NCBI GenBank assembly: GCA_049288525.1
Contig: JBAQHW010000144.1
Span: 776 to 64,775 of the forward strand
Reading direction: 5' to 3'
DNA: 64,000 bases
From: Xanthobacteraceae bacterium
GTDB lineage: Bacteria; Pseudomonadota; Alphaproteobacteria; Rhizobiales; Xanthobacteraceae
Shown: piece by piece, positions 1-64,000 of the stretch
How the letters are laid out: the number at the start of each line of letters is the position of its first letter
Numbering within the stretch: position 1 is the stretch's first letter
Translations under genes and position numbers: made by a program
The notes under the pieces: model-generated
Database searches by the model: none
Seen by the model: only the letters and a program-made list of their open reading frames with translations
Told to the model about the DNA's origin: nothing

Positions 1-862
1 AACCCCGGACGTAGTCGCTGTAATCGTAAGGCGAGAAGACCGCCTCATAGATATCGCCATAGCCGTAAACCCAGAAAGGATCGGCGTATTCGTAGTCACC
101 CGGCCACAGCGAATAATAGAAAAAGTCGCCATAGGCGTACGGCCAGAACAGCGGGCCAACCCAGCCGAGGTGGTCATAGGGGTGCCAGCCGTGGTGCCGC
201 CAGTCGTGGCCCCAGAACGGCCGGAATGCAGCGTTGGAGACAAGCCGGCGGCGATCCCTAAAACCTCGCGGGTTGGCGGCGTTCGCCAGCGGCCGCAGAT
301 GTGCGTTGGTCAAGGCGCGGTTGTTCGCCTTCGACACGCCGGCCGTGCTGGGGGTTAGCCCATTATGGTTATGGCCGCGGCCAAGACGGTTGTGGTCATG
401 CGCAAGCTGCGAAGCGGCGTTGGTGTGCAGCCCGGAGTTTGCCTGAGAATGGCCGTGGAGGCCGCGAACGTGGGCGACGCGGTGTGCCGAGTTGAGGTGA
501 GGACGAGTTGCCCTGAAATGCGGGTGGACGGCGCTGACATGCGGCGCGAAGTGCGGGTGCACGGCACTGACGTGCGGCGCGAAGTGCGGGTGGACGGCAC
601 TGACGTGCGGCGTAAAATGCGGGCGAACGGCGCTGATATGCGGCGCGAAATGGGGTGCCGCGGCACGAGGAGCAAAATGAGGCATCGCCGCGCGCGGCGC
701 GGCATGAGGCGCAACATGCGGCGGCGGGTGCCCTCCCCCGCCGGGATGAGGACCGGGCTTGGCGGCGAGCGCAGTCCCCGCCATGCTGCACAGCAATAGA
801 CCTGCCGAGGCAAAAGCAGTGGCGGCTTTCCAATTTGTAATGTTGTTCGCCAATCGTCGCAT
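1..862 (-). CDS. Secreted His/Pro-rich tandem-repeat protein. It is partial: the 3' end runs off the left edge, so it is absent from the ORF track.
   Basis: I translated the third minus frame from ATG 862..860, with GGAAGGA a few nt upstream. The N-terminus MRRLANNITNWKAATAFASAGLLLCSMAGTALA looks like a signal peptide. It is followed by repeated PHF(A/T)PH(V/I)SAV(H/R) units, then a Trp/Tyr/His-rich region (WGHDWRHHGWHPYDHLGWVGPLFWPYAYGDFFYY...YGYGDIYEAVFSPYDYSDYVRG). The frame stays open to position 1. Confidence 0.6.
   Translation of the reverse strand, partial: MRRLANNITNWKAATAFASAGLLLCSMAGTALAAKPGPHPGGGGHPPPHVAPHAAPRAAMPHFAPRAAAPHFAPHISAVRPHFTPHVSAVHPHFAPHVSAVHPHFAPHVSAVHPHFRATRPHLNSAHRVAHVRGLHGHSQANSGLHTNAASQLAHDHNRLGRGHNHNGLTPSTAGVSKANNRALTNAHLRPLANAANPRGFRDRRRLVSNAAFRPFWGHDWRHHGWHPYDHLGWVGPLFWPYAYGDFFYYSLWPGDYEYADPFWVYGYGDIYEAVFSPYDYSDYVRG
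515..679. repeat. 33-bp tandem repeat, about 4 good copies plus 1 degenerate, in frame inside the His-rich protein gene
   Basis: Units are 515-547, 548-580, 581-613 and 614-646 (gaaRtgcgggtgSacggcRctgacRtgcggcgc), with a decayed fifth copy at 647-679. The period is 33 nt, equal to 11 codons. Confidence 0.85.
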
Positions 863-1190
863 TGAAAATCCTTCCATCGCGTCAGCCAAACGCCTCGCCG
901 TCCGCTCCGTTCCGATACCTCCGTGACTGTGATTGACGAGGCAACTCACCGTCAACGAGCACCGCTTATCCTCTACGCATATCCTCCACGTTGTCGTTCA
1001 TAACGAGCGGGGCGTGTCACTCGCGTATGGCTCTCGTCAATCTTCAGTTGAGCCGTCGCGCCGAACGCCCATGTCGGGCAGCCGCATTCGCAAGGGAACC
1101 TAATTCCCACCAAAAAGTTCGCTTCTACGCGGCATAGGGCGCGTTGGGGGCGACTGCGCAAGAAGACAGCCAAGCAACAAGCGGACGATC

Positions 1191-1589
1191 ATGCGCGCAG
1201 CCCACTTTGTCGTTCTAGGGGCGTTGGCTTTTGGTCTCGCCAGTTGTGGCCAAGGCCCAAAGGGTGACTCCGGTCCTGCTGGTCCAACTGGCCCGAAGGG
1301 CGATCCCGGTCCGGCGGGGCCGCCGGGTGCTGAAGGTCCGCCCGGGCCAACCGGCCCCCAGGGTCTACAAGGACCGCCAAGTCCGACCATACGCGTCGTC
1401 CGCGCCAGCTGCTTGACGTCGGGAAATTGCGCGGTCGGCTGTCGCGAGAATGAAGTGCTGGTCATGGCCTATTGCGGCCCAACGCGGAACCCCGCGACTT
1501 TTGTCGGCGAACGGCAGGCAACATGCGGGGTGGAAGCAACGACCGCCAATGCGCCGGCCGTTGCGGTATGCGCGGCGGCACCGCCCTGA
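1191..1589 (+). CDS. Collagen-like (G-X-Y)14 lipoprotein with a Cys-rich C-terminal domain
   Basis: Signal peptide plus lipobox (FGLASC). There are 14 uninterrupted Gly-X-Y triplets at 1254..1379 ([42 protein letters not shown]). A ~65-aa tail with 6 Cys follows. Confidence 0.8.
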
Positions 1590-1696
1590 GGAGTATTTCA
1601 TCACACCGCGATTTCGTATGGACGACCTGATATGAAGGACGTTGCGACGACCATTTAAGGCTTTCGACGGTTGACCAGAGGACCTCCCTTATTTTC

Positions 1697-2920
1697 ATGA
1701 GAATCTCGAATCCGCTGCGCAGTCGTCGCCGTGCCGTTTACGCAGGCGCCGTCGCCCTCTTAGTCGCGATCGTCGCAGTCGCAGCGGTGCGGCATTTTCA
1801 TAAGGCTTCGCCCCCGCCGGCGCCCCCGCCGCCGATTCCGGTGACGGCCGGCGTGGCGCAGCGTCAGAACGTGCCCGATATTGTTGACGCTATCGGCACC
1901 GTTCAGTCGATCGACAATGTATCCGTGCAGGCCCAGGTCAATGGCCCGATCATCAAGATCGCGTTCACGCCAGGGCAGGACGTCAAAAAGGGTCAGGAGC
2001 TGTTCCTGATCGATCCGCGGCCTTACCAGGCGGCACTTGATTCACAGGAAGCACAACTGGCGCACGACCAAGGGGTTCTGGCGGAAGCACAGGTCGATCT
2101 CACGCGTTACCAGCTCCTGGCGCAGCAGAATTCCATCGCCAAGCAGCAGGCGGAAGATCAAGTCTATGTCGTCGAGCAGGACAAGGGCACGGTCCAGCTC
2201 GACCAGGCAAATGTCGAGACGGCGCAACTCAATTTGGCCTATTGCCACGTGGTCGCGCCGATATCGGGACGCGCCGGCGCGCTATTGGTTGACCTCGGCA
2301 ATCTGGTCGGCCCAAGCAGCGGCGCCGCGGCAGCGTCGAGTAGCACATCGAGCACGAGCGGCCAGGCGACGACCGGGGCGATGGTGATGATCGCCCAAAT
2401 CAACCCGATCTATGTCAGCTTCAATGTACCGCAGACCTATCTCGACCAGATCAAGCAAAACCAAGCCGTCTCGCCGCTTGAAGTCGATGCTTTCTCGCAG
2501 GCCGGGAAGCTCCTGGAAAAAGGCAAACTCACGCTCTTCGACAACCAGGTGAACACCAGCGCCGGCACGGTGCTCCTGCAAGCGACCTTCCCCAATGCAG
2601 ACGTGCAGCTATGGCCCGGAGAGTTCGTTCGCACGCGGCTGACCATCGACGTGCGCAAGAACGTCGTGACGGTGCCGACAATTGCGGTGATGGCCGGACC
2701 GAACGGTTCATACGTTTACGTCATCGATCCCGACATGACCGTTAAACGCGTCAACGTCGACGTGACGGTCAGTCAGGACGGCCTCTCGGTCATCGGCAAG
2801 GGTCTTTCCGGCAACGAAAAAGTGGTCGTCGACGGCCAATATCGGCTGGACAATGGCAGCAAGGTCGCCGTCGCACAGACAACTGAACCCGCTCAGACAA
2901 CCCAAGTCAGCGGCGAATGA
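1697..2920 (+). CDS. RND efflux membrane-fusion (periplasmic adaptor) protein, MdtA-like, system 1
   Basis: HlyD/MFP-type sequence with an N-terminal TM anchor. It is clearly paralogous to the ORF at 8294..9598 (IDPRPYQ..L....AQL..D...[22 protein letters not shown]). Its stop overlaps the next start (ATGA at 2917-2920). Confidence 0.9.
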   Translation: MRISNPLRSRRRAVYAGAVALLVAIVAVAAVRHFHKASPPPAPPPPIPVTAGVAQRQNVPDIVDAIGTVQSIDNVSVQAQVNGPIIKIAFTPGQDVKKGQELFLIDPRPYQAALDSQEAQLAHDQGVLAEAQVDLTRYQLLAQQNSIAKQQAEDQVYVVEQDKGTVQLDQANVETAQLNLAYCHVVAPISGRAGALLVDLGNLVGPSSGAAAASSSTSSTSGQATTGAMVMIAQINPIYVSFNVPQTYLDQIKQNQAVSPLEVDAFSQAGKLLEKGKLTLFDNQVNTSAGTVLLQATFPNADVQLWPGEFVRTRLTIDVRKNVVTVPTIAVMAGPNGSYVYVIDPDMTVKRVNVDVTVSQDGLSVIGKGLSGNEKVVVDGQYRLDNGSKVAVAQTTEPAQTTQVSGE

Positions 2921-5900
2921 ATATCTCCGAAATTTTTATTCGCCGGCCGATCGCCACCACGCTTTTGATGACGGGCGTACTGCTCTTCGGTTCTGTCGGT
3001 TACGAACTGCTGCCGGTTGCCGCCCTTCCCAATGTAGAATTCCCGACCATTTCCGTTACCGCGAAATTTCCGGGCGCCAGCCCCACGACCATGGCGGAAA
3101 CGGTTGCGACGCCACTGGAGAACCAGTTCACCCAGATACAAGGGCTGTCGCAGATGACCTCGACCAGCGGTCTGGGTCAGACCACGATCACATTGCAGTT
3201 CGACTTGAACGTCGACATCAACGGCGCTGCGGGCCAAGTGCAGCAGGAAATCAACGCCGCGAGTGGCCTTTTGCCAAAGACCATGCCGACGCCGCCGACC
3301 TATCGTGAAACCAATCCCGCCGATCGGCCAATTCTCATTTATGCCGTCCATTCGGACGCCATGCCGGTCTATCAACTGGATACCTACGCGAACACGATCT
3401 TGGCGCAGTCTCTATCGACGGTGGACGGCGTCGGCCAAGTTTCGATTGGCGGCGAGGAGGAGCCGGCAGTCGCGGTGCAGGTCGACCCGGGCGCAATTGC
3501 ATCACGCGGGCTAGGGCTCGCCCAAATCGCGAGTGCGCTCACCAGCGCCACGCTGGAGGCGCCGAAGGGCGAACTCGAAGGCCCACGCCAGCAGTACACG
3601 CTGCAAACCAACGATCAACTCGTGACGGCCGATCAATTCCGCAACATCATCGTCGCCTATCAGAATGGTGCACCGGTCCGGCTGAAAGACGTCGCTACCA
3701 TCACGAATTCTTCGCAGACGCCGTACACCGGCGCCTGGTTCGATCGCCAGCAGGCCGAGCTTTTGCTGATATTCCGTGCCGCCGGCGCCAACACGGTTCA
3801 AGTCGTCAACGACATCAAGGCGAGGATGCCTCAGCTTGAGAAAGCCATTCCGCCGTCGGTTCATGTCGATCTGTTGAGCGACCGTTCTCAGGACATCCGC
3901 GCATCCGTATCCGACGTCGAAGAGACCCTGATTATCACGATCATTCTCGTGGTTTTGATCATTTTCGCTTTTTTGCGGAAGCCCTGGGCCACCGCCATTC
4001 CCAGTATCACTGTCCCGCTTTCCATCGTCGCCACGTTCGGGGCGATGTACATTCTTGACTACAGCCTGGACAATCTGTCGCTGATGGCGCTGACGATCTC
4101 CGTTGGCTTCATCGTCGACGACGCAATCGTGATGATCGAGAATATCGTGCGCTATATCGAAGCGGGACAATCCGCCTTCGACGCAGCGATCGAAGGCGCC
4201 GGCCAGATCAGCTTCACGATCGTTTCCATCACCTTTTCGCTGGTAGCGGTCTTTATTCCCATCCTCTTCATGTCGGCCATTGTCGGACGCCTGTTCCATG
4301 AGTTCGCGATGACGGTGACCATTGCCGTCGTAGCTTCAGCATTCATAGCACTGACGCTCACGCCGATGATGTGCTCGTTGTTCCTTTCCCGCGAGAGTGA
4401 AGAATCCCATGGTCGGATGTATCGCGCATTCGAGCGGTTCTTCGACGCCATGCTGGCGGGGTACGATCGTGGCCTCAACTGGGTTTTCCGGCACCAGTTG
4501 AGCACCCTGCTTTCGACGGTCGTGCTGATCGTACTCACGGGTTATCTTTATTACATCATCCCCAAGGGCTTTCTTCCCGAACAAGACACAGGCTTTCTGT
4601 TCGGTCAGCTCGAAGCGCGGCAGGACGAATCGTTTGCGGCGATAAGCGCCTTGCAGGATCAGATCGCCAAGATCGTCCTTCAGGATACTGCCGTCGCCGG
4701 GATGGTGAGCTTTGCCGGCTCCACGGGCGGAAATTCGAGCGAAAATACCGCCCGCATGTTCATTCAGCTCAAGCCGTTCGGGGACCGCGCCGGCATCGAA
4801 CAGGTGATGGCGCGCCTGCGGCCGAAGGTGTCGCAGGTCATCGGCGCGCGATTTTATATGCAGGCCGCGCAGGACATTACGGTCGGCGGGCGGCTCGAGC
4901 AGGCGCAGTATCAGTACACGCTAACTGACACGAATTCCGACGAACTCAACCATTGGGCGCCGATACTGCTGGCAAAAATGCAGGCGATGAAAATTCTGAC
5001 CGACGTCGCCTCCGATCAGCAGATCGCTTCGCCTGAGATCGACGTGGCGGTCGATCGCGACGCCGCCTCGACCTATGGCGTGACGCTGTCGGCTGTCGAT
5101 ACCGCGCTTTACGCAGCTTTTGGCCAACAAGAGGTGACGACGATCTATCTGCCCACACAGCAGGCGAAAGTACTCTTGGAGGTAAAGCCCGAATTTCAGG
5201 TCCAGCAGACCGACCTGTCGACAATTTACGTGGCTGGAACGAACAGCGCCGGCGTGGCCACGCAAGTGCCGCTGTCAGCGGTGGCGCACTACACCGACAA
5301 GGTCGTACCGCTCACGATCAATCACCAAGGCGTCTTCCCGGCAGTCACGCTGTCGTTCAACCTCGCCCCGAATGCGTCGCTGAGCCAGGCCGTCGACGCC
5401 GTCTCAAGCTTGGAGTCGCAACTCCACACACCGGAAACGCTGACCGGCACCTTTCAAGGCACGGCGCAAGCGTTTCAGGCATCGCTCACGACAACGCCTC
5501 TCCTGACGCTTGCCGCGATCTTCGTCATCTACATCGTTCTGGGAATGCTCTATGAGAGCTTCATCCATCCCATCACTATTCTTTCGGCGCTGCCGTCGGC
5601 CGGCGTCGGCTCGCTCCTGATGCTGATGCTGTTCGGCTACGACCTGACGCTGATCGCCTTCATCGGCATCATTCTCTTGATCGGCATCGTCAAGAAAAAC
5701 GCCATCATGATGATCGACTTCGCACTGATAGCCGAGCGTGACGAAGGCAAAAGCCCGCTTGAGGCAATCCATCAGGCCTGTCTGTTACGATTCCGGCCGA
5801 TCATGATGACGACAATGTGTGCGCTGATCGCCGGCCTGCCGCTGGCTTTCGGCCAGGGCGCGGGATCGGACCTGCGGCGGCCGCTCGGCATCGCCATCGT

Positions 5901-6039
5901 CGGCGGCCTTCTGGTGTCGCAATCGCTGACGCTGTTCACCACGCCAATCATCTATCTGTATCTCGATCGGCTCAATAATTGGGTGGGAGGACGCTCCGCT
6001 CCGGCGCGCGACTCTCGGCCGGAGGCGTTGCCGACCTAG
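2917..6039 (+). CDS. RND multidrug efflux permease (MdtB/MdtC-type, 1040 aa), system 1
   Basis: Typical AcrB/MdtB N-terminus (MNISEIFIRRPIATTLLM) and 12-TM/large-loop architecture. It shares conserved blocks with the two downstream RND paralogs ([28 protein letters not shown]). Confidence 0.93.
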   Translation: MNISEIFIRRPIATTLLMTGVLLFGSVGYELLPVAALPNVEFPTISVTAKFPGASPTTMAETVATPLENQFTQIQGLSQMTSTSGLGQTTITLQFDLNVDINGAAGQVQQEINAASGLLPKTMPTPPTYRETNPADRPILIYAVHSDAMPVYQLDTYANTILAQSLSTVDGVGQVSIGGEEEPAVAVQVDPGAIASRGLGLAQIASALTSATLEAPKGELEGPRQQYTLQTNDQLVTADQFRNIIVAYQNGAPVRLKDVATITNSSQTPYTGAWFDRQQAELLLIFRAAGANTVQVVNDIKARMPQLEKAIPPSVHVDLLSDRSQDIRASVSDVEETLIITIILVVLIIFAFLRKPWATAIPSITVPLSIVATFGAMYILDYSLDNLSLMALTISVGFIVDDAIVMIENIVRYIEAGQSAFDAAIEGAGQISFTIVSITFSLVAVFIPILFMSAIVGRLFHEFAMTVTIAVVASAFIALTLTPMMCSLFLSRESEESHGRMYRAFERFFDAMLAGYDRGLNWVFRHQLSTLLSTVVLIVLTGYLYYIIPKGFLPEQDTGFLFGQLEARQDESFAAISALQDQIAKIVLQDTAVAGMVSFAGSTGGNSSENTARMFIQLKPFGDRAGIEQVMARLRPKVSQVIGARFYMQAAQDITVGGRLEQAQYQYTLTDTNSDELNHWAPILLAKMQAMKILTDVASDQQIASPEIDVAVDRDAASTYGVTLSAVDTALYAAFGQQEVTTIYLPTQQAKVLLEVKPEFQVQQTDLSTIYVAGTNSAGVATQVPLSAVAHYTDKVVPLTINHQGVFPAVTLSFNLAPNASLSQAVDAVSSLESQLHTPETLTGTFQGTAQAFQASLTTTPLLTLAAIFVIYIVLGMLYESFIHPITILSALPSAGVGSLLMLMLFGYDLTLIAFIGIILLIGIVKKNAIMMIDFALIAERDEGKSPLEAIHQACLLRFRPIMMTTMCALIAGLPLAFGQGAGSDLRRPLGIAIVGGLLVSQSLTLFTTPIIYLYLDRLNNWVGGRSAPARDSRPEALPT

Positions 6040-6526
6040 GCATCGCGGACGCGGCAGTCCCGTTGGCACTTTCAATGGCCGAGCCAGGCACGCGACTCCG
6101 CTCGCCCTGCCCCACCCCGCAGCGCCGAACGCCGATCCGGCCGACCCGCCTGCGCCGTCGGGCGGCCAACGCCCCAAGGCGGTTCCACACCGGCAACATC
6201 ATCGCCAAAGTAGTTCCAAACGCGTGAGCGCCCCCAATTTTGTGTGGATTGGGTGTAATCGCGGCTCATCGTCCGATTGTGCACATAGTGTCGCCCGAAT
6301 ATCACATCACGCACAAATTCACAGGCGAGAACGCAAGCGCGAGGAGCGATATTCACCGCCGCGTCGGGCGAGGCTATAGTCGCCAATCTCGCTCGGGGGA
6401 TTAGCGGAAGCGAAGACGAGGCACGGGGTCGCGCTGGTCTTTTGACCGGCGAAAATTCGTGCCGCGCGATCTGGTTGCGTTCGGAGGGTTACTGCAGCGG
6501 TCTAGTGCTGGCGTTGACCCACGCTA

Positions 6527-8152
6527 TTGGGCCTCGGGATGGTTTGGGTGCAACGCAGAGCTTATCTCCCTGTGCGAGTCTGCGGCCGGGCTTCGGTATT
6601 CCGCATCGCATCCGTGGGCCTTGGGCTGGCGCTCGCCGGCTGCGCGGTCGGACCGAACTATTCACGGGCGCCTGGGCCGGTACCGACTGAATTCAAGGAG
6701 TTGAAGGGCTGGAAACTCGCTCGTCCGAGCGACGATCTCCGGCACGGCGATTGGTGGAAGGTCTATCGAGATCGCGCGCTGAACGAACTGCTGCCTCAGG
6801 TCGAAATATCCAACCAGACCGTCGCTGCCGACGCCGCGGCCTATGAAGAGGCCAAGGCGCTGATTCGCGAGGCGCAGGCCGCGCTATTTCCCACCGCAAG
6901 CGCGAGCTACACCGCAATGCGAACCCGGACCGGAGCCCTCGCCGGCACGACCGGCGGCAGTGCCGTCGGCACCGGATTGGGCACTCGCTATACGACCCAA
7001 TATAGCGCGCCGATCACCGGAACTTGGGACATTGACGTCTGGGGCAGACTGCGCCGGCAGGTCGAAAGCAACACGGCAGAGGCGCAGGCAAGCGCGGCCG
7101 ACCTCGACAATGCCAAGCTGTCCGAGCAAGCCATGCTGGCGACCGCCTTTTTCAACCTGCGCGCATCGGATTCGCTGATCGACCTGCTCTCCCGCACGAT
7201 CGACGAGTACAAGAAGACTTACAACGTCGTGAACAACCAATTCAAAGCCGGCTTTTCGGTCACCGGCGGCGACGTGGCGACGGCGGATGCCAATATCCGC
7301 ACGACCGAAGCGCAGCTTTACGCCACACGCGTGCAGCGCGCGCAATTCGAACATGCGATCGCCATGCTGATCGGCCGGCCCCCCGCCGAACTCTCGGTGA
7401 GACCGCACTTGCTGGGTCGGTTCCCGCCAAGCGTTCCGGTCAGCGTTCCCTCGGCGCTGCTGGAGCGGCGGCCCGACATCGCCGCCGCCGAGCGCACCAT
7501 GCAGGAAGAAAATGCGCTGATCGGCGTGGAAGAAGCTGCGTACTTTCCGGATATTTCACTGTCCTCAATGCTCGAATTCATCGGCCCGGTCCCGACGCCG
7601 TTTTCGGCTGCGCGCTCCATCGGCTCGATCGGCGCGACCGGCACGCAGACCTTGTTCAACGGCGGGCTGACCTCGGCGCAAGTCGACGCCGCGCGCGCGG
7701 TGTACTGGCAAAGCGTCGCCAATTACCGGCAGACGTTACTGACCGCCTTCCAGCAGGTCGAAGACGAACTCGCCGCCATGCATTACTACGCCGGGCAACT
7801 GGCCGCCGAACGCAAGGCGGTCGCCGACGAACGCCAAGCGGTCAAGGTATATACGAACCAATTCCAGGCTGGCACGGTTGCCTTTACCACTGTCGTGACC
7901 GCCGAAATCGCGCTCCTGGCCGATGAAGAATCAGAACTGACCGCGCGGCAGAACCTGTATCTAGCCAGCGTCAGCCTGATCGAAGACCTCGGCGGCGGCT
8001 GGGATGCAAGCCTGCTGCCGGATCAATCCCAGCTCCTCAAGGACTTCACCTTCACGCCGCAGCTCGAATCGAACAAGCCGCTGGCCGTCGAGTTGATGCC
8101 GACGATCCAGAGCCCGTCCAATCCGCCGGCTGCACCGGTCGGACCGCCGTAA
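6527..8152 (+). CDS. RND efflux outer-membrane factor lipoprotein (NodT/OprM family)
   Basis: Lipobox LALAGC followed by AVGPNY, the hallmark NodT-family N-terminus. Two OEP repeats are present. The true start may be GTG 6572 (MRVCGRASVFRIASVGLGLALAGC). Confidence 0.88.
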   Translation: MGLGMVWVQRRAYLPVRVCGRASVFRIASVGLGLALAGCAVGPNYSRAPGPVPTEFKELKGWKLARPSDDLRHGDWWKVYRDRALNELLPQVEISNQTVAADAAAYEEAKALIREAQAALFPTASASYTAMRTRTGALAGTTGGSAVGTGLGTRYTTQYSAPITGTWDIDVWGRLRRQVESNTAEAQASAADLDNAKLSEQAMLATAFFNLRASDSLIDLLSRTIDEYKKTYNVVNNQFKAGFSVTGGDVATADANIRTTEAQLYATRVQRAQFEHAIAMLIGRPPAELSVRPHLLGRFPPSVPVSVPSALLERRPDIAAAERTMQEENALIGVEEAAYFPDISLSSMLEFIGPVPTPFSAARSIGSIGATGTQTLFNGGLTSAQVDAARAVYWQSVANYRQTLLTAFQQVEDELAAMHYYAGQLAAERKAVADERQAVKVYTNQFQAGTVAFTTVVTAEIALLADEESELTARQNLYLASVSLIEDLGGGWDASLLPDQSQLLKDFTFTPQLESNKPLAVELMPTIQSPSNPPAAPVGPP

Positions 8153-8293
8153 TGACCGACACCTCCGCAAGTGGTTGATATCTCGCAGGTTTCATGTACC
8201 CCGGGCAAATTAGCGATTATTCATTAGCGGCCTTGGGCAACGCATTTTATAAGTTCACGCAAGCAGATAGCCTGGGATCGATGAACGCCCATC

Positions 8294-9598
8294 ATGGACG
8301 AGCGGACGCGCAGAACTGGTGACGACTTAAGGCGGGCACCGGACGTCACGACGCGATCGCATTGGCGAAGCCGGATCGGCGCCGGGCTGATCGTGATCCT
8401 GCTTGTGCTGGCGGGTTACGAGGTCGTTCACTGGATCAAATCCACGCCGTCGGGCGGCGGACGTTTTCCCCAAGGCGGACTACAATCGGTCGGCGCTTCG
8501 ACCGTCACCACTGGAAACGTCCGCGAAATCGTCAACGCACTGGGCACCGTGACGCCGGTCGCGACGGTGACCGTGCAGACGCAGATCAATGGCCAGCTTA
8601 CCAATGTCGGATTCACCGAAGGCCAGGACGTCAAGAAGGGCGACTTCCTCGCTCAGATCGATCCGCGGCCTTATCAGATATTGAAAGAGCAGTACGAAGG
8701 TCAGCTTGCGCACGACGAAGGCTTGCTTGCCCAGGCGCAAATGGATCTGACGCGCTATCAGACACTCGCCCAGCAGAACTCGATCGCCAAACAGCAATCC
8801 GAGGATCAGGTCTTCATCGTCCAGCAATATAAGGGCTCGGTTCAGCAGGATCAGGGATTGGTCGATTCCGAAGCGCTGAACATTGCCTATTGCCATATCG
8901 TATCGCCGATTGACGGTCGCGTCGGCCTGCGCCTGGTCGATCCCGGAAATTACGTGCAGACCACGACCGCCTCGGGCATCGCCGTCATCACTCAAATGCA
9001 CCCGATCACGGTGATTTTCTCCGTCCCCGAAGACGATCTGCCGGAGATCATGCCGCAGCTTAATGCCGGCACGCCGTTGGTCGTGACCGCCTACGACCGC
9101 GCCAATATTCATTTGCTGGCGACCGGCAACGTGTCCGCCGTCGACAGCCAGATCGACACCACGACCGGCACGGTCAAGGTGCGGGCGCAATTCGACAACC
9201 CTGACAACGCGCTGTTTCCCAATCAGTTCGTCAATGCACGGCTGCTGGTGAAAACGCTGGCCAACGTCGTCACCGTGCCGACCTCGGCGATCCAGCGCGG
9301 CGCCCCGGGCACTTACGTCTACGTCATCAATCCCAACAGCACGGTCTCGGTCCGGCAGATCAAGACCGGCGTCGTCGACGAAAATCTCACCGAAGTGACC
9401 TCCGGCCTCACTGCCGGCGAGCGCGTCGTTATCGACGGCACCGATCGGCTGCGCGACGGACTGAAAGTTGCCGTTGCCGCCGAAAGCGGCCAGCCGGCCG
9501 CCGCCGGCGCGCCGCCGGCGCACGCCGGCAAGCCGGGCAATGGACAAGGCCATAATTCCGGCCGGCCGCAGGCCAAGCCTTCGGGCGGCGGCCAGTAG
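8294..9598 (+). CDS. mdtA: RND efflux membrane-fusion protein, MdtA-like, system 2
   Basis: MFP/HlyD-family sequence located upstream of two consecutive RND permease genes, which is the MdtABC arrangement. It has a Pro/Gly/Ala-rich C-terminal tail. Confidence 0.85.
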
Positions 9599-9636
9599 GA
9601 CCGCCGCGGCGGCTGGCGCGCGGCGAAAGCGGTACG

Positions 9637-12600
9637 ATGAACGTCTCCGAGCCATTCATCCTTCGTCCGGTGGGCACGACGCTCTTGATGGCGGCGATCC
9701 TGCTGTCCGGCATGGTGGCCTACAGCTTTCTGCCGCTGTCCACCTTGCCCGAGGTCGACTACCCGACAATTCAGGTGCAAACGCTGTATCCCGGCGCCAG
9801 TCCGGAGGTCATGACTTCGTCGGTCACGGCGCCGCTCGAAAGGCAGTTGGGTCAGATGCCCGGCTTGAACCAGATGACGTCGGCAAGCTCCGCCGGCGCG
9901 TCGGTGATCACGCTGCAATTTAGCCTCGATCTGTCGCTCGATATCGCCGAACAGGAGGTACAGGCTTCCATCAACGCCGCCGGCAATCTGTTGCCGGCCG
10001 ACCTGCCGGCGCCGCCGATCTATTCGAAAGTCAATCCCGCCGATGCGCCGATCCTCGCGCTGGCGGTGACGTCGGACACGCTGGCGCTTACCGACCTGGA
10101 GAATTACAGCGAGACCCGGCTGGCGCAAAAGATCTCGCAGCTGACCGGCGTGGGACTCGTGAGCATCAGCGGCGGACAGCGGCCGGCGGTGCGCATTCAG
10201 CTCAATCCGGATTCACTCGCCGCCTACGGTCTCAACCTCGACGACGTGCGCACCATCATCGGCAATCTCAACGTCAACACACCGAAAGGCAATTTCGACG
10301 GCCCGACGCAGGCTATGACGATCAATGCCAACGACCAACTCACCAGCGCCGATCAATATCGCAATCTCATTGTGGCCTATCGCAACGGCGCCCCGGTCAA
10401 GCTCACCGACGTCGCCAGCATCGTCAGCGGCCCGGAAAACACCAAGCTCGGCGCCTGGGCGAACACGACGCCGGCGATCATCGTCAACGTGCAGCGCCAG
10501 CCCGGCGCCAATATCATTCAAGTCGTCGACCGCATACAGTCGTTGCTGCCGCAGATCATGTCGACGCTGCCGCAAGCCATGAATGTCCGCGTGTTGAGCG
10601 ACCGCACGGTGACGATCCGCGCCTCGGTGGCCGACGTCGAATTCGAGCTTGGCCTCGCGGTCGTGCTGGTGGTGCTGGTGATCTTCGTGTTCCTGCGCAC
10701 GCTGCCGGGCACGGTCATCCCGAGCCTGTCGGTGCCGCTGTCGCTGGTCGGCACGTTCGGGGCGATGTATCTCTTGGGCTTCTCGCTCGACAATCTGTCG
10801 CTGATGGCGCTGACGATCGCCACCGGCTTCGTCGTCGACGACGCCATCGTCATGATCGAGAACATCGCCCGCTATGTCGAAGGCGGCATGGCCCCCGTCG
10901 AAGCGGCGCTGCGCGGTTCCGAGCAGATCGGTTTCACCATCATATCGCTCACCATCTCGCTGATTGCCGTGCTGATCCCGCTGTTGTTCATGGGCGACGT
11001 GGTCGGCCGCCTGTTCCACGAGTTTTCCATCACGCTGGCGGTCACTATCGTCATTTCCGCCATCGTATCGCTGACCCTGGTGCCGATGATGTGCGCCAAG
11101 CTCATTCGCCATCGTGGCGAGGGCGAACGCAGCAATTTCGATCTCAAGGCCGAGGAAATCTTCAATGCGGTCATCGCGCGTTACGGCCAGGCGCTGAATT
11201 GGGTGCTCGACCGTCAGCCGGCGACATTGCTGGTCGCCGTGTTGACGCTGGCTTTAACCATCGTGCTGTACCTGCTCATCCCGAAGGGATTTTTTCCGGT
11301 CCAGGACACCGGCGAGATCCAGGCCATAACCGAGGCGTCGCAGAGCGTCTCGTATGATCAGATGGCAAAACTGCAGGGCGATCTTGCCGAGGCCGTTCTC
11401 AAGGATCCGGACGTCGTTAATTTAAGCTCCTTCGTCGGCGTCGACGGCACCAATCAGACTCTCAATACCGGCCGCTTCCTGATCAGTCTCAAGCCGCACG
11501 ATCAGCGCAATCTGAGCGCCAGCGATATCATCCGGCGCCTGCAAAGCGAGGTCGCGGGCGTTGTCGGCATCGGCCTCTACATGCAGCCGGTACAGGATTT
11601 GACGATCGATTCGACCATCAGCCGCGCGCCGTATCATTTCGTGCTCGAAGATGCCAATGCCACGGAGTTCAGCACGTGGGTGCCGCAACTGGTGCAACGG
11701 CTCAGCCAACTGCCGCAAATCACCGACGTGGCGAGCGACATGCAGGAACAGGGCTTGGCGGCCGATATTGTAATCGACCGCGCCACGGCAAGCCGGTTCG
11801 GCATCACGCCGGCAACGATCGATAACGTGCTCTACGACGCCTTCGGCCAGCGCATCGTCTCCACCATCTATACGCAATCCAATCAGTATCGGGTCATTCT
11901 GGAAGTCGATCCCAATCTGCAACAGTCGCTGAGCGCGCTGAAATCGCTGTATTTTCCGTCATCCTCGTCGACGACCAACGGTCAGGTGCCACTGACCGCG
12001 ATTGCGCATATCGAGGAACACGCCGCACCGCTCTTGATCACGCATTACGGTCAATTTCCAGCGACAACGATTTCATTCAATACCGCGCCGGGCTATTCGC
12101 TGGGTGCCGCCGTCACCGCGATCCAGCAAACGGAGAGCCAGGTCGGACTGCCGATAAGCTTCATCACCGCGTTCCAGGGCACCGCCGCCGCGTTCCAGGC
12201 GTCTCTCGCCAATGAAGTCTTTTTGATCATCGCCGCGGTGGTGGCGATGTACATCGTGCTTGGCGTTCTCTACGAGAGCTTCGTCCATCCGATCACCATC
12301 CTGTCAACGCTGCCCTCCGCCGGAGTCGGCGCGCTCTTGTCGCTGATGCTGCTGCATTACGACCTCGACGTGATCGCCATCATCGGCATCATCCTCCTGA
12401 TCGGCATCGTCAAGAAAAACGCCATCATGATGATCGACTTCGCGCTGGATGCCGAGCGCGCCGAAGGGATGGCGCCGCGCGATGCCATCTATCAGGCCTG
12501 CTTGCTGCGCTTCCGGCCGATCATGATGACGACGTTCGCCGCCATGCTGGGCGCGCTCCCCTTGATGCTCGGCACTGGAACCGGCTCGGAATTGCGTCAG

Positions 12601-12756
12601 CCCCTCGGCGTCGCCATCATCGGCGGCCTGATCGTGAGTCAGGCGCTGACGCTGTTCACCACGCCGGTGATTTACCTCTATTTCGACCGGTTGGCGGTCC
12701 GTCTCATCGGCCGCCGGCCGTCGGCGCCGATCGTGCCTGAAGCGCCGGCTGAATGA
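9637..12756 (+). CDS. mdtB: RND permease, MdtB-like (1039 aa)
   Basis: AcrB-family sequence and first of two tandem RND genes. Its stop overlaps the next start (ATGA at 12753-12756). Confidence 0.88.
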
Positions 12757-15700
12757 ATATATCCGCGCCATTCATAAACCGGCCGGTGGCCACCACGCTG
12801 CTCACGCTCGGTATCGCGATCGCCGGCATTCTCGCCTTCTCTAAGCTCCCAGTGGCGCCGCTGCCCCAGGTCGACTTTCCGACTATTTCGGTCAGTGCCC
12901 AGCTTCCGGGCGCCAGCCCGGAAACCGTGGCGACCAGCGTTGCCGAGCCGCTCGAGCGCCACCTCGGCCAGATCGCCGACGTCAGCGAAATGACGTCGAA
13001 AAGCGGCATCGGACAGACCCGTATCACGCTGCAGTTCGACCTCAACCGCGACATCGACGGAGCCGCGCGCGACGTGCAGGCGGCGATCAATGCCGCCCGC
13101 GCCGATCTGCCGGCAAGCCTGAAAAGCAATCCGACTTATCGCAAGGTCAATCCGGCGGATGCACCGATCCTCATCTTGGCGATAACGTCGAAGACCCTCA
13201 CCCAGGGCCAGATTTACGACGCCGCCAGCAACGTCTTCCAGCAACAATTGTCGCAGATCACCGGCATCGGACAGGTCATCCTTGGCGGCGCGGCGCTGCC
13301 GGCCGTGCGGGTCGAGCTCAATCCGCAAGCTCTGTTCAAATACGGCATCGGTCTTGAAGATGTGCGCGCCGCGCTGGCCTCCGCCAATGCCAACAGTCCG
13401 AAAGGCACCATCGACGATGGCGGACGACGGTTCCAAATCTACACCAACGATCAATCGACCAAGGCCGTGGATTACGCGCCGCTCATCATCGCTTATCGCG
13501 ACGGCGCCACGGTCAAATTGTCGGACGTCGCGAGGGTCAGCGACTCGGTCGAAGACGTGCGCAATCTCGGCCTGTCCAACGGCCAGCCCTCGGTGCTGGT
13601 CATTTTGTTCCGCCAGCCGGGTGCCAACATCATCGATACCATCGACAGTGTGAAGGCCGAGCTGCCGCATCTCGAAGCCGCCATGCCGGCCGACGTCAAT
13701 GTGACCATCGCCATCGATCGCTCAACCACGATCCGCCAATCGCTGCACGACACCGAATTGACGCTCGTGATCGCCATCACCCTGGTGACGATCGTAGTCT
13801 ATCTGTTCTTGCGCAATATTCGCGCCACCACGATCCCGTCGGTAGCGGTCCCGGTTTCGATTCTCGGCACATTCGGCGCGATGTACCTGCTCGGCTACAG
13901 CCTGGATATCCTTTCGCTGATGGCGCTGACCATTGCCACCGGCTTCGTGGTCGACGACGCCATCGTGGTCTTGGAAAACATTTCCCGGCACATCGAAGCC
14001 GGCGTGCCACGGGTGGAGGCTGCTTTTCTGGGCGCCCGGGAGGTCGGATTCACCGTGCTGTCGATCAGCCTGTCGTTGATCGCGGTGTTTCTGCCGATTC
14101 TGCTGATGGGCGGCATATTGGGCCGGCTCTTCCGCGAATTCACCATGACGCTGTCGCTCGCCATCATGATCTCGCTGGTGATTTCGCTGACCACCACGCC
14201 CATGATGTGTGCGCTCTTGCTGCGCAGCCAGCCACCGCGCGAAACGCCAAGACGGCGCAGTCTGTTCGACCACGTGCTCTCCGGCTACGAGCATTCGCTG
14301 AGCTGGGCCTTGCGTCACAGCCGCGTCGTTCTCGTCATCTTCTTCGGCGCGATCATTCTCAACGTCGTCTTGTTCTACATCGTGCCGAAGGGTTTCTTTC
14401 CCGAAGAAGACACCGGCCGCATGATCGGCTCGCTGCAGGCCGATCAAAGCGTCTCATTTCAGCTGATGACGCAAAAACTGCGGCAAATGATGGCCATCGT
14501 GCAGCAAGACCCGGCGGTGGAACATGTCGTCGGCTATACCGGCGTGGGCTCCGGCGGCGGCTTCGGCCAGATCAACACCGGTTCGGTGTTCGTCTCGTTA
14601 AAACCGATCGGGCAACGGCCGCCGATGGATCAGGTGATCGCACGGCTGCGGCCGAAGCTGGCGAAAGTGCCCGGCGGCCGGCTGTTTCTGTTTGGCGTGC
14701 AAGACATTCGCGCCGGCGGCCGGCAAAGCAACGCAGAATATCAATACACCCTCCAGGCCGACGATCCGGATTTGCTGGCCAAGTGGACTCCCTTGCTGGT
14801 TAAGGCGCTTGAGCATTCGAAGGTCATGGCCGACGTGAACTCGGATCAGCAGCAACGGGGCCTGGAATCCGATCTCATCATCGACCGGCCGACCGCATCG
14901 CGGTTGGGAATTACGCCGGCACAGATCGACAACACGCTTTACGACGCTTTCGGGCAGCGCCAAGTCTCGGTGATTTACAGTGCGATCAATCAGTACCATG
15001 TCGTCATGGAAATAGACCCGCGCTACACCCAATATCCAGAGTCGCTGCAGGATATTTACGTAGCGACCTCGGGCGGCGGTGCCTCGGGGACTCAGACCAG
15101 TAACGCGCCGGCGGGAACCGTTACGCCTGTCCAGACCGCCGCGGCCGCCGTTGCCGCATCGACCAGCGCGACGGCCGCCACCACCGCCAACAACAATTCG
15201 GCGCGCAATGCTGCCATCAATGCGCTGGCTAATTCCGGCAAGGGCTCGACATCCTCGGGCGCCGCGGTTTCCACGGCGCAGGAAACGATGATCCCGCTCG
15301 CTGCAGTCAGCCATTACAGGCCGGGAAACGCACCATTGTCGGTTAGTCATCAGGGGCTGTTCGTCGCCGACACGATTTCCTTCAATCTGCGGCCGGGCGC
15401 CGCGCTCGGCGATGCCGCCAGCGAAATCGACGACGCGGTCAAGCGAATCCGCATGCCGGCTTCGATTCACGGCAACCTCGCCGGCACCGCACAGGTGTTC
15501 GCGCAATCGCTCGCCAATGAACCGGTGCTGATCGCCACGGCCATTGCCGCCGTCTATATTCTTTTGGGGGTATTGTACGAGAGCTACATCCACCCGATTA
15601 CGATTCTCTCGACACTGCCGTCAGCCGGCGTCGGCGCCATTCTCGCGCTGATGCTGTTCCATACCGAGTTCAGCATCATCGCCCTGATCGGGGTGATCCT

Positions 15701-16076
15701 GCTCATCGGCATCGTCAAGAAGAACGCGATCATGATGATCGATTTCGCCGTCGAAGCAAAGCGCTCCCGGAATTTGAGCTCGTACGATGCGATTTTTCAG
15801 GCCTGCATGTTGCGGTTCCGGCCGATCATGATGACCACCTCGGCCGCCATCCTCGGCGCCATCCCCTTGGCGGTGAGCTTCGGCAATGGCGGGGAGATTC
15901 GCCGGCCGCTCGGCATTTCGATCGTCGGCGGACTTTTGATCAGCCAATTGCTGACGCTTTACACAACGCCGGTGGTCTATCTGTATATGGACCGGCTCGG
16001 CCAGTGGTCGCTGCAGACACGCGCGCGGCTGTTCCCCGGCCTGTTCGGCGCGCCGCCCATGACGCCGGCGGAATGA
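12753..16076 (+). CDS. mdtC: RND permease, MdtC-like (1107 aa), with a low-complexity periplasmic insertion
   Basis: AcrB-family sequence and second tandem RND gene. It carries an extra ~65-aa Ala/Thr/Ser/Asn-rich segment (about 15061-15290) that is absent from both paralogs in this window. Confidence 0.88.
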
Positions 16077-16107
16077 CGCCAAGCTGCCCGGCAAATCTAG
16101 CGGCGCT

Positions 16108-16455
16108 TCAGCGAACGTAGATCGGTGGCCGTGTGTAACAACAGGGGAAGGCGCCTTGATCCTCCACCGGACCGAGGATTTTGCGCAGGCGGTTAATCTC
16201 GGCGCGCGCCGCGCTGATTTGCGGACCCTTTATGCCGTCGTCGACGTATGGATCGGCCTCCAGCCGGTCGATCAACGTGATGTCGGCGTAGATGGTATCG
16301 CGAAGGCACTGGTAGCAGGGATACTCGACCTGGCCGTAGTCGCCGGCAACGGCCGGCGCCGCAACGCCGAGCGAGGCTGCAAGGCCCCCCAGCATTAGAA
16401 CCAAGGATAGAATCAAGGAACGAGTTGCGAGAGCAATTTTCACCGGGTTCTCCAA
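16108..16455 (-). CDS. Small exported hypothetical protein (115 aa, 4 Cys)
   Basis: Clear signal peptide (LILSLVLMLGGLAASLGVAAPAVAG). It is convergent with mdtC. I recognise no family. Confidence 0.55.
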   Translation of the reverse strand: MENPVKIALATRSLILSLVLMLGGLAASLGVAAPAVAGDYGQVEYPCYQCLRDTIYADITLIDRLEADPYVDDGIKGPQISAARAEINRLRKILGPVEDQGAFPCCYTRPPIYVR

Positions 16456-16590
16456 TCGCGATCATAGCCGAATTGGCGCGGGAACGAAATACCGTCTCGG
16501 CTAGATCGGCCTTGGGCGCGGTAGCGTGTGCGCTCCAATAACGCCTATTATGGCAAGCATAAGCAAGATCGGACTGGGGAGTGAATTGCC

Positions 16591-18228
16591 ATGAAAGGCG
16601 CCGAGGTCATTGCTGAAATTCTCAAGCGTGAGGGGACCGAATTTCTGTCGTGCTACCCGCGCAATCCCGTAATCGAGCCCTGCGCCGCCATCGACATTCG
16701 TCCGATTCTGTGCCGGCAGGAACGGGTCGGGGTCGGCATAGCCGACGGCTATTCGCGCATCAAGCGTGGCAAGAAAAACGGCGTATTCGCCGCCCAAGCC
16801 GGCCCCGGCATCGAAAACGCCTTCCCCGGCATCGCCCAAGCGTTTGCCGAGAACGTGCCGCTCCTAGTCGTTTCCGGCGGGCTGCCGCTGCATCGGCAAT
16901 ATGTCCGTCCGGTGTTCCGGGCCGCGGAGGTCTATCGTGCGGTGACGAAATGGTCGGCGCTGGCGCACAATGTGCAGGAGTTGCCGGACTTGATGCGGCG
17001 CGCCTACCAGGCCATGCGTTCGGGCAAACCCGGACCGGTATTGATCGAAGTACCGGATGAGGTGTTCGAGGCGGAATTCAAAGGCGCACTCGATTATCGA
17101 CCGGTGCCGGTGCAACGCACAGCAGCCGATCCCGCAGCGATCAAAAAGGCCGCCGAGATGCTGCTCGCGGCCAAGCATCCACTGCTCTGGGCCGGGCAAG
17201 GCGTGCACTACGCGGAGGCGGCCGAACAGCTCGCGGCACTGGCCGAAATGCTGCCGGCGCCGGTTGTCGCCACCAATCCAGGCAAAAGCGCGATCCCCGA
17301 CAACCATCCGCTGGCGCTCGGCGGTTCGACGCGCTCGCGTTCGAAAGTATTTGCCGATTTCCTCAACAAGTCCGACGTCGTGATGGCGATCGGCTCGAGC
17401 CTTACGGTCACTCCGTTCGGTCCCGCGGTGCCGCCGGGAAAAACCATCATCCACTCCACCAACGATGCGGGCGACATCAACAAGGAATATCGCGCCGATC
17501 AGGCGGTCGTCGGCGACGCCGGTCTCGTCATCGAAGCGTTGATCGCCGAACTCTCCAGGCAGAAGGGGCCGGGCGGCGGCAACGCGCTTGTTTCACTGAA
17601 AGAGGAAATTGCCGCCGGCAAAAAGGTATGGCTGGATGAATGGGCGAAGTTTCTCAATTCCGACGAGATGCCGCTCAATCAATATCGAGTCATCCGCGAC
17701 ATGATGCGCACGCTGCCGCGCGAAGACGTCATCATCACGCACGATTCCGGCAGCCCGCGCGAGCAGATGGTCCCGTTCTGGGAAACCACGGCGGCCGGCT
17801 CTTACATGGGCTGGGGCAAGTCGACCCAGCTCGGCTATGGACTCGGCATCACCATGGGCGCCAAGCTCGCGGCGCCGACAAAGCTCTGCATCAACGTCAT
17901 GGGCGATGCCGCCATCGGCATGACCGGAATGGATATCGAGACGGCGGCGCGCAACCGTATCGCGATCCTCACGGTGGTATTCAATAACGGCGTCATGGGT
18001 GCCGAGCGCGACGTGCTGACGATCTCGGATGCCAAATATGGCGCCATGACGGTCGGCGGCAACTACACCAAAGTAGCCGAGGGGCTCAACGTCGCGGCAC
18101 GGCGCGTAGAGAAGCCGGGCGATATCGTCGGCGCACTCAAAGAGGCCGCAGACACGACCGAAAAGGGCGCGCCGTTCCTGCTTGAGTTCATGGTCAAAGA
18201 GGGACGCGACTTTTCCCGTTATGCGTGA
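16591..18228 (+). CDS. Thiamine-pyrophosphate-dependent enzyme (acetolactate-synthase-like family)
   Basis: N-terminal TPP-Pyr domain (MKGAEVIAEILKREGTEFLSCYP...GPGIENA) and C-terminal TPP-binding GDAAIGM...NNG motif. GGGGAG RBS upstream. Confidence 0.85.
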   Translation: MKGAEVIAEILKREGTEFLSCYPRNPVIEPCAAIDIRPILCRQERVGVGIADGYSRIKRGKKNGVFAAQAGPGIENAFPGIAQAFAENVPLLVVSGGLPLHRQYVRPVFRAAEVYRAVTKWSALAHNVQELPDLMRRAYQAMRSGKPGPVLIEVPDEVFEAEFKGALDYRPVPVQRTAADPAAIKKAAEMLLAAKHPLLWAGQGVHYAEAAEQLAALAEMLPAPVVATNPGKSAIPDNHPLALGGSTRSRSKVFADFLNKSDVVMAIGSSLTVTPFGPAVPPGKTIIHSTNDAGDINKEYRADQAVVGDAGLVIEALIAELSRQKGPGGGNALVSLKEEIAAGKKVWLDEWAKFLNSDEMPLNQYRVIRDMMRTLPREDVIITHDSGSPREQMVPFWETTAAGSYMGWGKSTQLGYGLGITMGAKLAAPTKLCINVMGDAAIGMTGMDIETAARNRIAILTVVFNNGVMGAERDVLTISDAKYGAMTVGGNYTKVAEGLNVAARRVEKPGDIVGALKEAADTTEKGAPFLLEFMVKEGRDFSRYA

Positions 18229-18722
18229 CGTCCTAACCGGCGATTTGGCCCAGCGGCCGGCGCTTCACTGCCGACGACGCCTTGCAGGAGCGCCCGCAAC
18301 TGTTCGGCGCGTCTGAGACCGAAGGAATTCTCAAAGTGCGCCTGCGCAGCCTGCCAGGCTTTGCTTGCCTGCCGAAGTCGCGCCGTGCCGGCGGTGGTCA
18401 CCCGCATTTCCTTGCTGCGCCGATCGGACCTGACGCTGCCGATCTCGATCAAGCCGTCACGCTGCAGCGGTAGAATATTGCGGCCAAGCGTGGTGCGGTC
18501 CATCACCAGCTCGGCGGCGAGCGCATTGATCGTCATCGGTCCTTTGCGCTGCAGCCTTGCAAGAATGGAATACTGGGTCGACCGTAAGCCGGTCGGCGCC
18601 AGGAATTGATCATAGATTTGCGTGAGATGCCGCGTTGCCTGACGCAGCGCCAGGCAATTGCAGGCCGCCGGGTTGGTCGAAGGTATTGGCATTTCCAGCA
18701 TTGCTGGACTGTGGCCTTTCAT
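18219..18722 (-). CDS. MarR-family transcriptional regulator (start uncertain: 18722, 18701 or 18692)
   Basis: Winged-helix MarR core (LRSTQYSILARLQRKGPMTINALAAELVMDRTTLGRNILPLQRDGLIEI...DRRSKEMRVT). The track ORF start at 18917 would overlap the divergent MATE gene, so I trimmed it. Confidence 0.85.
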   Translation of the reverse strand: MKGHSPAMLEMPIPSTNPAACNCLALRQATRHLTQIYDQFLAPTGLRSTQYSILARLQRKGPMTINALAAELVMDRTTLGRNILPLQRDGLIEIGSVRSDRRSKEMRVTTAGTARLRQASKAWQAAQAHFENSFGLRRAEQLRALLQGVVGSEAPAAGPNRRLGRHA

Positions 18723-18744
18723 ATAGGTGTATATACGCCTATAT
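18721..18744. promoter_or_regulatory. 24-bp near-perfect palindrome, candidate MarR operator
   Basis: ATATAGGTGTATATACGCCTATAT, i.e. ATATAGG-yr-TATATA-yr-CCTATAT. It lies in the 71-bp gap between the divergent marR-like and MATE genes and is the only AT-rich element there. Confidence 0.55.
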
Positions 18745-18793
18745 CCGCAGTCGTTCAATAGTCGCCGGTTGACGGTTCGGTCCGGAGTTCCCG

Positions 18794-20263
18794 ATGTCCG
18801 TACACAGCATCGCATCTTCCGAGGCATTGCCCCCGGCGGCAGCCGAATCCGCCCCCGCGGCGGAGGCCGGTTTCGATCCCCGCACCCGCGCTCTGATCGA
18901 CGGACCGATTGCCGCAACGCTTATTCGCCTTGCCGCGCCGAACATGCTGGTGATGCTGGCACAGAGTTCGGTCGGCCTGGTCGAGACCTATTTCGTCGGT
19001 AAGCTCGGTACCGATGCTTTGGCCGGTGTCGCCCTGGTCTTCCCGTTGTTGATGCTCATGCAAATGATGTCGGCGGGCGCCGTCGGCGGCGGCATATCAT
19101 CGTCGATCGCTCGCGCGCTCGGCTCCGGCCGCCGGGCCGACGCGGATGCGTTGGTTTGGCATGCACTGGTCATCGCGCTTGTCTTCGGGCTGACGTTCAT
19201 GGCGGCGCTGCTGGGAGGCGGCACCTGGCTCTATGCAGCGATGGGCGGCAGCGGCGCAACATTGCAGGCTGCCAATACCTACTCGTCGGTCGTGTTTACC
19301 GGCGCGATCCTAGTGTGGCTGTTCAACACACTCAGCAATGTGATTCGCGGCACGGGCAACATGATCGTGCCGGCGCTCGTGACCTGCGCCGGCGTGGTCG
19401 TGCTCATTCCCTTGTCGCCGTGCCTCATCTTCGGCTTGGGTCCGTTTCCGCGATTGGGCGTCGCCGGCGGCGCCGTTGCGGTCGTGCTCTATTACGCCGC
19501 GGGGAGCCTGGTTCTCGCCGGCTATCTGCGATCGGGCCGCAGTATCGTGCAATTTGCGTTTGGCGGCATCACATTTCGCTGGTCTCTGTTTACCGACATA
19601 TTGCGGGTGGGCCTGGTCGCGGCCTTGATCACCGTTCAGACCAATCTGACCATCGCGATTGCCACGGGGCTTGTCGGTTCTTTCGGACCCGCAGCGATCG
19701 CAGGCTACGGTACCGGGTCGCGGCTCGAATATCTCTTGATCCCACTCGTGTTTGGAATGGGCGGCCCGCTCGTCGCCATGGTCGGAACGAATATTGGCGC
19801 CGGCCGACGCGATCGTGCCATACGCGTGGCTTGGATCGGCGCCGCGATCGCCGCCGGACTTTGCGAGGCGATCGGCTTGGCGGCGGCGGCCGCACCTGGC
19901 GCATGGCTGTCGCTGTTCGGCACTGCGCCGGCGATGATCGACGCCGGGTCGCGCTACCTGCACACGGTCGGGCTGGTTTACGGGCTATTCGGTCTCGGCA
20001 TGGCGCTTTATTTCGCTTCGCAAGGCGCTGGTCGGCTGTTGTGGCCGCTGATCGCCAATATGGTGCGGCTGGTGATCGCGGCCGGCGGCGGCTTTATCGC
20101 CTTGCGCCTGACCGGTAATCTGACCGGTGTATTCGCGGCGCTGGCCGTAGCGCTCGCCGCATTCGGCCTGATCAACGCGGTCGCCGTCGCACGCGGCGTC
20201 TGGTTCAAGGATGGTCACCGTCACTTCTCCGACGTGCCACCACGGGAGCACGTGAAACAATGA
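18794..20263 (+). CDS. MATE-family multidrug efflux transporter
   Basis: 489 aa, about 12 TM, with a typical MATE N-terminal block (LAAPNMLVMLAQSSVGLVETYFVGKLGTDALAGVALVFPL). Confidence 0.88.
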   Translation: MSVHSIASSEALPPAAAESAPAAEAGFDPRTRALIDGPIAATLIRLAAPNMLVMLAQSSVGLVETYFVGKLGTDALAGVALVFPLLMLMQMMSAGAVGGGISSSIARALGSGRRADADALVWHALVIALVFGLTFMAALLGGGTWLYAAMGGSGATLQAANTYSSVVFTGAILVWLFNTLSNVIRGTGNMIVPALVTCAGVVVLIPLSPCLIFGLGPFPRLGVAGGAVAVVLYYAAGSLVLAGYLRSGRSIVQFAFGGITFRWSLFTDILRVGLVAALITVQTNLTIAIATGLVGSFGPAAIAGYGTGSRLEYLLIPLVFGMGGPLVAMVGTNIGAGRRDRAIRVAWIGAAIAAGLCEAIGLAAAAAPGAWLSLFGTAPAMIDAGSRYLHTVGLVYGLFGLGMALYFASQGAGRLLWPLIANMVRLVIAAGGGFIALRLTGNLTGVFAALAVALAAFGLINAVAVARGVWFKDGHRHFSDVPPREHVKQ

Positions 20264-20730
20264 CTGTGCGCTATTTGGACGACTTCGCTCCGGGACAAGT
20301 GTTCAAGACCGGCACTATCCGCGTTGACAAGGAAGATATCTTCGCGTTTGCGCGGCAGTTCGATCCGCAGCCGTTCCATATCGACGAAGCAGCGGCACGC
20401 AACTCGCCGTTCCAGGGCCTCGCCGCCAGCGGCTGGCACACCGCAGCGCTGACCATGCGGCTGATGGTCGACGGCGAGTTCAAACCGGCAGGCGGCATTC
20501 TCGGTGTCGGCTTCGACGAACTGAACTGGCCGCGCGCGGTGCGGCCTGGCGACGAGCTGCACGCCGCAAGCGAAATCATCGCGGTGCGGCCGTCGAAGTC
20601 GCGCCCCGACCGCGGCGTGCTCCGTGTTCGCACGACGACGTTCAACCACAACGACGAGGCAGTCATGATGTTCACCGGCAATCTTCTGGTGCCGAAACGC
20701 CCGGCGCCCCCCCAACACGGACAAAGCTGA
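20260..20730 (+). CDS. MaoC-like (R)-hydratase/dehydratase domain protein
   Basis: Hot-dog MaoC signature (FAFARQFDPQPFHIDEAAARNSPFQGLAASGWHT). ATGA overlap with the MATE stop. Confidence 0.85.
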   Translation: MTVRYLDDFAPGQVFKTGTIRVDKEDIFAFARQFDPQPFHIDEAAARNSPFQGLAASGWHTAALTMRLMVDGEFKPAGGILGVGFDELNWPRAVRPGDELHAASEIIAVRPSKSRPDRGVLRVRTTTFNHNDEAVMMFTGNLLVPKRPAPPQHGQS

Positions 20731-21674
20731 TGCGTATTCTCGTGGTCGGCGCCGGCGCAATCGGCGGCTATTTCGGCGGCAGGCTGTTGCAGGCCGGCCG
20801 CGACGTGACTTTCCTGGTGCGGCCGCGCCGGGCAACGCAATTGGCGAAGACCGGTCTGGTGATCCGCAGTCCGGTCGGCGACGTCACCCTGTCCAACCCG
20901 CCGATCGTCATGGCGGACGCGATTTCCGCGCCTTACGATCTCGTCCTTCTCAGCAGCAAGGCCTATGACCTCGCCGGAGCCGCCGACTCTTTTGCACCGG
21001 CGCTTGGACCAGACAGCGCCATTTTGCCGTTGCTCAACGGCATGGCGCATCTGGATTACCTCAAGGGACGGTTCGGCAAGGACAAAGTGCTCGGCGGTCA
21101 ATGCGTGATATCGGCCACACTCGACGCCGAAGGCCGCGTCCTTCATCTGTTGGAGACGCACAGCCTCTCCTTTGGCGAATTGAACGGCGCCGTCTCAGCC
21201 CGCGCCGAGGCGATCGCCGCGGCCTTTGCGGGCGCCAAATTCGACCCCAGGCTGAGCACGGTGATCCTGCAGGAAATGTGGGAGAAATGGGTGTTCATCG
21301 CGGCGACCGCCGCGGCAACGTGCCTGATGCGCGCCACGGTGGGTGACATCGTTGCCGCCGACGCCGTCGATCTGCCGCAGCGGCTGTTCGACGAATGTGC
21401 GGCAATCGCCGCGGCACACGGGTTTGAGCCGCGCGAAGCGAGCCGCGCGCGCTCTCTGACCATGCTGACCACGCCAGGCTCCAGGCTGGCAGCCTCAATG
21501 CTGCGGGACATCGAGCACGGCGCGCCGATCGAAGCCGATCACATTGTCGGCGATTTGCTGCAGCGCGGCGCGAGCGTCGGCAAGGAGTCCCCGCTCCTGC
21601 GCATCGCCTATGCCCATTTAAAGGCCTACGAGGAGAGGCGTCGGCGCGAAAGCTGCGCCCCATCCGCGGCATGA
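20730..21674 (+). CDS. panE: 2-dehydropantoate 2-reductase (ketopantoate reductase, ApbA/PanE family)
   Basis: N-terminal Rossmann motif MRILVVGAGAIGGYFGG and a PanE-type C-terminal domain. TGATG overlap with the upstream gene. Confidence 0.8.
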   Translation: MRILVVGAGAIGGYFGGRLLQAGRDVTFLVRPRRATQLAKTGLVIRSPVGDVTLSNPPIVMADAISAPYDLVLLSSKAYDLAGAADSFAPALGPDSAILPLLNGMAHLDYLKGRFGKDKVLGGQCVISATLDAEGRVLHLLETHSLSFGELNGAVSARAEAIAAAFAGAKFDPRLSTVILQEMWEKWVFIAATAAATCLMRATVGDIVAADAVDLPQRLFDECAAIAAAHGFEPREASRARSLTMLTTPGSRLAASMLRDIEHGAPIEADHIVGDLLQRGASVGKESPLLRIAYAHLKAYEERRRRESCAPSAA

Positions 21675-21724
21675 TTGGAACTTTCGCCCTAACCCATTAT
21701 TATTCCGCATCAGGAGGGCGGAAA

Positions 21725-21964
21725 ATGGTCAAGGTCACTTATCGTATCGTCCGGCACGAGGACGGCTGGGCCTATCAGGTCGACGGGGTGTTTTCCGAAG
21801 CATTTCCGACGCACGATGCGGCTCGCAAAGCCGCGCAACGCGCCGCTCAGGAGCAACATGTGCCGGGCGACACCCGCACGATCTCGTGGGAAGACGAGAA
21901 CGGCAAATGGCACGAAGAGACAGCGCGCGGTGACGACCGGCCCGATACTGACGTCGAAGGCTGA
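21725..21964 (+). CDS. DUF2188-like small protein
   Basis: MVKVTYRIVRHEDGWAYQVDGVFSEAFPTHDAARKAAQRAAQEQ matches the DUF2188 pattern as I recall it. GGAGGG RBS upstream of ATG 21725. Confidence 0.6.
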   Translation: MVKVTYRIVRHEDGWAYQVDGVFSEAFPTHDAARKAAQRAAQEQHVPGDTRTISWEDENGKWHEETARGDDRPDTDVEG

Positions 21965-21985
21965 GCACACCCACGGGAAGCGACA

Positions 21986-23230
21986 ATGCTCGAAGCCTTT
22001 TCCGGGTGGACCAAAGAGCAAAAGCACGTTGTCGCCGCCAGCTTCCTGGGCTGGACGCTGGACGCTTTCGACTTCTTCCTCATGGTGTTTGTGCTGAAAG
22101 ATATCGCCCATGAGTTCAGCACTCAGATCGCCGATGTCACCATCGCCATTCTGCTGACCTTGGCGATGCGGCCGGTCGGCGCCTATATCTTCGGCCGCGC
22201 CGCCGACCGCTGGGGTCGCAGGCCGACCTTGATGGTCGACGTGCTGCTCTACTCGGCAATCGAGCTCGCATCCGGTTTCGCGCCGAATCTGATGACGCTT
22301 CTCATCCTGCGTGCCGTCTTCGGCATTGCCATGGGCGGCGAATGGGGCGTCGGTGCTTCGCTGACCATGGAATCGATTCCGCCGAAGGCGCGGGGTCTGG
22401 TGTCCGGTTTGCTGCAATCCGGCTATCCAACGGGCTATTTCCTCGCCTCGATCATTTACGGCCTGTTGTTTCAGTATATCGGCTGGCGCGGCATGTTCAT
22501 GGTCGGCGTCATACCGGCATTGCTAGTGTTCTACATCCGCCGCAGCGTTCCGGAATCGCCGACGTGGCGCCCGACAACGGCGCGTAGCGGCACCCTCGCC
22601 GTCATTCGCTCGCATTGGCAGCTCGGCATTTATGCCGTGCTGTTGATGACGGCATTCAATTTCTTCAGCCACGGCACCCAGGACCTTTATCCGACCTTCC
22701 TGCAGGTCCAGCACCACATGTCGCCGCATGAAACGAGCCTGATCGCGGTGATTTACAACATCGGGGCCATCATCGGCGGCCTGTCGTTCGGTTCGATGTC
22801 GGAGCGATTCGGCCGGCGGCGTATGATTATCATCGCCGCTGTGCTTTCGCTCTTTGTCCTGCCGCTGTGGGCCTTCGCCACGACCGCGATCTGGCTGGCG
22901 GTGGGCGCATTCCTGATGCAGGTCACGGTGCAAGGTGCCTGGGGCGTCATCCCCGCGCATCTGAATGAATTGTCGCCCGATGAAGCGCGCGGCACGTTTC
23001 CCGGCTTCGTCTACCAACTCGGCAATCTCATCGCTTCGGTCAACGCGACGCTGCAGGCCGAAATCGCCACGCATTACGGCGGCAACTACGCGATCGCACT
23101 TGCGACCGTTGCCGGCACGGTTGCGGTGGCAATCGTAGTCCTCAGCGCCATCGGCACCGAAGCGAAAGGCGTGGCATTCGGAAACGGCGGCTCCAGCGGC
23201 GGTCGCACCGCCCTAAATCCCGCTTTGTGA
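21986..23230 (+). CDS. MFS transporter (sugar-acid/sialate-like subfamily)
   Basis: 414 aa, 12 TM, with the MFS loop motif GRAADRWGRRP. Confidence 0.85.
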   Translation: MLEAFSGWTKEQKHVVAASFLGWTLDAFDFFLMVFVLKDIAHEFSTQIADVTIAILLTLAMRPVGAYIFGRAADRWGRRPTLMVDVLLYSAIELASGFAPNLMTLLILRAVFGIAMGGEWGVGASLTMESIPPKARGLVSGLLQSGYPTGYFLASIIYGLLFQYIGWRGMFMVGVIPALLVFYIRRSVPESPTWRPTTARSGTLAVIRSHWQLGIYAVLLMTAFNFFSHGTQDLYPTFLQVQHHMSPHETSLIAVIYNIGAIIGGLSFGSMSERFGRRRMIIIAAVLSLFVLPLWAFATTAIWLAVGAFLMQVTVQGAWGVIPAHLNELSPDEARGTFPGFVYQLGNLIASVNATLQAEIATHYGGNYAIALATVAGTVAVAIVVLSAIGTEAKGVAFGNGGSSGGRTALNPAL

Positions 23231-23300
23231 CGCGGTGTCGCAAAAGTCCTGTTGAACGGTCCGGTTGGCTTGTATCCTGTGGCCGGCTGGGACCGGAAGC

Positions 23301-24998
23301 ATGAACAGGAAAGACCCGCGCTACGTCGACACGGCGCTGAGCGGCTACGAGCTGCTCAACGACCCGCTGCTCAATAAAGGCACCGCCTTCAGCGAAGACG
23401 AGCGCGATGCCTTCGACCTGCATGGGCTCCTGCCGCCGCATGTCGCGGAGCTGGACTATCAGGTCAAACGCCGGCTCGATGCGTTCCGCGCCCTCGGCAG
23501 CGACATCCAGCGCTACGTGTTCCTGCGCGGCCTGCAGGATTCCAACGAAACCCTGTTCTACGCGCTCTTGACCCGAAATATCGAAGAGATGATGCCTGTC
23601 GTCTATACGCCGACCGTCGGCCTTGGCTGCGAGCTGTTCAGCCACATTTTCCGCAAACCGCGCGGCCTGTTTTTGAGCCTCCCGCACAAGGGGCTCATTC
23701 GCCGTATCCTCGATCATCCCCGCTTCGACGCCGTCGAAGCAATTGTCGTCAGCGACGGCGAACGCATTCTCGGCCTGGGCGACCAGGGCGCCGGCGGCAT
23801 GGGCATTCCGATCGGCAAGCTGTCCCTGTACACGGGCTGCGCCGGATTGCATCCCTCGACGACGCTGCCGATCCTTCTGGACGTAGGCACCGACAATGAG
23901 CAGCACCTCGCCGATCCGATTTATATTGGCTGGCAGCATGAGCGCGTGCGCGGCGATGCATACGACGACTTTATCGAGACTTTCGTGGCTGCGGTTCGCG
24001 AGCGCTGGCCGCACGTGCTACTGCACTGGGAGGATTTCGCGCTGCGCAATGCCAACCGCCTTTTGGCGCGCTATCGCGACAGCCTCTGCACCTTCAATGA
24101 CGACATTCAGGGCACGGCGGCGATTGCCGTGGGCACGCTGTTGAGCGCCATCAACATCACCGGTGTTGCGTTACGCGATCAGCGTATCGCCGTACTTGGT
24201 GGGGGCTCCGCCGGCACCGGCGTCTGCGCGCTACTCAAGCGTGCCATGGTCGAGACCGGCTTGAGCGAACGCGAGGCCTGCAGCCGCTTTTATATTGTCG
24301 ACCGGCAGGGATTGCTGGTCGAGGGCATGACCGATCTGCAATCGTTTCAAGCGCCGTTCGCGCAAAGCCGCGACGGCATCGCCGATTGGACGCTCGAATC
24401 GTCCGGCTGGATCGGCATTGCCGACGTCGTCGCCAATGCCCGGCCGACCGTGCTCATCGGCACCTCCGGCCAGCCCGGCGCATTTTCGCAAAGCGTGGTG
24501 CGCGCCATGGCCGAGAAGGTGCACCGGCCCATCATCTTCCCGCTGTCCAACCCGACGGACCGCGCCGAGGCTAATCCGCACGATCTCGACGCGTGGACGC
24601 AAGGACGCGCCGTCATCGGCACGGGCAGTCCGTTTCCGCCGCTTATGCGCAACGACAAGAGCTTCCGCGTCGATCAGACCAATAACGCCTACGTCTATCC
24701 GGGCATCGGGCTTGGCGCCATCGCCGCCGACGCGCGGCGTATCTCCGACGGCATGTTCCTCGCCGCCGCCAGAACCATCGCGGAATTTTCGCCGGCGGCG
24801 CAAGATGTGAATGCCAATCTCTTGCCGCCGCTTGTCGATATCCGCAGGCTCTCGTTCCGCGTGGCGCTCGCTGTCGCGAAACAGGCGCAGGCCGAGGGTC
24901 TCGCCGATCCGTTGCCGGACGAAATCCTGGCCGGTGCGGTGCGTAACAAAATGTGGGAGCCGCTCTATGCCCACTATCGGCGGCTCACCAGCGCTTGA
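23301..24998 (+). CDS. maeA: NAD-dependent malic enzyme
   Basis: LLNDPLLNKGTAFSEDERDAFDLHGLLPP is the N-terminal malic-enzyme signature. The NAD-binding segment VLGGGSAGTGV is present. Start taken at ATG 23301 (MNRKDPRY). Confidence 0.9.
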   Translation: MNRKDPRYVDTALSGYELLNDPLLNKGTAFSEDERDAFDLHGLLPPHVAELDYQVKRRLDAFRALGSDIQRYVFLRGLQDSNETLFYALLTRNIEEMMPVVYTPTVGLGCELFSHIFRKPRGLFLSLPHKGLIRRILDHPRFDAVEAIVVSDGERILGLGDQGAGGMGIPIGKLSLYTGCAGLHPSTTLPILLDVGTDNEQHLADPIYIGWQHERVRGDAYDDFIETFVAAVRERWPHVLLHWEDFALRNANRLLARYRDSLCTFNDDIQGTAAIAVGTLLSAINITGVALRDQRIAVLGGGSAGTGVCALLKRAMVETGLSEREACSRFYIVDRQGLLVEGMTDLQSFQAPFAQSRDGIADWTLESSGWIGIADVVANARPTVLIGTSGQPGAFSQSVVRAMAEKVHRPIIFPLSNPTDRAEANPHDLDAWTQGRAVIGTGSPFPPLMRNDKSFRVDQTNNAYVYPGIGLGAIAADARRISDGMFLAAARTIAEFSPAAQDVNANLLPPLVDIRRLSFRVALAVAKQAQAEGLADPLPDEILAGAVRNKMWEPLYAHYRRLTSA

Positions 24999-25178
24999 GC
25001 AATAAACCGGAAATCCCGCGAAAAGTGCGAAGTTGAGGATTTCGACGCGAAGAGATTACTCCAGTTTAGAATTGGAAGAATTATCGTCGGCAACCAAGAT
25101 GCATTTTTCGCTTGGCGCACGAATTTTAGCTTGCTAGCAAATTATTGAAATATATGTACTTTTTCATGGTTCTAAACT

Positions 25179-27569
25179 ATGCCCAGGTGGTTGTCGCGAT
25201 TGTTCGATGCGCAAATGGTGTGGCGCAACTTTCGCCATAACACTGCGATCTCCGCACTCGCCGTCGCGATCGGCTTGGCCGGCGTCCATAAGGTCTATGC
25301 GCAAGCGCAACAGCCGTCGACCTCGCAGGATCAAGAAGCTCCGGCGCAGCAGGTAACGCCGCAATCGTCCGTGACCGCACCCTCCGCCCCGCAAACTCCA
25401 GCCGCGGCTGCGGCGACCGCGGCGCCGACTGCGCCCGCCGCTCGTCGAAGCCAGTTGCCGCAAATCGTCGTGAGCGCGCCAAAGCAAAAGCCGAAGACCA
25501 TGCAACGGCGCACGCCGCCAGCACCGGCGACTGCAGCGGCAACAATTAATCCGACAACGGCCGCCGAAAGAGTTCTCGACGCCAAGATGACTGGGCTCGA
25601 TCAGGCCCGCAACAATCTGCTGCCCACTATTGGCGCTTCGACCTCCACCATCAGCCGCAGCGCGATCGAGAGATTGCCGCAAGGTGACAACACGCCGATC
25701 GACAAGGTTATCCTCCAACTGCCGGGCGTATCCTACGATTCGGCGGTCTCCAATCCTTCTTTCCATGTCCGCAGCGAATACGCCAACGTGCAAATCAGGA
25801 TCAACGGCGTCGTGGTGCCCGAGGGCGTTTCGGCGCTGGGTCCGTTCCTCGATACCAATTTCATCGGCAGCATGTCCCTTCTGACCGGAGCCTTGCCGGC
25901 GGAATATGGCTTGCGCACCGCCGGCGTGCTCGACATCACCAGCCGCGCCTTTGCCGCACCAGGCGGTGAAGTCAGCATTTATGGCGGCAGCCGGCAGACG
26001 TTCACGCCGAGCTTCGATTACGGCGGCGGCGTTGGCAACTCGGAATATTTCGTCAGCGCGCGTGGCAACTGGAACGGTCTCGGGCTGGAGAACCCGACGC
26101 CCGGCTTGAACGCGATCCACGACGAAACCCAGCAAGGCCAGTTCTTCGGTTATGCCTCGACGCTGCTCGACGAGTCGACCCGGTTCAGCGTGATCTCGAC
26201 GGCGTCCTACAGCGCGTTCCAGATTCCAAACACTCCCGGCCAGACACCGATGGGCGATTTTGGACCCGCGACTTTGGATTCAACGACGATCAACGAAAAC
26301 GAATACGACTCCTACTACATGACGATGGCGTCGCTGCAAAAGCACGGCACCGACGGCGATGCGCAACTCTCTGTCTTTTCGCGCTATGCCGAAGTTCACT
26401 TCGTCCCAGACATATTCAACGACTTAGCTTTCAACGACGTCGCCTCCGACGTCATACGGCAAAGCACGCTCACCGGCATGCAGGGCGATGGCTCCTACAT
26501 TGTGAATGACCAGCACACGCTGCGTGCCGGATTCGCGGTGACCGGAGAGCAGACCAATGTCACCAATGCGTCGACGGTGCTGCCGCTCGATGCCATGGGC
26601 AACCCACTACCGACCCCAGAAACCATCACCGACCAGACGTCACTGCTTGGCTGGAACATCGGTACTTATATTCAGGATGAATGGAAGGTTACCAACCAGA
26701 TCACTGTGAATACAGGGCTGCGCTTCGATCAACTATATCAGTTTGTCGATGCCAATCAGCTCAGTCCACGGTTCGCTGTTGTCTATAAGCCGTTCGACGG
26801 CACCACACTTCACGTTGGTTTTGCGCGCTATTTCACGCCGCCTTATCAGGCACAAGCCGCTGCATCCAATCTCGCTTTGTTTGCAAACACGACCAACGCG
26901 CCGCCGTTAACCACCTTGGACGATCCGGTGAAACCCGAACGCTCAAGCTATTACGACGTCGGCATCGACCAGACGGTGTTGCCCGGCCTTACCATGGGGC
27001 TCGACGGCTATTACAAGGATGCGCGAGACATGCTCGATGACGGCCAGTTCGGCTCAGCCCTCGTGCTAACCCAGTTCAATTATGCGCGGGGCTACAGCGA
27101 AGGCGGCGAATTCAAGCTGAAATATACTAACGGCAACTTCAATGCCTATGCCAATTTCACTTACGACATAACAAGAGCTATCGACGTAGAGTCGAATCAA
27201 TATCTCATCGAAGACGAGACCTACCTGAACAATTGGCATTACACAGACGACATGCAGCGCATGACCGGCTCGGCCGGCATGTCGTATCGCATCTACGATA
27301 CGACACTGACTGCGGACATGCTCTACGGCAGCGGCCTGCGTGACGGTGTCGATAATGACGGCCACGCGACGCCCTATGCCGTCGTCAACACGGGCATCGC
27401 ACACGATTTCACGTGGTCGCCAGACTACAAGCCGCTTACTGTGCGCTTCGATGTCGTCAACCTGTTCGATCAGATCTACGAGCTTCGCGACGGCACCGGC
27501 ATCGGCGAGTTCGCGCCGCAATATGGTGCGCGCCGCGGCTACTATGTCGGGCTATCGCAGAAACTCTGA
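25179..27569 (+). CDS. TonB-dependent outer-membrane receptor
   Basis: Signal peptide, an Ala/Pro/Thr/Gln-rich linker, a plug domain (IERLPQGDNTPIDKVILQLPGV), a beta-barrel and a C-terminal aromatic residue (GLSQKL end region, YYVGLSQKL). An alternative start is at 25215. Confidence 0.9.
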   Translation: MPRWLSRLFDAQMVWRNFRHNTAISALAVAIGLAGVHKVYAQAQQPSTSQDQEAPAQQVTPQSSVTAPSAPQTPAAAAATAAPTAPAARRSQLPQIVVSAPKQKPKTMQRRTPPAPATAAATINPTTAAERVLDAKMTGLDQARNNLLPTIGASTSTISRSAIERLPQGDNTPIDKVILQLPGVSYDSAVSNPSFHVRSEYANVQIRINGVVVPEGVSALGPFLDTNFIGSMSLLTGALPAEYGLRTAGVLDITSRAFAAPGGEVSIYGGSRQTFTPSFDYGGGVGNSEYFVSARGNWNGLGLENPTPGLNAIHDETQQGQFFGYASTLLDESTRFSVISTASYSAFQIPNTPGQTPMGDFGPATLDSTTINENEYDSYYMTMASLQKHGTDGDAQLSVFSRYAEVHFVPDIFNDLAFNDVASDVIRQSTLTGMQGDGSYIVNDQHTLRAGFAVTGEQTNVTNASTVLPLDAMGNPLPTPETITDQTSLLGWNIGTYIQDEWKVTNQITVNTGLRFDQLYQFVDANQLSPRFAVVYKPFDGTTLHVGFARYFTPPYQAQAAASNLALFANTTNAPPLTTLDDPVKPERSSYYDVGIDQTVLPGLTMGLDGYYKDARDMLDDGQFGSALVLTQFNYARGYSEGGEFKLKYTNGNFNAYANFTYDITRAIDVESNQYLIEDETYLNNWHYTDDMQRMTGSAGMSYRIYDTTLTADMLYGSGLRDGVDNDGHATPYAVVNTGIAHDFTWSPDYKPLTVRFDVVNLFDQIYELRDGTGIGEFAPQYGARRGYYVGLSQKL

Positions 27570-27785
27570 CGTACGAAAACCGAGGGGCGCTATTCCGGCG
27601 GCGAAATGCCGAAGACCGGCGGTGCCCCTCGTCCTGGCGTCATTGACCAGGGCGGCGCGGCCGGCCCGTGCCTGCAAACCAGGATAACAGGATCGTGCGG
27701 TTGGCCGGACCGCCGAATTAGAACAATATTTACCATACCGGAGGACGATCCCGGCCAGTCTAATTGGACAAGCCGGGATTTCCGC

Positions 27786-28958
27786 ATGCAGACATTCGTG
27801 CCCGCTGCCGCCGTCGAAAAGACCATCGTTCTGGGCGATCCTGTCCCCTGGTTCGGCGCTCCGCTCGTCGGCGATGGCGCCTTCAATCTCCAAGTCGCAG
27901 CCGGCCGCTGGATCGTGCTGAGCTTTCTCGGCTCGCCCGAAAATCCGCAGGTCGAGAGCGAGCTGACGCAGCTCCTCGCCGATACGCAAATCTTCGACGA
28001 GGACAAGGTCATATTCTGCGGCCTCTTTACCGCGCCGCCCGCCGATACGGCACCCTATATCGCGATGAGCGGCCCGGCGATTTCGTTTCTCGCCGATTAT
28101 GACGGCGCCATCAGCCGTCAGTTCGGCGCGGCGGCGATGCCGCGCACGATTGTGCTGGACCCGATGCTGCGCGCGGTCGCCGACATTGCGTGGGATCACG
28201 CCGACGGCCATGGCGCGACCGTAGGCGCGGTTTTGCAGGGCCTGCCCGCCGTCGATGATTCCGCCGGCGTGCCGCTCATGGCGCCGGCGCTGATCGTGCC
28301 GCGGGTCTTCGACTTCGAACTCTGCGACTTTCTCATCAATATCTATGACAAGCTTGGCGGCAAGGATTCGGGCTTCCTGTTCGACAATAACGGCGCCACA
28401 TCCACCGTGATCGACTACCGGGTCAAGCGGCGCAATGACCTGAGCATCCTGGTGCCTGAGGTGCGCGACCAGATCCGCGATCAGATCGTGCGCCGTCTCG
28501 TTCCGGCAATCGACCGGTTCTTTCAATTTTCGTCGACGCGGATGGATCGCTATATCGTCGCCTGCTACGACAGCGCCATCGGCGGGCATTTCTATCGCCA
28601 CCGCGACAACGTCAATATCGGCGCGCAGCATCGGCGCTTCGCCGTCACCGTCAATCTCAACAAGGACTATGACGGCTGCGATCTCGTGTTTCCCGAATTC
28701 GGCCGCCGCACCTATCGCGCGCCGGCGGGCGGCGCGATCGTATTCTCCTGCGGGGCGCTGCATCAGGTGACGCCGGTGACGCGCGGCACACGCTATGCCT
28801 TCCTCGCTTTTCTTTACGGCGAGGCTGATGCGGCGTTGCGTGAGAAAAACGACACAAAAATCGTGCAAAATGAATTCCGCTATGCCGGCACCAATTTTGG
28901 TTCCATGTCGGACCGACTGTTTCCGCAAGCCCCGATGCTCGAACAGCGCGCTGGCTAG
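27786..28958 (+). CDS. Fusion protein: Cys-less redoxin/AhpC-TSA-like N-terminal domain plus 2OG-Fe(II) oxygenase (prolyl-4-hydroxylase/PiuC-like) C-terminal domain
   Basis: The N-terminal ~170 aa have a redoxin-like pattern (WIVLSFLGSPENPQ...IVLDP) but no active-site Cys. The C-terminal part has the H-x-D...H facial triad context (FYRHRDN ... GGAIVFSCGALHQVTPVTRGTRYAF). Start set at ATG 27786. Confidence 0.7.
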   Translation: MQTFVPAAAVEKTIVLGDPVPWFGAPLVGDGAFNLQVAAGRWIVLSFLGSPENPQVESELTQLLADTQIFDEDKVIFCGLFTAPPADTAPYIAMSGPAISFLADYDGAISRQFGAAAMPRTIVLDPMLRAVADIAWDHADGHGATVGAVLQGLPAVDDSAGVPLMAPALIVPRVFDFELCDFLINIYDKLGGKDSGFLFDNNGATSTVIDYRVKRRNDLSILVPEVRDQIRDQIVRRLVPAIDRFFQFSSTRMDRYIVACYDSAIGGHFYRHRDNVNIGAQHRRFAVTVNLNKDYDGCDLVFPEFGRRTYRAPAGGAIVFSCGALHQVTPVTRGTRYAFLAFLYGEADAALREKNDTKIVQNEFRYAGTNFGSMSDRLFPQAPMLEQRAG

Positions 28959-29519
28959 CCTCGTCCGAAGCTCCTCAGAGCCATGGCTTCCTGGCCCGTC
29001 CACTAATATTCCTTGGCGACCAGAAGCGTTCAACTGGGACGCCCGGCGCGGTTCAGCGTGTAAATTTCGACGGCAAGACCGTATTTTGGTCCGCTCGTGC
29101 TCAACCGTTCACGCTCGAACTCCACGCATCATAGGTCCATCGGAACCGCTTCAGCCCCGGATTGGATTAATCGAGCAGCAATTCGAAAGCGCGACAGAAC
29201 GACGGGTCGGCAAAGCTTTTCATGATCGAAGCGTCCGTCAACTGAGAGTTTCCGTGCGGCCGATTCCCACACCGAACCCGCCTCAAACCTTGACAGAAAG
29301 CCGAGGTTGCCTCTATTCATACTGCAAGTGCTGAATTCGTTCAGCAAGGCGATGGAGTTCGCCTAAATTGCCCACAGGGCTGATGACTCCTTTCACCCTC
29401 GTTTGAAGGCGGAAGGAATTGTCGTTGAAATTTCCGATAGCGCTATCAAGCTGGACTGGCGCTGGTATGATTCTGCGCACTTGCCGCGGAAATCTTGCCT
29501 ATGTGCGGAGGTTCGCTTG

Positions 29520-30464
29520 ATGTTTCACGACATCATTTTGCAAATCTGCCAAGTGCTCGCCGTCTTGATGCTCTCGCCGCTGTTGCAAGGCGTCATCCTG
29601 CAGTTCGAGGAGCGAGTGCAGTTCGCGCAGGGCCCGGGCATTTTTCAGCCGTATCGCGACCTGTGGAAACTATTTCACAAGCAGATCGTGGTGCCGCAGA
29701 CCGCCTCCTGGATTTATTGGATCGCACCGTTCGTCGCCTTCACTGCGATGCTGACGGTGCCGATCCTGATCCCGGTCTTGACCGATTTTCCGCTGCCGCT
29801 GTCCGACATGGGCGACATTCTCGGCGGCGGACTGATCCTCACCCTCGGATCGTTCATGGTGGTGCTCGCCGGTCTCGACACCGGCAGCGCCTATGGCGGC
29901 ATCGGCTCAAGCCGCGCCGTGATGGTGGCGATTCTCGCCGAGCCGACGCTGATCCTGGTCTTTGTCGGCATTACGCTGCTGGCCAAGTCGATGTTACCGT
30001 TCGTTGTCAATCATCTCCTGGTCGGCAGTCCGGCGGTCTATTTTAGTCCCGCGCACCTCTTCCTGATCCTGGCCTTCTTCACCTTGCTCATCGTCGAGAC
30101 CGATCGGCTGCCGATCCATTCCAGCACGCACATCGAAGTCTACATGATCGAGGAAGGACGCATCCTCGAATATTCCGGCCCGTTGCTCGCCATCCTGCGC
30201 TGGGCCTCAATGATGAAGCAGTTCATCCTCTATACGATCTTTTGCAACGTGCTGCTCATTCCCTGGGGCCTGTCGCATCAAGGCAGCGCTGTCGGCGTCG
30301 TCGGCTCGATCGCTTCGCTGGCCGGCAAATTCCTCGTGGTCGCGATGGCTGTTGTCGTGGTCGAAACCGCGCAGTCGCGCCTGCGCTTCTATCGCTATCA
30401 GGAACTGCTGGCAGCATCTTTCGTCTTCGCCATTCTCGCCATTATCGGCACGCAATTGGTGTGA
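29520..30464 (+). CDS. HycD/HyfC/NuoH-like membrane subunit of a hydrogenase-like complex
   Basis: Aligns by eye with E. coli HycD along its length (QGPGIFQPYRDLWKLF; GLDTGSAYGGIGSSR; ETDRLP...EEGRILEYSG; SRLRF). Start set at ATG 29520. Confidence 0.85.
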   Translation: MFHDIILQICQVLAVLMLSPLLQGVILQFEERVQFAQGPGIFQPYRDLWKLFHKQIVVPQTASWIYWIAPFVAFTAMLTVPILIPVLTDFPLPLSDMGDILGGGLILTLGSFMVVLAGLDTGSAYGGIGSSRAVMVAILAEPTLILVFVGITLLAKSMLPFVVNHLLVGSPAVYFSPAHLFLILAFFTLLIVETDRLPIHSSTHIEVYMIEEGRILEYSGPLLAILRWASMMKQFILYTIFCNVLLIPWGLSHQGSAVGVVGSIASLAGKFLVVAMAVVVVETAQSRLRFYRYQELLAASFVFAILAIIGTQLV

Positions 30465-30466
30465 TC

Positions 30467-31147
30467 ATGCCGGTCGCGCAGTTCGATCCCCTCGCCGCCT
30501 CACTGTTCAGCTTCCTGGCGATTGCTAGCCTGCTGCTGGCCTTCGTCATGCTCGGCTCACGCTGGCTCAATAATTACCTCTACGCCTTTGCCGCGGAGTC
30601 GTGGATCATCGCAATGCTTTCCGCCATGATCGGATATTACGGCGGCTTCCCGGAGCTCTATCTGATCGCCGTGCTGACGGCTTTGTTCCGTGGTCTGCTG
30701 CTGCCGTATCTAATCTGGCGGATCATCAAACGTCTCGGCGTTGCCCGCGAAATCCATGAAATTCTCGAACCGAGCTCGACGCTGGTCGCCGGCGCTGCCA
30801 GCGTCATCTTTGCGCTGATCGTGTCCTATCACATCGGTCAATCCCTCGGCGTCACCGGCAATGTGGTCGTGCTGGCGCTGACCGTCATGCTGGCGATGAA
30901 GTTGATCGGCTTCCTGATGCTGGCCGCGCGGCATGAGGCGCTGAGCCAGATTCTCGGGCTCCTTGTCCTGGAGAACGGCATCTTTCTCGGCGCCCAGCTT
31001 CTGGTACCCGGCATGCCGACGCTGATCGAGATCGTCATCCTGTTCGATCTGCTGGTCGTCGTCGCCTGCTTCGGCGTTCTCGTCCGCTACCTGCTTGCTC
31101 ATGTCGGCAGCACGAGCAGCCTCGATCTCAACCGGCTGGTAGGCTGA
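30467..31147 (+). CDS. HyfE-like small membrane subunit
   Basis: 226 aa, about 7 TM. Its size and position match HyfE/HycP of Hyf-type operons. ATG 30467 is 2 nt after the upstream stop. Confidence 0.7.
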   Translation: MPVAQFDPLAASLFSFLAIASLLLAFVMLGSRWLNNYLYAFAAESWIIAMLSAMIGYYGGFPELYLIAVLTALFRGLLLPYLIWRIIKRLGVAREIHEILEPSSTLVAGAASVIFALIVSYHIGQSLGVTGNVVVLALTVMLAMKLIGFLMLAARHEALSQILGLLVLENGIFLGAQLLVPGMPTLIEIVILFDLLVVVACFGVLVRYLLAHVGSTSSLDLNRLVG

Positions 31148-31149
31148 CG

Positions 31150-32613
31150 ATGGCGGCCGCACTCCTTCTTATCGCGATGCTGGCGCCGGCAGTGACGGTC
31201 GCACTCTGTCTCGCCGTCCGCGCACCGCGGTTCGTCGAGGCCGCCAATCTGTGCTCCAGCATCGTGGTATTCGCCGCCGCGATCGCGCTCACGGTTTTCA
31301 GCGCGCGCGGACCTTATTTTTACCTCGGCGACTACGTCGTTCTCGACGTCACCGGCGCGTGGGTCATCCTCTGCACGGCCATCGTCTATCTGCTGGCTTC
31401 GATATATTCGATTGGTTACATGCGGCTGGTCGGCGAAGAGGACCGGCTGTGGCTGTTCTACGCGCTGTTTTCCGGCTTCACGTTCACCATCTTGCTGAGC
31501 GCAGTGATGAACAATGCCGGCCTGTATTGGATCGCCATCGAGCTGACGACGCTGGTCAGCACGTTTCTGGTCGGCTTCGAGCGGGCCGCAGAGAGCATCG
31601 AGGCGGCCTGGAAATACATCATTATCATTTCCGCCGGCATCAGTCTGGCGCTGCTCGGCACCATTCTGTTTTATTGGTGCGGCAGTTTCGTGCTTGGGCC
31701 GACCTATCAGATGACATGGGATGTGCTGCGCGCGGCCGCGCCAAAGATGAATCCTGCCTTGGCGGCCCTGTCGTTTCTTCTGATCCTGGTCGGCTACGGC
31801 ACCAAGGTCGGTTTGGCGCCGATGCACACCTGGCTGCCTGATGCCCATAGCGAGAGCCCGGCGCCGATTTCGGCAATGTTGTCCGGTGCGCTGCTCAACA
31901 GCGCCATGCTCGGCATCGCGCGCTATCTGCCGATCGCGGAAGCGGCGCAGAGCGAGCGCATCGCCCGCGCGAGCCTCGTTGCTTTCGGCATCGTCTCGCT
32001 CCTTGTCGGCGCGCTGTTCATCGTCCGGCAGAGCGGCATCAAGCGGCTGATGGCCTATTCCAGCGTCGAGCATATGGGCGTCGTGGCGCTCGGCTTCGGT
32101 TTCGGCGGACCGCTCGGCATCGCCGGCGCGCTCTACCACATGCTCAATCACTCGCTGAACAAATCGCTGATGTTCTTCGGCGCCGGCAACGTGATGCGCA
32201 GCTATGGATCGAAGGAGATTCGTGACATTCGCGACGTCTGGCGACGCTTTCCGGTCGCCGGCGCATTATGGCTTGCCGGCGCGGTCGGCATTACCGGCGC
32301 GCCGCCGTTTGCGTTGTTTCTCAGCGAACTCGTTATCCTGCGGGCCGGCTTCGAACGCGGCTACGCTTGGGCGGTGTATGCGATGGCCGTGCTGCTGATC
32401 GTGATTTTCATCGGCTTCCTCAATCACTTTCGCAATATGTATTTCGAAGCCGATGGAGCGGCCGATGCTGCGCCGCTGGCAATCAGCCGCTGGTGCGTCG
32501 CGCCGATGTGGCTCGCACTCGGGCCGCTTCTCGTCTTCGGCCTGTGGTGGCCGGACGCGCTGTGGGATCACTTTATGACCGCAGCGCGCACGCTGACGGG
32601 GGCCTCGCCGTGA
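31150..32613 (+). CDS. HyfF / NuoM-NuoN-like antiporter-type membrane subunit
   Basis: 487 aa with proton-conducting membrane transporter motifs (GLAPMHTWLPDAHSESPAPISAMLSG; YSSVEHMG). Confidence 0.85.
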   Translation: MAAALLLIAMLAPAVTVALCLAVRAPRFVEAANLCSSIVVFAAAIALTVFSARGPYFYLGDYVVLDVTGAWVILCTAIVYLLASIYSIGYMRLVGEEDRLWLFYALFSGFTFTILLSAVMNNAGLYWIAIELTTLVSTFLVGFERAAESIEAAWKYIIIISAGISLALLGTILFYWCGSFVLGPTYQMTWDVLRAAAPKMNPALAALSFLLILVGYGTKVGLAPMHTWLPDAHSESPAPISAMLSGALLNSAMLGIARYLPIAEAAQSERIARASLVAFGIVSLLVGALFIVRQSGIKRLMAYSSVEHMGVVALGFGFGGPLGIAGALYHMLNHSLNKSLMFFGAGNVMRSYGSKEIRDIRDVWRRFPVAGALWLAGAVGITGAPPFALFLSELVILRAGFERGYAWAVYAMAVLLIVIFIGFLNHFRNMYFEADGAADAAPLAISRWCVAPMWLALGPLLVFGLWWPDALWDHFMTAARTLTGASP

Positions 32614-34100
32614 ACGCCTTGCAGCCCCTCGCGCTGCGGCCGGGCGAACTGAAGGACGCCGCAACGCGCCTTCTTGCCTCCGGCGGCCGCATGCAAATGG
32701 CCTATGCCTGGTATCCGGAGCCGGATCGTATCGAGCTTCGCTATACCGCAAGCCCGGCCGATAACGCGCCATTTGCAATCTGGCGCTGCCAAGCCGACGA
32801 GCCGGTGCCGAGCCTTGCCGGGATTTCCCCTCTCTTGAGTTGGTACGAACGCGAAGTGACCGATCTGTTCGGCCTGCACTTCACCGATCACCCGCAACCT
32901 TTGCCGCTGGTTCTGCATGAAGGGGTGGACCGGAGCGTCCCGCCTTTCGCCCCGGATTATCCACCGGATCGGGCGCTTAAGCTGCAGACGACGCGGCGCT
33001 CGGTGCCCGAGCTTGCCGGCGCCGATGGGGACGTGCAGCTTTTGCCGTTCGGTCCGGTCCGCGCCGACGTCATGGAGTCCGGCGAGTTTCTGTTCTTTTA
33101 TGTCGGTGAAGCGATCCTGCATTATCAACCGCGGCTGTTCTTCAAGCATCGCGGCATGGAGAAGCGCTTCGAGGGCTTATTGCCCGAACGCGGCGTCGTG
33201 CTAGCCGAACGTGTGTCGGGCGTCGGCAGCGTCGCCCACGCGCTCGCTTACTGCCAAGCCATGGAAGCGGCCGCCGGTTGCGACGTTCCCGAGCGCGCCC
33301 GCGTGCTGCGGCTCGTCCTCGCCGAGATCGAGCGGCTTTATAACCATCTGCATTATTTCGGCCATCTCTGCAGCACGACGACGCTCAAAGTCGGCGAAGC
33401 GGAAGGCAAACTGCTCGAAGAGCAAGCCAAGCAGCTTAATACGCGGCTTACCGGCAGCCGCTTTCTGCGAAGTCTGCTTGCCATCGGCGGACTGCGGCGC
33501 GACCTTGCGCCAGAGGATTGGCTTGACGAGGCGCTCGACGGCTTGCATGCGCACTTTGCCCGCTATGCGCGGCACATGGAGAACACGGCAAGCCATCTCG
33601 ATCGCCTGATCACGACCGGACTGCTCGATCGCCGTCTGGCGTTCGATCAGGGCGCGACCGGGCCGGTCGAGCGCGCTTCGGGCGTCGACCGCGATTTGCG
33701 GCGCGATCATCCTTATGCGGCCTATGCCGCTTTGCCGCCAAAGATCGCGGTGCGCGAAGCCGGCGACGCCCATGCCCGCGCGCAAGTGCGCATGGCGGAA
33801 GTCGAAGCCAGTATCGCGCTCATCAGGCGCGCACTGCAAGCGCTGCCCGATGGGCCGATCCGCGGCAAATGCACGATCACGCCGAATAGCGAAGGCCTCG
33901 GCTGGGCGGAATCGCCGCGGGGCACCTTGTTCTATGCGGTGCATATCGGCGGCGACGGTAAGCTCGCCCGCGTCAAGATCAAATCGCCGTCGTTTTCCAA
34001 TTGGCGGGTGTTTCCATTCACCGTGCATGACAGCAACATGATGGATTACGCGATCAACGAGGCCAGTTTCGGCCTCACCATCGCGGGATGCGATCGTTAG
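32610..34100 (+). CDS. NuoC+NuoD / HycE-like large subunit lacking the NiFe cysteine ligands
   Basis: The GTG 32610 start overlaps the upstream stop (GTGA). N-terminal NuoC-like domain (LSWYEREVTDLFGL). The NuoD/HycE-like domain (FGPVRADVMESGEF...HRGMEKRFE) reads ERVSGVGSVAH where hydrogenases have RxCGxCxxxH. Its C-terminus is GLTIAGCDR where hydrogenases have DPCxxCxxR. Confidence 0.85.
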   Translation: MNALQPLALRPGELKDAATRLLASGGRMQMAYAWYPEPDRIELRYTASPADNAPFAIWRCQADEPVPSLAGISPLLSWYEREVTDLFGLHFTDHPQPLPLVLHEGVDRSVPPFAPDYPPDRALKLQTTRRSVPELAGADGDVQLLPFGPVRADVMESGEFLFFYVGEAILHYQPRLFFKHRGMEKRFEGLLPERGVVLAERVSGVGSVAHALAYCQAMEAAAGCDVPERARVLRLVLAEIERLYNHLHYFGHLCSTTTLKVGEAEGKLLEEQAKQLNTRLTGSRFLRSLLAIGGLRRDLAPEDWLDEALDGLHAHFARYARHMENTASHLDRLITTGLLDRRLAFDQGATGPVERASGVDRDLRRDHPYAAYAALPPKIAVREAGDAHARAQVRMAEVEASIALIRRALQALPDGPIRGKCTITPNSEGLGWAESPRGTLFYAVHIGGDGKLARVKIKSPSFSNWRVFPFTVHDSNMMDYAINEASFGLTIAGCDR

Positions 34101-34109
34101 GAGCCGCGC

Positions 34110-34913
34110 ATGCCGCAATGGACATTGATCGGCCTCCTCACCGGCAAGCAGACGGCGCCTTGGCCGTTCGCCGAAGGCGACGACGGCCAGCACGGCTTTC
34201 TCGGCATGCCGCGCTACAAGCCGGAACTGTGCAGCGATGAATGCCGCGCCTGCGCCGACATTTGCCCGACCAAGGCGATCGCGCTCAAGGCGAGCGTAAA
34301 CGGCGGCGGCAAGCTCGACGTCGATTATGGCCGCTGCGTCGTCTGCCAGCTTTGCACCGAAGCCTGTCCGACTGGCGCAATGAGCCCTTCGGCGGATTGG
34401 GCTTTTGGCGTGCGCGCACGCTCCGATCTCGTCTGGAGCGAAAACGTGAATCCTGCACCCGTCGCAGCCGCCGCGGCGCGGCGGCCGTTCCGGCGCAGCC
34501 TGCATGTCCGCCATGTCGATGCCGGCTCCTGCAACGGTTGCGAATCCGAGCTGCAGGCGCTGAACAATCCGTTTTACAATCTGCATCGCCTCGGCATTTT
34601 CTTCACCGCCTCGCCGCGTTTCGCCGATTTGTTGCTGGTGACTGGACCAGTAACCAACGCGATGGCGGAGCCGCTGCTCGCCACTTACGAAGCAATGGCG
34701 GAACCGCGCTGGGTGGTTGCGGTCGGCACCTGCGCGGTCTCCGGCGGCATCGCCGAAGGCGGTTATGCATCGGGTTATGGCCTCGACGGCGTTCTCCCCG
34801 TCGATGTCTATCTGCCCGGCTGTCCGCCCAATCCGGCGGCAATCATAGAAGCGCTGCTGATGTTTCTCGATCGCGCACCGCAGCGCGTCAAAGGAGGCCG
34901 CCTTGGCGAATGA
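34110..34913 (+). CDS. Fused 2x[4Fe-4S] ferredoxin (HycF/NuoI-like) plus NuoB/HycG-like small subunit
   Basis: The N-terminal part has CSDECRACADICP and CVVCQLCTEACP. The C-terminal part has NuoB motifs (GSCNGCE, LLLVTGPVT, VAVGTCAVSGG, LPGCPPNP). Confidence 0.85.
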   Translation: MPQWTLIGLLTGKQTAPWPFAEGDDGQHGFLGMPRYKPELCSDECRACADICPTKAIALKASVNGGGKLDVDYGRCVVCQLCTEACPTGAMSPSADWAFGVRARSDLVWSENVNPAPVAAAAARRPFRRSLHVRHVDAGSCNGCESELQALNNPFYNLHRLGIFFTASPRFADLLLVTGPVTNAMAEPLLATYEAMAEPRWVVAVGTCAVSGGIAEGGYASGYGLDGVLPVDVYLPGCPPNPAAIIEALLMFLDRAPQRVKGGRLGE

Positions 34914-36888
34914 CCTCCTGACCACCGCGGTGATCGCCTGGCTTGCTGCGGCGCTGATTGCGCTCAGCGGACGCTGTCTTGTGCTGTCTCGCGGGCTTTT
35001 GTTTGTTGGCGCGCTCGTGGCGATTGTTGCAGCGATTCTTGCGTTGCCCGATGGGACGGCCGCGGTCGCGCTACCGACGCGGATCGCCGGCAGCGCCGTT
35101 GCCTTCCGCATCGCGCCGGAAGCGGCTTGGCTCTTCGGCTTCGGTCTCGTTCCAGCGGCGCTCGCGGCCGCGCTGTCGTCGCCTGTGCGGCAGGGGCAAG
35201 CCGGCTGGCTGTTCGGCGCCGCCATGAGCCTTCTCGGCGCGCTCGGCGTATTCGGCGTCAGCGATGGCGCCGGCTTTCTCATCGCCTGGGAAATCATGAG
35301 CTTCGGCGGCGCGATCATGATTTTGAGCGAAAAATTGTCGCCCGCCGGCGAACCGGTCCTGTTCATGCTCGGCCTGCTCGAAGCCGGCGCGATCGCTCTT
35401 TTGCTTGCTGTCGTGGTCCTTGCCGCCGCCGGGCATTCCTTCGCTTTCGCAAACTTTGCCGGCGCGTCTGCACATTTGGCGGCCCCGATTGCATCGTTCG
35501 TCGCCGTGCTGCTGGTGATCGGCTTCGGCGCCAAGCTTGGTCTTTTGCCGTTCTACGAATGGTTTCCGTCGGCTTATGGCGCCGGCAGCGGCGCGTCGGG
35601 CGCGCTGCTTTCGGGCGTCGTTCTCAATGCCGCATTCTATGGCTTGAGCCGCGGGCTGCTTGATTGGGCGCCCGACCAGCACGCGGCCGCGACATCGGCC
35701 ATCGGGATTTTTGTCGTGACTGTCGCGGTGCTGAGCGCGATTCTCACTGCGCTTTATGCTTTCCAGCAGGAGGATTGGCGGTCGCTCCTGAGCTTTTCCT
35801 CGGCGGAAAACGCCGGCATCGCCGTTGCAATGCTCGGTGCCGCCTTGATCTTCCGCGGTCACGCGATGCCCGAACTCGCAAGCCTCGCCTGGACGGTGGC
35901 GCTGCTGCACCTCGCGGCGCATGCGCTGGCGAAGGGCGGCTTGTTTCTCACCGCCGACGCAGTCTATCGCGCGACCGGCAGCTACAGCATCCTGCATACC
36001 GATCTGTTGCGCCGCAGCTCCTGGCTGTTCGGGCTCGGTGCGCTGTTTGCCGCGATGAGCCTTGCCGCCATGCCGCCGCAAGCCGGCTTCGTCAGCGAGT
36101 GGTACATGTTCGAAACCGTATTCCAGGGTTTCCGCCTCGATTCGCTGACGAGCCGTCTGGTCATGGCGCTTGCCGGCGCCGGCCTTGCTCTGACTGTCGC
36201 CATTGGCTTTGCGACTTACGTCAAGGTCTTCGGCATCGGGCTCCTCGGCCGCACCGCGCAAAAATTCCCGCCGGCGCGCCCCGACTATGGCTTAGCGATC
36301 GGCCTGCTTGGCCTCGGCGTCCTCGCCCTTGCCGTCGGCATGCCGTGGTGGCTCGACGCGCTGCGGAACGCGGTGTCGGCACAGTTCGGTACGCAGGCCA
36401 TAAGCGCCATGCGCGACGGACCGATCCTGGTTCCGCTGACCGCGAAATTCGCCTTCATCTCACCGACGCTTCTGGTCGTGGTCATGCCGCTGTTGGCGAT
36501 CCTGCCGATCGCGCTGGTCCTCGCCAACCGACGCTTTGCCGTACGTCGCGTGCCGGTCTGGTACGGCGGCTTTGATCAGGATCCGGCGCGCGCTTCAACC
36601 ACGGCGCTCACCTTCTCCAACGCGCTGCGCACCTTCTACAGCTTCATCTACCGGCCGACCCTGGAAACCACGCGGGATTCCGGCGCAGCCCCGCATTATT
36701 TCGTCAAGCGGCTCGTGTTCTCGCACGATGTGGCACCGGTGTTCGGACCCTATCTGTTCGCGCCGCTGACGCGCGCGACCTATGCGCTGGCCGACCGCTT
36801 CAAGGCGCTGCAATCGGGCAACCTGAACTTGTACCTGGCCCTGATAGGCCTGATGCTGGTCGCCATCCTCGCTCTGACCTTGTATTGA
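34903..36888 (+). CDS. HyfB / NuoL-like antiporter-type membrane subunit
   Basis: 661 aa polytopic protein of HyfB size. TTG start at 34903 with AAGGAGG 5 nt upstream. It overlaps the upstream gene by 11 nt. Confidence 0.8.
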   Translation: MANDLLTTAVIAWLAAALIALSGRCLVLSRGLLFVGALVAIVAAILALPDGTAAVALPTRIAGSAVAFRIAPEAAWLFGFGLVPAALAAALSSPVRQGQAGWLFGAAMSLLGALGVFGVSDGAGFLIAWEIMSFGGAIMILSEKLSPAGEPVLFMLGLLEAGAIALLLAVVVLAAAGHSFAFANFAGASAHLAAPIASFVAVLLVIGFGAKLGLLPFYEWFPSAYGAGSGASGALLSGVVLNAAFYGLSRGLLDWAPDQHAAATSAIGIFVVTVAVLSAILTALYAFQQEDWRSLLSFSSAENAGIAVAMLGAALIFRGHAMPELASLAWTVALLHLAAHALAKGGLFLTADAVYRATGSYSILHTDLLRRSSWLFGLGALFAAMSLAAMPPQAGFVSEWYMFETVFQGFRLDSLTSRLVMALAGAGLALTVAIGFATYVKVFGIGLLGRTAQKFPPARPDYGLAIGLLGLGVLALAVGMPWWLDALRNAVSAQFGTQAISAMRDGPILVPLTAKFAFISPTLLVVVMPLLAILPIALVLANRRFAVRRVPVWYGGFDQDPARASTTALTFSNALRTFYSFIYRPTLETTRDSGAAPHYFVKRLVFSHDVAPVFGPYLFAPLTRATYALADRFKALQSGNLNLYLALIGLMLVAILALTLY

Positions 36889-37028
36889 ACTTGCGCGACC
36901 GGAATGCTGATATAGCTCTGTTGTCAATCAAAATAATCGGCGCGGCGAGAGGCTATCGGCGTTCGTCGCGGAGGGAGAAACGCCCATAAAGATGCAAAAA
37001 GTTAGCAACGGCGGAGATCAAATTATCC

Positions 37029-37427
37029 ATGGGAATGTATCTTTTGGTCGGGCTCGGCGGCGCTATCGGCTCGATTGGACGCTATTTCATGTCCGGAGTG
37101 ATGGCGCGGCTGATCGGCGAAACGTTCCCGTGGGGTACGCTCTTCGTCAATGTCACCGGCTCGTTCATTATTGGATTTTTCGCGGCACTGACCGGACCGG
37201 ACGGGCGCTTCTATGTCGGTTCGAGCGGACGCCAATTCGTCATGACCGGCATATGCGGCGGCTATACGACGTTTTCCTCGTTCAGCCTGCAAACGCTCAA
37301 TCTCATGAATGATGGAGAGTGGTTTCGAGCCGGCGCGAATATGGGCATCTCTCTGGCACTCTGCCTGCTCGCGGTCTGGGCTGGATTCATCGCAGCGAAT
37401 ATGATCAACACCATCAAATGGACGTGA
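37029..37427 (+). CDS. crcB: Fluoride channel CrcB/FluC
   Basis: 132 aa, 4 TM, with the family motifs GGAIGSIGRY and CGGYTTFSSF. Confidence 0.9.
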   Translation: MGMYLLVGLGGAIGSIGRYFMSGVMARLIGETFPWGTLFVNVTGSFIIGFFAALTGPDGRFYVGSSGRQFVMTGICGGYTTFSSFSLQTLNLMNDGEWFRAGANMGISLALCLLAVWAGFIAANMINTIKWT

Positions 37428-37429
37428 GC

Positions 37430-37768
37430 ATGCAGTTGCCGCGCGACGCCGTCTTGCTGCGGATATTTTTTGGCGAAGACGACAAATTCGAGCGTCTGCC
37501 GCTGCACGAGGCTATCGTGTTGAAGGCGCGCGAAATGCACCTTGCCGGAGCGACGGTGTTGCGCGGCCACGTTGGCTACGGCCATTCCAGCCGCATCCAC
37601 ACCACGAAAATCCTGCGCCTTTCCCAAGACCTGCCCGTGGTCGTCGAGATTGTCGATAGCCAGGACAAGATCGACGCCTTCCTGCCTGTGCTCGACGGCA
37701 TGATGACGAGCGGGCTGGTCACCATCGAAAGGGTTCAGGTGCTTCAATACGGCACCACAAAGCCGTAA
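37430..37768 (+). CDS. DUF190 (PII-like) protein commonly linked to crcB
   Basis: LLRIFFGEDDKFERLPLHEAIVLKAREMHLAGATVLRGHVGYG is the DUF190 pattern. The ATG is 2 nt after the crcB stop. Confidence 0.75.
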   Translation: MQLPRDAVLLRIFFGEDDKFERLPLHEAIVLKAREMHLAGATVLRGHVGYGHSSRIHTTKILRLSQDLPVVVEIVDSQDKIDAFLPVLDGMMTSGLVTIERVQVLQYGTTKP

Positions 37769-37821
37769 ATTGCAGCCGCGGTTCCGCGCCGCCGGCAAGC
37801 TGCACAAGGGGAGACGCTGCA

Positions 37822-38631
37822 ATGGACCTGGGGATGACCGGCAAAACGGCGCTCGTCACCGGCGCAAGCGAGGGCATCGGCGAGGCGATCGCGCGCGCCT
37901 TTGCCCGCGAAGGCGTCGACGTCGCGATCTGCGCCCGCCGCAAAGGTCCGCTGGAAGAAACTGCCGCCGAGATCGCCAAGGAGTCCGGCCGCAAGATCGT
38001 CGCCATCCCGGCCGATCTCACCAAGCCCGAGGACGCGGAGAGTCTCGTCCGGCAGGCGCATGCCGCTTTGGGCCGGATCGATATCCTGGTCAACAATGCC
38101 GGCTCGTCGCCGGGCGGCGTGCTCGATCACTTGAGCGAGGCGGATTGGGCGCAGTCATTGCAGCTCAAGTTCATGGGTTATGTGCGCTGCATGAAGCACG
38201 TGCTGCCGATCATGCAGAAGCAGAAAAAGGGCCGCGTGGTCAACCTGATCGGCAATGACGGCGTCAAGGTCTCCTATTGGGAAATTGCGCCGGGCGCCGC
38301 CAATGCCGCGGGGCAGAACTTGACCAAATCGCTGGCCAGTCAATACGGCAAGGACAATATCAGCTTCGTCGTGGTCAATCCCGGGCCGGTGCGCACCGAA
38401 CGCTGGGCCGGGCTGGTCAAGGCGATGGCGCGCGACATGAAGCTTTCGTACGAGGAGGCCGACAAGCTGGCGCCGGCCTCGATCCCGCTCGGCCGTATCG
38501 CCGAGTGCGAGGAGGTCGCCAATCTCGTCACCTATCTCGCCTCCGACCTCGCCTTCTTCGTCAACGGCACCATGGTCGAGATCGACGGCGGCCAGGACAA
38601 AGTGCTGATGGACCGCATGCGCGACCGCTGA
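37822..38631 (+). CDS. Short-chain dehydrogenase/reductase (SDR)
   Basis: TGASEGIGEAIA cofactor motif, NNAG, and a classical SDR fold length of 269 aa. Confidence 0.88.
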   Translation: MDLGMTGKTALVTGASEGIGEAIARAFAREGVDVAICARRKGPLEETAAEIAKESGRKIVAIPADLTKPEDAESLVRQAHAALGRIDILVNNAGSSPGGVLDHLSEADWAQSLQLKFMGYVRCMKHVLPIMQKQKKGRVVNLIGNDGVKVSYWEIAPGAANAAGQNLTKSLASQYGKDNISFVVVNPGPVRTERWAGLVKAMARDMKLSYEEADKLAPASIPLGRIAECEEVANLVTYLASDLAFFVNGTMVEIDGGQDKVLMDRMRDR

Positions 38632-38740
38632 TCGCCTCCCCTCTCCTCTACGATGTCAAGCAGCGACGCGCTTCGTTCGCCTTCTTCCGTACGCGGAGCG
38701 ACGTAAAGTAAAGCCTAGCGATGTTTGATTCACCCGTCGC

Positions 38741-38829
38741 CGTAGCCCGGATTGAGCGAGCGGAATCCGGGTACGATCGATCAGTCTTTATGCCGCTCCC
38801 GGGTTTCGCTGCGCTCAATCCGGGCTACG
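38741..38829. repeat. REP-like palindromic element (Rhizobiales type, GTAGCCCGGAT...ATCCGGGCTAC)
   Basis: Arms GTAGCCCGGATTGAGCGAGCGGAATCCGGG and CCCGGGTTTCGCTGCGCTCAATCCGGGCTAC form a ~30-bp imperfect stem. They are intergenic. Confidence 0.7.
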
Positions 38830-39329
38830 AAGAAATAAAAGAAGGAGATGGACCGCCGGCAGACGCACTGCGGTCATACGGACCGCGGGTGACCTGTACG
38901 CAAGCGGCGCACAGGGCGCGCCGCGGAGTAGGCGGCTTGCGCCGCCCTTTCCGCTATCGGGCGCGCTCGCCTGCCGGCGTTCCACTACGGCACTTGCGGC
39001 AGCGACCGAACGCCACCGCTCAGCTCCAGTTCACGCGCTTCCTGGGACGGGACTCGGTAGGGACGGGTGTTATCCGCCCCCTGCCGCCCCAGTGCAGCGG
39101 GTTTGACCCCGCAGACCGGTCATAATGCCGGCCGGGCGTTTTGGCCCAGAGCCGCCCGAGAACGGGGGTGACAGCCCCGCCCGCGGGAACCGTACTCGCC
39201 CCCCTCCACCGGCGTCACCCGGCAGTGTCCTTCCTGGGGCGAGATTTGATTCGCAGCCTTATGTATCTTAAATGGTGACATATGTCAAGTCGGTCCTCGA
39301 CAAGGAGACAAGCATTTCTTTGCAGCCGA

Positions 39330-39355
39330 TGATCCAGCGGCGGACGCGAAACGTA
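39330..39355 (+). promoter_or_regulatory. ECF sigma-E(ChrR-type)-like promoter TGATCC-N16-CGTA upstream of the DUF2177 gene
   Basis: TGATCC at 39330-39335, a 16-nt spacer, and CGTA at 39352-39355, 37 nt before ATG 39392. The architecture is the same as the two promoters at 43943-44008. Confidence 0.6.
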
Positions 39356-39391
39356 GCATTTGCCCATTGCGCAGCAGGGTTGAGGCCGCTC

Positions 39392-39793
39392 ATGACCTAT
39401 TTTGCCGCTTATATTTCGATTCTTGTCGTGTTCGGAGCCATCGATGCGGGATGGCTGCGGATCATGGGCCACGTCCTATATCGGCCGGTACTGGGCGATA
39501 TCCTGCTGCCGGATCTCCGGCTGGCGCCGGCAATCGCGTTCTATCTGCTCTACCCCATCGGTATATTGGTGTTCGCGGTCATTCCCGCTTTGCGCTCCGG
39601 ATCGGCTCTCAACGCGTGCTTGTACGCGGTTTTATTTGGAGCCCTGGCTTACGCCACCTATGATTTGACCAATTACGCGACTTTGCGGAACTGGACGCTA
39701 CAGATCACCATCATCGATATCTGCTACGGCGCGTTGGCCGCAGGCATCGCGGCGACGGCGGCATATTTTGTGGCCCACGCCTTTTCGCCCTGA
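39392..39793 (+). CDS. DUF2177-like integral membrane protein
   Basis: 133 aa, 4 TM (MTYFAAYISILVVFGAIDAGWLRIMG...). The track ORF start at 39272 was trimmed to the first ATG preceding the hydrophobic core. Confidence 0.65.
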   Translation: MTYFAAYISILVVFGAIDAGWLRIMGHVLYRPVLGDILLPDLRLAPAIAFYLLYPIGILVFAVIPALRSGSALNACLYAVLFGALAYATYDLTNYATLRNWTLQITIIDICYGALAAGIAATAAYFVAHAFSP

Positions 39794-40831
39794 TTAAGGC
39801 CGCGGCTGCGACGGCGTAAGGCGATAATGGCTCACGCCCCATTCCTCGCCGCCGGCGTGACCGAACAATCCCATCGTCGCCAGAAAGAACAGCCGCCAGC
39901 GGCGGCGCCAGAGCGCGCCGTCGCGGCCGTAGACGCGCTTAAGGACCGCATTCACTTCATCGGCATGGTCGTCAAACTTTTTCAGCCAATCTGCGGCCGT
40001 GCGTCGGTAATGCTCGCCGTTCCATCGCCATTCCGCGTCGACGGTGAAGCAATCCGGAAATTGCCGGATCAGTCCGTGGCTCGGCATTATGCCGCCGGTG
40101 AAATAATGCTGCGCGATCCAGTCTTCCTTGTCTTCTGCGCGGAAGCGATACGACGCACGCGCATTGCTGAAGACGTGGATGAACATGCGCCCGTCGGCTT
40201 CGAGACTATCGCGCATCCGGGAAAGCAGCGGTCGCCAGTTCGACATGTGCTCGAACATTTCGACCGACACCACGCGATCGAAGCGGCCACTCGGCATAAA
40301 CACATTCATATCGGCAGTAACGACTTCAAGATTAGTCAGGCCCTGAGCTTCGGCGACGCCCGTGATAAAGGCACGCTGCGAATGCGAATTCGACACCGAC
40401 ACGATCTTGGCGGCGCGATAGCGCCGCGCCATCCACAGCGATAGCGAACCCCAGCCGCAGCCGAGTTCGAGAATGCGCTGACCGTCGGCAAGGCCGGCAT
40501 GCGCGGCACTGACGGCGAGCGCGCGCTCCTCGGCTTCGATCAGCGATTCGATACCGTCATCGTAGAGACAGCACGAATATTTGCGCTGGGGCCCAAGCAC
40601 GAGCGCAAAGAAATTTTCGGGGATCTCATAATGCTGCGTATTAGCTGCATCCGTATTAATCGCGATCGGATAGTCCGCCATCCCCGCGGCGAATATGCCG
40701 TCGACATTTTGCGGCGCGACCCGCAGCCGACGCCGGGTCCGCCCGACGAGCCAATCGATCGCCGGCCGCGTTATCGCGTCGGGCCACGGGACGCCCTCGC
40801 CGATGCCGATCATGGATTGCAGAAGCGTCAT
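39794..40831 (-). CDS. Cyclopropane-fatty-acyl-phospholipid-synthase-like SAM-dependent methyltransferase
   Basis: HYEIPENFFALVLGPQRKYSCCLY and the SAM motif ILELGCGWGSL. The start ATG 40831 overlaps the upstream stop (ATGA). The track ORF start at 41131 was rejected. Confidence 0.88.
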   Translation of the reverse strand: MTLLQSMIGIGEGVPWPDAITRPAIDWLVGRTRRRLRVAPQNVDGIFAAGMADYPIAINTDAANTQHYEIPENFFALVLGPQRKYSCCLYDDGIESLIEAEERALAVSAAHAGLADGQRILELGCGWGSLSLWMARRYRAAKIVSVSNSHSQRAFITGVAEAQGLTNLEVVTADMNVFMPSGRFDRVVSVEMFEHMSNWRPLLSRMRDSLEADGRMFIHVFSNARASYRFRAEDKEDWIAQHYFTGGIMPSHGLIRQFPDCFTVDAEWRWNGEHYRRTAADWLKKFDDHADEVNAVLKRVYGRDGALWRRRWRLFFLATMGLFGHAGGEEWGVSHYRLTPSQPRP

Positions 40832-41670
40832 TTGCGGTCTCCAAACCCGCTCCACCAGGCCAGGCGCTGCGGCACCGGAAAAAATGCATTGGTGCGCGCC
40901 TGATAGGCACGAAACGCGCCGACCCGCCGTTCCAGCATATGCGCTTCGAGCGGCGGGATGCCGGAGACATGCACCAGCAGCCAGTACATGCAGAGCGGCC
41001 CTGCCAGCGCGATAAATCCCCACGGATAGCCGCCACCGAAAGCGATCGCGAACAGCGGATAGGCGAGCCAGCCGAACCATTCGAAGAAGTAATTCGGGTG
41101 CCGCGACCATGACCACAGTCCGGCGTCGCAAATCCGATCGCGGTTCTTTGGGTCGGAGCGAAAGTGCCGCAGCTGGAAATCGGCGGCGGCTTCGCCGCCG
41201 ATGCCGACCATCAGGACGACGACGCCGAGGAAATCTTGTGCACCAAGGCCCGGCGATGGATTAAACGCAGCGAGTGTCATTGCCAGCGCCAGCGGTATGC
41301 TGACCAATGCCTGTTTCTGCAACAGCCAGAACATTTGTCGCGACGCATTGTCCCCCCAGTCGCGAATGAGCTTGGCGTAGCGCGGATCGTCGATAATCCC
41401 GACCGTGCGCAGCGCGATATGAGCGCCAAGCCGCAGCGACCAGATCGCGATCAGCCAAGCCACCAGTGCCTGACGCTCCGTTATGCCGCCGAACAACAGC
41501 CATGGCGTCAACGCACCGCCACAGCCGACAACGCCGAGACCGAAAGTCCAGATCGTATCGACCCATCCGGAGTTTCGCGTGCCGCGCCAAACCAGCCAGG
41601 CTCCGGACATGATTGCCGAAAGCGCCGCGCTGACGGCAACAACGACGACTGCGAATTGTTGCGCCGTCAT
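40828..41670 (-). CDS. DUF1295 (steroid-5-alpha-reductase/ICMT-like) membrane protein
   Basis: The C-terminal motif GLWSWSRHPNYFFEWFGW is characteristic. About 6 TM. Confidence 0.8.
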   Translation of the reverse strand: MTAQQFAVVVVAVSAALSAIMSGAWLVWRGTRNSGWVDTIWTFGLGVVGCGGALTPWLLFGGITERQALVAWLIAIWSLRLGAHIALRTVGIIDDPRYAKLIRDWGDNASRQMFWLLQKQALVSIPLALAMTLAAFNPSPGLGAQDFLGVVVLMVGIGGEAAADFQLRHFRSDPKNRDRICDAGLWSWSRHPNYFFEWFGWLAYPLFAIAFGGGYPWGFIALAGPLCMYWLLVHVSGIPPLEAHMLERRVGAFRAYQARTNAFFPVPQRLAWWSGFGDRK

Positions 41671-42608
41671 GGCGTCACAGCCGCGGGCTGCGCCCGACCG
41701 CGGAGCGTTCCGGCCATGAAGCGGTCGGTATCCCGCAACGCCGGCGCGAGGAAGCGGAGCGGGCCGGCGAACGACCCAATGATGGTGAGGTGGCCGACGC
41801 GCGGATAGGTGGCCACATCGGCTTCGTCACCGGACGCGCGCAGGCGCGCCGCAAGGCGCATGGTATTGCCCGAGCCAACCACGTTGTCGTTCGTGCCCGT
41901 CATCAGGAGTGCCGGCGGCGCTCCGGGCGAGACATAAGAGATCGGCTGCGTCGTTGGCCGATTGGCGCCGCCGAATATCGCCTGCAGCATCGGATCGCGC
42001 AGCGGCAGGAAATCATACGGCCCGGAAACCCCGATCAGCCCGGCGAGATCGCGGTCCGGCACGAGGCCGACCTCCTTGAGCCAGCGGGGGTCGAGCGCAA
42101 GCATCGCCGCGATATAGGCGCCGGCCGAATGCCCCATGACAAAAAGCGCGGCGGAGTTGCCGCCGTAGCGCGCGGCGTTGTCACGAGTCCAGCGCATCGC
42201 GTGCGCGCCGTCCTCAAGAAAAGCGGGATAGCGAACCTCGGGGTAAAGCCGATAGTCCGGGACGACGGTCAGATAACCGCGCTGTGCCAGCGCCGCGCCG
42301 AGAAACGTGTAGAGCGCCTTGTCGCCGGTTTGCCACGAGCCGCCGTAAAAGAACACGACAACCGGCGCATCAGTGGCGCCAGCAGGCCGATAGAGGTCGA
42401 GCGTTCGCCGGGGTCCGTCACCGTAAGCAACCGAGCGCGTAATTTCGACGCCGGACGTGGAAACAAAGAAGTTCAAGACCGAGGCAGGAGAGCAGCCGGC
42501 AAGGAGCAAGCTCGCCAGCACGCCGGCGGCCCACGGCGAGCCATGCCGGCCGCCGCACCGTTTGGCGCTCGACCCGGTACCGGCCCGATACTCGCAAGCG
42601 CGCCCCAT
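41667..42608 (-). CDS. Alpha/beta-hydrolase (esterase/lipase) lipoprotein
   Basis: Lipobox LLLAGCS, oxyanion FFYGGSW and nucleophile elbow GHSAGA. It is a paralog of the gene at 53427..54257. Confidence 0.85.
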   Translation of the reverse strand: MGRACEYRAGTGSSAKRCGGRHGSPWAAGVLASLLLAGCSPASVLNFFVSTSGVEITRSVAYGDGPRRTLDLYRPAGATDAPVVVFFYGGSWQTGDKALYTFLGAALAQRGYLTVVPDYRLYPEVRYPAFLEDGAHAMRWTRDNAARYGGNSAALFVMGHSAGAYIAAMLALDPRWLKEVGLVPDRDLAGLIGVSGPYDFLPLRDPMLQAIFGGANRPTTQPISYVSPGAPPALLMTGTNDNVVGSGNTMRLAARLRASGDEADVATYPRVGHLTIIGSFAGPLRFLAPALRDTDRFMAGTLRGRAQPAAVTP

Positions 42609-42617
42609 CGCGGCCGC

Positions 42618-43262
42618 TCAGAGACGGACGAAAGGCTGTAGCAGCCGGCCGACCCAGCTCTGCAGCTCGATATTGCCCTGCAACGCCACCAGGCAAACGC
42701 AAGGCACGCCATCCTCGACGACCGGATTATGCTCGACCAGTTCGTCGGCCTCGTCGAAATCGCCGGCGCCGAAGCGGCCAAAATCGTGTCGGAAGGCACC
42801 CTCGAAAACGCAGGTCCATTCCGTTCCGCTATGCCGGTGACGCGGCAAACGCGTCCCCGCCGCTGCCTTCAACATGAAAACGCGGACGCCATCGTCCGAG
42901 GCGACGTCGACCGAACGCCACTGCACGTTGCAGCCGATCCAACGCCATGAACCCAATGTGTAGGGCGCCAGAGATGCCGGTAACGCACCGGCCTGTGCGC
43001 GCTGCGGGCGGGCACCTTGGCCGGCTTCCGACACTTGCGCGGACACTCGCGCTATGGCGCGCTCCAGCGCGCCGGTGGACATCTCCGCGGGTACAGCCGT
43101 CTCAAGCTGGACGCCGCCGACATTCTCGAATGACGACATCGCCTCCCGGCAATGCGGGCACAGCGACAGGTGCGCGGCAACCACCACCGCACGCGCCTCA
43201 TCAAGCGTGCCGGAGGCGAGCGCCGCCAATGTCAGATCGCTTGGATGATGCGTGATGGTCAT
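42618..43262 (-). CDS. chrR: ChrR-family anti-sigma-E factor (zinc anti-sigma domain plus cupin)
   Basis: HLSLCPHCR zinc motif, a C-terminal cupin (RHRHSGTEWTCVFEGAFRHDFGRFGAGDF) and a QPFVRL end, closely like the Rhodobacter ChrR pattern. Overlaps the sigma gene stop (ATGA-type, 43259-43262). Confidence 0.9.
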   Translation of the reverse strand: MTITHHPSDLTLAALASGTLDEARAVVVAAHLSLCPHCREAMSSFENVGGVQLETAVPAEMSTGALERAIARVSAQVSEAGQGARPQRAQAGALPASLAPYTLGSWRWIGCNVQWRSVDVASDDGVRVFMLKAAAGTRLPRHRHSGTEWTCVFEGAFRHDFGRFGAGDFDEADELVEHNPVVEDGVPCVCLVALQGNIELQSWVGRLLQPFVRL

Positions 43263-43828
43263 GTCGGCTCACCCAGAAGATTGTGCAAACGGGTCATCGC
43301 CAGACGCAGCCGCGATTTGACTGTACCCAGCGGCAGATCGAGAAGCTTGGCGATATCACCGTGGGCGCGGCCTTCGAAGAAGGAAAGCTGAACCACACGG
43401 ACTTGTTCCTCCGGCAGTTCGCGAAGTGCGTCGCGCAGGCGCTGATCGCGCTCCGCGACGTCGAGCGGAGCGTCGGGCCGCTCGGGCGCCTCGGTTTCGA
43501 TGGCCTCATAAAGCGCAAACAGCTTTGCCCGCTTGTCGCGGCGCAACCGGTCCACCCCCAGATTGCGGGCGATCGTGTAAATCCAGGCGGCTGGGCTGGC
43601 GCGCGCCGAATCGAATTGCCCGGCCTTTCGCCACACCATCAGCATCGTATCCTGCGCGATGTCCTCGGCCGCCTCAGCCGCAGCGCCGCGCCGAACCAGC
43701 ATGGCTTTGATGCGGCCGGCATAACATTCGAACAGCGAGGCGAACGCGTCCCGGTCCCCTTCGGTCGCAATCGCGCTGATCCATCGCGCCGGATCGGAAC
43801 CCGAAGCGCTTTCGCCTTTATCGTCCAT
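43259..43828 (-). CDS. rpoE: ECF sigma factor, sigma-E of the ChrR-linked group
   Basis: Region 2 (AEDIAQDTMLMVWRKAGQFD) and region 4 (EQVRVVQLSFFEGRAHGDIAKLLDLPLGTVKSRL). Start set at ATG 43828 (MDDKGES). The track start at 43996 would swallow the promoter. Confidence 0.9.
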   Translation of the reverse strand: MDDKGESASGSDPARWISAIATEGDRDAFASLFECYAGRIKAMLVRRGAAAEAAEDIAQDTMLMVWRKAGQFDSARASPAAWIYTIARNLGVDRLRRDKRAKLFALYEAIETEAPERPDAPLDVAERDQRLRDALRELPEEQVRVVQLSFFEGRAHGDIAKLLDLPLGTVKSRLRLAMTRLHNLLGEPT

Positions 43829-43942
43829 ACGCGCTCCGTGACGGACGCCATCCTGCCGGAACCAAAGCGGCCCGTGGCCGCCCGGTAACGGCCAGGGCGG
43901 CGTCGGCCATTGCCTCGCTATTTCGAGTTGCATGCCCGGGGA

Positions 43943-43968
43943 TACGACCGACGGCAGCATTTGGATCA
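43943..43968 (-). promoter_or_regulatory. Sigma-E-type autoregulatory promoter (TGATCC-N16-CGTA) for the rpoE-chrR operon
   Basis: On the minus strand, TGATCC is at 43968-43963, followed by a 16-nt spacer and CGTA at 43946-43943, ~115 nt upstream of ATG 43828. Confidence 0.65.
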
Positions 43969-43982
43969 GGCCGGCTGGCCGG

Positions 43983-44008
43983 TGATCCAACCCCAAAAAT
44001 CAATCGTA
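43983..44008 (+). promoter_or_regulatory. Sigma-E-type promoter (TGATCC-N16-CGTA) for the divergent FAD-oxidoreductase operon
   Basis: TGATCC at 43983-43988, a 16-nt spacer, and CGTA at 44005-44008, ~60 nt upstream of ATG 44070. Confidence 0.65.
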
Positions 44009-44069
44009 ACTTCGGCGTCATGCAAAAAGCGACCAATCGAACCGGCAAGCCTGCACGCGGAACGGGCGA

Positions 44070-45425
44070 ATGATGCAGCGCAACGCGGGCCGGCAAAAAG
44101 ACATTGCTGTTATCGGCACCGGGATTTCCGGCATGTCGGCGGCGTGGCTGCTCAGCCAAACCCACCGGGTCACCGTATACGAGAGCGACCGCCGTGTCGG
44201 CGGACATTCCAACACCGTTAATGTTGCGACGGCAAACGGACCGATTGCCGTCGATACTGGGTTTATTGTTTATAACGAATTGACCTACCCCAACCTGACC
44301 GCCTTATTCGATCACCTCGGCGTACCGACGCAATTGTCCGACATGTCGCTCGCAGTCTCTCTAGCCGGCGGCGAGCTTGAATATTCCGGCAGCCTGTCCG
44401 GCCTGTTCGCCGACAAGCGCAACCTGCTACGGCCGCGCTTCTGGTCGATGCTGCGCGGCCTGCAACGCTTCTACCGCGAGGCGCCACGCGATCTGGCGAT
44501 GCTCGAACAGATGCACACCACTCTGGGCGAGTATCTTGAGGCCGGCGCCTATGGCGCAGCCTTTCGCGACGATCATCTGCTGCCGATGGCGGCGGCGATC
44601 TGGTCGGCGCCGACCAGCAAGATTCTCAGCTATCCGGCAGCAGCCTTCATCCGCTTTCAGGACAGCCACGGTCTGCTCAAGCTGCGCAATCGGCCACCAT
44701 GGCGCACCGTTTTTGGCGGCAGCCGCGCTTATGTCGAGCGTCTGACGCAATCCTTCGCGGATCGAATCCGCCGTGCGACGGCCGTCACCGCCGTGCGCCG
44801 AAGCGACGACAAAATCGAAGTCCGCGACAGCTCCGGGGCAATCGAGACGTTCGATCACGCGGTCATTGCCAGCCACGCCGATCAAGCCTTGGCAATACTG
44901 GACGACCCGACGGCCGAGGAAAAACGGCTGCTTGGGGCGTTCCACTACTGCGGCAATGTCGCGGCGCTGCATTCCGACGTTACTCTGATGCCGAAACGAC
45001 GCGCGGTGTGGTCGAGCTGGAATCACATCGGCGGCCGCAACGACGGCGATAAATGCGCAACCGTCACCTATTGGATGAACTCCTTGCAGCGCATTCCGCA
45101 GGACACGCCGCTCTTCGTCACGCTCAATCCGCCGCGTGCGCCGCGCGTGGAGCACTACCGCGAGACTTATCACCACCCGCTATTCGATACCGCGGCGATT
45201 TCGGCGCAGCAGCGGCTATGGTCGCTGCAGGGCGTGCGCAACACGTGGTTCTGCGGCGCCTATTTCGGCGCCGGCTTTCATGAAGACGGACTGCAGGCCG
45301 GACTTGCCGTCGCCGAGGCGATCGGCGGTTGTCGCCGGCCATGGACCGTAGCGAACGAATCCGGCCGCATCGCCATCGGCCCCCTGCCCGCGCCGCAATT
45401 ACCGCAAACGGAGCTCGCGGCATGA
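44070..45425 (+). CDS. FAD-dependent oxidoreductase (amine-oxidase/phytoene-desaturase-like)
   Basis: N-terminal dinucleotide fold IAVIGTGISGMSAAWLL...VYESDRRVGGHSNT. 451 aa. Confidence 0.85.
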   Translation: MMQRNAGRQKDIAVIGTGISGMSAAWLLSQTHRVTVYESDRRVGGHSNTVNVATANGPIAVDTGFIVYNELTYPNLTALFDHLGVPTQLSDMSLAVSLAGGELEYSGSLSGLFADKRNLLRPRFWSMLRGLQRFYREAPRDLAMLEQMHTTLGEYLEAGAYGAAFRDDHLLPMAAAIWSAPTSKILSYPAAAFIRFQDSHGLLKLRNRPPWRTVFGGSRAYVERLTQSFADRIRRATAVTAVRRSDDKIEVRDSSGAIETFDHAVIASHADQALAILDDPTAEEKRLLGAFHYCGNVAALHSDVTLMPKRRAVWSSWNHIGGRNDGDKCATVTYWMNSLQRIPQDTPLFVTLNPPRAPRVEHYRETYHHPLFDTAAISAQQRLWSLQGVRNTWFCGAYFGAGFHEDGLQAGLAVAEAIGGCRRPWTVANESGRIAIGPLPAPQLPQTELAA

Positions 45426-46228
45426 GGCTTCGCGAAACTTTGAATTTCCGCTCTGCGTTATACGTCGGATCGGTGATCCACCGGCGGCTGCGGCCGCATG
45501 TGCACCGCCTGCGCTACCGAGTATTTTGGCTGCTGCTCGACCTTGACGAAATCGATCGCTTGAGCAAAAGCCTGCGGCTGTTTTCGCACAACCGATTCAA
45601 TGCCGTCAGTTTCCATGACGCAGATCATGGCGACGACAGCGGCCGCCCGTTGCGCGACCAGGTCGAGCAGCATCTTATCCAAGCCGGCATCGGCTGGAGC
45701 GGCGGCACGATCCGGCTCCTCTGCATGCCGCGAATTTTCGGTTACGGCTTCAACCCGCTGAGTGTCTACTTCTGCCATCACTGCGATGGCCAGCTCGCGG
45801 CCGTGCTCTACGAGGTCCACAATACATTCGGCGAACGCCACAGCTATTTGATAGCGGCCGGCCCCAACGCCGGGGCGGTGCTAGAACAGCAATGCCGCAA
45901 GGTATTTTACGTCTCGCCATTCATGGACATGGCTCTGACGTATCAGTTCCGTGTCGCCATTCCCGGCGAACGCGTCTCAGTCGCGATCAGGGCAGTTGCG
46001 GCGGATGGCGTGATGCTTGCCGCAGTACTAGCGGGACGCCGACAAGACATTTCGGACTTAAACTTGCTGCGACTGCTTGCCACTCATCCGCTGCTGACTT
46101 TGAAGGTCATTGCCGCGATTCACTGGCACGCGCTGCGGATGCTGCTGAAAGGCTATCGCTCGCGCGCCCGACCGGCTCCTCCGGCGCTGCCCGTCACCAG
46201 CGTGGACCTCGGGGGCCGATCGCCATGA
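45422..46228 (+). CDS. DUF1365 protein
   Basis: YVGSVIHRRLRPHVHRLRYRVFWLLLDLDEID...FHDADHG is the DUF1365 pattern. ATGA overlap with the upstream stop. Confidence 0.8.
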   Translation: MRLRETLNFRSALYVGSVIHRRLRPHVHRLRYRVFWLLLDLDEIDRLSKSLRLFSHNRFNAVSFHDADHGDDSGRPLRDQVEQHLIQAGIGWSGGTIRLLCMPRIFGYGFNPLSVYFCHHCDGQLAAVLYEVHNTFGERHSYLIAAGPNAGAVLEQQCRKVFYVSPFMDMALTYQFRVAIPGERVSVAIRAVAADGVMLAAVLAGRRQDISDLNLLRLLATHPLLTLKVIAAIHWHALRMLLKGYRSRARPAPPALPVTSVDLGGRSP

Positions 46229-47451
46229 GCTTTTCCAATCCCTCCTATCCATCGCACGACCGCGCCGGCAGAGCGCGGCGGCGGCCAAGCATGATTGGCC
46301 GGTTGCTCGACCGCTCGCTGCCGCACTTGCAAACCGGACGACTCGAAATCGCGTTGCCGAACATGGCTATTGTCGCGCGCCGCGGCGACGGCGCCGGACC
46401 GGAGGCAATACTAACGATGCGACGTTGGCGTGCGCTGTGGCGGTTGCTATCCGAGGGCGAGGACGGTTTCTGCAACGGCTATATCGACGGCGACTGGACC
46501 ACGCCGGACCTCGTGAAACTTCTCGATCTCGGCGCTGGCAACGAAAGCGCCCTCGCCCCGCAAACCAAGAAGTGGCTGCTCAGCTTCCTGCGCAACCGTA
46601 TAGGCCACGCGCTCCACGCCAATACGCGCCGCGGCAGCCGCCGTAACATCGCCGCGCACTACGATCTCGGCAACGATTTTTTCGGGCCGTGGCTCGACAG
46701 TGGCATGAATTATTCTGCGGCGCTCTACGCTGGTGACGAGACACTCGAGCAGGCGCAGGACCGGAAACTCGATCGGATCGGAGAGCTTCTGCGACTGCGC
46801 GGCGGCGAGACCATATTGGAGATCGGCTGCGGCTGGGGCGCGTTGGCTGAGAGGCTGATACGGCATCATGGCGCGTCGGTGCGCGGCATAACGCTATCGA
46901 CCGAGCAACTGCGTTACGCTACGGCGCGCTTAGCCGCTGAAATTCAAGATGGCCGCGCCGACATGCGGCTGCAGGACTACCGCGACGTCACCGGCCGCTT
47001 CGACCGCATCGCTTCGATCGAAATGGTCGAGGCGGTCGGCGAGCGTTATTGGCCGGTTTATTTCGCAAAACTCCGCGCCTGCCTCGCTACAGGCGGCATC
47101 GCGCTCTTGCAAGCCATCACCATCGACGACACGCGCTTCTCGCAATACCGCAAGCGTCCCGATTTCATCCAGCGCCACATTTTTCCCGGCGGCATGCTGC
47201 CGACAAGCGCGATCCTCGAACGCGAAGCGGCCCGCGCCGGGCTGAAGCTCACGCATCACCAATCGTTCGGCGCCAGCTACGAGCGGACCTTGCACGAATG
47301 GCGCCGCCGCTTCCTGCAGACGCGACCGAAGCTCGAAGCCTTGAAAGTAGACGCCCGTTTTCAGCGTCTGTGGGACTATTATCTGGCCTATTGCGAAGTC
47401 GGCTTTCGTCATCGCGTCGTCGATGTGGGCTTCTTTCAGTTTCACGGCTAA
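46225..47451 (+). CDS. Second CFA-synthase-like SAM-dependent methyltransferase
   Basis: IAAHYDLGNDFFGPWLDSGMNYSAALY and the SAM motif ILEIGCGWGALA, with C-terminal FQRLWDYYLAYCEVGF. ATGA overlap with the upstream stop. Confidence 0.88.
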   Translation: MSFSNPSYPSHDRAGRARRRPSMIGRLLDRSLPHLQTGRLEIALPNMAIVARRGDGAGPEAILTMRRWRALWRLLSEGEDGFCNGYIDGDWTTPDLVKLLDLGAGNESALAPQTKKWLLSFLRNRIGHALHANTRRGSRRNIAAHYDLGNDFFGPWLDSGMNYSAALYAGDETLEQAQDRKLDRIGELLRLRGGETILEIGCGWGALAERLIRHHGASVRGITLSTEQLRYATARLAAEIQDGRADMRLQDYRDVTGRFDRIASIEMVEAVGERYWPVYFAKLRACLATGGIALLQAITIDDTRFSQYRKRPDFIQRHIFPGGMLPTSAILEREAARAGLKLTHHQSFGASYERTLHEWRRRFLQTRPKLEALKVDARFQRLWDYYLAYCEVGFRHRVVDVGFFQFHG

Positions 47452-47606
47452 GTAGCGAAAAGCACGTGGGTGACAAATCGTCCGCCGCCTAGCATATCCC
47501 TTGGCAAGACCTGCACCTTCATTATAGTCGGCGCCGCAAACGCGCGGGCAGCAGAAAGGAATTTTGCGGCCGAAAGACGCGTTGGGTCAGACGGAGGGAT
47601 GGGACA

Positions 47607-48632
47607 ATGTCTGGACATACGAACGCAGTCCGGGCCGGCAGAGGCCTGACGCTTGCTGCGGCCGCCGCGCTCGGTTTTTTTGCGCTGGCCGTTCCGGCCA
47701 ACGCGGCCAATTTCGTCTTGAAGTTCGGCACCGCGACGATGAACGAGACGCAGCATCAGTTCATCAAGTTCTACAAGGAAGAAGTCGAAAAGGACTCCGG
47801 CGGCCGCATCGAGGTGCAAATCTACCCCGCGAGCCAGTTGGGGCCGATCCCGTCCGAAATTCAGGGCGTCCAGCTCGGCACCGTGCAGGGCTATATCGGA
47901 CCGGTCGATTTCTTTGTCGGCGTCGATCCGCGTTTCGGCGTATTCTCGGCGCCGATGCTGTTCAAGAGCAACGAGAATGCCATCGCCACGGTTCAAGACC
48001 CGGCGATCCAGAAGGCGATGTTCGACATGGCGGCACCGAAGCGCATGGTCGGCATCGCCACCATGAATATCGGTGCGTCCGACTACGGCGCCAAGAAAGG
48101 CATCATGCGGCTGTCGGATTTCCAGGGCAAGAAACTGCGTATCAACGGCACCGAGCTCGAACGCGAGAAGATGGCGGCGCTCGGCGCCACCGGCATCGGC
48201 ATGCCGCTGTCGGACGTGGTGCCTGCGCTCGATCAAGGCACGATCGACGGTACGATTTCCGGTCTGTCGGTGTTCGTCGCCTTCAAGATGAACGATCTGC
48301 TCAAGGTGATTACCGTCACCAACGACACCTATATCATCTCGCTCGCGGTCATCAGCAAACCGTGGTTCGATACCCTGCCGCCGGATTTGCAGAAGATCGT
48401 CACTGACGACGGCGCCAAGGTGCAAGCCAAGGCGCAAGCCTGGAACGTCGACTTTACCAAAAACCTGGTGAACACCTGGACCAAGCTCGGCGGCACCGTG
48501 CATACGCTGCCCCCCGACGACCTCACCAAGCTGAAGACGCTGCTCGATCCGGTCGCCGACCAGGCGACCAAGGGTCAGCCCGCAGTGCATGACATGCTGC
48601 AAATGGTGCGCGCGGCCGTCGCCAGACACTGA
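47607..48632 (+). CDS. dctP: TRAP transporter substrate-binding protein (DctP family)
   Basis: Signal peptide followed by a DctP-family fold (KFGTATMNETQHQFIKFYKEEVEKDSGGRIEVQIYPASQLG). Confidence 0.88.
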   Translation: MSGHTNAVRAGRGLTLAAAAALGFFALAVPANAANFVLKFGTATMNETQHQFIKFYKEEVEKDSGGRIEVQIYPASQLGPIPSEIQGVQLGTVQGYIGPVDFFVGVDPRFGVFSAPMLFKSNENAIATVQDPAIQKAMFDMAAPKRMVGIATMNIGASDYGAKKGIMRLSDFQGKKLRINGTELEREKMAALGATGIGMPLSDVVPALDQGTIDGTISGLSVFVAFKMNDLLKVITVTNDTYIISLAVISKPWFDTLPPDLQKIVTDDGAKVQAKAQAWNVDFTKNLVNTWTKLGGTVHTLPPDDLTKLKTLLDPVADQATKGQPAVHDMLQMVRAAVARH

Positions 48633-48783
48633 AACCTTCTTCCGTTTCCCGGACGCGGTGCACGCGAGAGCCGTGCACCGCCGATCCGGGATCGTCACAG
48701 GCCGAGTTTCCAACGATCCCAGTTCTGCGGGGCAGCACTTTGTGCCGTGCCGCGCCCGGGAAACAGAGTCGGCAGGCAGGCTG

Positions 48784-49299
48784 ATGATCGACATCCTCAG
48801 ACGCCTCGCGAACGCGCTCGTCGCTGTGCTGCGCGTCGCCGCCGGCACCATGCTGATGCTGAGCGTCGCCATCAACTTCGCCAACATCATCGGCCGCTAC
48901 GTCTTCTCGGTGTCGTTGTATTGGGCCGAGGAGGCGATGCTGTTCTTGATGATCGGCTGCGTCTTTCTCGGCGCCAGCCAGGCCGGCTGGCTCGGCCGCC
49001 ACATTCGCATGGACGTGGTCATCTCGCTGCTGCCGCCGCGCGCGCGCAAGGTTTTCGACGTGCTCGCCGATCTCATCACCATCGCCACCTGCGTCGCGGT
49101 CGCAGTCTTCGCCTGGCCGGTCATGACCATGTTCTACGAGCTCGATCAGCGCAGCGAGACCGCGAACATCCCCCTCGTCATTCCGCAGTCCGCCGTGCCG
49201 ATCGGCGTGCTGCTGACGGCGCTGTTGATCGCGGCGCGGCTCATCGCCGTCGACACTCGCCACGACGACAGCGTCGCGGGCCGGGATCTCGAGCGCTGA
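48784..49299 (+). CDS. dctQ: TRAP transporter small permease (DctQ family)
   Basis: 171 aa, 4 TM, sitting between the DctP and DctM genes. Start set at ATG 48784. Confidence 0.8.
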   Translation: MIDILRRLANALVAVLRVAAGTMLMLSVAINFANIIGRYVFSVSLYWAEEAMLFLMIGCVFLGASQAGWLGRHIRMDVVISLLPPRARKVFDVLADLITIATCVAVAVFAWPVMTMFYELDQRSETANIPLVIPQSAVPIGVLLTALLIAARLIAVDTRHDDSVAGRDLER

Positions 49300-49300
49300 A

Positions 49301-50578
49301 ATGTCAACCTTCGTCTATTTCATCCTGCCGCTGATTCTACTGATGCTCGGCCTGCCGATCTTCGTCGTGCTACTGCTGACCTCGTTCGCCGCGATCGTAT
49401 TCGTCGCCCACGTGCCGACCGATGCCGTGCAGACTTATATGTTCGGCAGCCTCGACAATTTTCCGCTGTTGGCGGTGCCGTTCTTCGTGCTCGCCGGGGA
49501 GATCATGGGTAAGGGCGGCATCGCCGACCGCGTCGTGAACTGGGTGGTCTCGATCATCGGCGGGGTGCGCGGTTCGCTGGCGGTGACCACGGTCGCCTCG
49601 TCCGAACTGTTCGGCGCGATGGCGCATACTTCGGTCGGCACCGTGGTCGCCATCGGCCGGCTGTTGTTCCCTTCCCTGACCAAGCACGGCTATAGCGAGC
49701 GTTTCGCCATCAGCCTGATCACCTCGTCGGGCGCGGTTGCGGTGATCATCCCGCCGTCGATCGCGATGATCCTCTACGCCATGACCGCAGAGGTCTCGGC
49801 GATCAAGCTGTTCACCGCCGGCATTCTGCCGAGCCTTTTGATCGGCATCGTCGACGCCGTCTACGTCATGGTCTACGCCAAGATAAAAATGGTGCCGCTG
49901 TCGGCGCCGGCGCGCTGGAGGAATATCTGGGCCTCGACCAAGGACGCGAGCTGGGCGATCGGCACGCTGGTCGTGATTTTCGGCGGCATTTACGGCGGCG
50001 TCTTCACGCCGACGGAAGCCGCGGGCGTGGCCGTTGTCTATTCGCTGTTCGTGGCGATGGCGGTCTACCGCACCGTCGGCCTGACCGAGCTGTGGCAGAT
50101 CATCGGCAGTTCGGTGGTGCTGATCGGCCAGATCCTGATCATCGTCACCTCGGCCGGCGTCTATTCCTGGCTGATGACCACGAGCGGCATTCCGCAACGC
50201 CTGATCCACGGCATCGAGGCGATGCACCTGCCGCACTGGCAGACGCTACTCGCCGTCAATGCCGGCCTGCTCCTGGCCGGCAGCTTCCTCGAGCCGGCGC
50301 CGGCAATCCTGGTGCTGACGCCGCTCTTGCTGCCGATCGTGGAGGCGGCCGGCATCGATGCCATCCACTTCGGCATCATCATGGCCGTCAATCTGTCGAT
50401 TGGTCTTTACATGCCGCCGTTCGGTCTGAACCTGTTCGCCGCGCGCGCCATCTTCAACGTGCCGATGAGCGTCATCTACCGCGGCGTGCTGCCATTCGTG
50501 CTGCTCAATTTCCTGGCGCTATTGGTCATCACCTACGTGCCGGCGGTTTCGACCGTGCTGATCGGCGGCGGGCATTAA
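49301..50578 (+). CDS. dctM: TRAP transporter large permease (DctM family)
   Basis: 425 aa, about 12 TM, with a typical DctM N-terminus. It starts 2 nt after the dctQ stop. Confidence 0.88.
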   Translation: MSTFVYFILPLILLMLGLPIFVVLLLTSFAAIVFVAHVPTDAVQTYMFGSLDNFPLLAVPFFVLAGEIMGKGGIADRVVNWVVSIIGGVRGSLAVTTVASSELFGAMAHTSVGTVVAIGRLLFPSLTKHGYSERFAISLITSSGAVAVIIPPSIAMILYAMTAEVSAIKLFTAGILPSLLIGIVDAVYVMVYAKIKMVPLSAPARWRNIWASTKDASWAIGTLVVIFGGIYGGVFTPTEAAGVAVVYSLFVAMAVYRTVGLTELWQIIGSSVVLIGQILIIVTSAGVYSWLMTTSGIPQRLIHGIEAMHLPHWQTLLAVNAGLLLAGSFLEPAPAILVLTPLLLPIVEAAGIDAIHFGIIMAVNLSIGLYMPPFGLNLFAARAIFNVPMSVIYRGVLPFVLLNFLALLVITYVPAVSTVLIGGGH

Positions 50579-50822
50579 CACAGTAAGCCGCGCCGGTCTT
50601 TCGACCAGCTGTCACGGGCGCGGCTGAGAATTGTTCCGACAACCGATCACAACTCATTGTGATGCCCACGGCAAAATCCAAAGCCGAATCCATTCGTAGC
50701 TACGTTGTGCGGCAACCCGAAACGACCCATCCGTTGCGCGCACACGGGCGGAACATCGGCGGTCCTGCCGACCGATGGGCCCTATCAGCACGAATGTGCA
50801 GAAAACCAGAATAGGAGCCACT

Positions 50823-51371
50823 ATGAAACGATCGATGATTCTTGCAGCCGGCGTCGCCATGACCGTGGCGTTGTCGGCCCCGGCATTCGCCACCATGATG
50901 GTCGGCGGGGCGCCGATGTATCCGTCGCGCAACATCATTCAAAACGCCGTGCACTCGAAAGAGCACACAACTTTGGTGTCTGCCGTGAAAGAGGCCGGTT
51001 TGGTGAAGACGCTCGAAGGCCCGGGCCCATTTACGGTATTTGCGCCGACCAATCGCGCCTTTGACAAATTGCCGCACGCCACCGTGGCAGGGCTCATGAA
51101 GCCGAGCAAGAAAGGCGAGCTTAAGAGCATTCTGACCTACCACGTGCTGCCCGGGCGCTACACGACCCAGAAGCTCAAGGATGAGATTCGGGCCGACGGT
51201 GGCAAAGCCACAATCAATACGGTTGAAGGCGAACCGCTGACGTTCACCGAGCACGACGGCCACATCCGCATTACCGACGAAAAGGGCGATGTCGCCGAAA
51301 TAACGCAGGGCAACGTCATGCAATCGAACGGCGTCATCCAGGTTGTAAACTCCGTGCTGATGCCGAGCTAA
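50823..51371 (+). CDS. Secreted fasciclin (FAS1) domain protein
   Basis: Signal peptide plus FAS1 motifs (GPGPFTVFAPTNRAFDKLP, LTYHVLPG, VIQVVNSVLMP). Confidence 0.85.
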   Translation: MKRSMILAAGVAMTVALSAPAFATMMVGGAPMYPSRNIIQNAVHSKEHTTLVSAVKEAGLVKTLEGPGPFTVFAPTNRAFDKLPHATVAGLMKPSKKGELKSILTYHVLPGRYTTQKLKDEIRADGGKATINTVEGEPLTFTEHDGHIRITDEKGDVAEITQGNVMQSNGVIQVVNSVLMPS

Positions 51372-51433
51372 CGACCACAACCATCGTGGAACCCGCCGCC
51401 AAACGGCGGGTTCCTTCCTGTTGGAGGACGATC

Positions 51434-52300
51434 ATGAGCGACTTTGCGGGACCCTCCAACGAAACCGAACGCGATACCGCCGACCGGGGTGACTTGGTTT
51501 ATCGGCACAGTGCGACCGTGCGACTCACCCATTGGATCGGCGGTCTCTGCATGGCAATTCTGCTGATGAGCGGACTGCAAATACTCAATGCCCATCCGGC
51601 GCTTTATCTTGGTCAGGCCTCGGACTTCGCTCATCCGATCGCCTCCATCGGCACCGCACAACGAGGCGGCAGGGAAATCGGCATCACGACAATTTTCGGA
51701 CACAGCTTCAATACCACCGGCGCTCTCGGCCTCTCTGGCAGTTCCGATACGAACGAACGCGCATTTCCGTCGTGGATCACACTCCCGGGGTATCAAGATC
51801 TGGCCACTGGGCGGCGCTGGCACTTTTTCTTCGCCTGGCTGTTCGTTTTCAACGGTGCACTTTATCTGCTGTACAGCCTGGCGAGCGGCCACGTTTGGCA
51901 CGATCTGATCCCGTCCCGGCGGCAATTGCGCCGCATCGGCAACTCGGTGCTCGATCACCTTCGGCTTCGCTTTCCGCGCGGCGACGAGGCTAAGCGTTAT
52001 AATGTGCTACAGCGGCTGACTTATCTGGCGATCGTCTTTGTCGTTCTGCCGCTGCTAGTCCTCACCGGCTTGACGATGTCGCCGGGTCTCGACGCGGCAT
52101 TCCCGTTTCTGACCGCTATTTTCGGCGGCCGGCAGACCGCCAGGACCATTCATTTCATCTGCGCATTTCTGCTCGTCGGCTTCGTCGTCGTGCATGTCAC
52201 CATGGTGCTGGTGTCGGGCGCCTGGAACAACATGCGCTCGATGATCACCGGCTGGTATGCAATCGAACCGGAAAGAGTACGTCATGACGAAGCCGCTTGA
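51434..52300 (+). CDS. Membrane cytochrome b (Ni/Fe-hydrogenase b-type cytochrome / PhsC-like family)
   Basis: VRLTHWIGGLCMAILLMSGLQI, 4-5 TM, conserved His residues. GGAGGA RBS before ATG 51434. Confidence 0.75.
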   Translation: MSDFAGPSNETERDTADRGDLVYRHSATVRLTHWIGGLCMAILLMSGLQILNAHPALYLGQASDFAHPIASIGTAQRGGREIGITTIFGHSFNTTGALGLSGSSDTNERAFPSWITLPGYQDLATGRRWHFFFAWLFVFNGALYLLYSLASGHVWHDLIPSRRQLRRIGNSVLDHLRLRFPRGDEAKRYNVLQRLTYLAIVFVVLPLLVLTGLTMSPGLDAAFPFLTAIFGGRQTARTIHFICAFLLVGFVVVHVTMVLVSGAWNNMRSMITGWYAIEPERVRHDEAA

Positions 52301-53060
52301 CCGTAGAAGGCTCCTGGCGCGCACGGCCGCAATATTGGGCGCGCTGCCGCTCGCCGGCTGCGATCTTGGATCGCAGAACCCGACGGTTGATAAGATTTTA
52401 GATAGCGCCGAGGCGCTGACGGAACGGGCGCAACGAGCAGTCTTGAGCCAGAAATCGATGGCGCGCGAATATCCGGAGGCCGATATTTCGAAGCATTTTC
52501 GCGCCAACGGCTCGACCGATCCCGACGATCCGGGCTATCGCGCGTTGGTCCAGTCCGGCTTTAAGGATTGGCGGCTCGAAGTCGGCGGTCTTGTCGACAA
52601 TCCGATAGCTCTATCGCTCGGCGACCTGCGCACGCTGCCGTCGCGCACGCAGATCACGCGTCACGACTGCGTCGAAGGCTGGAGTTGCATCGGCAAGTGG
52701 ACCGGCGTGCCGCTCGGCACGGTGCTCAAACGCGCCGGTCTCAAGCCGAACGCCAAATATATTGTGTTTTATTGCGCCGACAGTCTCGGCCAATCGCTCG
52801 ATCAATCCAATCAGTATTACGAGAGCATCGACCTCTTTGACGCATTCCATCCGCAGACCATCCTCGCTTATGACATGAACGGCGCACCGCTGACGGTTCC
52901 CTATGGCGCGCCGTTGCGCGTGCGCGTCGAACGCCAGCTCGGCTACAAAATGGCGAAATACATCATGAAAATCGCGGCGGTCGAGAGCTTCGCGAATATC
53001 GCGGGCGGTCACGGCAGCTATTGGGCCGACCGCGGCTATGAATGGTACGCCGGAATTTGA
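52284..53060 (+). CDS. Molybdopterin-dependent oxidoreductase (sulfite-oxidase/YedY-like fold) with a Tat/lipoprotein-like leader
   Basis: The leader has RRRLL...LPLAGC. The Mo-domain pattern is ITRHDCVEGWSCIGKWTGVPL...GAPLRVRVERQLGYKMAKYI. It is paired with the cytochrome b gene. Confidence 0.8.
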   Translation: MTKPLDRRRLLARTAAILGALPLAGCDLGSQNPTVDKILDSAEALTERAQRAVLSQKSMAREYPEADISKHFRANGSTDPDDPGYRALVQSGFKDWRLEVGGLVDNPIALSLGDLRTLPSRTQITRHDCVEGWSCIGKWTGVPLGTVLKRAGLKPNAKYIVFYCADSLGQSLDQSNQYYESIDLFDAFHPQTILAYDMNGAPLTVPYGAPLRVRVERQLGYKMAKYIMKIAAVESFANIAGGHGSYWADRGYEWYAGI

Positions 53061-53067
53061 TCCGCGC

Positions 53068-53085
53068 GCGGCGCTTTCGCGCCGC
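53068..53085 (+). terminator. Possible terminator hairpin after the Mo-oxidoreductase gene
   Basis: GCGGCGC-TTTC-GCGCCGC lies 8 nt after the stop. The downstream T-tract is weak (CACCTCTTC). Confidence 0.35.
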
Positions 53086-53105
53086 CACCTCTTCGGCGAT
53101 AGGCG

Positions 53106-53195
53106 TCAGATGACGTTTCTATTGAAATAAATCGAACCCCACAGCACCATGGCCCAAACCGCAGCAAGCATAACAAGCGCCCCAATAGCAATCAT
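53106..53195 (-). CDS. Candidate 29-aa hydrophobic micro-protein
   Basis: My own translation is MIAIGALVMLAAVWAMVLWGSIYFNRNVI. GGGGGA lies 5 nt upstream of ATG 53195. It predicts one TM helix. It is below the track's size cutoff, and there is no homology evidence. Confidence 0.3.
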   Translation of the reverse strand: MIAIGALVMLAAVWAMVLWGSIYFNRNVI

Positions 53196-53426
53196 TGGAT
53201 TCCCCCGCTCGATAGACGGTCCACCTGGATTTCAGTTTTTTCTTGTTGGTCGGCGGCGCTGCCGCCGTAATTGTTTTTGGACGTGCCGATCCGCATCGCC
53301 CTTTTGAAAGGACCACAGCGTGGACTCGACCGTTACAGCTTTCACCTGTTGCCGCGGCTAAGCAAGCCGGCAGGCGTGCGCTGCAACATAAACCTGGGAT
53401 TTAAGCGGCGCGGTGCGTGACGCGCG

Positions 53427-54257
53427 TCACGCCGGCGCAAGCGCTGGCGCAAGGACAGTCGGCGCTTGCGGCAACGGCGTCTGCAACGTCTCGGCAATAA
53501 AGGCGTCGACGTCGCGCAACACGGGCACGAATTCGCGCAAGATCGGCGCGAGCGCGGCGACGATAATAAAATGCCCAACCCGCCGGTAGCTCTTGACGGT
53601 GGCGGCGTTGCCGGCGGCGACCAGTCGCGCTGCGAGCCGGATGGTGTTGCCGGGCTCCACCAACCGGTCGCGGCCGCCGGTGATCAGCAAGGAGGGCGGC
53701 GCCCCCGGGGTCACGTGGAAAATCGGCTGCGTGTCGGGCCGGTCGGCACCGCCGAAAATCACTTTCAAGACTTCGTCGCGCAGCGGCATGTAATCGTAAG
53801 GACCGGCAATGCCGATCAGGCCGGCGATGTCGCGGCCGGGATCGAGCCCGACGTTACGCAGCCAGCGTGCATCGAGCGACAGCATCGCCGCAATGTGGGC
53901 GCCGGCCGAATGGCCCTTCAAAAACACTTTGCCCGGATCGCCGCCGAAGCCGGCGATGTTATCCTTGACCCAGCGCACGACCTGCGCACCGTCTTCCAAA
54001 AACTCCGGATAACGCACTTCCGGATAGATGCGATAGTCCGGCAGCACGGCGACATAGCCACGGCGCGCCAGCGCCTTGGCGACATAGCGGTAAAGCTCTT
54101 TGTTGCCGCTGCGCCAAGCGCCGCCATAGAAAAACACCACGACCGGCGCCGCCGTCGCGCCGGCCGGCCGGCAAATATCGAGCCGGTGGCGCGAATGCGC
54201 AGCGTAAGCGATCGAATGCGTAAGTTTGATGCCCGAACCCATGCGGCCGCCGAACAA
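53427..54257 (-). CDS. Alpha/beta-hydrolase (esterase), cytoplasmic-looking paralog of 41667..42608
   Basis: It shares long identical blocks with the sigma-E-operon esterase (PVVVFFYGG, PDYR.YPEVRYP.FLEDGA, GHSAGA.IAAML.LD.RWL, GPYD..PLRD). It has no lipobox. Confidence 0.85.
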   Translation of the reverse strand: MFGGRMGSGIKLTHSIAYAAHSRHRLDICRPAGATAAPVVVFFYGGAWRSGNKELYRYVAKALARRGYVAVLPDYRIYPEVRYPEFLEDGAQVVRWVKDNIAGFGGDPGKVFLKGHSAGAHIAAMLSLDARWLRNVGLDPGRDIAGLIGIAGPYDYMPLRDEVLKVIFGGADRPDTQPIFHVTPGAPPSLLITGGRDRLVEPGNTIRLAARLVAAGNAATVKSYRRVGHFIIVAALAPILREFVPVLRDVDAFIAETLQTPLPQAPTVLAPALAPA

Positions 54258-54389
54258 GCACGCGATGACGCCGAATTAATGGCGATAGCACCGATAGCGC
54301 CGGGGGCCACTCGTCTTCACCAATGATTTTATGTTAAATGCGCGGCGCGGACGTCAACAGCAGAACGTCAATACCCCCTGGAACGGACG

Positions 54390-54794
54390 ATGAGAGCTGC
54401 CCTCGCCGTCATTATACTGTGCCTGACCGGCTTAACCGCGCACGCCGAGACCGTAGAAATCGCCGGCGACTACGGCGGCTTCCTGGTGGCCTATGAAGCG
54501 AAATTCGCCAAGCTCGCAGCCGAGCATGCCGATATCCGAATCGCCGGGCCTTGCGTGTCCGCCTGCACCGTCGTCGCCAAATTCATTCCGCGCGAGGACA
54601 TTTGCGTGACGCCCAAGGGGTCGCTTGGATTCCACCAGGCAATTCCGGCGTTTGTGACGCCGACCCTGTGGAAGGACTATCCGCCGGACATCCAAACCTG
54701 GATCACGCAGAAAGGCGGCCTGACCTATTCGCTATTGTGGCTGCAGGCGCCGGAAATCTACAAATTCTTCAAGAAATGCCCGCAGGAAAATTGA
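54390..54794 (+). CDS. Exported hypothetical protein (134 aa)
   Basis: Signal peptide MRAALAVIILCLTGLTAHA and coding-like composition. I recognise no family. Confidence 0.55.
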   Translation: MRAALAVIILCLTGLTAHAETVEIAGDYGGFLVAYEAKFAKLAAEHADIRIAGPCVSACTVVAKFIPREDICVTPKGSLGFHQAIPAFVTPTLWKDYPPDIQTWITQKGGLTYSLLWLQAPEIYKFFKKCPQEN

Positions 54795-54910
54795 GGCGAC
54801 CGCGTTTCCCGGCCCTCCGCAGCGCTCCCGCTGGCGATTCATCGCAGTTTCGGAAAATTTTATCCAATCCGACGCGGCAATTTTAGATAATTTGCCCGAC
54901 ACTGCGCGCT

Positions 54911-55198
54911 ATGGGCGATTTCTGGGATAACTGGCTCGAAGCCGTGCGCTTCACTTGCGAGGCGCAAAGCGTGATTTCGGCGCGGATGATGCTCTTGGCC
55001 TCGGCGGCGCCGGACACGGCGGTCGAGGAAACCGCGCGCATGGTAACCGAAAAATTCCTCGCCTTCGCCAAGGCTGGATTGGCTGCCGAACACGCGCTGG
55101 AAGAGGGACTTGGCTTTTATGCCGCCGCCGAGCGCGCCTATGCGCCGCTGGCCGACTGCGTACACGCCAACAGCGACCGGCTGACCCGCGCCGCCTGA
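54911..55198 (+). CDS. Small helical hypothetical protein (95 aa)
   Basis: ATG-initiated ORF with coding-like codon usage that ends just before the repeat element. I recognise no family. Confidence 0.45.
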   Translation: MGDFWDNWLEAVRFTCEAQSVISARMMLLASAAPDTAVEETARMVTEKFLAFAKAGLAAEHALEEGLGFYAAAERAYAPLADCVHANSDRLTRAA

Positions 55199-55280
55199 AC
55201 CGAGCGTTTTAGCGAACCTTTTCGGAAAAACGCTTTCCGGCGTCGGACCAAGTCCGAGGGCAGCTTTTTTGGCGCATGCG

Positions 55281-55434
55281 CTAGTGGAGCGGATTTGACA
55301 TTCGCTACCCACCCAGCCGCAAACTCGTGAAGCGAATGTCAAATCCAAAAACTCCACTAGGACTGACATCTGCTAGTGGTCCTTTGATTCTAACATTCGC
55401 ATAATGGCATGCCGGACAGGGAAAGCGAATGGGG
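55281..55434. repeat. Two-module hairpin (MITE/REP-like) element, copy A, with the inner arm of module 2 degenerate
   Basis: Module 1 (55281-55360) is CTAGTGGAGCGGATTTGACATTCGCT...AGCGAATGTCAAATCCAAAAACTCCACTAG. Module 2 starts at 55373 (CTAGTGGTCCTTTGATTCTAACATTCGCA...). About 141 nt are near-identical to the reverse complement of 60067-60208. Confidence 0.9.
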
Positions 55435-55524
55435 ACGGGATGCACCCGTCCCCACTGGATCGACTGACGGTTGCCGGGAGACGACGGCAGCGCCGCTGAG
55501 AGTCGATCACTTCCGGCTGTCTAG

Positions 55525-55571
55525 AGCATGTCCCGCAAAAGTGGAAACCGGTTTTGCGAAAAGGACATGCT
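55525..55571. repeat. Nested palindromic intergenic repeat (AGCATGTCC-CGCAAAA...TTTTGCG-GGACATGCT)
   Basis: AGCATGTCCCGCAAAAGTGGAAACCGGTTTTGCGAAAAGGACATGCT resembles a dispersed Rhizobiales intergenic repeat family, from memory. Confidence 0.5.
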
Positions 55572-55587
55572 GAAACAAACAGCTAGG

Positions 55588-55621
55588 AGCGTATCCCGAT
55601 TCTGTTAAATCGGGATACGCT
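55588..55621 (-). terminator. Probable terminator hairpin downstream of degP
   Basis: A perfect 14-bp stem AGCGTATCCCGATT / AATCGGGATACGCT with a 6-nt loop, 14 nt after the degP stop. On the minus strand it is followed by CCTAGCTGTTTGTTT. Confidence 0.6.
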
Positions 55622-55634
55622 ATAGCGCCACGCG

Positions 55635-57209
55635 TTATGCCTTCTTGCCGAGCGGCAGCGCCACGAAGCGCGTGCCGTCGGCCATCTTGACCCGCATCAG
55701 CACGTCGTGCTTGCCCTGCGCCTTGGCCTCGACGAGCGCCTGGACGACATCGTGGGCGTTGGCCACCGACTTGCCGCCGACATCGAGGATCACCGCGCCG
55801 GTTTGAAAGCCGACTTCGGCCGCCGGGCCGTCGGGATCGACGCCCATGACGACGACGCCCTTATCGCCGGCGCCGGACACGTCCTTGGCCGGCGCCACTT
55901 GCAGGCCGAGATGCGGCACGCCGCTCGGCTCCGCATTCTGCCCGGTGTCGTTGCTGGCGACCTGTTCGTTGTTCGGCATCTGCGCCAGCGTCACCGACAC
56001 GGTCTGCGGCTTATCCTGACGGATGATGTCGAGTTTCACCGAGGCGTCCGGCGCCATCATGCCGATGGTACGGGCGAGGTCGCGGGCATCCTTCACCGGC
56101 GTGCCATTGACCGCCGTGATCACATCGCCGGACTGGATGCCGGCCTTGGCTGCCGGGCTGCCGCTCTGCGGCTCGTCGACCATGGCTCCTTCGGCCTTTT
56201 TCAACCCGAGGCTGTCGGCGATGCCGGTGGTCACCGGCTGGATCTGCACGCCGAGCCAGCCGCGCGTGACATGGCCATCCTTCTGCAACTCCGCCACTAC
56301 GCGCTTGGCCGTAGCGGCTGGAATATCGAAGCCGATGCCAACCGAGCCGCCGGACGGCGAGTAGATCGCGGTGTTGATGCCGATGACGTTGCCGTTGACG
56401 TTAAAGGCCGGCCCGCCGGAATTACCCTTGTTGATCGGCGCGTCGATCTGGATGTAATCGTCGTAGGGGCTTCCGCCGATATCGCGGCTCTCGGCCGAGA
56501 CGATGCCGGCTGTCACCGTGCCGCCGAGCCCGAACGGATTGCCGACCGCGACCACCCAGTCGCCGACCTTGGGCCGTTGCGAGGCAAATTTGACGTAAGG
56601 GAAATCACCTTTGCCGTCGACCTTGATCAGAGCGAGATCGGTCTTCGGATCGGTGCCGACCACCTTGGCGGTGTAGATCGTGCCGTCGGCGGTCGTCACC
56701 TGCACTGACTTGGCATGATTGACCACGTGATTGTTGGTCACCGCGTAGCCGTTCGGTGAAATGAAAAAGCCCGAGCCTTCGCCGATGATGGTCTCATGCG
56801 AGTTGGGGGCGTTCATTTGCCGGCCAAATTGGTTGCCGAATTGCTGAAAGAACTTGTAGAGCGGTGAACCGGGTTCCGCCGGAATTTGCTGCTGGTCGTT
56901 GTCGCCGTTCAATTGCTCGGCCATCGCCGGATCGGCGGAAGCGGGGATTTTAACCCGCACGGAAATCACCGCGGGTTTTACCTTGGCGACCAGATCGGCG
57001 AAGCCTTGCGGATGGGCGATCGGGCCCTGCGCCACCGGCGCGGTTTCCGCGGCATTGGCGGACGGAGTTCCGAACACGCCATTCCAATAACCGCCCGGCC
57101 CGGCAATCAGGAGCGCGCCGCCGATTGCGGCGACGGATGCCAAAAGGACGAGGCGGCGCCCCGACAGGGCTCTCACCTTTCCGGACTGAGGGGGATTTGT
57201 TTGGTTCAT
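55635..57209 (-). CDS. degP: Periplasmic serine endoprotease DegP/HtrA (Do family, two PDZ domains)
   Basis: Signal/anchor, a trypsin-like domain with GNSGGP, and two PDZ segments. 524 aa. Confidence 0.92.
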   Translation of the reverse strand: MNQTNPPQSGKVRALSGRRLVLLASVAAIGGALLIAGPGGYWNGVFGTPSANAAETAPVAQGPIAHPQGFADLVAKVKPAVISVRVKIPASADPAMAEQLNGDNDQQQIPAEPGSPLYKFFQQFGNQFGRQMNAPNSHETIIGEGSGFFISPNGYAVTNNHVVNHAKSVQVTTADGTIYTAKVVGTDPKTDLALIKVDGKGDFPYVKFASQRPKVGDWVVAVGNPFGLGGTVTAGIVSAESRDIGGSPYDDYIQIDAPINKGNSGGPAFNVNGNVIGINTAIYSPSGGSVGIGFDIPAATAKRVVAELQKDGHVTRGWLGVQIQPVTTGIADSLGLKKAEGAMVDEPQSGSPAAKAGIQSGDVITAVNGTPVKDARDLARTIGMMAPDASVKLDIIRQDKPQTVSVTLAQMPNNEQVASNDTGQNAEPSGVPHLGLQVAPAKDVSGAGDKGVVVMGVDPDGPAAEVGFQTGAVILDVGGKSVANAHDVVQALVEAKAQGKHDVLMRVKMADGTRFVALPLGKKA

Positions 57210-57430
57210 GACGCGATCTCCTTTGAGAGCCCTCCAAACGGGCTGCTACATCTAGAACGCATAAATGAGCAATCGCGCGTTACGGCGACCTGAAGGTGAG
57301 ATTAATTCGAGGAAAGCTTGGTTGTCGGAACGACATTTCGCCCGCCGCAGGCCGGTTGCGGGGCGGAACGGGGGCGGCGCTTCGCGGTTGACAGATTGAC
57401 GCAGGCGGGCGTCGATTAAGGATTTTGCCG

Positions 57431-57877
57431 ATGCAACACAAACAAATCCACCGGAGCGACGACGGGCAGCGCACCTATGCGGTGGTGCTGGAAACCGGCG
57501 AAGAAGCCGTGCAATGCCTCAACCGCTTCGTTGCCGTGGAACGGATCGGCGCGGCGCAGCTCACGGCCATCGGCGCATTCAGTGACCTCGTGCTGATGTA
57601 TTTCGATTGGGAGAAGAAAACCTATTCGCGCATTCCGGTGTGCGAGCAAGTCGAGGTCGCATCGCTGATCGGCGACGTTGCCACCGGCCCGGACGGCAAG
57701 CCGTCGCTGCACATCCATCTGGTCGTCGGCAAGCGCGACGGCAGCGCCATGGCCGGCCACCTCGGCGAAGCCCACGTGCGGCCGACGCTGGAAGTCATCG
57801 TGACCGAAAATCCGGCCCATTTACGCAAAGTGAAGGACGAGAACTCCGGACTGCCGCTGATCCGCCCGGCCGCGTGA
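57431..57877 (+). CDS. PPC (DUF296) domain protein
   Basis: YAVVLETGEEAVQCLNRFV...LTAIGAFS...HIHLVVGKRDGSAMAGHL is the PPC/DUF296 pattern. TTG 57425 is an alternative start. Confidence 0.75.
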   Translation: MQHKQIHRSDDGQRTYAVVLETGEEAVQCLNRFVAVERIGAAQLTAIGAFSDLVLMYFDWEKKTYSRIPVCEQVEVASLIGDVATGPDGKPSLHIHLVVGKRDGSAMAGHLGEAHVRPTLEVIVTENPAHLRKVKDENSGLPLIRPAA

Positions 57878-57901
57878 TCGCGGCGCGCGACCCACGGCGG
57901 C

Positions 57902-59968
57902 TCACGCCGTCCGCGTGGTGCGCTTGCGCCGGCGCCGCAATACGTTGCGTGGACGGAGCGGCTCCTTAGCCTCTTCTTCGGTCAGGGCATCGGCGATCTT
58001 CGGCGGCGTCAGGTACCACGGCACCATGATGACGACGACGCGCGGACCGCCGTATTCCAGCACCGCGCGGCGCAGCCGCTGGGCGCGCTGATTGCTCAGG
58101 AGATATTCCCACCAATGCGTCTTGACCAGTTCGGGGATCAGCACGGCGACGGAGCGGTCGGGATGCTTTTCGGTCAGCTCCTTGATCAGCTTGAGAAGCG
58201 GAGCGTGAATGCGCCGAAAAGGCGCGCTTAAGAAAACCAAACCCGGCTTGCGGCCGGTCCGCTCCACCACCGCCGACTTATCGACCTCCTTGGTCCAGCG
58301 GTCGCGCAGACGTTTCTCCTCCGTCCGCACATCGGGACCTTCAAGCGCGGCGAGATGCACAGCGATGACGTCCGGCGATATCTCCATGGCGAAGCACAGC
58401 GCCTTGTCGGTCAGCTTGCTCCATTGGCGCGTCATGACCAGGACGAGCGGCGGCTTGATGCTGCAAGCCTGCAATTGCTCGTCGTCGCGCAACGCCTGTT
58501 CGCGCTTGGCGTAATAGCCGTGAATGGCCTTGAGCAGCCAGATCACGCAGGGGATCGTGACGATCGTGATCCATCCGCCTTCGGTGAATTTGGCAACGAC
58601 AATAATCGCGAGTGCCGCGGCGGTGGCGGTGGCGCCGACGGCGTTGATGCAGAGCTTGCCGATGATGCGCCGGCGCTCGCCGCTCTTCGTTTCGCCAAGT
58701 TGCTTCCGCCAATGCGCCACCATCCCGGCCTGCGAAATGGTAAAGGTCAGAAACGCGCCGATGGCGTACAGCGGAATCAGGCGGTCGGTGATGCCGCCGA
58801 ATACGACCAGCAAAATACCGGCGGTGATCGTCAGATAAATAATTCCGACCGATTCGACGAGACGCCGGCCGACGAGCGCGAAGGGCGCCGGCAGAAACTT
58901 ATCCTGTGCCACCGTGCGGCACAGCCGCGGAAGACCGACAAAACTGGTATCGGACGACAGGCAAAGAAGGACAATCGTGCTTGCGATCGCGACATAATAG
59001 AACGCACCGCGTCCCATCACCGCCCCGACGATCTGCGACAACACGCTCTGATAGCCCGGCTGCGTTTGATCCATCGCCATAACGCCGTAGGTCGTTGCCA
59101 GATAGGCGACGCCGGCGAGCAGCACGATGAGCGTACCGACGATGGCGCTCAGTGTGATGCGCGCATAGGTGACTTGCGGTTCGCGAAAGGCATTGACACC
59201 GTTCGACACCGCCTCGACGCCGGTCATTGCCGTGCAGCCGGAAGCGAAGGCGCGCAACAGGAGCCACCAGCCGAGCGCCTCGGCGGCTTTGGGCGGATGC
59301 GGCGGCGGGGTCACCGGATGCGGATGGCCGCCGCCGCTCAGCGCGGCATAACCACCGACGGCGATCACGATCAAGAAGCACAGAATGAACAGATAGGTCG
59401 GCAGCGCGAACAACCGGCTGGCATCGGCAAGGCCACGCAAATTGGCGAGCGTCAACAGCGCGAGAATGCCGAGGCAGAGCGCAAGCGAGTAGGGGTGCAG
59501 CATCGGTACCGCCGAGACGAGCGCGGCGACTCCCGCGGAAATGCCCACTGCAACGGTAAGCACGTAATCGATCATCAAGGCCGCCACGGCAAGGAGGCTG
59601 GCGTTCTCGCCGAGATTGGCCTGCGCCACGGTGTAGGCACCGCCGCTCTTCGGATAGGCCGCGATCGTCTGCCAATAGGAGACGAAGAGAATCCCGAGCA
59701 GCGCCAGAATCAGCAGCATGATCGGGCCGAGCGCGGCAAGCCCGGCAGCGCCGGCCGCGGTCAGGATGGTCAGCGCTGCCTCCGGCCCGTAAGCCGTGGA
59801 GCTCAGTCCGTCGAGGCCGAGCGCGGGAACGCCCTCAAGGAGGCCGATTTGACTGGCTTTGCCTTCGCGATTGGCGAGCGGCCGGCCCAGCACGACACGG
59901 GCGCAGGCCGTCAGCAGCGACAGCGCCGGGGGTTTTTCGGACTCGCTGTCTTGCTTCGCCTCAGCCAT
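57902..59968 (-). CDS. APC-superfamily (amino acid/polyamine/organocation) permease with a ~230-aa cytoplasmic C-terminal extension
   Basis: N-terminal 12-TM APC core (YPKSGGAYTVAQANLGENASLLAVAALMIDYVLTVAV) followed by a soluble, charged C-terminal domain. Confidence 0.8.
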   Translation of the reverse strand: MAEAKQDSESEKPPALSLLTACARVVLGRPLANREGKASQIGLLEGVPALGLDGLSSTAYGPEAALTILTAAGAAGLAALGPIMLLILALLGILFVSYWQTIAAYPKSGGAYTVAQANLGENASLLAVAALMIDYVLTVAVGISAGVAALVSAVPMLHPYSLALCLGILALLTLANLRGLADASRLFALPTYLFILCFLIVIAVGGYAALSGGGHPHPVTPPPHPPKAAEALGWWLLLRAFASGCTAMTGVEAVSNGVNAFREPQVTYARITLSAIVGTLIVLLAGVAYLATTYGVMAMDQTQPGYQSVLSQIVGAVMGRGAFYYVAIASTIVLLCLSSDTSFVGLPRLCRTVAQDKFLPAPFALVGRRLVESVGIIYLTITAGILLVVFGGITDRLIPLYAIGAFLTFTISQAGMVAHWRKQLGETKSGERRRIIGKLCINAVGATATAAALAIIVVAKFTEGGWITIVTIPCVIWLLKAIHGYYAKREQALRDDEQLQACSIKPPLVLVMTRQWSKLTDKALCFAMEISPDVIAVHLAALEGPDVRTEEKRLRDRWTKEVDKSAVVERTGRKPGLVFLSAPFRRIHAPLLKLIKELTEKHPDRSVAVLIPELVKTHWWEYLLSNQRAQRLRRAVLEYGGPRVVVIMVPWYLTPPKIADALTEEEAKEPLRPRNVLRRRRKRTTRTA

Positions 59969-60039
59969 CGGCCAATCGCCTCACCGGTACGCGTTATAAC
60001 ACGCAGCGGTGAACATTGTGCCGCGAAGCGACGACCGGC

Positions 60040-60208
60040 CTAGTGGCCCGATTCTAACATTCGCACCCCTGTCCGGCATGCCAATTATGCGAATGTTAGA
60101 ATCAAAGGACCACTAGCAAATGTCAGTCCTAGTGGAGCTTTTGGATTTGACATTCGCTTCACGAGTTTGCGGCTGGGTGGGTAGCGAATGTCAAATCCGC
60201 TCCACTAG
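60040..60208. repeat. Two-module hairpin (MITE/REP-like) element, copy B, complete and inverted relative to copy A
   Basis: Module 2 is 60040-60116 (CTAGTGGCCCGATTCTAACATTCGCA...TGCGAATGTTAGAATCAAAGGACCACTAG). Module 1 is 60129-60208. The reverse complement matches 55281-55421 with 2 substitutions and 1 indel by eye. Confidence 0.9.
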
Positions 60209-60217
60209 AAACCCGTT

Positions 60218-60910
60218 TTAGGCGATCTTTTGGTTGTCCACGGACGCCAGCGCTCCCAGCAATTCGTTGGAGCCCGTTACCGAGCCGAAAATGCCGCCCT
60301 GCGCCTTGATCATGGCCAGACCGGCTTGATGAAATTCGGGAAAATAGGACGCGCAGCAGTCGCTCAGCACGATGCAGCGCAAGCCGCGATCATTGGCCTC
60401 GCGCACCGTCGTGTTGACGCACACCTCGGTGGTCACTCCGGCGACGAATAAGGTATCGATGCCGCGATTGCGCAGCATCAGCTCTAGATCGGTCTGATAG
60501 AAAGCGCCCTTGCCCGGCTTGTCGATCACCGGTTCGTTTTCCAGCGGATAAAGCTCGGCGACAATGTCGTGACCGGGCTCGCCGCGGACAAGGATGCGAC
60601 CCATCGGACCGGGCGCGCCGATGCGCATCGACGGATCGCCCCGCTCGACCTTGTGGCGCGGCGCATCGGACAAATCGGGCCGATGACCTTCGCGGGTGTG
60701 GATGATCGACATGCCCAGCCGGCGCGCCTCGTTCAGCACGGCCCGGCATGGCGCCACCGCCGCCTGCAGCCGCGTGACGTCATTGCCGAGCGCCTCGCCA
60801 AAGCCGCCCGGCTCCAAAAAGTCGCGTTGCATGTCGATGATGATCAGCGCCGCGCTGTCGAGATCGACGGCGAGCGGCGCCGGCTCGGCTTCCAGTCTGA
60901 CGCGCGGCAT
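60218..60910 (-). CDS. Isochorismatase-family cysteine hydrolase
   Basis: LIIIDMQRDFLEPGG, K (DKPGKGAF) and the catalytic-Cys context VAGVTTEVCVNTTVREA. Start set at ATG 60910. Confidence 0.85.
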   Translation of the reverse strand: MPRVRLEAEPAPLAVDLDSAALIIIDMQRDFLEPGGFGEALGNDVTRLQAAVAPCRAVLNEARRLGMSIIHTREGHRPDLSDAPRHKVERGDPSMRIGAPGPMGRILVRGEPGHDIVAELYPLENEPVIDKPGKGAFYQTDLELMLRNRGIDTLFVAGVTTEVCVNTTVREANDRGLRCIVLSDCCASYFPEFHQAGLAMIKAQGGIFGSVTGSNELLGALASVDNQKIA

Positions 60911-61186
60911 GTCCGTCTCCGGCTTGGCTATTACGTGCAAGGGTGGGGAGCGACGAGCAAGATCGGGGCCAGCGCCCTCAGCCGCCGCCAAGGCACCGAG
61001 CCCGACCACTGCCTAATAAATGAGCGACGCTCCCCCGAGTCGCACAGGAAGCGGCCTCGCCAGGCCGGCAGAACAGCCCGAACCGCGGTAAACACACCGT
61101 AAGGCGCCGCAACGACGCTCAGTGGTTTGGCACGCCCTTTGCGGAGTGCTTGCTCAGCCAACGACGCGCCAGCCTGGGAGGCTTTA

Positions 61187-62803
61187 ATGAAGCGCCGCGA
61201 CTTTCTCAAATCGATGACTGCACTGACCGCGACCGCGGCGGTACCCGCCCCCGCCATATGGTCGCCGGCGAAAGCGCAGTCGCACCAGGATACGCTGCTG
61301 ATCGTTTCGGAAAGTGGGCCGAATAATCTCGACATCCACGGCGTCGGCACCAACGTGCCCGGTTACGAAATCTCGTGGAATTGCTACGATCGTCTGATCA
61401 GCCATGAGATGAAGACGCTGCCCAACGGCACGCCGTATTACGACAAGAGCAAATTCAAACCCGAGCTCGCCGAGGACATGAATGTCGGCGATATGTCGGC
61501 AACCTTCAAGCTACGCAAGAATGCCGTGTTCCAGGACGGCACTCCGGTCACCGCCAAGGATGTGAAGTGGTCGTTCGACCGCGCCGTAACGGTCGGCGGT
61601 TTTCCCACTTTCCAGATGAGCGCGGGCTCGCTGACCAAGCCCGAGCAATTCGTCGTCGTCGACGATCACACATTTCGCGTCGACTTCATCAAGAAGGACC
61701 GGCTGACGATTCCGGACCTGGCCGTGATCGTGCCGTGTGTCATCAATTCCGAACTGGTGAAGAAGAACGCCACGCCGCAGGACCCGTGGGGCCTGGAATA
61801 CACCAAGCTCAACACCGTGGGCTCCGGCGCCTACAAAGTGACGAACTGGACGGCCGGGGCGCAGATCGTTCTGGAGCGCAACGACAAATGGACCGGCGGG
61901 CCGATGCCGAAGATCAAACGCGTGGTCTGGCGCATCGTGCCGGACTCAGGCAACCGGCGCGCGCTGCTCGAACGCGGCGACGCCGACGTATCCTACGACC
62001 TGCCCAACAAGGACTTTGCCGAACTAAAAAACGACGGCAAGCTCACCATCATCTCAACGCCTTACTCGAACGGCATCCAATATATCGGCATGAACGTGCA
62101 GCACCCGCCGTTCAACGACGTGAGGGTGCGAGACGCGATCGCCTACGCGATTCCTTACCAGAAGATCATGGACGTAGTGCTCTATGGCCTCGGCAAACCG
62201 ATGTTCGGCGCCGCGGCGGATACGCCGACCGAAGTCGCATGGCCGCAGCCGCACAAATTCAATACCGATCTCGACAAGGCGAAGAAGCTGCTCGCCGAGG
62301 CCGGCGCCACCAATATCAACGTGCCGATCTCGTTCGACCTTGGCTTTGCCGGAGTCAATCAGCCGATTTGCGAATTGGTGCAGGAGAGCCTGCAGCAGAT
62401 CGGCATCACCACCATCATAAACAAGGTGCCCGGCGCCAACTGGCGCACCGAGCTCACCAAGAAGTCCATGCCGTTGTTCACCAACGTATTCTCCGGCTGG
62501 CTCGATTACCCCGAATATTTCTTCTACTGGTGCTATCACTCCGGCAAATCGATCTTCAACACCATGGGCTATCAGTCGCCGCAGATGGACACTTTTATCG
62601 ACGGCGCGCGCGCCGCGGCGGCGACCGGCGATTGGGACGCCTACAACAAAGATGTGAAGGGCTTTGTCGATCTCGCCTTCACCGACATGCCGCGCATCCC
62701 GCTCTACCAGCCTTACGTCAACGTGGCGATGCAGAAGAACGTTAGCGGCTACCAATACTGGTTCCATCGCCGGCTCGATTATCGAACATTCGCGAAGGCG
62801 TGA
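61187..62803 (+). CDS. ABC transporter substrate-binding protein, family 5 (Dpp/Opp/Nik type), Tat-like leader
   Basis: MKRRDFLKSMTALTATAAVPAPA leader and a family-5 SBP length and pattern. It is followed by DppB/DppC-like permeases. Confidence 0.88.
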   Translation: MKRRDFLKSMTALTATAAVPAPAIWSPAKAQSHQDTLLIVSESGPNNLDIHGVGTNVPGYEISWNCYDRLISHEMKTLPNGTPYYDKSKFKPELAEDMNVGDMSATFKLRKNAVFQDGTPVTAKDVKWSFDRAVTVGGFPTFQMSAGSLTKPEQFVVVDDHTFRVDFIKKDRLTIPDLAVIVPCVINSELVKKNATPQDPWGLEYTKLNTVGSGAYKVTNWTAGAQIVLERNDKWTGGPMPKIKRVVWRIVPDSGNRRALLERGDADVSYDLPNKDFAELKNDGKLTIISTPYSNGIQYIGMNVQHPPFNDVRVRDAIAYAIPYQKIMDVVLYGLGKPMFGAAADTPTEVAWPQPHKFNTDLDKAKKLLAEAGATNINVPISFDLGFAGVNQPICELVQESLQQIGITTIINKVPGANWRTELTKKSMPLFTNVFSGWLDYPEYFFYWCYHSGKSIFNTMGYQSPQMDTFIDGARAAAATGDWDAYNKDVKGFVDLAFTDMPRIPLYQPYVNVAMQKNVSGYQYWFHRRLDYRTFAKA

Positions 62804-62869
62804 CGCAGTGAGGTGGCGTCAAACGCGCCCTCGCCGCGCTTGCGGGCAGAAGGACCATGCGAGGCGAGC

Positions 62870-63883
62870 ATGCTGACACTGGTCCTCAAGCGCTTGGCAA
62901 TGGCGATCCCGTCACTGATCGGCGTGGTCGTCGTCACCTTTCTCTTGACCCGCGCGCTGCCCGGCGATCCGGCCGTCTATTTCGCCGGTCCCGCCGCGAC
63001 CCCGCAGGCGATCCAGGAAGTGCGCGTTAAGCTCGGCCTCGACAAGCCGCTGATCCAGCAGTTCGGTCGCTACGTCGTCGACCTCGCCCATGGCAATCTC
63101 GGCACCTCGCTCACCACCGGCCAAACGGTCACGACCGAATTGGCGAACCGCTTGCCGGCGTCCGCCGAGCTGACGCTGCTTGGACTCATCGTCTCGATTG
63201 TAATCGCCGTGCCGCTCGGCATCCTGGCCGCGACCAAGCCCAATTCCCTCATCGATCACGCCTGCCGGGTGATCTCCACGCTCGGCGTTTCGCTGCCGGT
63301 GTTCTTCACCGGGCTGATCCTGGTCTACGTGTTCTATTATCTGCTGGGCTGGGCTCCGGCGCCGCTTGGCCGGCTTGACGTGTTCTCTACCGAACCGCCG
63401 CATGTCACGGGCTTCTACCTGATCGACAGCCTGATCGCCGGCGATTTCGGAACCTTCGTGGCGAGTCTCAAGCAGCTCATCCTGCCGGCACTGACGCTCG
63501 GCATTTTCTCGCTGGCGCCGATCGCGCGCATGACGCGGGCTTCGATGCTTGCCGTGCTCTCGTCGGATTTCGTGCGCACAGCGCGCGCCAGCGGGCTGTC
63601 GAGCTATACGGTGATCGTCACCTATGCCTTTCGCAACGCCATGCTGCCGGTCATCACCACGCTGGGCATGGTGTTCTCCTTTCTGCTCGGCGCCAATGTG
63701 CTGGTCGAGAAGGTGTTCGCCTGGCCGGGAATCGGCTCCTACGCGGTGGAAGCACTGCTCGCCTCCGACTTCGCGCCGGTGCAGGGCTTCGTGCTGACCA
63801 TGGCCGTCCTCTACGTCACGCTCAACCTTATCATCGACGTGCTCTACGGCCTGATCGATCCGCGGGTGAGGCTCGAAGCATGA
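62870..63883 (+). CDS. ABC transporter permease (DppB/OppB-like)
   Basis: The MLTLVLKRLAMAIPSLIGVVVVTFLLTRALPGDP N-terminus is the canonical DppB type. Start set at ATG 62870. Confidence 0.88.
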   Translation: MLTLVLKRLAMAIPSLIGVVVVTFLLTRALPGDPAVYFAGPAATPQAIQEVRVKLGLDKPLIQQFGRYVVDLAHGNLGTSLTTGQTVTTELANRLPASAELTLLGLIVSIVIAVPLGILAATKPNSLIDHACRVISTLGVSLPVFFTGLILVYVFYYLLGWAPAPLGRLDVFSTEPPHVTGFYLIDSLIAGDFGTFVASLKQLILPALTLGIFSLAPIARMTRASMLAVLSSDFVRTARASGLSSYTVIVTYAFRNAMLPVITTLGMVFSFLLGANVLVEKVFAWPGIGSYAVEALLASDFAPVQGFVLTMAVLYVTLNLIIDVLYGLIDPRVRLEA

Positions 63884-64000
63884 CCGATATTGCCGCCACA
63901 CCGGTACGCGAAAGCGCCCTGTCCGCGCTCATCCGCCATTCGCGCTACGTCATCGGCGAGAACCCGGTTACCGGATTTGCCTTCGCGCTGTTCGTCTTGA
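63880..64000 (+). CDS. ABC transporter permease (DppC/OppC-like), 5' fragment running off the window
   Basis: ATG 63880 overlaps the upstream stop (ATGA). The translation MTDIAATPVRESALSALIRHSRYVIGENPVTGFAFALFVL is a DppC-like N-terminus. Confidence 0.7.
   Translation, partial: MTDIAATPVRESALSALIRHSRYVIGENPVTGFAFALFVL

Follow-up and report, generated by a model that had tools for sequence, protein, structure and literature searches.

A fluoride riboswitch heads an operon for an Ehr-type membrane complex without NiFe ligands in a Xanthobacteraceae bacterium

The window analysed here, a 64-kb stretch of Xanthobacteraceae DNA, contains six tightly coupled genes on the + strand (29520-36888, designated g1 to g6), together with the following leader elements and downstream genes:

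29290..29318, + strand: candidate for a weak sigma-70-like promoter immediately 5' of the aptamer (TTGACA and TATTCA, about 17 nt apart), recognized by eye
29339..29399, + strand: fluoride riboswitch aptamer (crcB motif, RF01734; Rfam), about 120 nt upstream of g1
29387..29420, + strand: predicted competing hairpin of the expression platform (leader fold), terminator-like and followed by a U-rich stretch
29520-30464, + strand: g1, 314 aa, ATG start, NuoH/HycD/HyfC-like membrane subunit (PF00146, 1.4e-31)
30467-31147, + strand: g2, 226 aa, HyfE-like small membrane subunit (NF008556, 9.1e-14, covering 13-221)
31150-32613, + strand: g3, 487 aa, HyfF (NuoM/N)-like antiporter-like subunit (PF00361)
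32610-34100, + strand: g4, 496 aa, GTG start, NuoC+NuoD/HycE-like large subunit of the 'R-type'
34110-34913, + strand: g5, 267 aa, HycF/NuoI-like 2x[4Fe-4S] ferredoxin domain fused to a HycG/NuoB-like domain
34903-36888, + strand: g6, 661 aa, TTG start, HyfB (NuoL)-like antiporter-like subunit (PF00361)
37029..37427, + strand: crcB (Fluc fluoride channel; PF02537), 140 nt after g6, without an aptamer of its own
37430..37768, + strand: DUF190 gene (PF02641), which recurs directly downstream of the operon in related loci

The intergenic gaps within the operon measure 2, 2, and 9 nt, g3 and g4 overlap in GTGA (the GTG start of g4), and g5 and g6 overlap by 11 nt, the TTG start of g6 being preceded by AAAGGAGG. 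Gene prediction carried out independently on the matching NCBI MAG contig yields the same six genes, and the coordinates and domain assignments agree with a preliminary description of this DNA, which had reported gaps of 2-9 nt, both overlaps, and six HycD-, HyfE-, HyfF-, NuoCD-, NuoB-, and HyfB-like subunits. Its treatment of the six genes as a context-free unit needs revision: the unit begins with the riboswitch at 29339-29399 and, judging from the gene arrangement, probably ends with crcB and DUF190 (37029-37768). DUF190 is the usual companion of crcB, the interval between g6 and crcB contains no terminator-like site, and crcB is probably co-transcribed with the six genes.

The subunits are recognizable but distant members of known families. 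HyfF is the best NCBIfam match of g3 (3.5e-114) and HyfB that of g6 (NF005086, 2e-88, end to end), while g2 has no Pfam match, falls under the curated cutoff of the HyfE model that it matches, and is 24% identical to E. coli HyfE. The large subunit, g4, combines PF00329, PF00374, and PF00346, and g5 combines Fer4 and PF01058. Across the six genes, every match to an NCBIfam 'equivalog' (exact-function) model lies under its curated cutoff, which marks the operon as a divergent relative of Hyf, Hyc, and Nuo rather than an orthologue; the only NCBIfam match above cutoff is that of g5 to a generic NuoB subfamily model. Aligned with HycD, HyfC, and NuoH, g1 keeps the EYSG motif and the transmembrane glutamates. 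Both antiporter-like subunits are retained, as previously proposed, with conserved channel Glu, Lys, and His residues: g3 keeps the TM5 Glu, the TM7 Lys, the His/His/Lys row, and the TM12 Glu, invariant in 76-78 of 78 orthologues, and the channel residues of g6 are invariant in 73-75 of 75. In g5, the motifs CxxxCxxCxxxCP and CxxCxxCxxxCP precede a hydrogenase-type CNGC...GTC...GCPP, so that the first ferredoxin motif departs from the canonical spacing; all 12 Fe-S cysteines are present, each of them retained by 80 or more of the 83 orthologues across 40-84% identity, upholding the claim that the Fe-S ligands are retained.

The best PDB sequence match of g4 is HycE (7z0s_E, 4e-58), with MbhL (4e-32) and MBS chain 6u8y_L (5e-26) as more distant matches, and HycE is also the best fold match (TM 0.95, rmsd 2.2 Å) of its AF2 model (pLDDT 95.1), which matches the NuoCD fold at TM 0.90. 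In the alignment with HycE, RVCGICGFAH falls on RVSGVGSVAH and DPCYSCTDR on GLTIAGCDR of g4, so that g4 has no cysteine at any of the four NiFe ligand positions, confirming that the catalytic subunit has lost its NiFe site; the C-terminal end is a NuoD-like ...CDR, without the C-terminal extension of HycE. The complex I quinone ligands are also absent from g4 in the alignment, Nqo4 Y87 corresponding to G204, which is invariant in the clade, and H38 to M155, which is variable. Pocket residues R151, D153, E156, E200, R201, S203, H210, T490, and R496 are near-invariant in the clade, and S207, C494, and D495 persist in 80-82 of 85 sequences. The purifying selection on Fe-S, channel, and pocket residues argues for a complex in use rather than in decay, but the pocket has no recognizable substrate ligands and any net redox turnover is hence putative.

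Two related E. coli systems are formate hydrogenlyase-1 (FHL-1; Hyd-3, HycBCDEFG+FdhF; PDB 7Z0S) and hydrogenase-4 (Hyf). In them, HycE is the counterpart of g4 and HycF plus HycG, with a CxxC-type proximal-cluster motif, that of g5, while HycD/HyfC, HyfE, HyfF, and HyfB correspond to g1, g2, g3, and g6. Identity to these systems is only 24-39%, however, and the window complex lacks both the NiFe cysteines and the C-terminal maturation extension; the window also has no HycB/HyfA, FdhF, HyfD, hyp, or hycI, and the TM7 Lys kept in g6 is absent from HycC. The Pyrococcus MBH and MBS complexes (PDB 6CFW, 6U8Y) and, by description only, M. tuberculosis Rv0082-Rv0087, an operon called EHR in PMC6728331, are likewise group-4-type, membrane-bound, ferredoxin-linked or putative complexes, and MBS exemplifies a relative without hydrogenase chemistry that is able to reduce another substrate. 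The Pyrococcus complexes are nevertheless far more distant from that of the window (4e-32 and 5e-26) and carry Mrp-type multi-subunit modules.

No hyp, hycI, formate dehydrogenase (fdhF), CODH, NuoEFG, or hycB genes occur in the 64-kb window, in keeping with the earlier report of missing maturation genes and donor module, and no ferredoxin, flavodoxin, or oxidoreductase partner was found either in the window or among the aptamer-following genes of 85 related loci. The complex matches the working definition published for Ehr complexes, a class dating from 2013 and described in three sources (PMC6349859; PMC10284858; PMC4758237): a group-4-hydrogenase/complex-I-like subunit set of unknown function, with antiporter-like subunits and a large subunit devoid of Ni- and Fe-coordinating cysteines. 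The Ehr-type classification first put forward, based on a lost NiFe site, retained Fe-S ligands and antiporter-like subunits, and no donor module, is thereby confirmed at the sequence level. The accompanying statement that such complexes are experimentally unknown holds for the R-type lineage but not for the whole class, since Azorhizobium Hyq has been studied genetically (PMC2650096; PMC3357923). The window complex differs from the commonly shown Ehr/Hyq type in belonging to a distinct Cys-less lineage, which has GPVRxDVxES, ERxSGxxSxAH, and SFGLTxAGxDR where the other type has GPVHAGIIEPGHF, ERISGDSSFAH, and SFNLSYAGNDL, in its HycF-HycG fusion, and in the fluoride riboswitch above its operon, a feature of Ehr of which the literature searched makes no mention.

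The riboswitch assignment is firm. The RF01734 match is full-length (model positions 1-64), exceeds the gathering score of 34 with 46.6 bits (E 9.2e-10), and is the only Rfam match across the 64 kb, leaving no second aptamer. The promoter candidate at 29290..29318 has a poor -10 hexamer and was not flagged by a consensus scan. The 5' arm of the competing hairpin is the 3' pseudoknot strand of the aptamer (CUCCUUUC), and this hairpin is seen in 72 of 76 leaders, with arm sequences that differ between loci yet stay complementary; it would exert control by termination or another mechanism, the U-tract being weak and imperfect. Every one of the 76 related alphaproteobacterial loci with upstream sequence has the aptamer at this position, and it also precedes the operon in Burkholderia and Caballeronia relatives at 57% identity and in relatives at 54%, 47%, and 45% identity. 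The nif-regulated Hyq type lacks it, as do four other Cys-less loci, and no aptamer lies in the 279 nt available for one R-type relative at 40% identity. Furthermore, crcB and/or DUF190 directly follow g6, with no intervening aptamer, in 37 of 77 loci. In a conjugative plasmid island of Burkholderia cenocepacia, the operon is surrounded by pyrophosphatase, HAD, DUF190, crcB, and CLC genes, with seven aptamers. Since the arrangement of riboswitch with crcB/DUF190 is conserved across the whole lineage, gene context points to fluoride stress as a physiological setting that is readable from the window.

The crcB motif was noted in the 5' UTRs of 'formate hydrogen lyase' genes (Weinberg 2010, PMC2864571), and PMC11139923 cites 'formate hydrogen lyase' in the fluoride regulon from Baker 2012. 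Like the window operon, these are operons annotated as hydrogenase-4 or FHL directly behind RF01734 aptamers, and they are almost certainly the same genes, although the literature accepts the annotation and interprets it as formate being oxidized in fermentation. In every riboswitch-linked case sampled (the window clade, Burkholderia, Caballeronia, three metagenomic clades, and Alicyclobacillus), the large subunit lacks NiFe ligands and formate dehydrogenase is missing, which rules out a formate hydrogenlyase identity for these cases. By its sequence features, then, the fluoride-regulon 'formate hydrogen lyase' is, wherever sampled, the Cys-less R-type Ehr lineage. Mislabelling by annotation pipelines had been anticipated, and public pipelines do give close relatives hydrogenase or formate hydrogenlyase names ('formate hydrogenlyase subunit 5', 'Ni,Fe-hydrogenase III large subunit') or call them 'NADH-quinone oxidoreductase subunit C'. 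An enzyme class of unknown function is hence tied to fluoride stress, in a manner that is directly testable.

We tentatively propose, at slightly less than an even chance, that riboswitch, R-type complex, crcB, and DUF190 form a fluoride-inducible unit in which the complex acts as a redox-driven ion pump supporting pH, membrane potential, and fluoride export. Fluoride and pH homeostasis are described as intimately linked: HF comes in as a weak acid and depresses both cytoplasmic pH and the proton-motive force, on which fluoride export relies (PMC11139923). As cytoplasmic fluoride rises, the aptamer would bind it and block the competing hairpin, which needs the aptamer 3' strand, allowing the operon to be expressed. 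The predicted membrane arm would comprise the NuoH-like, HyfE-like, and two antiporter-like subunits, with ion-channel residues intact, and the peripheral arm three [4Fe-4S] clusters, a pair in the HycF-like domain and a third, of N2 type, in the NuoB-like domain, presumably leading to the remodelled, strongly conserved g4 pocket that lacks NiFe and complex I quinone ligands. Electrons from a soluble, low-potential ferredoxin-type carrier may enter at the HycF-like domain and pass to some acceptor, driving the movement of H+ (or Na+). Together, HF entry and F- exit through Fluc would have the effect of an uncoupler; the pump would drive the imported protons back out and rebuild the membrane potential that powers F- export.

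Several points speak against this proposal: the missing partner, the pocket without substrate ligands, the aptamer-less relative at 40% identity, the weak U-tract, and a lone large subunit in Alicyclobacillus. Aerobic soil hosts, moreover, should already own respiratory proton pumps, so the gain from another is not obvious. In the Alicyclobacillus case, a plasmid carries a riboswitch-controlled R-type large subunit with no adjoining membrane subunits, hinting at a possible fluoride-related function of the large subunit that does not rely on pumping.

The failure to find donor, acceptor, or substrate ligands in the window, the g4 pocket, or the 85 related loci would also suit a non-redox, Mrp-like secondary cation/proton antiporter, serving fluoride-induced pH and ion homeostasis, with peripheral arm and Fe-S clusters as structural or regulatory relics. 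Na+/H+ antiporters rank second in frequency among the gene classes under fluoride riboswitches (PMC11139923), and all channel residues are kept in both antiporter-like subunits. This is unlikely, however, given the conservation of all 12 Fe-S cysteines and a near-invariant g4 pocket, which a relic would hardly be expected to show; Mrp systems proper, besides, need no peripheral arm.

A ferredoxin (or other donor):quinone oxidoreductase, a minimal analogue of complex I/NDH-1 that offers an extra or fluoride-tolerant entry point into the respiratory chain, is an improbable alternative. The subunit set is that of the Q and P modules of complex I, including the NuoC-NuoD fusion found in E. coli, the NuoD-like end (...DR) of the large subunit, the NuoCD fold match, and the antiporter-like channel residues; the HycF-like domain could dock ferredoxin, as PMC9356269 proposes for related enzymes, and a quinone site has been proposed for the Cys-less Hyq (PMC3357923). 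Unlike complex I, on the other hand, the window encodes no NuoEFG and no separate NuoA, NuoJ, or NuoK, both canonical quinone head-group ligands (T. thermophilus Y87 and H38) are missing from g4, the NuoB-like domain carries a hydrogenase-type CxxC instead of the tandem CC, and the beta1-beta2 loop resembles that of hydrogenases but for an added Arg.

Evolution or consumption of H2, by a Hyq-like 'endo-hydrogenase' or a genuine formate hydrogenlyase/hydrogenase-4, has only a slight probability. Pipeline labels agree with it, a review takes the riboswitch link as a shift to formate-based fermentation (PMC11139923), and the Hyq system (hyqRBCEFGI), known from Azorhizobium caulinodans and rhizobia and connected by genetic evidence with H2 recycling and H2 evolution (PMC2650096; PMC3357923), has the same alphaproteobacterial six-subunit core (B, C, E, F, G, I), an N2-type CxxC cluster in its small subunit, and, in Rhizobium, a HyqG without NiFe cysteines in register. 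Against it, Hyq itself has no demonstrated catalytic site (PMC3357923), and the window combines the loss of all four NiFe cysteines with the absence of a HycE-type extension and of hyp, hycI, fdhF, and hycB. The two systems also represent separate lineages: g4 is only 33% identical to HyqG, the subunits overall 30-37% (52% in the NuoB domain), HyqI has no ferredoxin domain, the Hyq pocket loop is H-type, and Hyq loci place B first, include an HTH regulator gene, and are under NifA/sigma-54 control without a riboswitch.

Finally, that the riboswitch serves crcB/DUF190, with the six genes as passengers between aptamer and channel gene, is very unlikely, hardly any probability attaching to it: crcB does follow the operon without an aptamer of its own in the window, but the aptamer lies directly 5' of gene 1 in about 40 loci without downstream crcB or DUF190 and even where crcB has its own (L042, L092, L094), and the arrangement holds from 84% to 45% identity across Alpha- and Betaproteobacteria. 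In a conjugative plasmid island of Burkholderia cenocepacia, the operon is surrounded by pyrophosphatase, HAD, DUF190, crcB, and CLC genes, with seven aptamers.

The six genes of the operon lie on the forward strand at the positions at which the preliminary description had placed them, and an independent gene call on the matching NCBI record, a Xanthobacteraceae metagenome-assembled genome (GCA_049583005.1, contig JBAUVB010000488.1), returned the same six. Pfam and NCBIfam models identify them as follows:

29520–30464, + strand: g1, NuoH/HycD-like
30467–31147, + strand: g2, HyfE-like
31150–32613, + strand: g3, HyfF-like
32610–34100, + strand: g4, NuoC+NuoD/NiFe-large-subunit-like (GTG start, GTGA overlap)
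34110–34913, + strand: g5, 2x[4Fe-4S] ferredoxin fused to NuoB/HycG
34903–36888, + strand: g6, HyfB-like (TTG start behind AAAGGAGG, 11-nt overlap)

Against the NCBIfam "equivalog" (exact-function) models every match fell below the curated cutoff, the sole pass being that of g5 against a generic NuoB subfamily model, and the operon is a divergent relative rather than an orthologue of Hyf, Hyc or Nuo. Homologues of the NuoB, NuoC/D, NuoH, NuoI and NuoL/M/N types are encoded together in it. The operon is not unique, since near-identical ones number in the thousands.

The closest solved relative of the large subunit g4 is E. coli HycE (7z0s_E, E 4e-58 in a sequence search), and an AlphaFold2 model of g4 (pLDDT 95.1) superposes best on HycE (TM 0.95, rmsd 2.2 Å) and second on E. 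coli NuoCD (TM 0.90). This model was built on a diverse alignment; one built on a shallow alignment (pLDDT 60.9, below 50 in the pocket) was discarded. By identity, g4 stands roughly as far from HyqG (33%) as from HycE (32%) and NuoCD (30%). Residue-by-residue alignments place RVCGICGFAH of HycE against RVSGVGSVAH of g4, and DPCYSCTDR against GLTIAGCDR, confirming the earlier claim that the NiFe site has been lost: none of the four NiFe cysteines is present in register, and the lone C-terminal Cys is one position off. The paired signature of functional group-4 [NiFe]-hydrogenases and formate hydrogenlyase (FHL), the two Ni/Fe-ligating CxxC motifs L1 RxCGxCxxxH and L2 DPCxxCxxR/H, is not found in g4. 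Furthermore, g4 terminates in ...CDR, as NuoD does, and is missing the maturation extension by which HycE and HyfG run approximately 32 residues further. Complexes of the Ehr kind (energy-converting hydrogenase related) are defined by a group-4-related large subunit without Ni/Fe-coordinating residues (PMC6349859, PMC10284858). With g4 related to the group-4 hydrogenases by top match and fold but devoid of those residues, and with a complete subunit set, the classification of the operon as Ehr-type was right.

The preliminary description missed a regulatory element located before g1. A fluoride riboswitch aptamer (RF01734, the crcB motif) occupies positions 29339–29399 (+), 121 nt before the g1 ATG. 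Its score of 46.6 bits (E 9e-10) exceeds the gathering score of 34, and it is the sole Rfam match within the 64 kb. Folding of the leader yields a strong hairpin at 29387–29420 in which the 5' arm is the 3' strand of the aptamer, and the same aptamer/hairpin design is seen in 72 of 76 related leaders, with arm sequences that differ but stay complementary. This competing-hairpin arrangement is usual for fluoride "ON" switches. A consensus terminator scan of the leader gave nothing convincing, the hairpin having come from folding, and we infer the mode of control because the U-tract is weak. Downstream of the operon lie the gene for a Fluc fluoride channel and its usual companion:

37029–37427, + strand: crcB, downstream of g6
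37430–37768, + strand: DUF190, downstream of crcB

No aptamer of their own precedes these two genes, and no terminator-like site was found between g6 and them. The six genes are as claimed, but the unit is larger than was stated, with the riboswitch at its 5' side and probably crcB/DUF190 at its 3' side; likewise, a physiological role that had been described as unknown acquires a legible context in the fluoride riboswitch. The aptamer scores above its gathering score on the coding strand, its position is conserved in orthologous loci, and known fluoride genes (crcB, DUF190, pyrophosphatase, HAD, CLC) are linked to loci of the operon, which is very probably a fluoride-riboswitch-controlled operon of the Ehr type.

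A scan of one genome per species gave 478 stretches encoding relatives, from which 80 loci were kept, mostly from soil Alphaproteobacteria (Xanthobacteraceae, Stellaceae, Methylovirgula, Rhizomicrobium, Mesorhizobium montanum) together with one Terriglobia MAG. The aptamer is present in all 76 loci with upstream sequence (the window counted), typically 80–160 nt before the NuoH-like gene, whereas five distant representatives (L085, L093, L102, L104, L105) lie on contigs too short for the aptamer test. Aptamers were counted only as regex matches with at most two errors or as Rfam matches; the regex missed one locus detected by Rfam (L073), and allowing three mismatches gave false matches in the window. 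Neighbouring gene content was established by tblastn anchoring, since longest-ORF calling was corrupted by the long antisense ORFs of high-GC DNA. In 37 of 77 loci, crcB and/or DUF190 lie directly 3' of the last gene with no aptamer between, and many loci hold two to six aptamers within 21 kb, controlling genes that include MutS-like, DUF190, enolase and crcB. The crcB motif has long been associated with "mutS", and this is matched by pairs of MutS-like ATPase genes (about 530–545 aa) that follow fluoride aptamers in 12–14 loci, a few kb upstream of the operon (for instance L003 4963–6594, L008 3273–4862 and L095 about 1590–3160). Two operon copies, each with DUF190 directly downstream, occur in a single bin (L024 and L025, MFD05512.bin.1.169).

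The arrangement of aptamer and operon extends to relatives of 57% identity on a conjugative Burkholderia cenocepacia plasmid and on the Caballeronia plasmid pSBC1_2, and further to 54%, 47% and 45% identity. The B. cenocepacia plasmid locus (L094, NZ_CP073671.1, whole 19.5 kb) is a mobile "fluoride island" whose seven RF01734 aptamers control dynamin-like and hypothetical genes, HAD and inorganic pyrophosphatase, the Ehr-type operon, crcB and, among further genes, one of the CLC family; DUF190 is also in the island. Its record annotates the large-subunit gene only from residue ~136, while tblastn covers all 496 residues in one piece. At a locus of 47% identity (L092 12007–13483, GCA_027345765.1), a crcB-DUF190-crcB unit has an aptamer of its own and converges on the operon's end, which shows the link with fluoride export in another layout. 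No aptamer is present in one relative of 40% identity (279 nt of upstream sequence), in a Rhizobium hyqRBCEFGI locus, or in Cys-less loci of Cupriavidus, Meiothermus, Rhodococcus and Variovorax.

Large subunits drawn from representatives of 1.84 billion protein clusters fall into a Cys-bearing hydrogenase-like type, an H-type Cys-less group (GPVHAGIIEPGHF, ERISGDSSFAH, SFNLSYAGNDL) to which Hyq belongs, an R-type Cys-less group (GPVRxDVxES) to which the window belongs, and smaller Cys-less groups with Tyr or Phe at the loop position. A rough, indicative neighbour-joining tree, built without published Ehr references, separates these lineages and places the window in a Cys-less lineage apart from the Hyq/H-type Ehr lineage. 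The operon represents a distinct variant of a known, uncharacterised kind. Ehr complexes occur widely, are related to complex I as well as to the energy-converting hydrogenases and were reportedly defined in 2013, and we know of no substrate, phenotype or inducing condition put forward for them since then. In the fluoride field, "formate hydrogen lyase" figures among the commonest riboswitch-controlled genes, explained as a switch to fermentation. The literature describes Ehr complexes as group-4 relatives without Ni/Fe ligands and of unknown function (PMC6349859, PMC10284858, PMC4758237). The crcB motif, in turn, was noted in 2010 in the 5'UTRs of "genes encoding formate hydrogen lyase" (PMC2864571), and a 2024 review treats the riboswitch-linked genes as true formate hydrogen lyase, with a metabolic shift (PMC11139923). 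Our literature search found no paper connecting Ehr complexes with fluoride. The evidence indicates that Ehr complexes and the riboswitch-linked "formate hydrogen lyase" are the same objects, and that a distinct Cys-less lineage cannot be a hydrogenlyase, is predicted to be switched on by fluoride, and accompanies fluoride channels, sometimes on conjugative plasmids.

Fluoride enters cells as HF at low pH, lowering the proton-motive force and acidifying the cytoplasm, and F- exit through Fluc is driven by the membrane potential (PMC11139923). In the model that we tentatively prefer, fluoride would turn on an additional Fe-S-driven ion pump. A ferredoxin-type donor would feed this pump at the HycF-like domain, and the pump would keep up pH and membrane potential during F- export by Fluc; as a whole, this model has a chance that we judge to fall a little short of even. 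A non-redox, Mrp-like antiporter is an unlikely alternative. Both antiporter-like subunits, g3 and g6, carry the TM5 Glu, the TM7 Lys, the His/His/Lys row and the TM12 Glu. On the redox side, the NuoB-like half of g5 retains the hydrogenase-type ligands CNGC...GTC...GCPP and its HycF-like half retains eight cysteines, the first motif being oddly spaced (CxxxCxxCxxxCP); across 75–85 orthologues (40–84% identity), 12 of 12 Fe-S cysteines are conserved, and so are the channel residues. Strong purifying selection acts on the complex, which is no decaying hydrogenase. A redox partner or donor was sought among the window genes, the conserved neighbours and the first genes behind every aptamer, and none was found. 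We would give similarly low credence to a ferredoxin:quinone oxidoreductase. The quinone ligands of complex I are missing in g4, where Tyr87 and His38 of T. thermophilus Nqo4 align with Gly204, which is invariant among orthologues, and Met155, a variable position; furthermore, the NuoB-like cluster motif of the window is CNGC, whereas complex I has a tandem CC.

It is also conceivable, if improbable, that in the R-type large subunit the remodelled pocket where NiFe once sat itself binds or senses F-/HF, which would make the complex a primary redox- or pmf-coupled extrusion machine for fluoride (or HF/H+) rather than a generic proton pump. Two observations are compatible with such a pocket. On the one hand, the motifs LPFGPVRxDVxES, AERVSGVGSxAH and NEASFGLTxAGCDR are near-invariant in 75–85 orthologues (40–84% identity), and the conserved residues R151, D153, E156, S203, S207, H210, T490 and C494 adjoin the N2-type cluster. 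On the other hand, a plasmid of Alicyclobacillus sp. ALC3 from acid mine drainage (L100, NZ_CP066785.1) carries at 6546–8248 an R-type NuoC/D-like large-subunit gene (498 aa; LPLGPVRADVSES, ERISGTATASH, SLGLSYAGVDR) that immediately follows a fluoride aptamer of its own and is solitary, with no membrane subunits adjoining, in an island of five aptamers, CrcB and two DUF190 genes.

That the operon encodes a Hyq-like or true hydrogenase is highly improbable. Azorhizobium Hyq is NifA-controlled and genetically linked to H2 recycling, its catalytic site being called speculative by its authors (PMC2650096, PMC3357923). Unlike the Hyq systems of Azorhizobium and Rhizobium, the window operon shows neither the hyqRBCEFGI order, the HTH regulator and the NifA/sigma-54 control nor a small subunit that lacks the ferredoxin domain and a pocket loop of the H-type. 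As the preliminary description held, the 64-kb window contains no hyp, hycI, formate dehydrogenase, CO dehydrogenase or NuoEFG genes; neither hypA-F nor the endopeptidase HycI was found there, and a donor module (FdhF+HycB, CODH or similar) was found neither in the window nor recurrently in the ~80 related loci. Lastly, the idea that these are passenger genes within a crcB unit deserves hardly any weight, for all the proximity of crcB. Through the link with fluoride, what Ehr complexes do, a question of long standing, becomes approachable by experiment. Bioenergetics gains from it a predicted inducing condition, as well as hosts in culture (Burkholderia cenocepacia, Caballeronia, Mesorhizobium montanum) for purification or knock-out of an Ehr complex; to those who study fluoride biology or engineer organofluorine metabolism, it suggests that fluoride tolerance in acid-soil bacteria has an energy-coupled layer so far unrecognised.

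The genes flanking the operon vary among related genomes. The gene directly 5' of the riboswitch (27606–28958), which joins a weak AhpC/TSA-like N-terminus to a 2OG-Fe(II) oxygenase domain, is not kept beside the operon in relatives. The remaining window content comprises three RND efflux systems, transporters, a TonB receptor, a 2OG oxygenase, an SDR, an ECF-sigma cluster, a TRAP transporter, an MsrPQ-like pair and others. A PF01292 "Ni_hydr_CYTB" match at 51386–52300 was rejected as a hydrogenase part, being a cytochrome b561 that adjoins an Oxidored_molyb protein; the resulting MsrPQ-like pair spans 51386–53060, and the Pfam name is open to misreading as a hydrogenase component. Two adjoining RND efflux sets occupy 1697–16076, the first consisting of a membrane-fusion protein, an AcrB-like pump and an outer-membrane factor, and the second of another membrane-fusion protein and two further AcrB-like pumps. 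The segments 39794–43996 (-) and 44070–47451 hold a cluster of ECF sigma factor, cupin (ChrR-like anti-sigma), esterase, DUF1295 and cyclopropane-fatty-acid-synthase-like genes, with a second CMAS-like gene and an amine oxidase opposite. Antisense to g4–g6, at 33201–35534 (-), is an open frame of 777 aa, with several more long antisense frames nearby, and the composition of these frames is that expected of high-GC antisense artefacts.

Follow-up and report, generated by a model that had tools for sequence, protein, structure and literature searches.

A fluoride riboswitch precedes an operon for an Ehr-like membrane complex whose large subunit lacks the NiFe ligands of hydrogenases and the quinone-site residues of complex I

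The DNA examined in this work is a window of 64,000 nucleotides from a Xanthobacteraceae bacterium (GCA_049288525.1 JBAQHW010000144.1:776-64775), and it contains a six-gene operon with a fluoride riboswitch in front of it and the genes for CrcB and a DUF190 protein behind it, all of them on the plus strand. The first gene of the operon (29520..30464) codes for a membrane anchor subunit resembling NuoH, HycD, and HyfC (Pfam NADHdh, 1.4e-31), and it is followed by the genes for a small HyfE-like membrane subunit (30467..31147; NCBIfam 'hydrogenase 4 membrane subunit', 9.6e-14, under the cut-off of this model) and a HyfF/NuoN-like antiporter-like subunit (31150..32613; Pfam Proton_antipo_M, 5e-54). 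The fourth gene (32610..34100), whose GTG start codon overlaps the upstream stop codon (GTGA), encodes the large subunit, in which NuoC is fused to a NuoD/HycE-like protein (Pfam Complex1_30kDa, Complex1_49kDa, and NiFeSe_Hases). The remaining two genes are those for a fusion of a HycF-like 2x[4Fe-4S] ferredoxin domain with a HycG/NuoB-like small subunit (34110..34913; Pfam Fer4_7 and Oxidored_q6) and for a HyfB/NuoL-like antiporter-like subunit (34903..36888; NCBIfam hydrogenase 4 subunit B, 2e-88, also under its cut-off). Starting 140 nt past the operon are the genes for a CrcB (Fluc) fluoride channel (37029..37427; Pfam CRCB, 4e-29) and a DUF190 (COG1993) protein (37430..37768; Pfam DUF190, 3e-39). 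As judged from its sequence, the large subunit is the NuoCD/HycE-type member of a six-subunit membrane complex.

A genome scan for orthologues was carried out using an alignment of 11 sequences as the query. The NuoB-, NuoC/D-, NuoH-, NuoI-, and NuoL/M/N-like subunits of the operon were conserved in 68-80 of the 80 loci and the HyfE-like subunit was present in 73 of them, while the NuoH-like anchor is the best-conserved subunit (74-90% identity). Searches for Hyp proteins (HypA-E), HycI, HycB, and NuoEFG partners found none in the 64-kb window and none at distances of up to 10 kb at the 80 loci, and the matches to HycB and HyfA near the operon were found to be only the ferredoxin domain of the small-subunit fusion. 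An upstream AhpC/TSA-2OG oxygenase gene was also considered as a partner and rejected, as it was seen in just four of the 80 loci.

The riboswitch in the operon leader (29339..29399, plus strand) is a fluoride aptamer of the crcB motif (RF01734), with an Rfam score of 46.6 bits vs a gathering score of 34 (E 1.4e-9); the same segment scored 65.4 bits with a covariance model that was built in this work. Across 126 related aptamers, pairing is seen in 98.7% of cells, with compensatory changes in six of the seven pairs. In the MFE fold, the 3' strand of the pseudoknot is able to pair instead with positions 29410-29425, and this alternative pairing may represent the expression platform. Simple scans of the leader and of the gap between the operon and crcB detected no canonical intrinsic terminator or sigma-70 promoter, and the 140 nt of this gap also contained no riboswitch and no promoter-like or terminator-like site. 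The riboswitch, which lies 3.3 kb upstream of the large-subunit gene and is the strongest functional clue at this locus, was absent from an earlier note on this DNA.

A riboswitch is found at the same place in 65 of the 67 orthologous operons for which enough upstream DNA was available, with weak matches there in the other two, and the operons that it precedes span four phyla. It is also present before many operons of remoter clades that lack the NiFe-binding Cys residues (Cys-less clades) and before homologues showing 61, 53, 47, 41, and about 35% identity, and in metagenome loci of the GPVRSG type a match was observed at the expected place in 23 of 36 cases, with confirmation by Rfam in 11 of the 12 such loci tested. 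Restriction of the riboswitch to the 'GPVR.D' subclade was rejected, as the GPVRSG-type SSSG and EASG clades carry it too. Cys-less clades in which no riboswitch was found are the 'AATG' loci, P0133 (L089), and P0144 (L099). In 26 of 68 loci, crcB follows on the same strand at a distance of no more than 1.5 kb, and DUF190, which is the usual partner of CrcB, is present in 37 of 80. Across the loci, the neighbours are those of a classic fluoride regulon, viz. CrcB, DUF190, enolase, a MutS-V protein, and phosphatases. The described fluoride-riboswitch regulons likewise have the crcB-motif RNA in the 5' leader, and crcB is accompanied in them by genes for enolase and phosphatases and by mutS-like genes (PMC2864571, PMC11139923).

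The large-subunit gene (32610-34100, plus strand) translates to a protein of 496 aa, whose best sequence match in the PDB is HycE (7z0s_E, 4e-58, by HMMER). Its AF2 model has a pLDDT of 93.9 and gave Foldseek TM values of 0.94 to HycE and 0.89 to NuoCD. The registers of the pocket motifs were taken from HMMER searches against the PDB and from MAFFT alignments with E. coli HycE, HyfG, and NuoCD. In the former N-terminal NiFe motif ERVSGVGSVAH (aa 200-210; 33207..33239), the segment RVSGVGSVAH aligns with RVCGICGFAH of HycE, and the two NiFe Cys are replaced by Ser203 and Gly206. In the former C-terminal motif GLTIAGCDR (aa 488-496, followed by the stop codon; 34071..34097), the segment FGLTIAGCDR aligns with LDPCYSCTDR of HycE and the Cys are replaced by Thr490 and Gly493; the 'IDPC' of MbhL likewise falls on 'FGLT' in the HMMER comparison. 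The protein stops right after this CDR and it is without the protease-cleaved C-terminal extension. The beta1-beta2 loop reads GPVRAD (aa 148-153; 33051..33068), where Arg151 and Asp153 stand in place of the His and Gly of GPxHAG, with Glu156 following. All of these substitutions, including that of GPVRAD for the GPVHAG of hydrogenases, had been read from the sequence in the earlier note, and they are borne out by the alignments. Of the quinone-site residues of complex I, the Tyr (Nqo4 Y87; RIEYLGG in E. coli) aligns with Gly204 and His38 (GPQHPSTHG) with Met155, and the equivalent of Nqo4 Asp139 is Ser255 (Ser/His). The quinone Tyr is therefore absent, as had been suggested, although its position is one residue past that of the first Cys rather than on it. 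Alignment with HycE, MbhL, and Nqo4 provided no shift that brings Cys residues onto the ligand positions and no Tyr/His pair; other registers restoring Cys, Tyr, or His were sought and none was found, the HMMER/PDB and MAFFT results being concordant. By these alignments, the pocket is without the NiFe site of hydrogenases and also without the quinone site of complex I.

The pocket substitutions are invariant or almost so, both among 120 close homologues and among 80 orthologues from species genomes, and therefore they are not a sequencing accident. Within the close clade, Arg151 and Asp153 are each conserved in 79 of 81 sequences and Glu156 in all 81. The latter residue, which aligns with the Glu of the DEPGHF loop of HycE, is also invariant in 55 diverse Cys-less sequences, and it would fit a proton path. 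The former NiFe positions are occupied by small or polar residues that differ among the fluoride-regulated clades. Due to this variation, it is more likely that these positions shape a cavity or a proton path than that they bind a metal, and no catalytic site shared by these clades can be named.

The other subunits retain the residues associated with electron transfer and ion translocation. In the small-subunit fusion, the three [4Fe-4S] binding motifs are conserved and all 12 of their Cys are kept in 71-73 of 73 orthologues. The motif for the proximal cluster belongs to the hydrogenase CxxC type (SCNGCE, GTCAVSGG, and PGCPP); it is conserved in 73 of 73 and is full length, aligning with HycG without gaps. 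The HyfF/NuoN-like subunit keeps Glu131 of TM5, Lys219 of TM7, and Glu393 of TM12, as in E. coli HyfF, and Glu130, Lys211, and Glu399 are kept in the HyfB/NuoL-like subunit. The NuoH-like subunit keeps R132, E141, D47, K50, E217, K270, R287, and R289, which are common to E. coli NuoH, HycD, and HyfC. Its TM5-6 loop is remodelled to PIHSSTHIEVYMIEE, and the PFD..AEQE loop that is conserved in NuoH is replaced. A His/Ser/Thr-rich NuoH loop was considered as a marker of the fluoride-regulated clades and rejected, since every Cys-less clade that was sampled has similar loops, even one without the riboswitch.

The Ehr (energy-converting hydrogenase-related) complexes, e.g., EhrL/EhrS of Geobacter sulfurreducens (GSU0739-45), have a large subunit without the CxxC NiFe motifs (PMC10284858, PMC6349859, PMC7894505); this is a group of no known function that is defined by the loss of these motifs (PMC10284858, PMC6349859). 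In its sequence features, the complex described here matches this published definition, and we assign it to the Ehr kind on that basis. It is likewise a membrane complex of NuoB/C/D/H/I/L-like subunits that is close to the group-4 hydrogenases. As the loss of the four Cys has already been described for Ehr, the pocket as such is not new; the earlier note was correct that it is neither hydrogenase-like nor complex I-like, but had missed that this is the published defining trait of Ehr. What is new is the fluoride riboswitch ahead of the operon. Published discussions of Ehr weigh formate dehydrogenase as a partner and make no mention of fluoride, whereas the present locus has no FDH or NuoEF partner and is placed behind a fluoride riboswitch; in the literature searched, no paper was found that joins Ehr, fluoride, and the riboswitch. 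In an NJ tree of 111 sequences, comprised of 107 unnamed cluster representatives, the window protein, and E. coli HycE, HyfG, and NuoCD, and thus with no named Ehr reference, the large subunit branched inside a large Cys-less 'GPVR' superclade.

The closest match in both sequence and fold is with the Hyc/Hyf complexes of E. coli (group 4a; HycE, PDB 7z0s), which have the same subunit types and Hyf-like gene names and share with the present complex the fused NuoC-NuoD architecture and the CxxC proximal-cluster motif. However, the identity is 29%, the HycF and HycG equivalents are fused here, the four NiFe Cys are replaced, and there is no C-terminal extension, HycI, or HycB/FdhF. With complex I (NuoCD/Nqo4) and NDH-1, the complex shares a Cys-less large subunit that ends in DR and intact antiporter-like modules, but it has neither the Tyr/His/Asp triad for quinone nor the CC motif seen in NuoB, and NuoA/J/K as such and an NADH module are also absent. 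The curated NuoD models were missed, with scores of 170 bits vs a cut-off of 459 for TIGR01962 and 187 vs 360 for NF004739. A further hydrogenase-derived complex without NiFe chemistry is MBS/Mbx of Pyrococcus (PDB 6u8y), where the oxidation of ferredoxin is still coupled to ion translocation, and this precedent indicates that such a complex can do without the pocket Cys and can use the proximal cluster as its catalyst (PMC7684303). By the criteria of that study, MbsL retains two of the four Cys, whereas the large subunit here has none, and the motif of MbsJ is shortened, giving a 3-Cys proximal cluster, whereas the CxxC motif here is of full length (PMC7684303).

The explanation that we favour, by a little more than even chances, is that this complex is a fluoride-induced, iron-sulfur-dependent ion-translocating machine which defends the cytoplasmic pH and the membrane potential. 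HF that enters the cell lowers the cytoplasmic pH and dissipates the proton-motive force (PMC11139923). A rise in cytoplasmic fluoride would cause the complex to be made, and a low-potential donor, probably ferredoxin, would dock on the HycF-like domain as in Ech/Mbh. Electrons would then run down the three clusters to an acceptor in or beside the remodelled pocket and, coupled to this, charge would move via the NuoH-like and antiporter-like subunits so that H+ (or Na+) is expelled. This expulsion would counter the acid load and the fall in membrane potential that HF entry and F- exit via CrcB bring about. The control by a riboswitch tells when the complex is made and not what its activity is. 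As no gene for an electron donor or acceptor is linked to the operon, the redox reaction is one that we infer entirely.

This lack of partner genes is also in accordance with a redox-independent function, in which the complex would be an Mrp-like secondary cation/proton antiporter for pH homeostasis under fluoride, with the peripheral arm serving as a structural or regulatory cap and the pocket having no substrate. The variation of the former active-site residues among clades and the existence of a variant (L097) without the ferredoxin domain and the NuoC domain point in the same direction, and Na+/H+ antiporters rank second among the genes linked to fluoride riboswitches (PMC11139923). However, the retention of the Cys of all three clusters in nearly every orthologue and the strong purifying selection on the pocket motifs inside each clade are difficult to account for in this manner, and Mrp itself does without such an arm. 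Hence, we regard a purely secondary antiporter as unlikely.

Also unlikely, in our assessment, is a non-canonical quinone reductase, i.e., a ferredoxin:quinone oxidoreductase of the complex I/NDH-1 type whose quinone site would do without the customary Tyr and His. The tail-less large subunit ending in DR, as in NuoD, its TM of 0.89 to NuoCD, and the hosts, which by taxon name are mostly aerobic soil Proteobacteria and Acidobacteria, are consistent with such an activity. It is opposed by the Gly, Met, and Ser/His at the equivalents of Tyr87, His38, and Asp139, by the NuoD model scores far under the cut-offs, by the replaced PFD..AEQE loop, and by the small subunit, which has a hydrogenase-type CxxC rather than the CC of complex I (PMC7684303). 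A quinone reductase is compatible with the ion-translocating machine favoured above, in which case quinone would be the acceptor.

The occurrence of fluoride riboswitch control across phyla, and the probable co-transcription of crcB and DUF190 with the operon, also raise the question of whether fluoride is handled directly. A putative cavity where the large, small, and NuoH-like subunits meet is rich in hydroxyl, His, and Arg groups (from Ser, Thr, Arg, His, and Glu of the large subunit and from the His/Ser/Thr-rich TM5-6 loop of the NuoH-like subunit), and this remodelled pocket might have been repurposed to bind F- or HF, whose export would be driven by electron flow through the FeS clusters or by the proton-motive force acting via the antiporter modules. 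Such a machine would be the first of the complex I type to act on an inorganic anion; the driving of CO2 hydration by NDH-1/CupA offers an analogue. Nevertheless, the cavity residues are not conserved among the fluoride-regulated clades, Ser/Thr-rich NuoH loops are found also in a riboswitch-less clade (L099), CrcB already exports F- passively, and a fluoride-expelling complex of this type would be without precedent. Both fluoride binding in the pocket and its powered export thus appear doubtful.

The earlier note had also proposed a novel ligand set, and a new metal site formed by Cys494, Cys215, and nearby His residues was therefore considered. Within the close clade, where the pocket motifs are near-invariant, Cys494 is conserved in 79 of 80 sequences, Cys215 in 77 of 81, and His210 in 81 of 81, and the SSSG clade ('...AGCDA') keeps a Cys at the same place as Cys494. 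Cys494 is nevertheless clade-limited: it is Tyr in the riboswitch-positive L007 operon and Ala in L093, it is absent in the EASG, TTSG, and AATG clades, and other fluoride-regulated Cys-less clades have Tyr, Ala, Val, Asn, or nothing at this position. Cys215 forms part of the AYCQ motif, which is present as the note had reported, although its true span is 33246-33257 (aa 213-216) and the 33249-33260 given there is off by 3 nt. As 'A[YF]CQ' occurs just as often in relatives in which the four Cys are intact, Cys215 is not specific to the Cys-less state, and a metal site of this kind is very improbable.

That the complex is a true formate hydrogenlyase or [NiFe] hydrogenase, as suggested by the database names 'formate hydrogenlyase subunit 5' and 'Ni,Fe-hydrogenase III large subunit', by HycE being the best PDB match, and by the presence of 'formate hydrogen lyase' in lists of riboswitch-linked genes (PMC2864571, PMC11139923), is contradicted by its sequence, from which the four NiFe Cys and the C-terminal extension are gone, and by the lack of hyp, hycI, hycB, or fdhF-type partners nearby, leaving it almost no likelihood.

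These observations bring together two separate literatures, since a large Cys-less superclade of the Ehr kind lies behind fluoride riboswitches and within islands of fluoride-response genes. Widely distributed and related to complex I and the energy-converting hydrogenases, the Ehr complexes have no established function, and the field gains from this a concrete candidate for the inducing condition and a fluoride-stress phenotype that can be tested. Genes for 'formate hydrogen lyase' were noted with the fluoride riboswitch by Weinberg in 2010 and, reportedly, by Baker in 2012. In work on the crcB-motif RNA in 5' leaders, annotated formate hydrogenlyase is among the commonest linked 'enzymes', and the name has been accepted and taken to indicate a switch to fermentation (PMC2864571, PMC11139923), whereas the operons seen here are not hydrogenases. 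At least in these operons, the fluoride-linked 'formate hydrogenlyase' cannot make hydrogen, and a membrane device for energy or pH is its likelier identity. The labels 'formate hydrogenlyase subunit 5' and 'Ni,Fe-hydrogenase III large subunit' also inflate the counts of hydrogenases in soil metagenomes. Lastly, four of the genomes that carry the operon have records without a MAG label, viz. those of Mesorhizobium montanum MSK 1335, Rhodopila globiformis DSM 161, Paraburkholderia sp. B3, and Dyella jejuensis JP1.

The gene at 32610-34100 (+) is a single gene whose GTG start overlaps the stop codon of the preceding gene (GTGA), and its 496-aa product is a 100% match to a protein from a Xanthobacteraceae MAG. 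Pfam recognizes in it NuoC and NuoD domains as well as the NiFe-hydrogenase large-subunit family, the latter by its N-terminal part, and no NCBIfam model scored above its cut-off (NuoD 170–187 bits, cut-offs 360–459). In a HMMER search of the PDB the closest solved structure was HycE of the E. coli formate hydrogenlyase (7z0s_E, 4e-58), followed by Aquifex NuoCD (7q5y), Nqo4, MbhL and E. coli NuoCD, with MbsL further down. A confident AlphaFold model based upon 55 diverse homologues (pLDDT 93.9) gave TM scores of 0.94 with HycE and 0.89 with E. coli NuoCD. Long antisense ORFs, the longest of 777 aa, also lie over the operon (e.g. 33201-35534 (-)) and recur as "families" when high-GC loci are clustered; these are composition artefacts and not genes.

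The pocket of this protein was aligned by HMMER with HycE, Nqo4 and MbhL and by MAFFT with E. coli HycE, HyfG and NuoCD, and the two alignments agree. The four NiFe cysteine positions are occupied by Ser203, Gly206, Thr490 and Gly493, while the positions of the complex I quinone ligands (Tyr87, His38 and Asp139 in Thermus numbering) are taken by Gly204, Met155 and Ser255. The proposal of an earlier note that the pocket contains neither a NiFe site nor the complex I quinone site is thus borne out, and no shift of register against HycE, Nqo4, MbhL, HyfG or NuoCD restores either of them; the motifs on which it was based were all found where they had been placed, except that the coordinates of AYCQ were 3 nt off. 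The GPxH motif reads GPVR (Arg151) and is followed by Asp153, and the Glu of the hydrogenase loop (DEPGHF in HycE) is retained as Glu156. The protein ends in CDR, at the exact end point of NuoCD, whereas E. coli HycE and HyfG carry a 32-residue C-terminal extension past the DR. In 120 close homologues (73–100% identity) and 80 orthologues from species-representative genomes (59–84%), Ser203, Gly493, His210 and Glu156 are invariant, and Arg151, Asp153, Thr490 and Cys494 nearly so.

The partner subunits are similarly conserved. In the small subunit a HycF-like ferredoxin domain is fused to a HycG/NuoB-like domain; each of the 12 cysteines needed for three [4Fe-4S] clusters is retained in 71–73 of the 73 orthologues, and the proximal cluster has the hydrogenase-type CxxC. 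The first ferredoxin motif of this subunit (34110-34913, aa 41–52), Cx3Cx2Cx3CP, exceeds the usual CxxCxxCxxxCP by one residue, and this form is kept in the orthologues. Both antiporter-like subunits contain the TM5 Glu, TM7 Lys and TM12 Glu, as do E. coli HyfF and HyfB. The NuoH-like subunit (29520-30464) is the most conserved of all and retains the charged residues common to NuoH and HycD; its TM5–6 loop (aa 196–217) is remodelled (PIHSSTHIEVYMIEEGRILEYSG vs. PFDLAEAEQELQEGPLSEYSG in HycD, NuoH differing also), with two residues inserted and with His200 and His204 invariant, and other clades lacking all four NiFe cysteines (Cys-less) have their own, differing Ser/Thr-rich versions of it. Judged by sequence, a three-cluster electron wire and the ion-translocation residues are conserved in this complex from which the NiFe and quinone ligands are absent. 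Decay of the complex is ruled out by the conserved pocket, the 12 FeS cysteines, the antiporter Glu and Lys residues and the NuoH-type charged residues.

Searching 1.8 billion cluster representatives yielded 115 near-full-length relatives (430 aa or more, 29–61% identity), of which 24 have all four cysteines and about 85 are Cys-less, with the recurring pattern ER[IV]SGxxSxAH ... SF[GN]LSxAGxD[LR]. A rough neighbour-joining tree contains at least two Cys-less radiations, one being a large "GPVR" superclade that includes the window protein and the other a "GPxHAGxIEPGHF" group adjoining the four-Cys sequences. The complexes named Ehr (energy-converting hydrogenase-related) in the literature are near to group-4 hydrogenases, do not have the CxxC motifs and are of no known function (PMC10284858, PMC6349859, PMC7894505). 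By the features tested, the window gene is a member of Ehr, and its absent ligands are a published hallmark of that family. MBS, in which the two remaining pocket cysteines are dispensable and the chemistry takes place at the proximal cluster (PMC7684303), provides a precedent for activity that does not need such residues. Membership in MBS itself is ruled out, as its two retained cysteines and shortened small-subunit motif are not found in the window complex.

The main clue to function is a fluoride riboswitch (RF01734, 29339-29399 (+), 46.6 bits against an Rfam gathering score of 34), which lies on the operon strand 120 nt upstream of the first gene. Directly 3' of the operon, on the same strand, are crcB, coding for a fluoride channel, and DUF190 (37029-37768 (+)); no riboswitch, promoter-like or terminator-like site was found in the intervening gap. 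Due to this position and the absence of a riboswitch of their own, these genes are probably co-transcribed with the operon. The same crcB layout is seen in 26 of 68 orthologous loci, with both crcB and DUF190 present in 23. A covariance model built from five aptamers and run on 80 orthologous loci from GTDB species genomes detected the aptamer on the same strand in 65 of 67 loci where the upstream DNA was long enough, its median distance 5' of the large-subunit gene being 3298 nt, which puts it at the operon's 5' end; the remaining two had weak matches at the same position. Among 126 aptamers, 98.7% of cells are paired and six of seven pairs show compensatory changes. We are highly confident that the window gene codes for an Ehr subunit within a fluoride-riboswitch operon; the operon's place behind the riboswitch and its link to crcB are established, and its induction by fluoride is predicted.

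The hosts, as read from the record titles, are Alpha-, Beta- and Gammaproteobacteria, Acidobacteria and one Vulcanimicrobiota MAG, four records having no MAG label. Many of these taxa are known from peat and acidic soils, in which HF enters most strongly. Two or more riboswitches occur in 28 sources (27 of the 80 loci, and the window if it is counted). Recurrent neighbours are CrcB, DUF190, enolase, MutS-domain-V proteins, histidine phosphatase, metallophosphoesterase, dynamin-like GTPases and MFS transporters, and most of them are known members of fluoride regulons (PMC2864571, PMC11139923). Some orthologous loci (e.g. L038, L032, L039, L056) form "fluoride islands" with up to five riboswitches within 20 kb (at 4734, 6691, 15064, 17751, and 18234 in L038), which control divergent or downstream MutS-domain-V, dynamin-like GTPase, enolase, histidine phosphatase, metallophosphoesterase and MFS genes and those of several small proteins without a Pfam match. 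In the Paraburkholderia sp. B3 locus (L078, 3363-5994), two tandem enolase copies lie just 5' of the riboswitch-preceded operon, with additional riboswitch matches at 2056-2270.

Based upon these observations, the complex would be made under fluoride stress and would use a low-potential electron donor (ferredoxin probably, as for Ech, Mbh and NDH-1) to expel H+ or Na+. Entry of HF and exit of F- via CrcB import a net proton and drain the membrane potential (PMC11139923), and hence an extra primary pump would be useful. The simplest candidate for the electron acceptor is a quinone bound in an unusual way. The pump role is advanced only tentatively; the overall explanation, an Ehr subunit in a fluoride-riboswitch operon together with a pump role, seems to us somewhat probable. 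Alternatively, though with low probability, the complex may be an Mrp-like antiporter whose peripheral arm is a structural part only, a proposal that has to be weighed against the retained cluster cysteines. It is also improbable that fluoride is handled directly by the complex, which would suit the riboswitch and is to be set against the dedicated channel encoded next to the operon. The similarity to HycE would fit a true hydrogenase; crcB-motif RNAs upstream of genes annotated as formate hydrogen lyase have been reported since 2010 (PMC2864571), and in a 2024 review the same genes are still interpreted as a genuine FHL and as a switch to fermentation (PMC11139923). The operons examined here, at least, are not hydrogenases. 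That Ehr has lost the NiFe cysteines is already published and is not new; no connection between Ehr and fluoride was found in the literature searched, and what the present analysis adds is a bridge between these two literatures.

The association with fluoride extends to distant Cys-less clades, and much of the function-unknown Ehr family thereby gains a candidate inducing signal along with a phenotype that can be tested. Operons of homologues at 61, 53, 47, 41 and about 35% identity are preceded by riboswitches above the Rfam gathering score. Scanning metagenomes with the GPVRSG-type clades as seed yielded 36 loci whose upstream DNA was long enough, 23 of them with an aptamer match at the expected place, and Rfam confirmed 11 of 12 tested (39–51 bits). 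In these aptamers about 11 nt are inserted between P1 and the linker (L118 2721-2792, L133, L121, L140, L161, L166, and others), and this variant scores 47–51 bits with Rfam vs. 24–30 bits with the close-clade model. The aptamer at 2098-2170 of locus L093 has pseudoknot strands GGUG/CACC instead of GGAG/CUCC, a compensatory change that covariance models do not score. No riboswitch was detected in five of five loci with AATG at the former cysteine positions, in the 279 nt of upstream DNA of one P0133 locus, or in one locus (P0144) from the second Cys-less radiation.

In the riboswitch-linked clades the former cysteine positions and C-terminal endings are SGTG with CDR (as in the window), SSSG with CDA or, in another clade, ADC, EASG with VAG or AAR, TTSG with ADR, and SSSD with CDR. 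The suggestion that Cys494, next to the terminal DR, and Cys215 of AYCQ form a novel ligand set is not supported across these clades. A shared metal site of such Cys/His residues is unlikely because Cys494 is kept in some clades and absent from others, and Cys215 is as frequent in four-Cys as in Cys-less relatives; common to the clades are Glu156, in most cases Arg151 and His210, and side chains that are small or polar where the ligands used to be. A reduced complex (L097, 6001-7992), with a 459-aa large subunit lacking the NuoC domain and a 196-aa small subunit lacking the ferredoxin domain, is also preceded by a fluoride riboswitch (54 bits). At another locus (L098, 2942-9273) the EASG-type operon genes look fragmented, possibly by frameshifts or assembly errors, with a sub-threshold aptamer (27.9 bits) upstream and Usp, MFS and enolase genes downstream.

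Just 5' of the riboswitch in the window, an AhpC/TSA-like domain fused to a 2OG-Fe(II) oxygenase domain (27786-28958 (+)) is probably unrelated to the operon, as it is found in only 4 of 80 related loci. Further downstream, 39794-43830 (-) codes for a cyclopropane-fatty-acid-synthase-like methyltransferase, DUF1295, an alpha/beta hydrolase, a Cupin_7 (ChrR-like anti-sigma) protein and an ECF sigma factor, with an amine-oxidase-like gene next, a cluster that looks like a singlet-oxygen/ECF stress regulon.

Follow-up and report, generated by a model that had tools for sequence, protein, structure and literature searches.

Gene content of the locus

The window, which is the whole 64,000-nucleotide stretch of a Xanthobacteraceae genome that was analyzed, contains an island in which a leftward operon (rpoE-chrR-esterase-DUF1295-fufM) and a rightward operon (ufaD-ufaO-ufaM) are divergently arranged (Table 1). 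As read from the sequence, the genes of the left arm are joined by ATGA overlaps at 43259-43262, 41667-41670, and 40828-40831, those of the right arm by ATGA overlaps at 45422-45425 and 46225-46228, and chrR is separated from the esterase gene by 9 nt (GCGGCCGCG). On the left flank, the DUF2177 gene is convergent with fufM, with the stop codons abutting, and a TRAP transporter operon starting at 47607 sets the island's right boundary.

The preliminary description of this DNA had listed the genes of the two operons, the 4-nt ATGA overlaps, and the 9-nt gap, and all of them were confirmed in place on the basis of open reading frames (ORFs), domains, and junctions. Its layout of the rpoE-chrR operon was also correct, except for the rpoE start. 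Indeed, the longest rpoE ORF has a TTG start at 43996, and the family match begins only from residue 71 of that ORF; the start is the ATG at 43828, which gives an ECF sigma factor of normal size.

Table 1. Genes and candidate promoters of the island (positions refer to the window)
Feature	Position	Strand	Evidence
Candidate sigma-E-type promoter TGATCC-N16-CGTA, 36 nt upstream of the DUF2177 start codon	39330-39355	+	Exact motif match
DUF2177 small membrane protein, 133 aa	39392-39793	+	Pfam PF09945, 132 bits
CMAS-family methylase (FufM-type SAM methylase), 345 aa	39794-40831	-	ORF and domain search
DUF1295 polytopic membrane protein, 280 aa	40828-41670	-	PF06966, 210 bits
Lipoprotein alpha/beta-hydrolase esterase, 313 aa, family IV/BD-FAE type	41667-42608	-	PF20434 and PF07859
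ChrR anti-sigma factor, 214 aa, zinc anti-sigma and cupin domains	42618-43262	-	TIGR02451
RpoE (sigma-E) ECF sigma factor, 189 aa	43259-43828	-	Sigma70_r2, r4_2, and ECF domains
Putative autoregulatory sigma-E-type promoter TGATCC-N16-CGTA facing rpoE	43943-43968	-	Exact motif match
Candidate sigma-E-type promoter TGATCC-N16-CGTA facing ufaD, 61 nt upstream of its ATG	43983-44008	+	Exact motif match
UfaD, FAD amine-oxidase-type protein, 451 aa	44070-45425	+	PF01593 and PF13450
UfaO, DUF1365 protein, 268 aa	45422-46228	+	PF07103, 274 bits
UfaM-clade SAM methylase (CMAS), 408 aa	46225-47451	+	Same operon position as RPA2569

The RpoE/ChrR regulator, its candidate promoters, and its possible inducer

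The ChrR protein scored 196.5 bits against TIGR02451 (cut-off 124.5) and aligned to R. sphaeroides ChrR (2Z2S/2Q1Z) with an E value of 6e-37. It retains H6, H31, C35, C38, HxHxxxE...H, and the C-terminal CxC, which are all the zinc ligands seen in the R. sphaeroides structure. RpoE is 44-46% identical to the chrR-adjacent sigma factor of an R. palustris-like genome. The initial reading of the pair as sigma-E/ChrR is borne out: the island is an RpoE/ChrR (ECF11-type) locus with furan fatty acid genes.

The motif TGATCC-N16-CGTA, which is the ChIP-seq-derived consensus published for P. syringae (PMC5507510), occurs five times in the window, where 0.34 occurrences would be expected, and three exact sites precede the island's three units. 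Of 43 related divergent regions, 41 keep the rpoE-facing element and 35 the ufaD-facing one, and both sites together are likewise present in 35; the spacers vary freely. The element upstream of the DUF2177 gene was found, with the strict pattern, in 21 of 51 related loci. From these sites we infer that three promoters of this type serve the island.

The host is probably a non-phototrophic, soil-type alphaproteobacterium. Neither a reaction-centre gene nor a photolyase gene was found in its genome (96.5% complete), and the former result supports the probably non-phototrophic background already proposed for this DNA. The conserved core regulon includes photolyase. Since photosynthesis and photolyase genes are apparently absent, something other than light-generated singlet oxygen may be the inducer in nature. 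It is quite possible, if short of probable, that the module responds to organic hydroperoxides, to metals, or to UV-A, like its Caulobacter counterpart, and acts as a general membrane-peroxidation defence rather than as a singlet-oxygen response. Coherently, among the NCBIfam models ChrR scores best with that of the Caulobacter-type protein responsive to cadmium, peroxide, and UV (227 bits, under its 300-bit cut-off), and sigma-E of both R. sphaeroides and Caulobacter is activated by tert-butyl hydroperoxide as well (PMC3546557). On the other hand, the singlet-oxygen route is reported to need the cupin domain of ChrR (PMC6852236), which is complete here and has lost none of its ligands, and humic sensitisers also yield singlet oxygen in soils and waters (PMC3965437). 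Moreover, peroxide-type and singlet-oxygen signals are not mutually exclusive.

Orthology of the furan fatty acid enzymes

The reference for ortholog mapping was an R. palustris CGA009-like genome (G376), recognised via the deletion primers of Lemke et al. 2020 (PMC7380195, supplement). The primer tags for the ufaM, ufaO, ufaD, and RPA3082 loci matched in 12 of 16 cases; among the four tags of the fufM locus, two were exact, the third had one mismatch, and the fourth had four. In the sequence compared, UfaD (48.9% over 425 aa with the RPA2571 locus) and UfaO (48% identity with the RPA2570 locus; one copy in the genome) are bidirectional best matches. The 408-aa methylase is the reciprocal best hit of RPA2569 (41.7%, 294 bits, whereas the two further paralogs of the genome score 175 and 158 bits), the 345-aa methylase that of the RPA0924 (fufM) locus (56.9% over 341 aa), and the DUF1295 protein is the bidirectional best match of RPA0923 (55% identity). 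The ortholog mapping suggested earlier, run here against R. palustris, settles the assignments as far as orthology goes: in the right arm (ufaD-ufaO-ufaM), the FAD protein corresponds to UfaD, the DUF1365 protein to UfaO, and the 408-aa protein to the UfaM clade, and, in the left arm, the 345-aa methylase corresponds to FufM and the DUF1295 protein to RPA0923. The enzyme functions attached to UfaM, UfaD, UfaO, and FufM come from Lemke et al. 2020 (PMC7380195).

R. palustris CGA009 belongs to the same family (Xanthobacteraceae, as the closest database hits are named) and shares with the island the ufaD-ufaO-ufaM order (RPA2571-2569), the DUF1295-fufM pair (RPA0923-RPA0924) with its 4-nt ATGA overlap, and five proteins that are bidirectional best matches at 42-57%. 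The island gathers these genes in one block around the regulator, whereas the R. palustris-like genome has them in unrelated contexts, with rpoE-chrR at ~0.60 Mb, RPA0923-fufM at ~1.01 Mb, and ufaDOM at ~2.73 Mb. No strict sigma-E motif was found before ufaD or RPA0923 in that genome. This, together with the dispersal of the three loci, indicates that sigma-E control of fufM is not universal.

Both island methylases share the CMAS fold family and the SAM-binding core with E. coli Cfa (PDB 6BQC), but both fall under the Cfa equivalog cut-off. The 345-aa FufM-type protein is without the N-terminal lipid-binding domain (~100 aa present in Cfa/UfaM), forms a separate clade in the methylase tree (support 100/100), and is predicted to methylate the monomethyl 9M5-FuFA to the dimethyl 9D5-FuFA. 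Its gene overlaps the DUF1295 gene by 4 nt, as in 24 of 40 relatives checked, and 34 protein clusters, which span several phyla, consist of fusions of DUF1295 with a FufM-type methylase. The DUF1295 protein has a predicted reductase-like fold: its model (pLDDT 95) has as top matches the sterol reductase 4QUV and the steroid 5-alpha-reductase 7BW1, a fold of NADPH-dependent membrane C=C reductases, and the motif SRHPNYF is invariant. Furan-ring methylation requires no reductase, and FufM alone sufficed in vitro (PMC7380195). The pair could thus be a two-step methylation-plus-reduction unit acting on a non-furan lipid (e.g., to give a saturated methyl branch), with precedents in sterol C-methylase plus ERG4-type reductase and in BfaB plus BfaA; the island would then lead only to the monomethyl furan fatty acid and to another modified lipid. 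We consider this unlikely, as the 345-aa protein and the enzyme shown to make 9D5-FuFA are reciprocal best hits over their full length (57%), and RPA0923, the ortholog of the DUF1295 protein, adjoins that enzyme, so the DUF1295-methylase pair coexists with proven FufM activity in R. palustris.

The 408-aa methylase was rejected as a canonical Cfa: it scored 248 bits against a Cfa cut-off of 400, it carries C139A and H266Q (E. coli Cfa numbering) at the bicarbonate site, two positions at which R. palustris UfaM also departs, and it falls with R. palustris UfaM and the other in-cluster methylases in one clade, apart from canonical Cfa (support 100/95). A true Cfa (643 bits, cut-off 600 bits), ortholog of RPA3082, is encoded elsewhere in the genome; deletion of RPA3082 in R. 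palustris left the phospholipid fatty acid profile without significant change (PMC7380195). An in-cluster methylase of Halomonas has been demonstrated to be UfaM (PMC12089945). The island's 408-aa methylase is predicted to be a cis-vaccenate 11-methyltransferase, with the caveat that it shares only 42% identity with UfaM of R. palustris, the enzyme that was tested. This modest identity and the position of its gene, the same as that of RSP1089 in the R. sphaeroides operon, where RSP1089 deletion leaves furan fatty acids unaffected and UfaM (RSP2144) is encoded elsewhere (PMC7380195), would fit an RSP1089-type paralog, with the first step performed by another gene or absent and the island not self-sufficient; this is improbable, given the UfaM clade and the shared departures described above, the third position held also by R. 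palustris and Halomonas UfaM in ufaD-ufaO-ufaM operons (PMC7380195, PMC12089945), the P. syringae in-cluster cfa being the best match of RSP2144 (PMC5507510, Table 2), and the only other CMAS genes of the genome being the canonical Cfa and a CfaB-like gene that a stop codon interrupts.

Layout among relatives and proposed pathway

Among the 67 related loci with enough flank, rpoE-chrR is fused to DUF1295-fufM in 43 and ufaD-ufaO is divergent in 50, and the architecture is kept in Pseudolabrys, Bradyrhizobium, Mesorhizobium, Bosea, Rhizobium, Acetobacteraceae, and others. The fusion to the regulator, pointed out in the preliminary description, is on these counts a common arrangement in many Alphaproteobacteria rather than a special one, and in R. 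sphaeroides the operon is already divergent from rpoE-chrR (PMC3546557). The R. sphaeroides core set proposed in that description holds for the FAD and DUF1365 proteins (UfaD and UfaO) but not for DUF1295, which is not among RSP1087-1091 as described (PMC5507510, PMC7380195). The table comparing R. sphaeroides with P. syringae pairs RSP1087 with short-chain dehydrogenases and RSP1088 with a lipoprotein (PMC5507510), and the RSP1089 protein has 402 aa (PMC7380195). The partner of DUF1295 is FufM, as in the RPA0923-RPA0924 pair of R. palustris.

The esterase has an N-terminal lipobox (LLAGC, Cys39), a GHSAG nucleophile motif, and YGG replacing HGG, and its best solved relative is 4ZRS. Its gene lies between chrR and DUF1295 in 19/67 related loci and elsewhere in the cluster in Bosea and Sphingomonas. 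Of 80 related loci, 51 have the DUF2177 gene right after fufM, and in 42 the two genes are convergent. Like DUF1295, the esterase and DUF2177 are conserved companions of the furan pathway genes. In Chlamydomonas, the SAK1-dependent genes co-induced by singlet oxygen include CFA1, CFA2, DUF1365, DUF1295, and DUF2177 (PMC4067076, Table 5), although this is a eukaryotic nuclear regulon with another regulator. UfaO/UfaD/UfaM/FufM fusion proteins also exist in algae.

R. sphaeroides (Cereibacter; RSP1092-1093 and RSP1091-1087) shares with the island the ECF sigma factor, a ChrR with all zinc ligands, ufaD-ufaO divergent from rpoE-chrR, and furan fatty acid synthesis under sigma-E, which is predicted for the island. 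It differs in having ufaM (RSP2144) beside a photolyase gene elsewhere, whereas the island has it in third place in the divergent operon; the island appends fufM, DUF1295, and the esterase to rpoE-chrR, its operon is without RSP1087/RSP1088-type genes, and its genome is without detected photolyase or photosynthesis genes. The P. syringae DC3000 PSPTO_1043/1042 regulon shares the promoter motif, the FAD-DUF1365-cfa trio under the sigma factor, and an esterase/lipase gene as a target (PSPTO_4843), but there the regulator and the lipid genes occupy different loci, and the operon begins with photolyase (phrB-...-amine oxidase-DUF1365-cfa).

The orthology with UfaD, UfaO, UfaM, and FufM implies that the island holds the whole known pathway together with sigma-E/ChrR, and it is very likely that it encodes an RpoE/ChrR-controlled, complete known route to mono- and dimethyl furan fatty acids. 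By analogy with R. sphaeroides, the zinc anti-sigma domain of ChrR would hold sigma-E in the resting state, and singlet oxygen or organic hydroperoxides would lead to ChrR turnover. On the basis of the conserved promoters, freed sigma-E would transcribe rpoE-chrR-esterase-DUF1295-fufM, the divergent ufaD-ufaO-ufaM, and the DUF2177 gene. Following the functions of the orthologs, UfaM would methylate phospholipid-bound vaccenate to 11Me-12t-18:1, UfaD would desaturate it to 11Me-10t,12t-18:2, UfaO would close the furan ring in an O2-dependent step to give 9M5-FuFA, and FufM would perform the second methylation, to 9D5-FuFA.

Furan fatty acids are membrane scavengers of singlet oxygen and radicals, and in R. 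sphaeroides full sigma-E activation also requires the furan fatty acid synthesis genes. With the whole pathway placed in an autoregulated regulon, this requirement would create a positive feedback loop.

Gene content and regulator of the island

The gene inventory proposed for 39794-47451 in the preliminary description was borne out, as ORFs and domains match it exactly (see the table of features). The five ATGA overlaps and the 9-nt gap between chrR and the esterase gene are also real, having been read from the sequence at every junction. For rpoE, the gene itself stood and its start was corrected to the ATG at 43828, since in the longest ORF the family match does not begin until residue 71. 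On the right, the block ends at a TRAP transporter operon that has a sigma-70-like promoter of its own; inside the island, the scan for terminators and sigma-70 promoters stayed at chance level, and the sole sigma-70-like site, at 47501-47528, lies ahead of the transporter gene. On the left, the DUF2177 gene and the fufM-type gene end back to back at 39791-39796 (TGA at 39791-39793 and, on the minus strand, TAA at 39796-39794). Zero bases lie between the two genes. Their sigma-E-driven transcripts converge, and overlap or collision between them is unavoidable.

Genes and sigma-E-type promoters of the island (window coordinates)
Feature	Position	Strand	Evidence or remarks
Promoter of the DUF2177 gene, 36 nt 5' of its ATG	39330-39355	+	TGATCC-N16-CGTA
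DUF2177 gene	39392-39793	+	Left flank; stop to stop with the 345-aa methylase gene
CMAS-family methylase, 345 aa	39794-40831	-	ORF and domain search
DUF1295	40828-41670	-	ORF and domain search
Alpha/beta-hydrolase esterase	41667-42608	-	ORF and domain search
ChrR	42618-43262	-	TIGR02451, 196.5 bits (cut-off 124.5)
ECF sigma factor, 189 aa	43259-43828	-	PF04542, PF08281, PF07638
Promoter facing rpoE (autoregulatory)	43968-43943	-	TGATCC-N16-CGTA
Promoter facing the FAD gene, 61 nt 5' of its ATG	43983-44008	+	TGATCC-N16-CGTA
FAD amine-oxidase-type protein	44070-45425	+	ORF and domain search
DUF1365	45422-46228	+	PF07103, 274 bits; single copy in the genome
Second CMAS-family methylase, 408 aa	46225-47451	+	ORF and domain search

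The ECF sigma factor carries both the region 2 and the region 4 domains required of an ECF11-type pair, and ChrR aligns over its full length to the R. sphaeroides ChrR structure (2Z2S_B, E 6e-37). The N-terminal zinc ligands of the anti-sigma domain (H6, H31, C35, and C38) are all kept, with a zf-HC2 match as well; the cupin domain (PF12973, 51 bits) keeps the HxHxxxE...H ligands, HRHSGTE and EH aligning with those of R. sphaeroides, and the C-terminal CxC is kept in the alignment to the same protein.

The sigma-E consensus TGATCC-N16-CGTA was obtained by ChIP-seq in P. syringae and is reported to be similar to the promoters of Rhodobacter and Caulobacter (PMC5507510). Sites of this type number five in the window against 0.34 expected, and three of the five precede transcription units of the block. 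Among the divergent intergenic regions of relatives, the rpoE-facing element is found in 41/43 and both elements in 35/43, with unrelated spacers. The retention of these elements across 43 regions despite the unrelated spacers is good comparative support for their function. Judged by its domains, zinc ligands, and autoregulatory promoter, the island regulator is an ECF11-type sigma-E/ChrR pair, in which singlet oxygen or hydroperoxides would bring about ChrR turnover and the release of sigma-E.

The two other matches in the window have off-consensus spacing (TGATCC-N15/N18-CGTA), lie at 25779-25803 (-) and 30581-30608 (-), and are probably chance matches; a 200-aa ORF without Pfam match begins 12 nt downstream of the former.

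Assignment of the furan fatty acid enzymes

The enzymes tested for furan fatty acid synthesis are UfaM (RSP2144/RPA2569), UfaD (RSP1091/RPA2571), UfaO (RSP1090/RPA2570), and FufM (RPA0924), the last of which forms the dimethyl furan acid; the synthesis proceeds without RSP1087, RSP1088, or RSP1089 (PMC7380195). As sequence tags for the tested genes, we used the deletion primers from the supplement of the same work. In a complete genome of 5.32 Mb (G376), two of the four tags of the fufM locus were exact, the third had one mismatch and the fourth had four, and the tags for the ufaM, ufaO, ufaD, and RPA3082 loci were exact in 12/16. This makes the genome R. palustris CGA009-like and identifies the tested genes in it by their tags. 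The exact 22-mer across the inferred RPA0923/RPA0924 junction had no match in the genome contigs, the representative genome differing there by one base, and mismatch-tolerant primer patterns gave nothing but out-of-frame chance matches in 400 genomes of the family and 19 of the genus; the R. palustris-like genome emerged from a protein search and a later check of the primer tags.

Ortholog mapping, proposed in the preliminary description, was then anchored on this genome, and best hits agree both ways for five island proteins.

Island proteins and their counterparts in the R. palustris-like genome
Island protein	Counterpart	Identity or score	Basis
345-aa methylase	FufM (RPA0924)	56.9% over 341 aa	Reciprocal best hit
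DUF1295	RPA0923	55%	Best hits in both directions
FAD protein	UfaD (RPA2571), primer-verified locus	48.9% over 425 aa	Best hit in both directions, in the sequence compared
DUF1365	UfaO (RPA2570)	48%	Best hits in both directions
408-aa methylase	UfaM (RPA2569)	41.7%, 294 bits	Reciprocal best hit

The closest homologs of the 345-aa methylase come from named Xanthobacteraceae, a family that under the same naming also includes Rhodopseudomonas, and a protein search of one Xanthobacteraceae genus found the gene in 19/19 genomes.

An alternative for the island methylases is that they are canonical Cfa enzymes, which we defined by a score above the NCBIfam equivalog cut-off together with residues C139, E239, H266, and Y317 at the bicarbonate site. 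This identity was rejected for both, as NF008686 gave 248 and 131 bits against a cut-off of 400. The true Cfa, an ortholog of RPA3082, lies on another contig of the genome (643 bits, cut-off 600). At positions C139/H266 of the E. coli Cfa bicarbonate site, the 408-aa protein has A/Q and R. palustris UfaM has S/Q, and the motifs IEMxEAVGE and QAITI are common to these two proteins. In the maximum likelihood tree, 37 in-cluster methylases, including both of them, form one clade (100/95) apart from Cfa, and the FufM type forms a separate, distant clade (100/100). The other two CMAS-family genes of the genome, namely the true Cfa and a CfaB-like gene interrupted by a stop, score 175 and 158 bits against R. 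palustris UfaM, versus 294 bits for the 408-aa protein. In this comparison, which is anchored on R. palustris UfaM (ChrR was the only R. sphaeroides protein compared), the 408-aa protein is the probable UfaM ortholog, neither Cfa nor another paralog. A caveat on this call is that R. sphaeroides RSP1089 has the same operon position as the 408-aa protein and yet is dispensable. In Halomonas, the in-cluster methylase makes 11-methyl-octadec-12-enoate (PMC12089945).

Taken together, the mapping indicates that all four furan fatty acid enzymes are present in the block as orthologs of UfaD, UfaO, UfaM, and FufM, and the products predicted in the phospholipids are 9M5-FuFA and 9D5-FuFA.

Two cyclopropane synthase genes read as two ORFs each. 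In the CfaB-like gene of the window's genome (C212:11265-12815, equal to L018:1330-2880, minus strand), an in-frame TGA separates the ORFs, possibly because the gene is a pseudogene or the assembly is in error. In the R. palustris-like genome, the RPA3082 (Cfa) ortholog consists of two overlapping ORFs (L059:6292-7642), which suggests a frameshift.

Distribution of the layout and extent of the regulon

A search with the 345-aa protein in a single genome for each species gave more than 586 loci, of which we analyzed the best 80; upstream genes were counted in the 67 of these with at least 7.5 kb upstream. DUF1295 directly precedes the methylase in 63/67 loci, rpoE-chrR lies ahead of this pair in 43/67, divergent ufaD-ufaO are found in 50/67, a 408-type methylase is also present in 35/67, and the esterase lies between chrR and DUF1295 in 19/67. 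Among the best 80 of the more than 586 loci, DUF2177 is found just 3' of the methylase in 51 (convergent in 42), and the complete set with the esterase in 14. The carriers among the analyzed loci include metagenome Xanthobacteraceae, Pseudolabrys, Bradyrhizobium, Mesorhizobium, Rhizobium, Bosea, Filomicrobium, Methylocystaceae, Acetobacteraceae, and Rhodopila. Cultured close relatives such as Bradyrhizobium sp. OK095, Mesorhizobium sp. KR9-304, and Bosea psychrotolerans (loci L067, L076, and L087) have this block too.

The preliminary description stressed the compact layout fused to the regulator. With rpoE-chrR in 43/67 loci, this layout is not unusual, the block being common in Alphaproteobacteria. 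As in the window, the RSP1091-1087 operon of R. sphaeroides is already divergent from rpoE-chrR (PMC3546557). Conversely, in the R. palustris-like genome rpoE-chrR, RPA0923-fufM, and ufaD-ufaO-ufaM stand apart in unrelated contexts (about 0.60, 1.01, and 2.73 Mb), and the strict sigma-E motif was found there only at rpoE, and not before ufaD or RPA0923. Of the earlier interpretation, then, the substance holds (a regulator with furan-lipid genes), whereas the arrangement is an ordinary one of a known kind.

The window alone adds little, since the regulator, the promoter consensus, the enzymes, and the divergent layout were already published. What is useful is the primer-anchored ortholog map and the presence of all four furan fatty acid enzymes in one sigma-E/ChrR block in many non-phototrophic soil alphaproteobacteria. 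Within the literature covered, we found no published description of fufM placed inside the autoregulated rpoE-chrR operon.

The host had been described as probably non-phototrophic, and indeed no match to a photosynthetic reaction-centre gene (PF00124) was found in the 96.5% complete genome; photolyase (PF00875, phrB) likewise gave no match there. As later papers summarise it, the R. sphaeroides sigma-E/ChrR core regulon comprises rpoE, chrR, RSP1087, RSP1088, RSP1090, RSP1091, phrB, and cfaS; its usual photolyase member seems to be absent from the window's genome. The core regulon includes an RSP1087-type short-chain dehydrogenase and an RSP1088-type lipoprotein; a short-chain dehydrogenase gene is present at 37822-38631 and has no sigma-E motif. 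Since neither reaction-centre nor photolyase genes were found, the organism is probably a non-phototroph, and its sigma-E regulon may have shrunk to the lipid module. In nature, lipid peroxidation or hydroperoxides may induce it just as well as singlet oxygen produced by light.

Genome-wide, TGATCC-N15-17-CGTA occurs at 17 sites versus one for the reversed control. Outside the island, the ORFs that follow these sites (cytochrome oxidase II, a glyoxalase-type dioxygenase, a GST fragment, a solute-binding protein, and an RHH protein) are unrelated or unassignable, and no additional regulon member can be called because spurious long ORFs cover most sites in this GC-rich genome. One site (C184:3442-3466, minus strand, TGATCC-N15-CGTA) lies 25 nt before a 351-aa ORF of the glyoxalase/extradiol-dioxygenase type, which may be a real additional member, given that the strong targets of sigma-E in P. 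syringae include a glyoxalase gene. Outside the window, the genome has two other ChrR-type cupin-domain matches (C91:2587-2847 and C149:19301-19615) and, on contig C363, a sigma-E paralog with 40% identity to the R. palustris sigma, and it may hold additional ChrR-like anti-sigma systems.

Companion genes of the pathway

The remaining interest lies in the three companions, DUF1295, DUF2177, and the lipoprotein esterase, and above all in the link between DUF1295 and FufM. Between the DUF1295 stop and the methylase start there is a 4-nt overlap, with an equal offset in 24/40 relatives checked. Among methylase-related proteins of more than 604 aa, DUF1295 is fused to the methylase in 34 clusters, the DUF1295 part being 30-61% identical. 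The sources are Gammaproteobacteria, Desulfobacterota, Bacteroidota, and others; the order is reversed in one cluster, and another is esterase-DUF1295-methylase. The SRHPNYF motif is invariant in the DUF1295 family. In fold, the DUF1295 model (pLDDT 95) comes closest to membrane reductases that depend on NADPH, namely MaSR1 (4QUV) and steroid 5-alpha-reductase (7BW1, 7C83), and less so to ICMT, with high Foldseek probabilities and weak E-values (1e-3 to 0.3). On the basis of gene coupling, fusions, conserved motif, and fold, DUF1295 is functionally tied to FufM. FufM alone is sufficient in vitro (PMC7380195).

In Chlamydomonas, the SAK1-dependent genes induced by singlet oxygen include DUF1295, DUF2177, two CFA-like genes, and DUF1365 (PMC4067076, Table 5), which is independent support that DUF1295 and DUF2177 belong to the response. 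The esterase has a lipoprotein signal (LLAGC, with Cys39), a GHSAG nucleophile motif, and YGG versus HGG in relatives, and it recurs at varying cluster positions across lineages; in P. syringae, an esterase/lipase is among the sigma-E targets (PMC5507510).

One tentative and rather doubtful joint reading is that the three companions are uncharacterised working parts of sigma-E-controlled furan fatty acid metabolism. On this view, DUF1295 would partner FufM as an NAD(P)H-dependent membrane protein resembling an ene-reductase, as the 34 fusion clusters and the sterol-reductase/5-alpha-reductase fold suggest, and could reduce the reactive dioxo-enes formed from furan lipids that trapped singlet oxygen. 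The esterase would work on the periplasmic side, freeing acyl chains that are spent or act as signals. A sacrificial antioxidant lipid would then be made, used, and cleared by one and the same module, which would possibly also generate a signal for ChrR turnover. The three companions travel with the pathway in bacteria and are concrete targets for the study of furan-lipid turnover or signalling to ChrR.

Algal and dinoflagellate proteins of 1100-1800 aa (P0129, P0148, P0162, P0163, P0176, and P0179) combine UfaO-, UfaD-, UfaM-, and FufM-type domains in one chain, and some of them also carry a fatty-acid desaturase domain. Furthermore, rank 5 of the fold search with DUF1295 was the 285-aa chain G of 8XKU, the Ycf2-FtsHi plastid motor complex of Arabidopsis, which matches about as well as the sterol reductases (TM 0.52, probability 0.98); by this structural match, a DUF1295-like subunit may sit in the complex.
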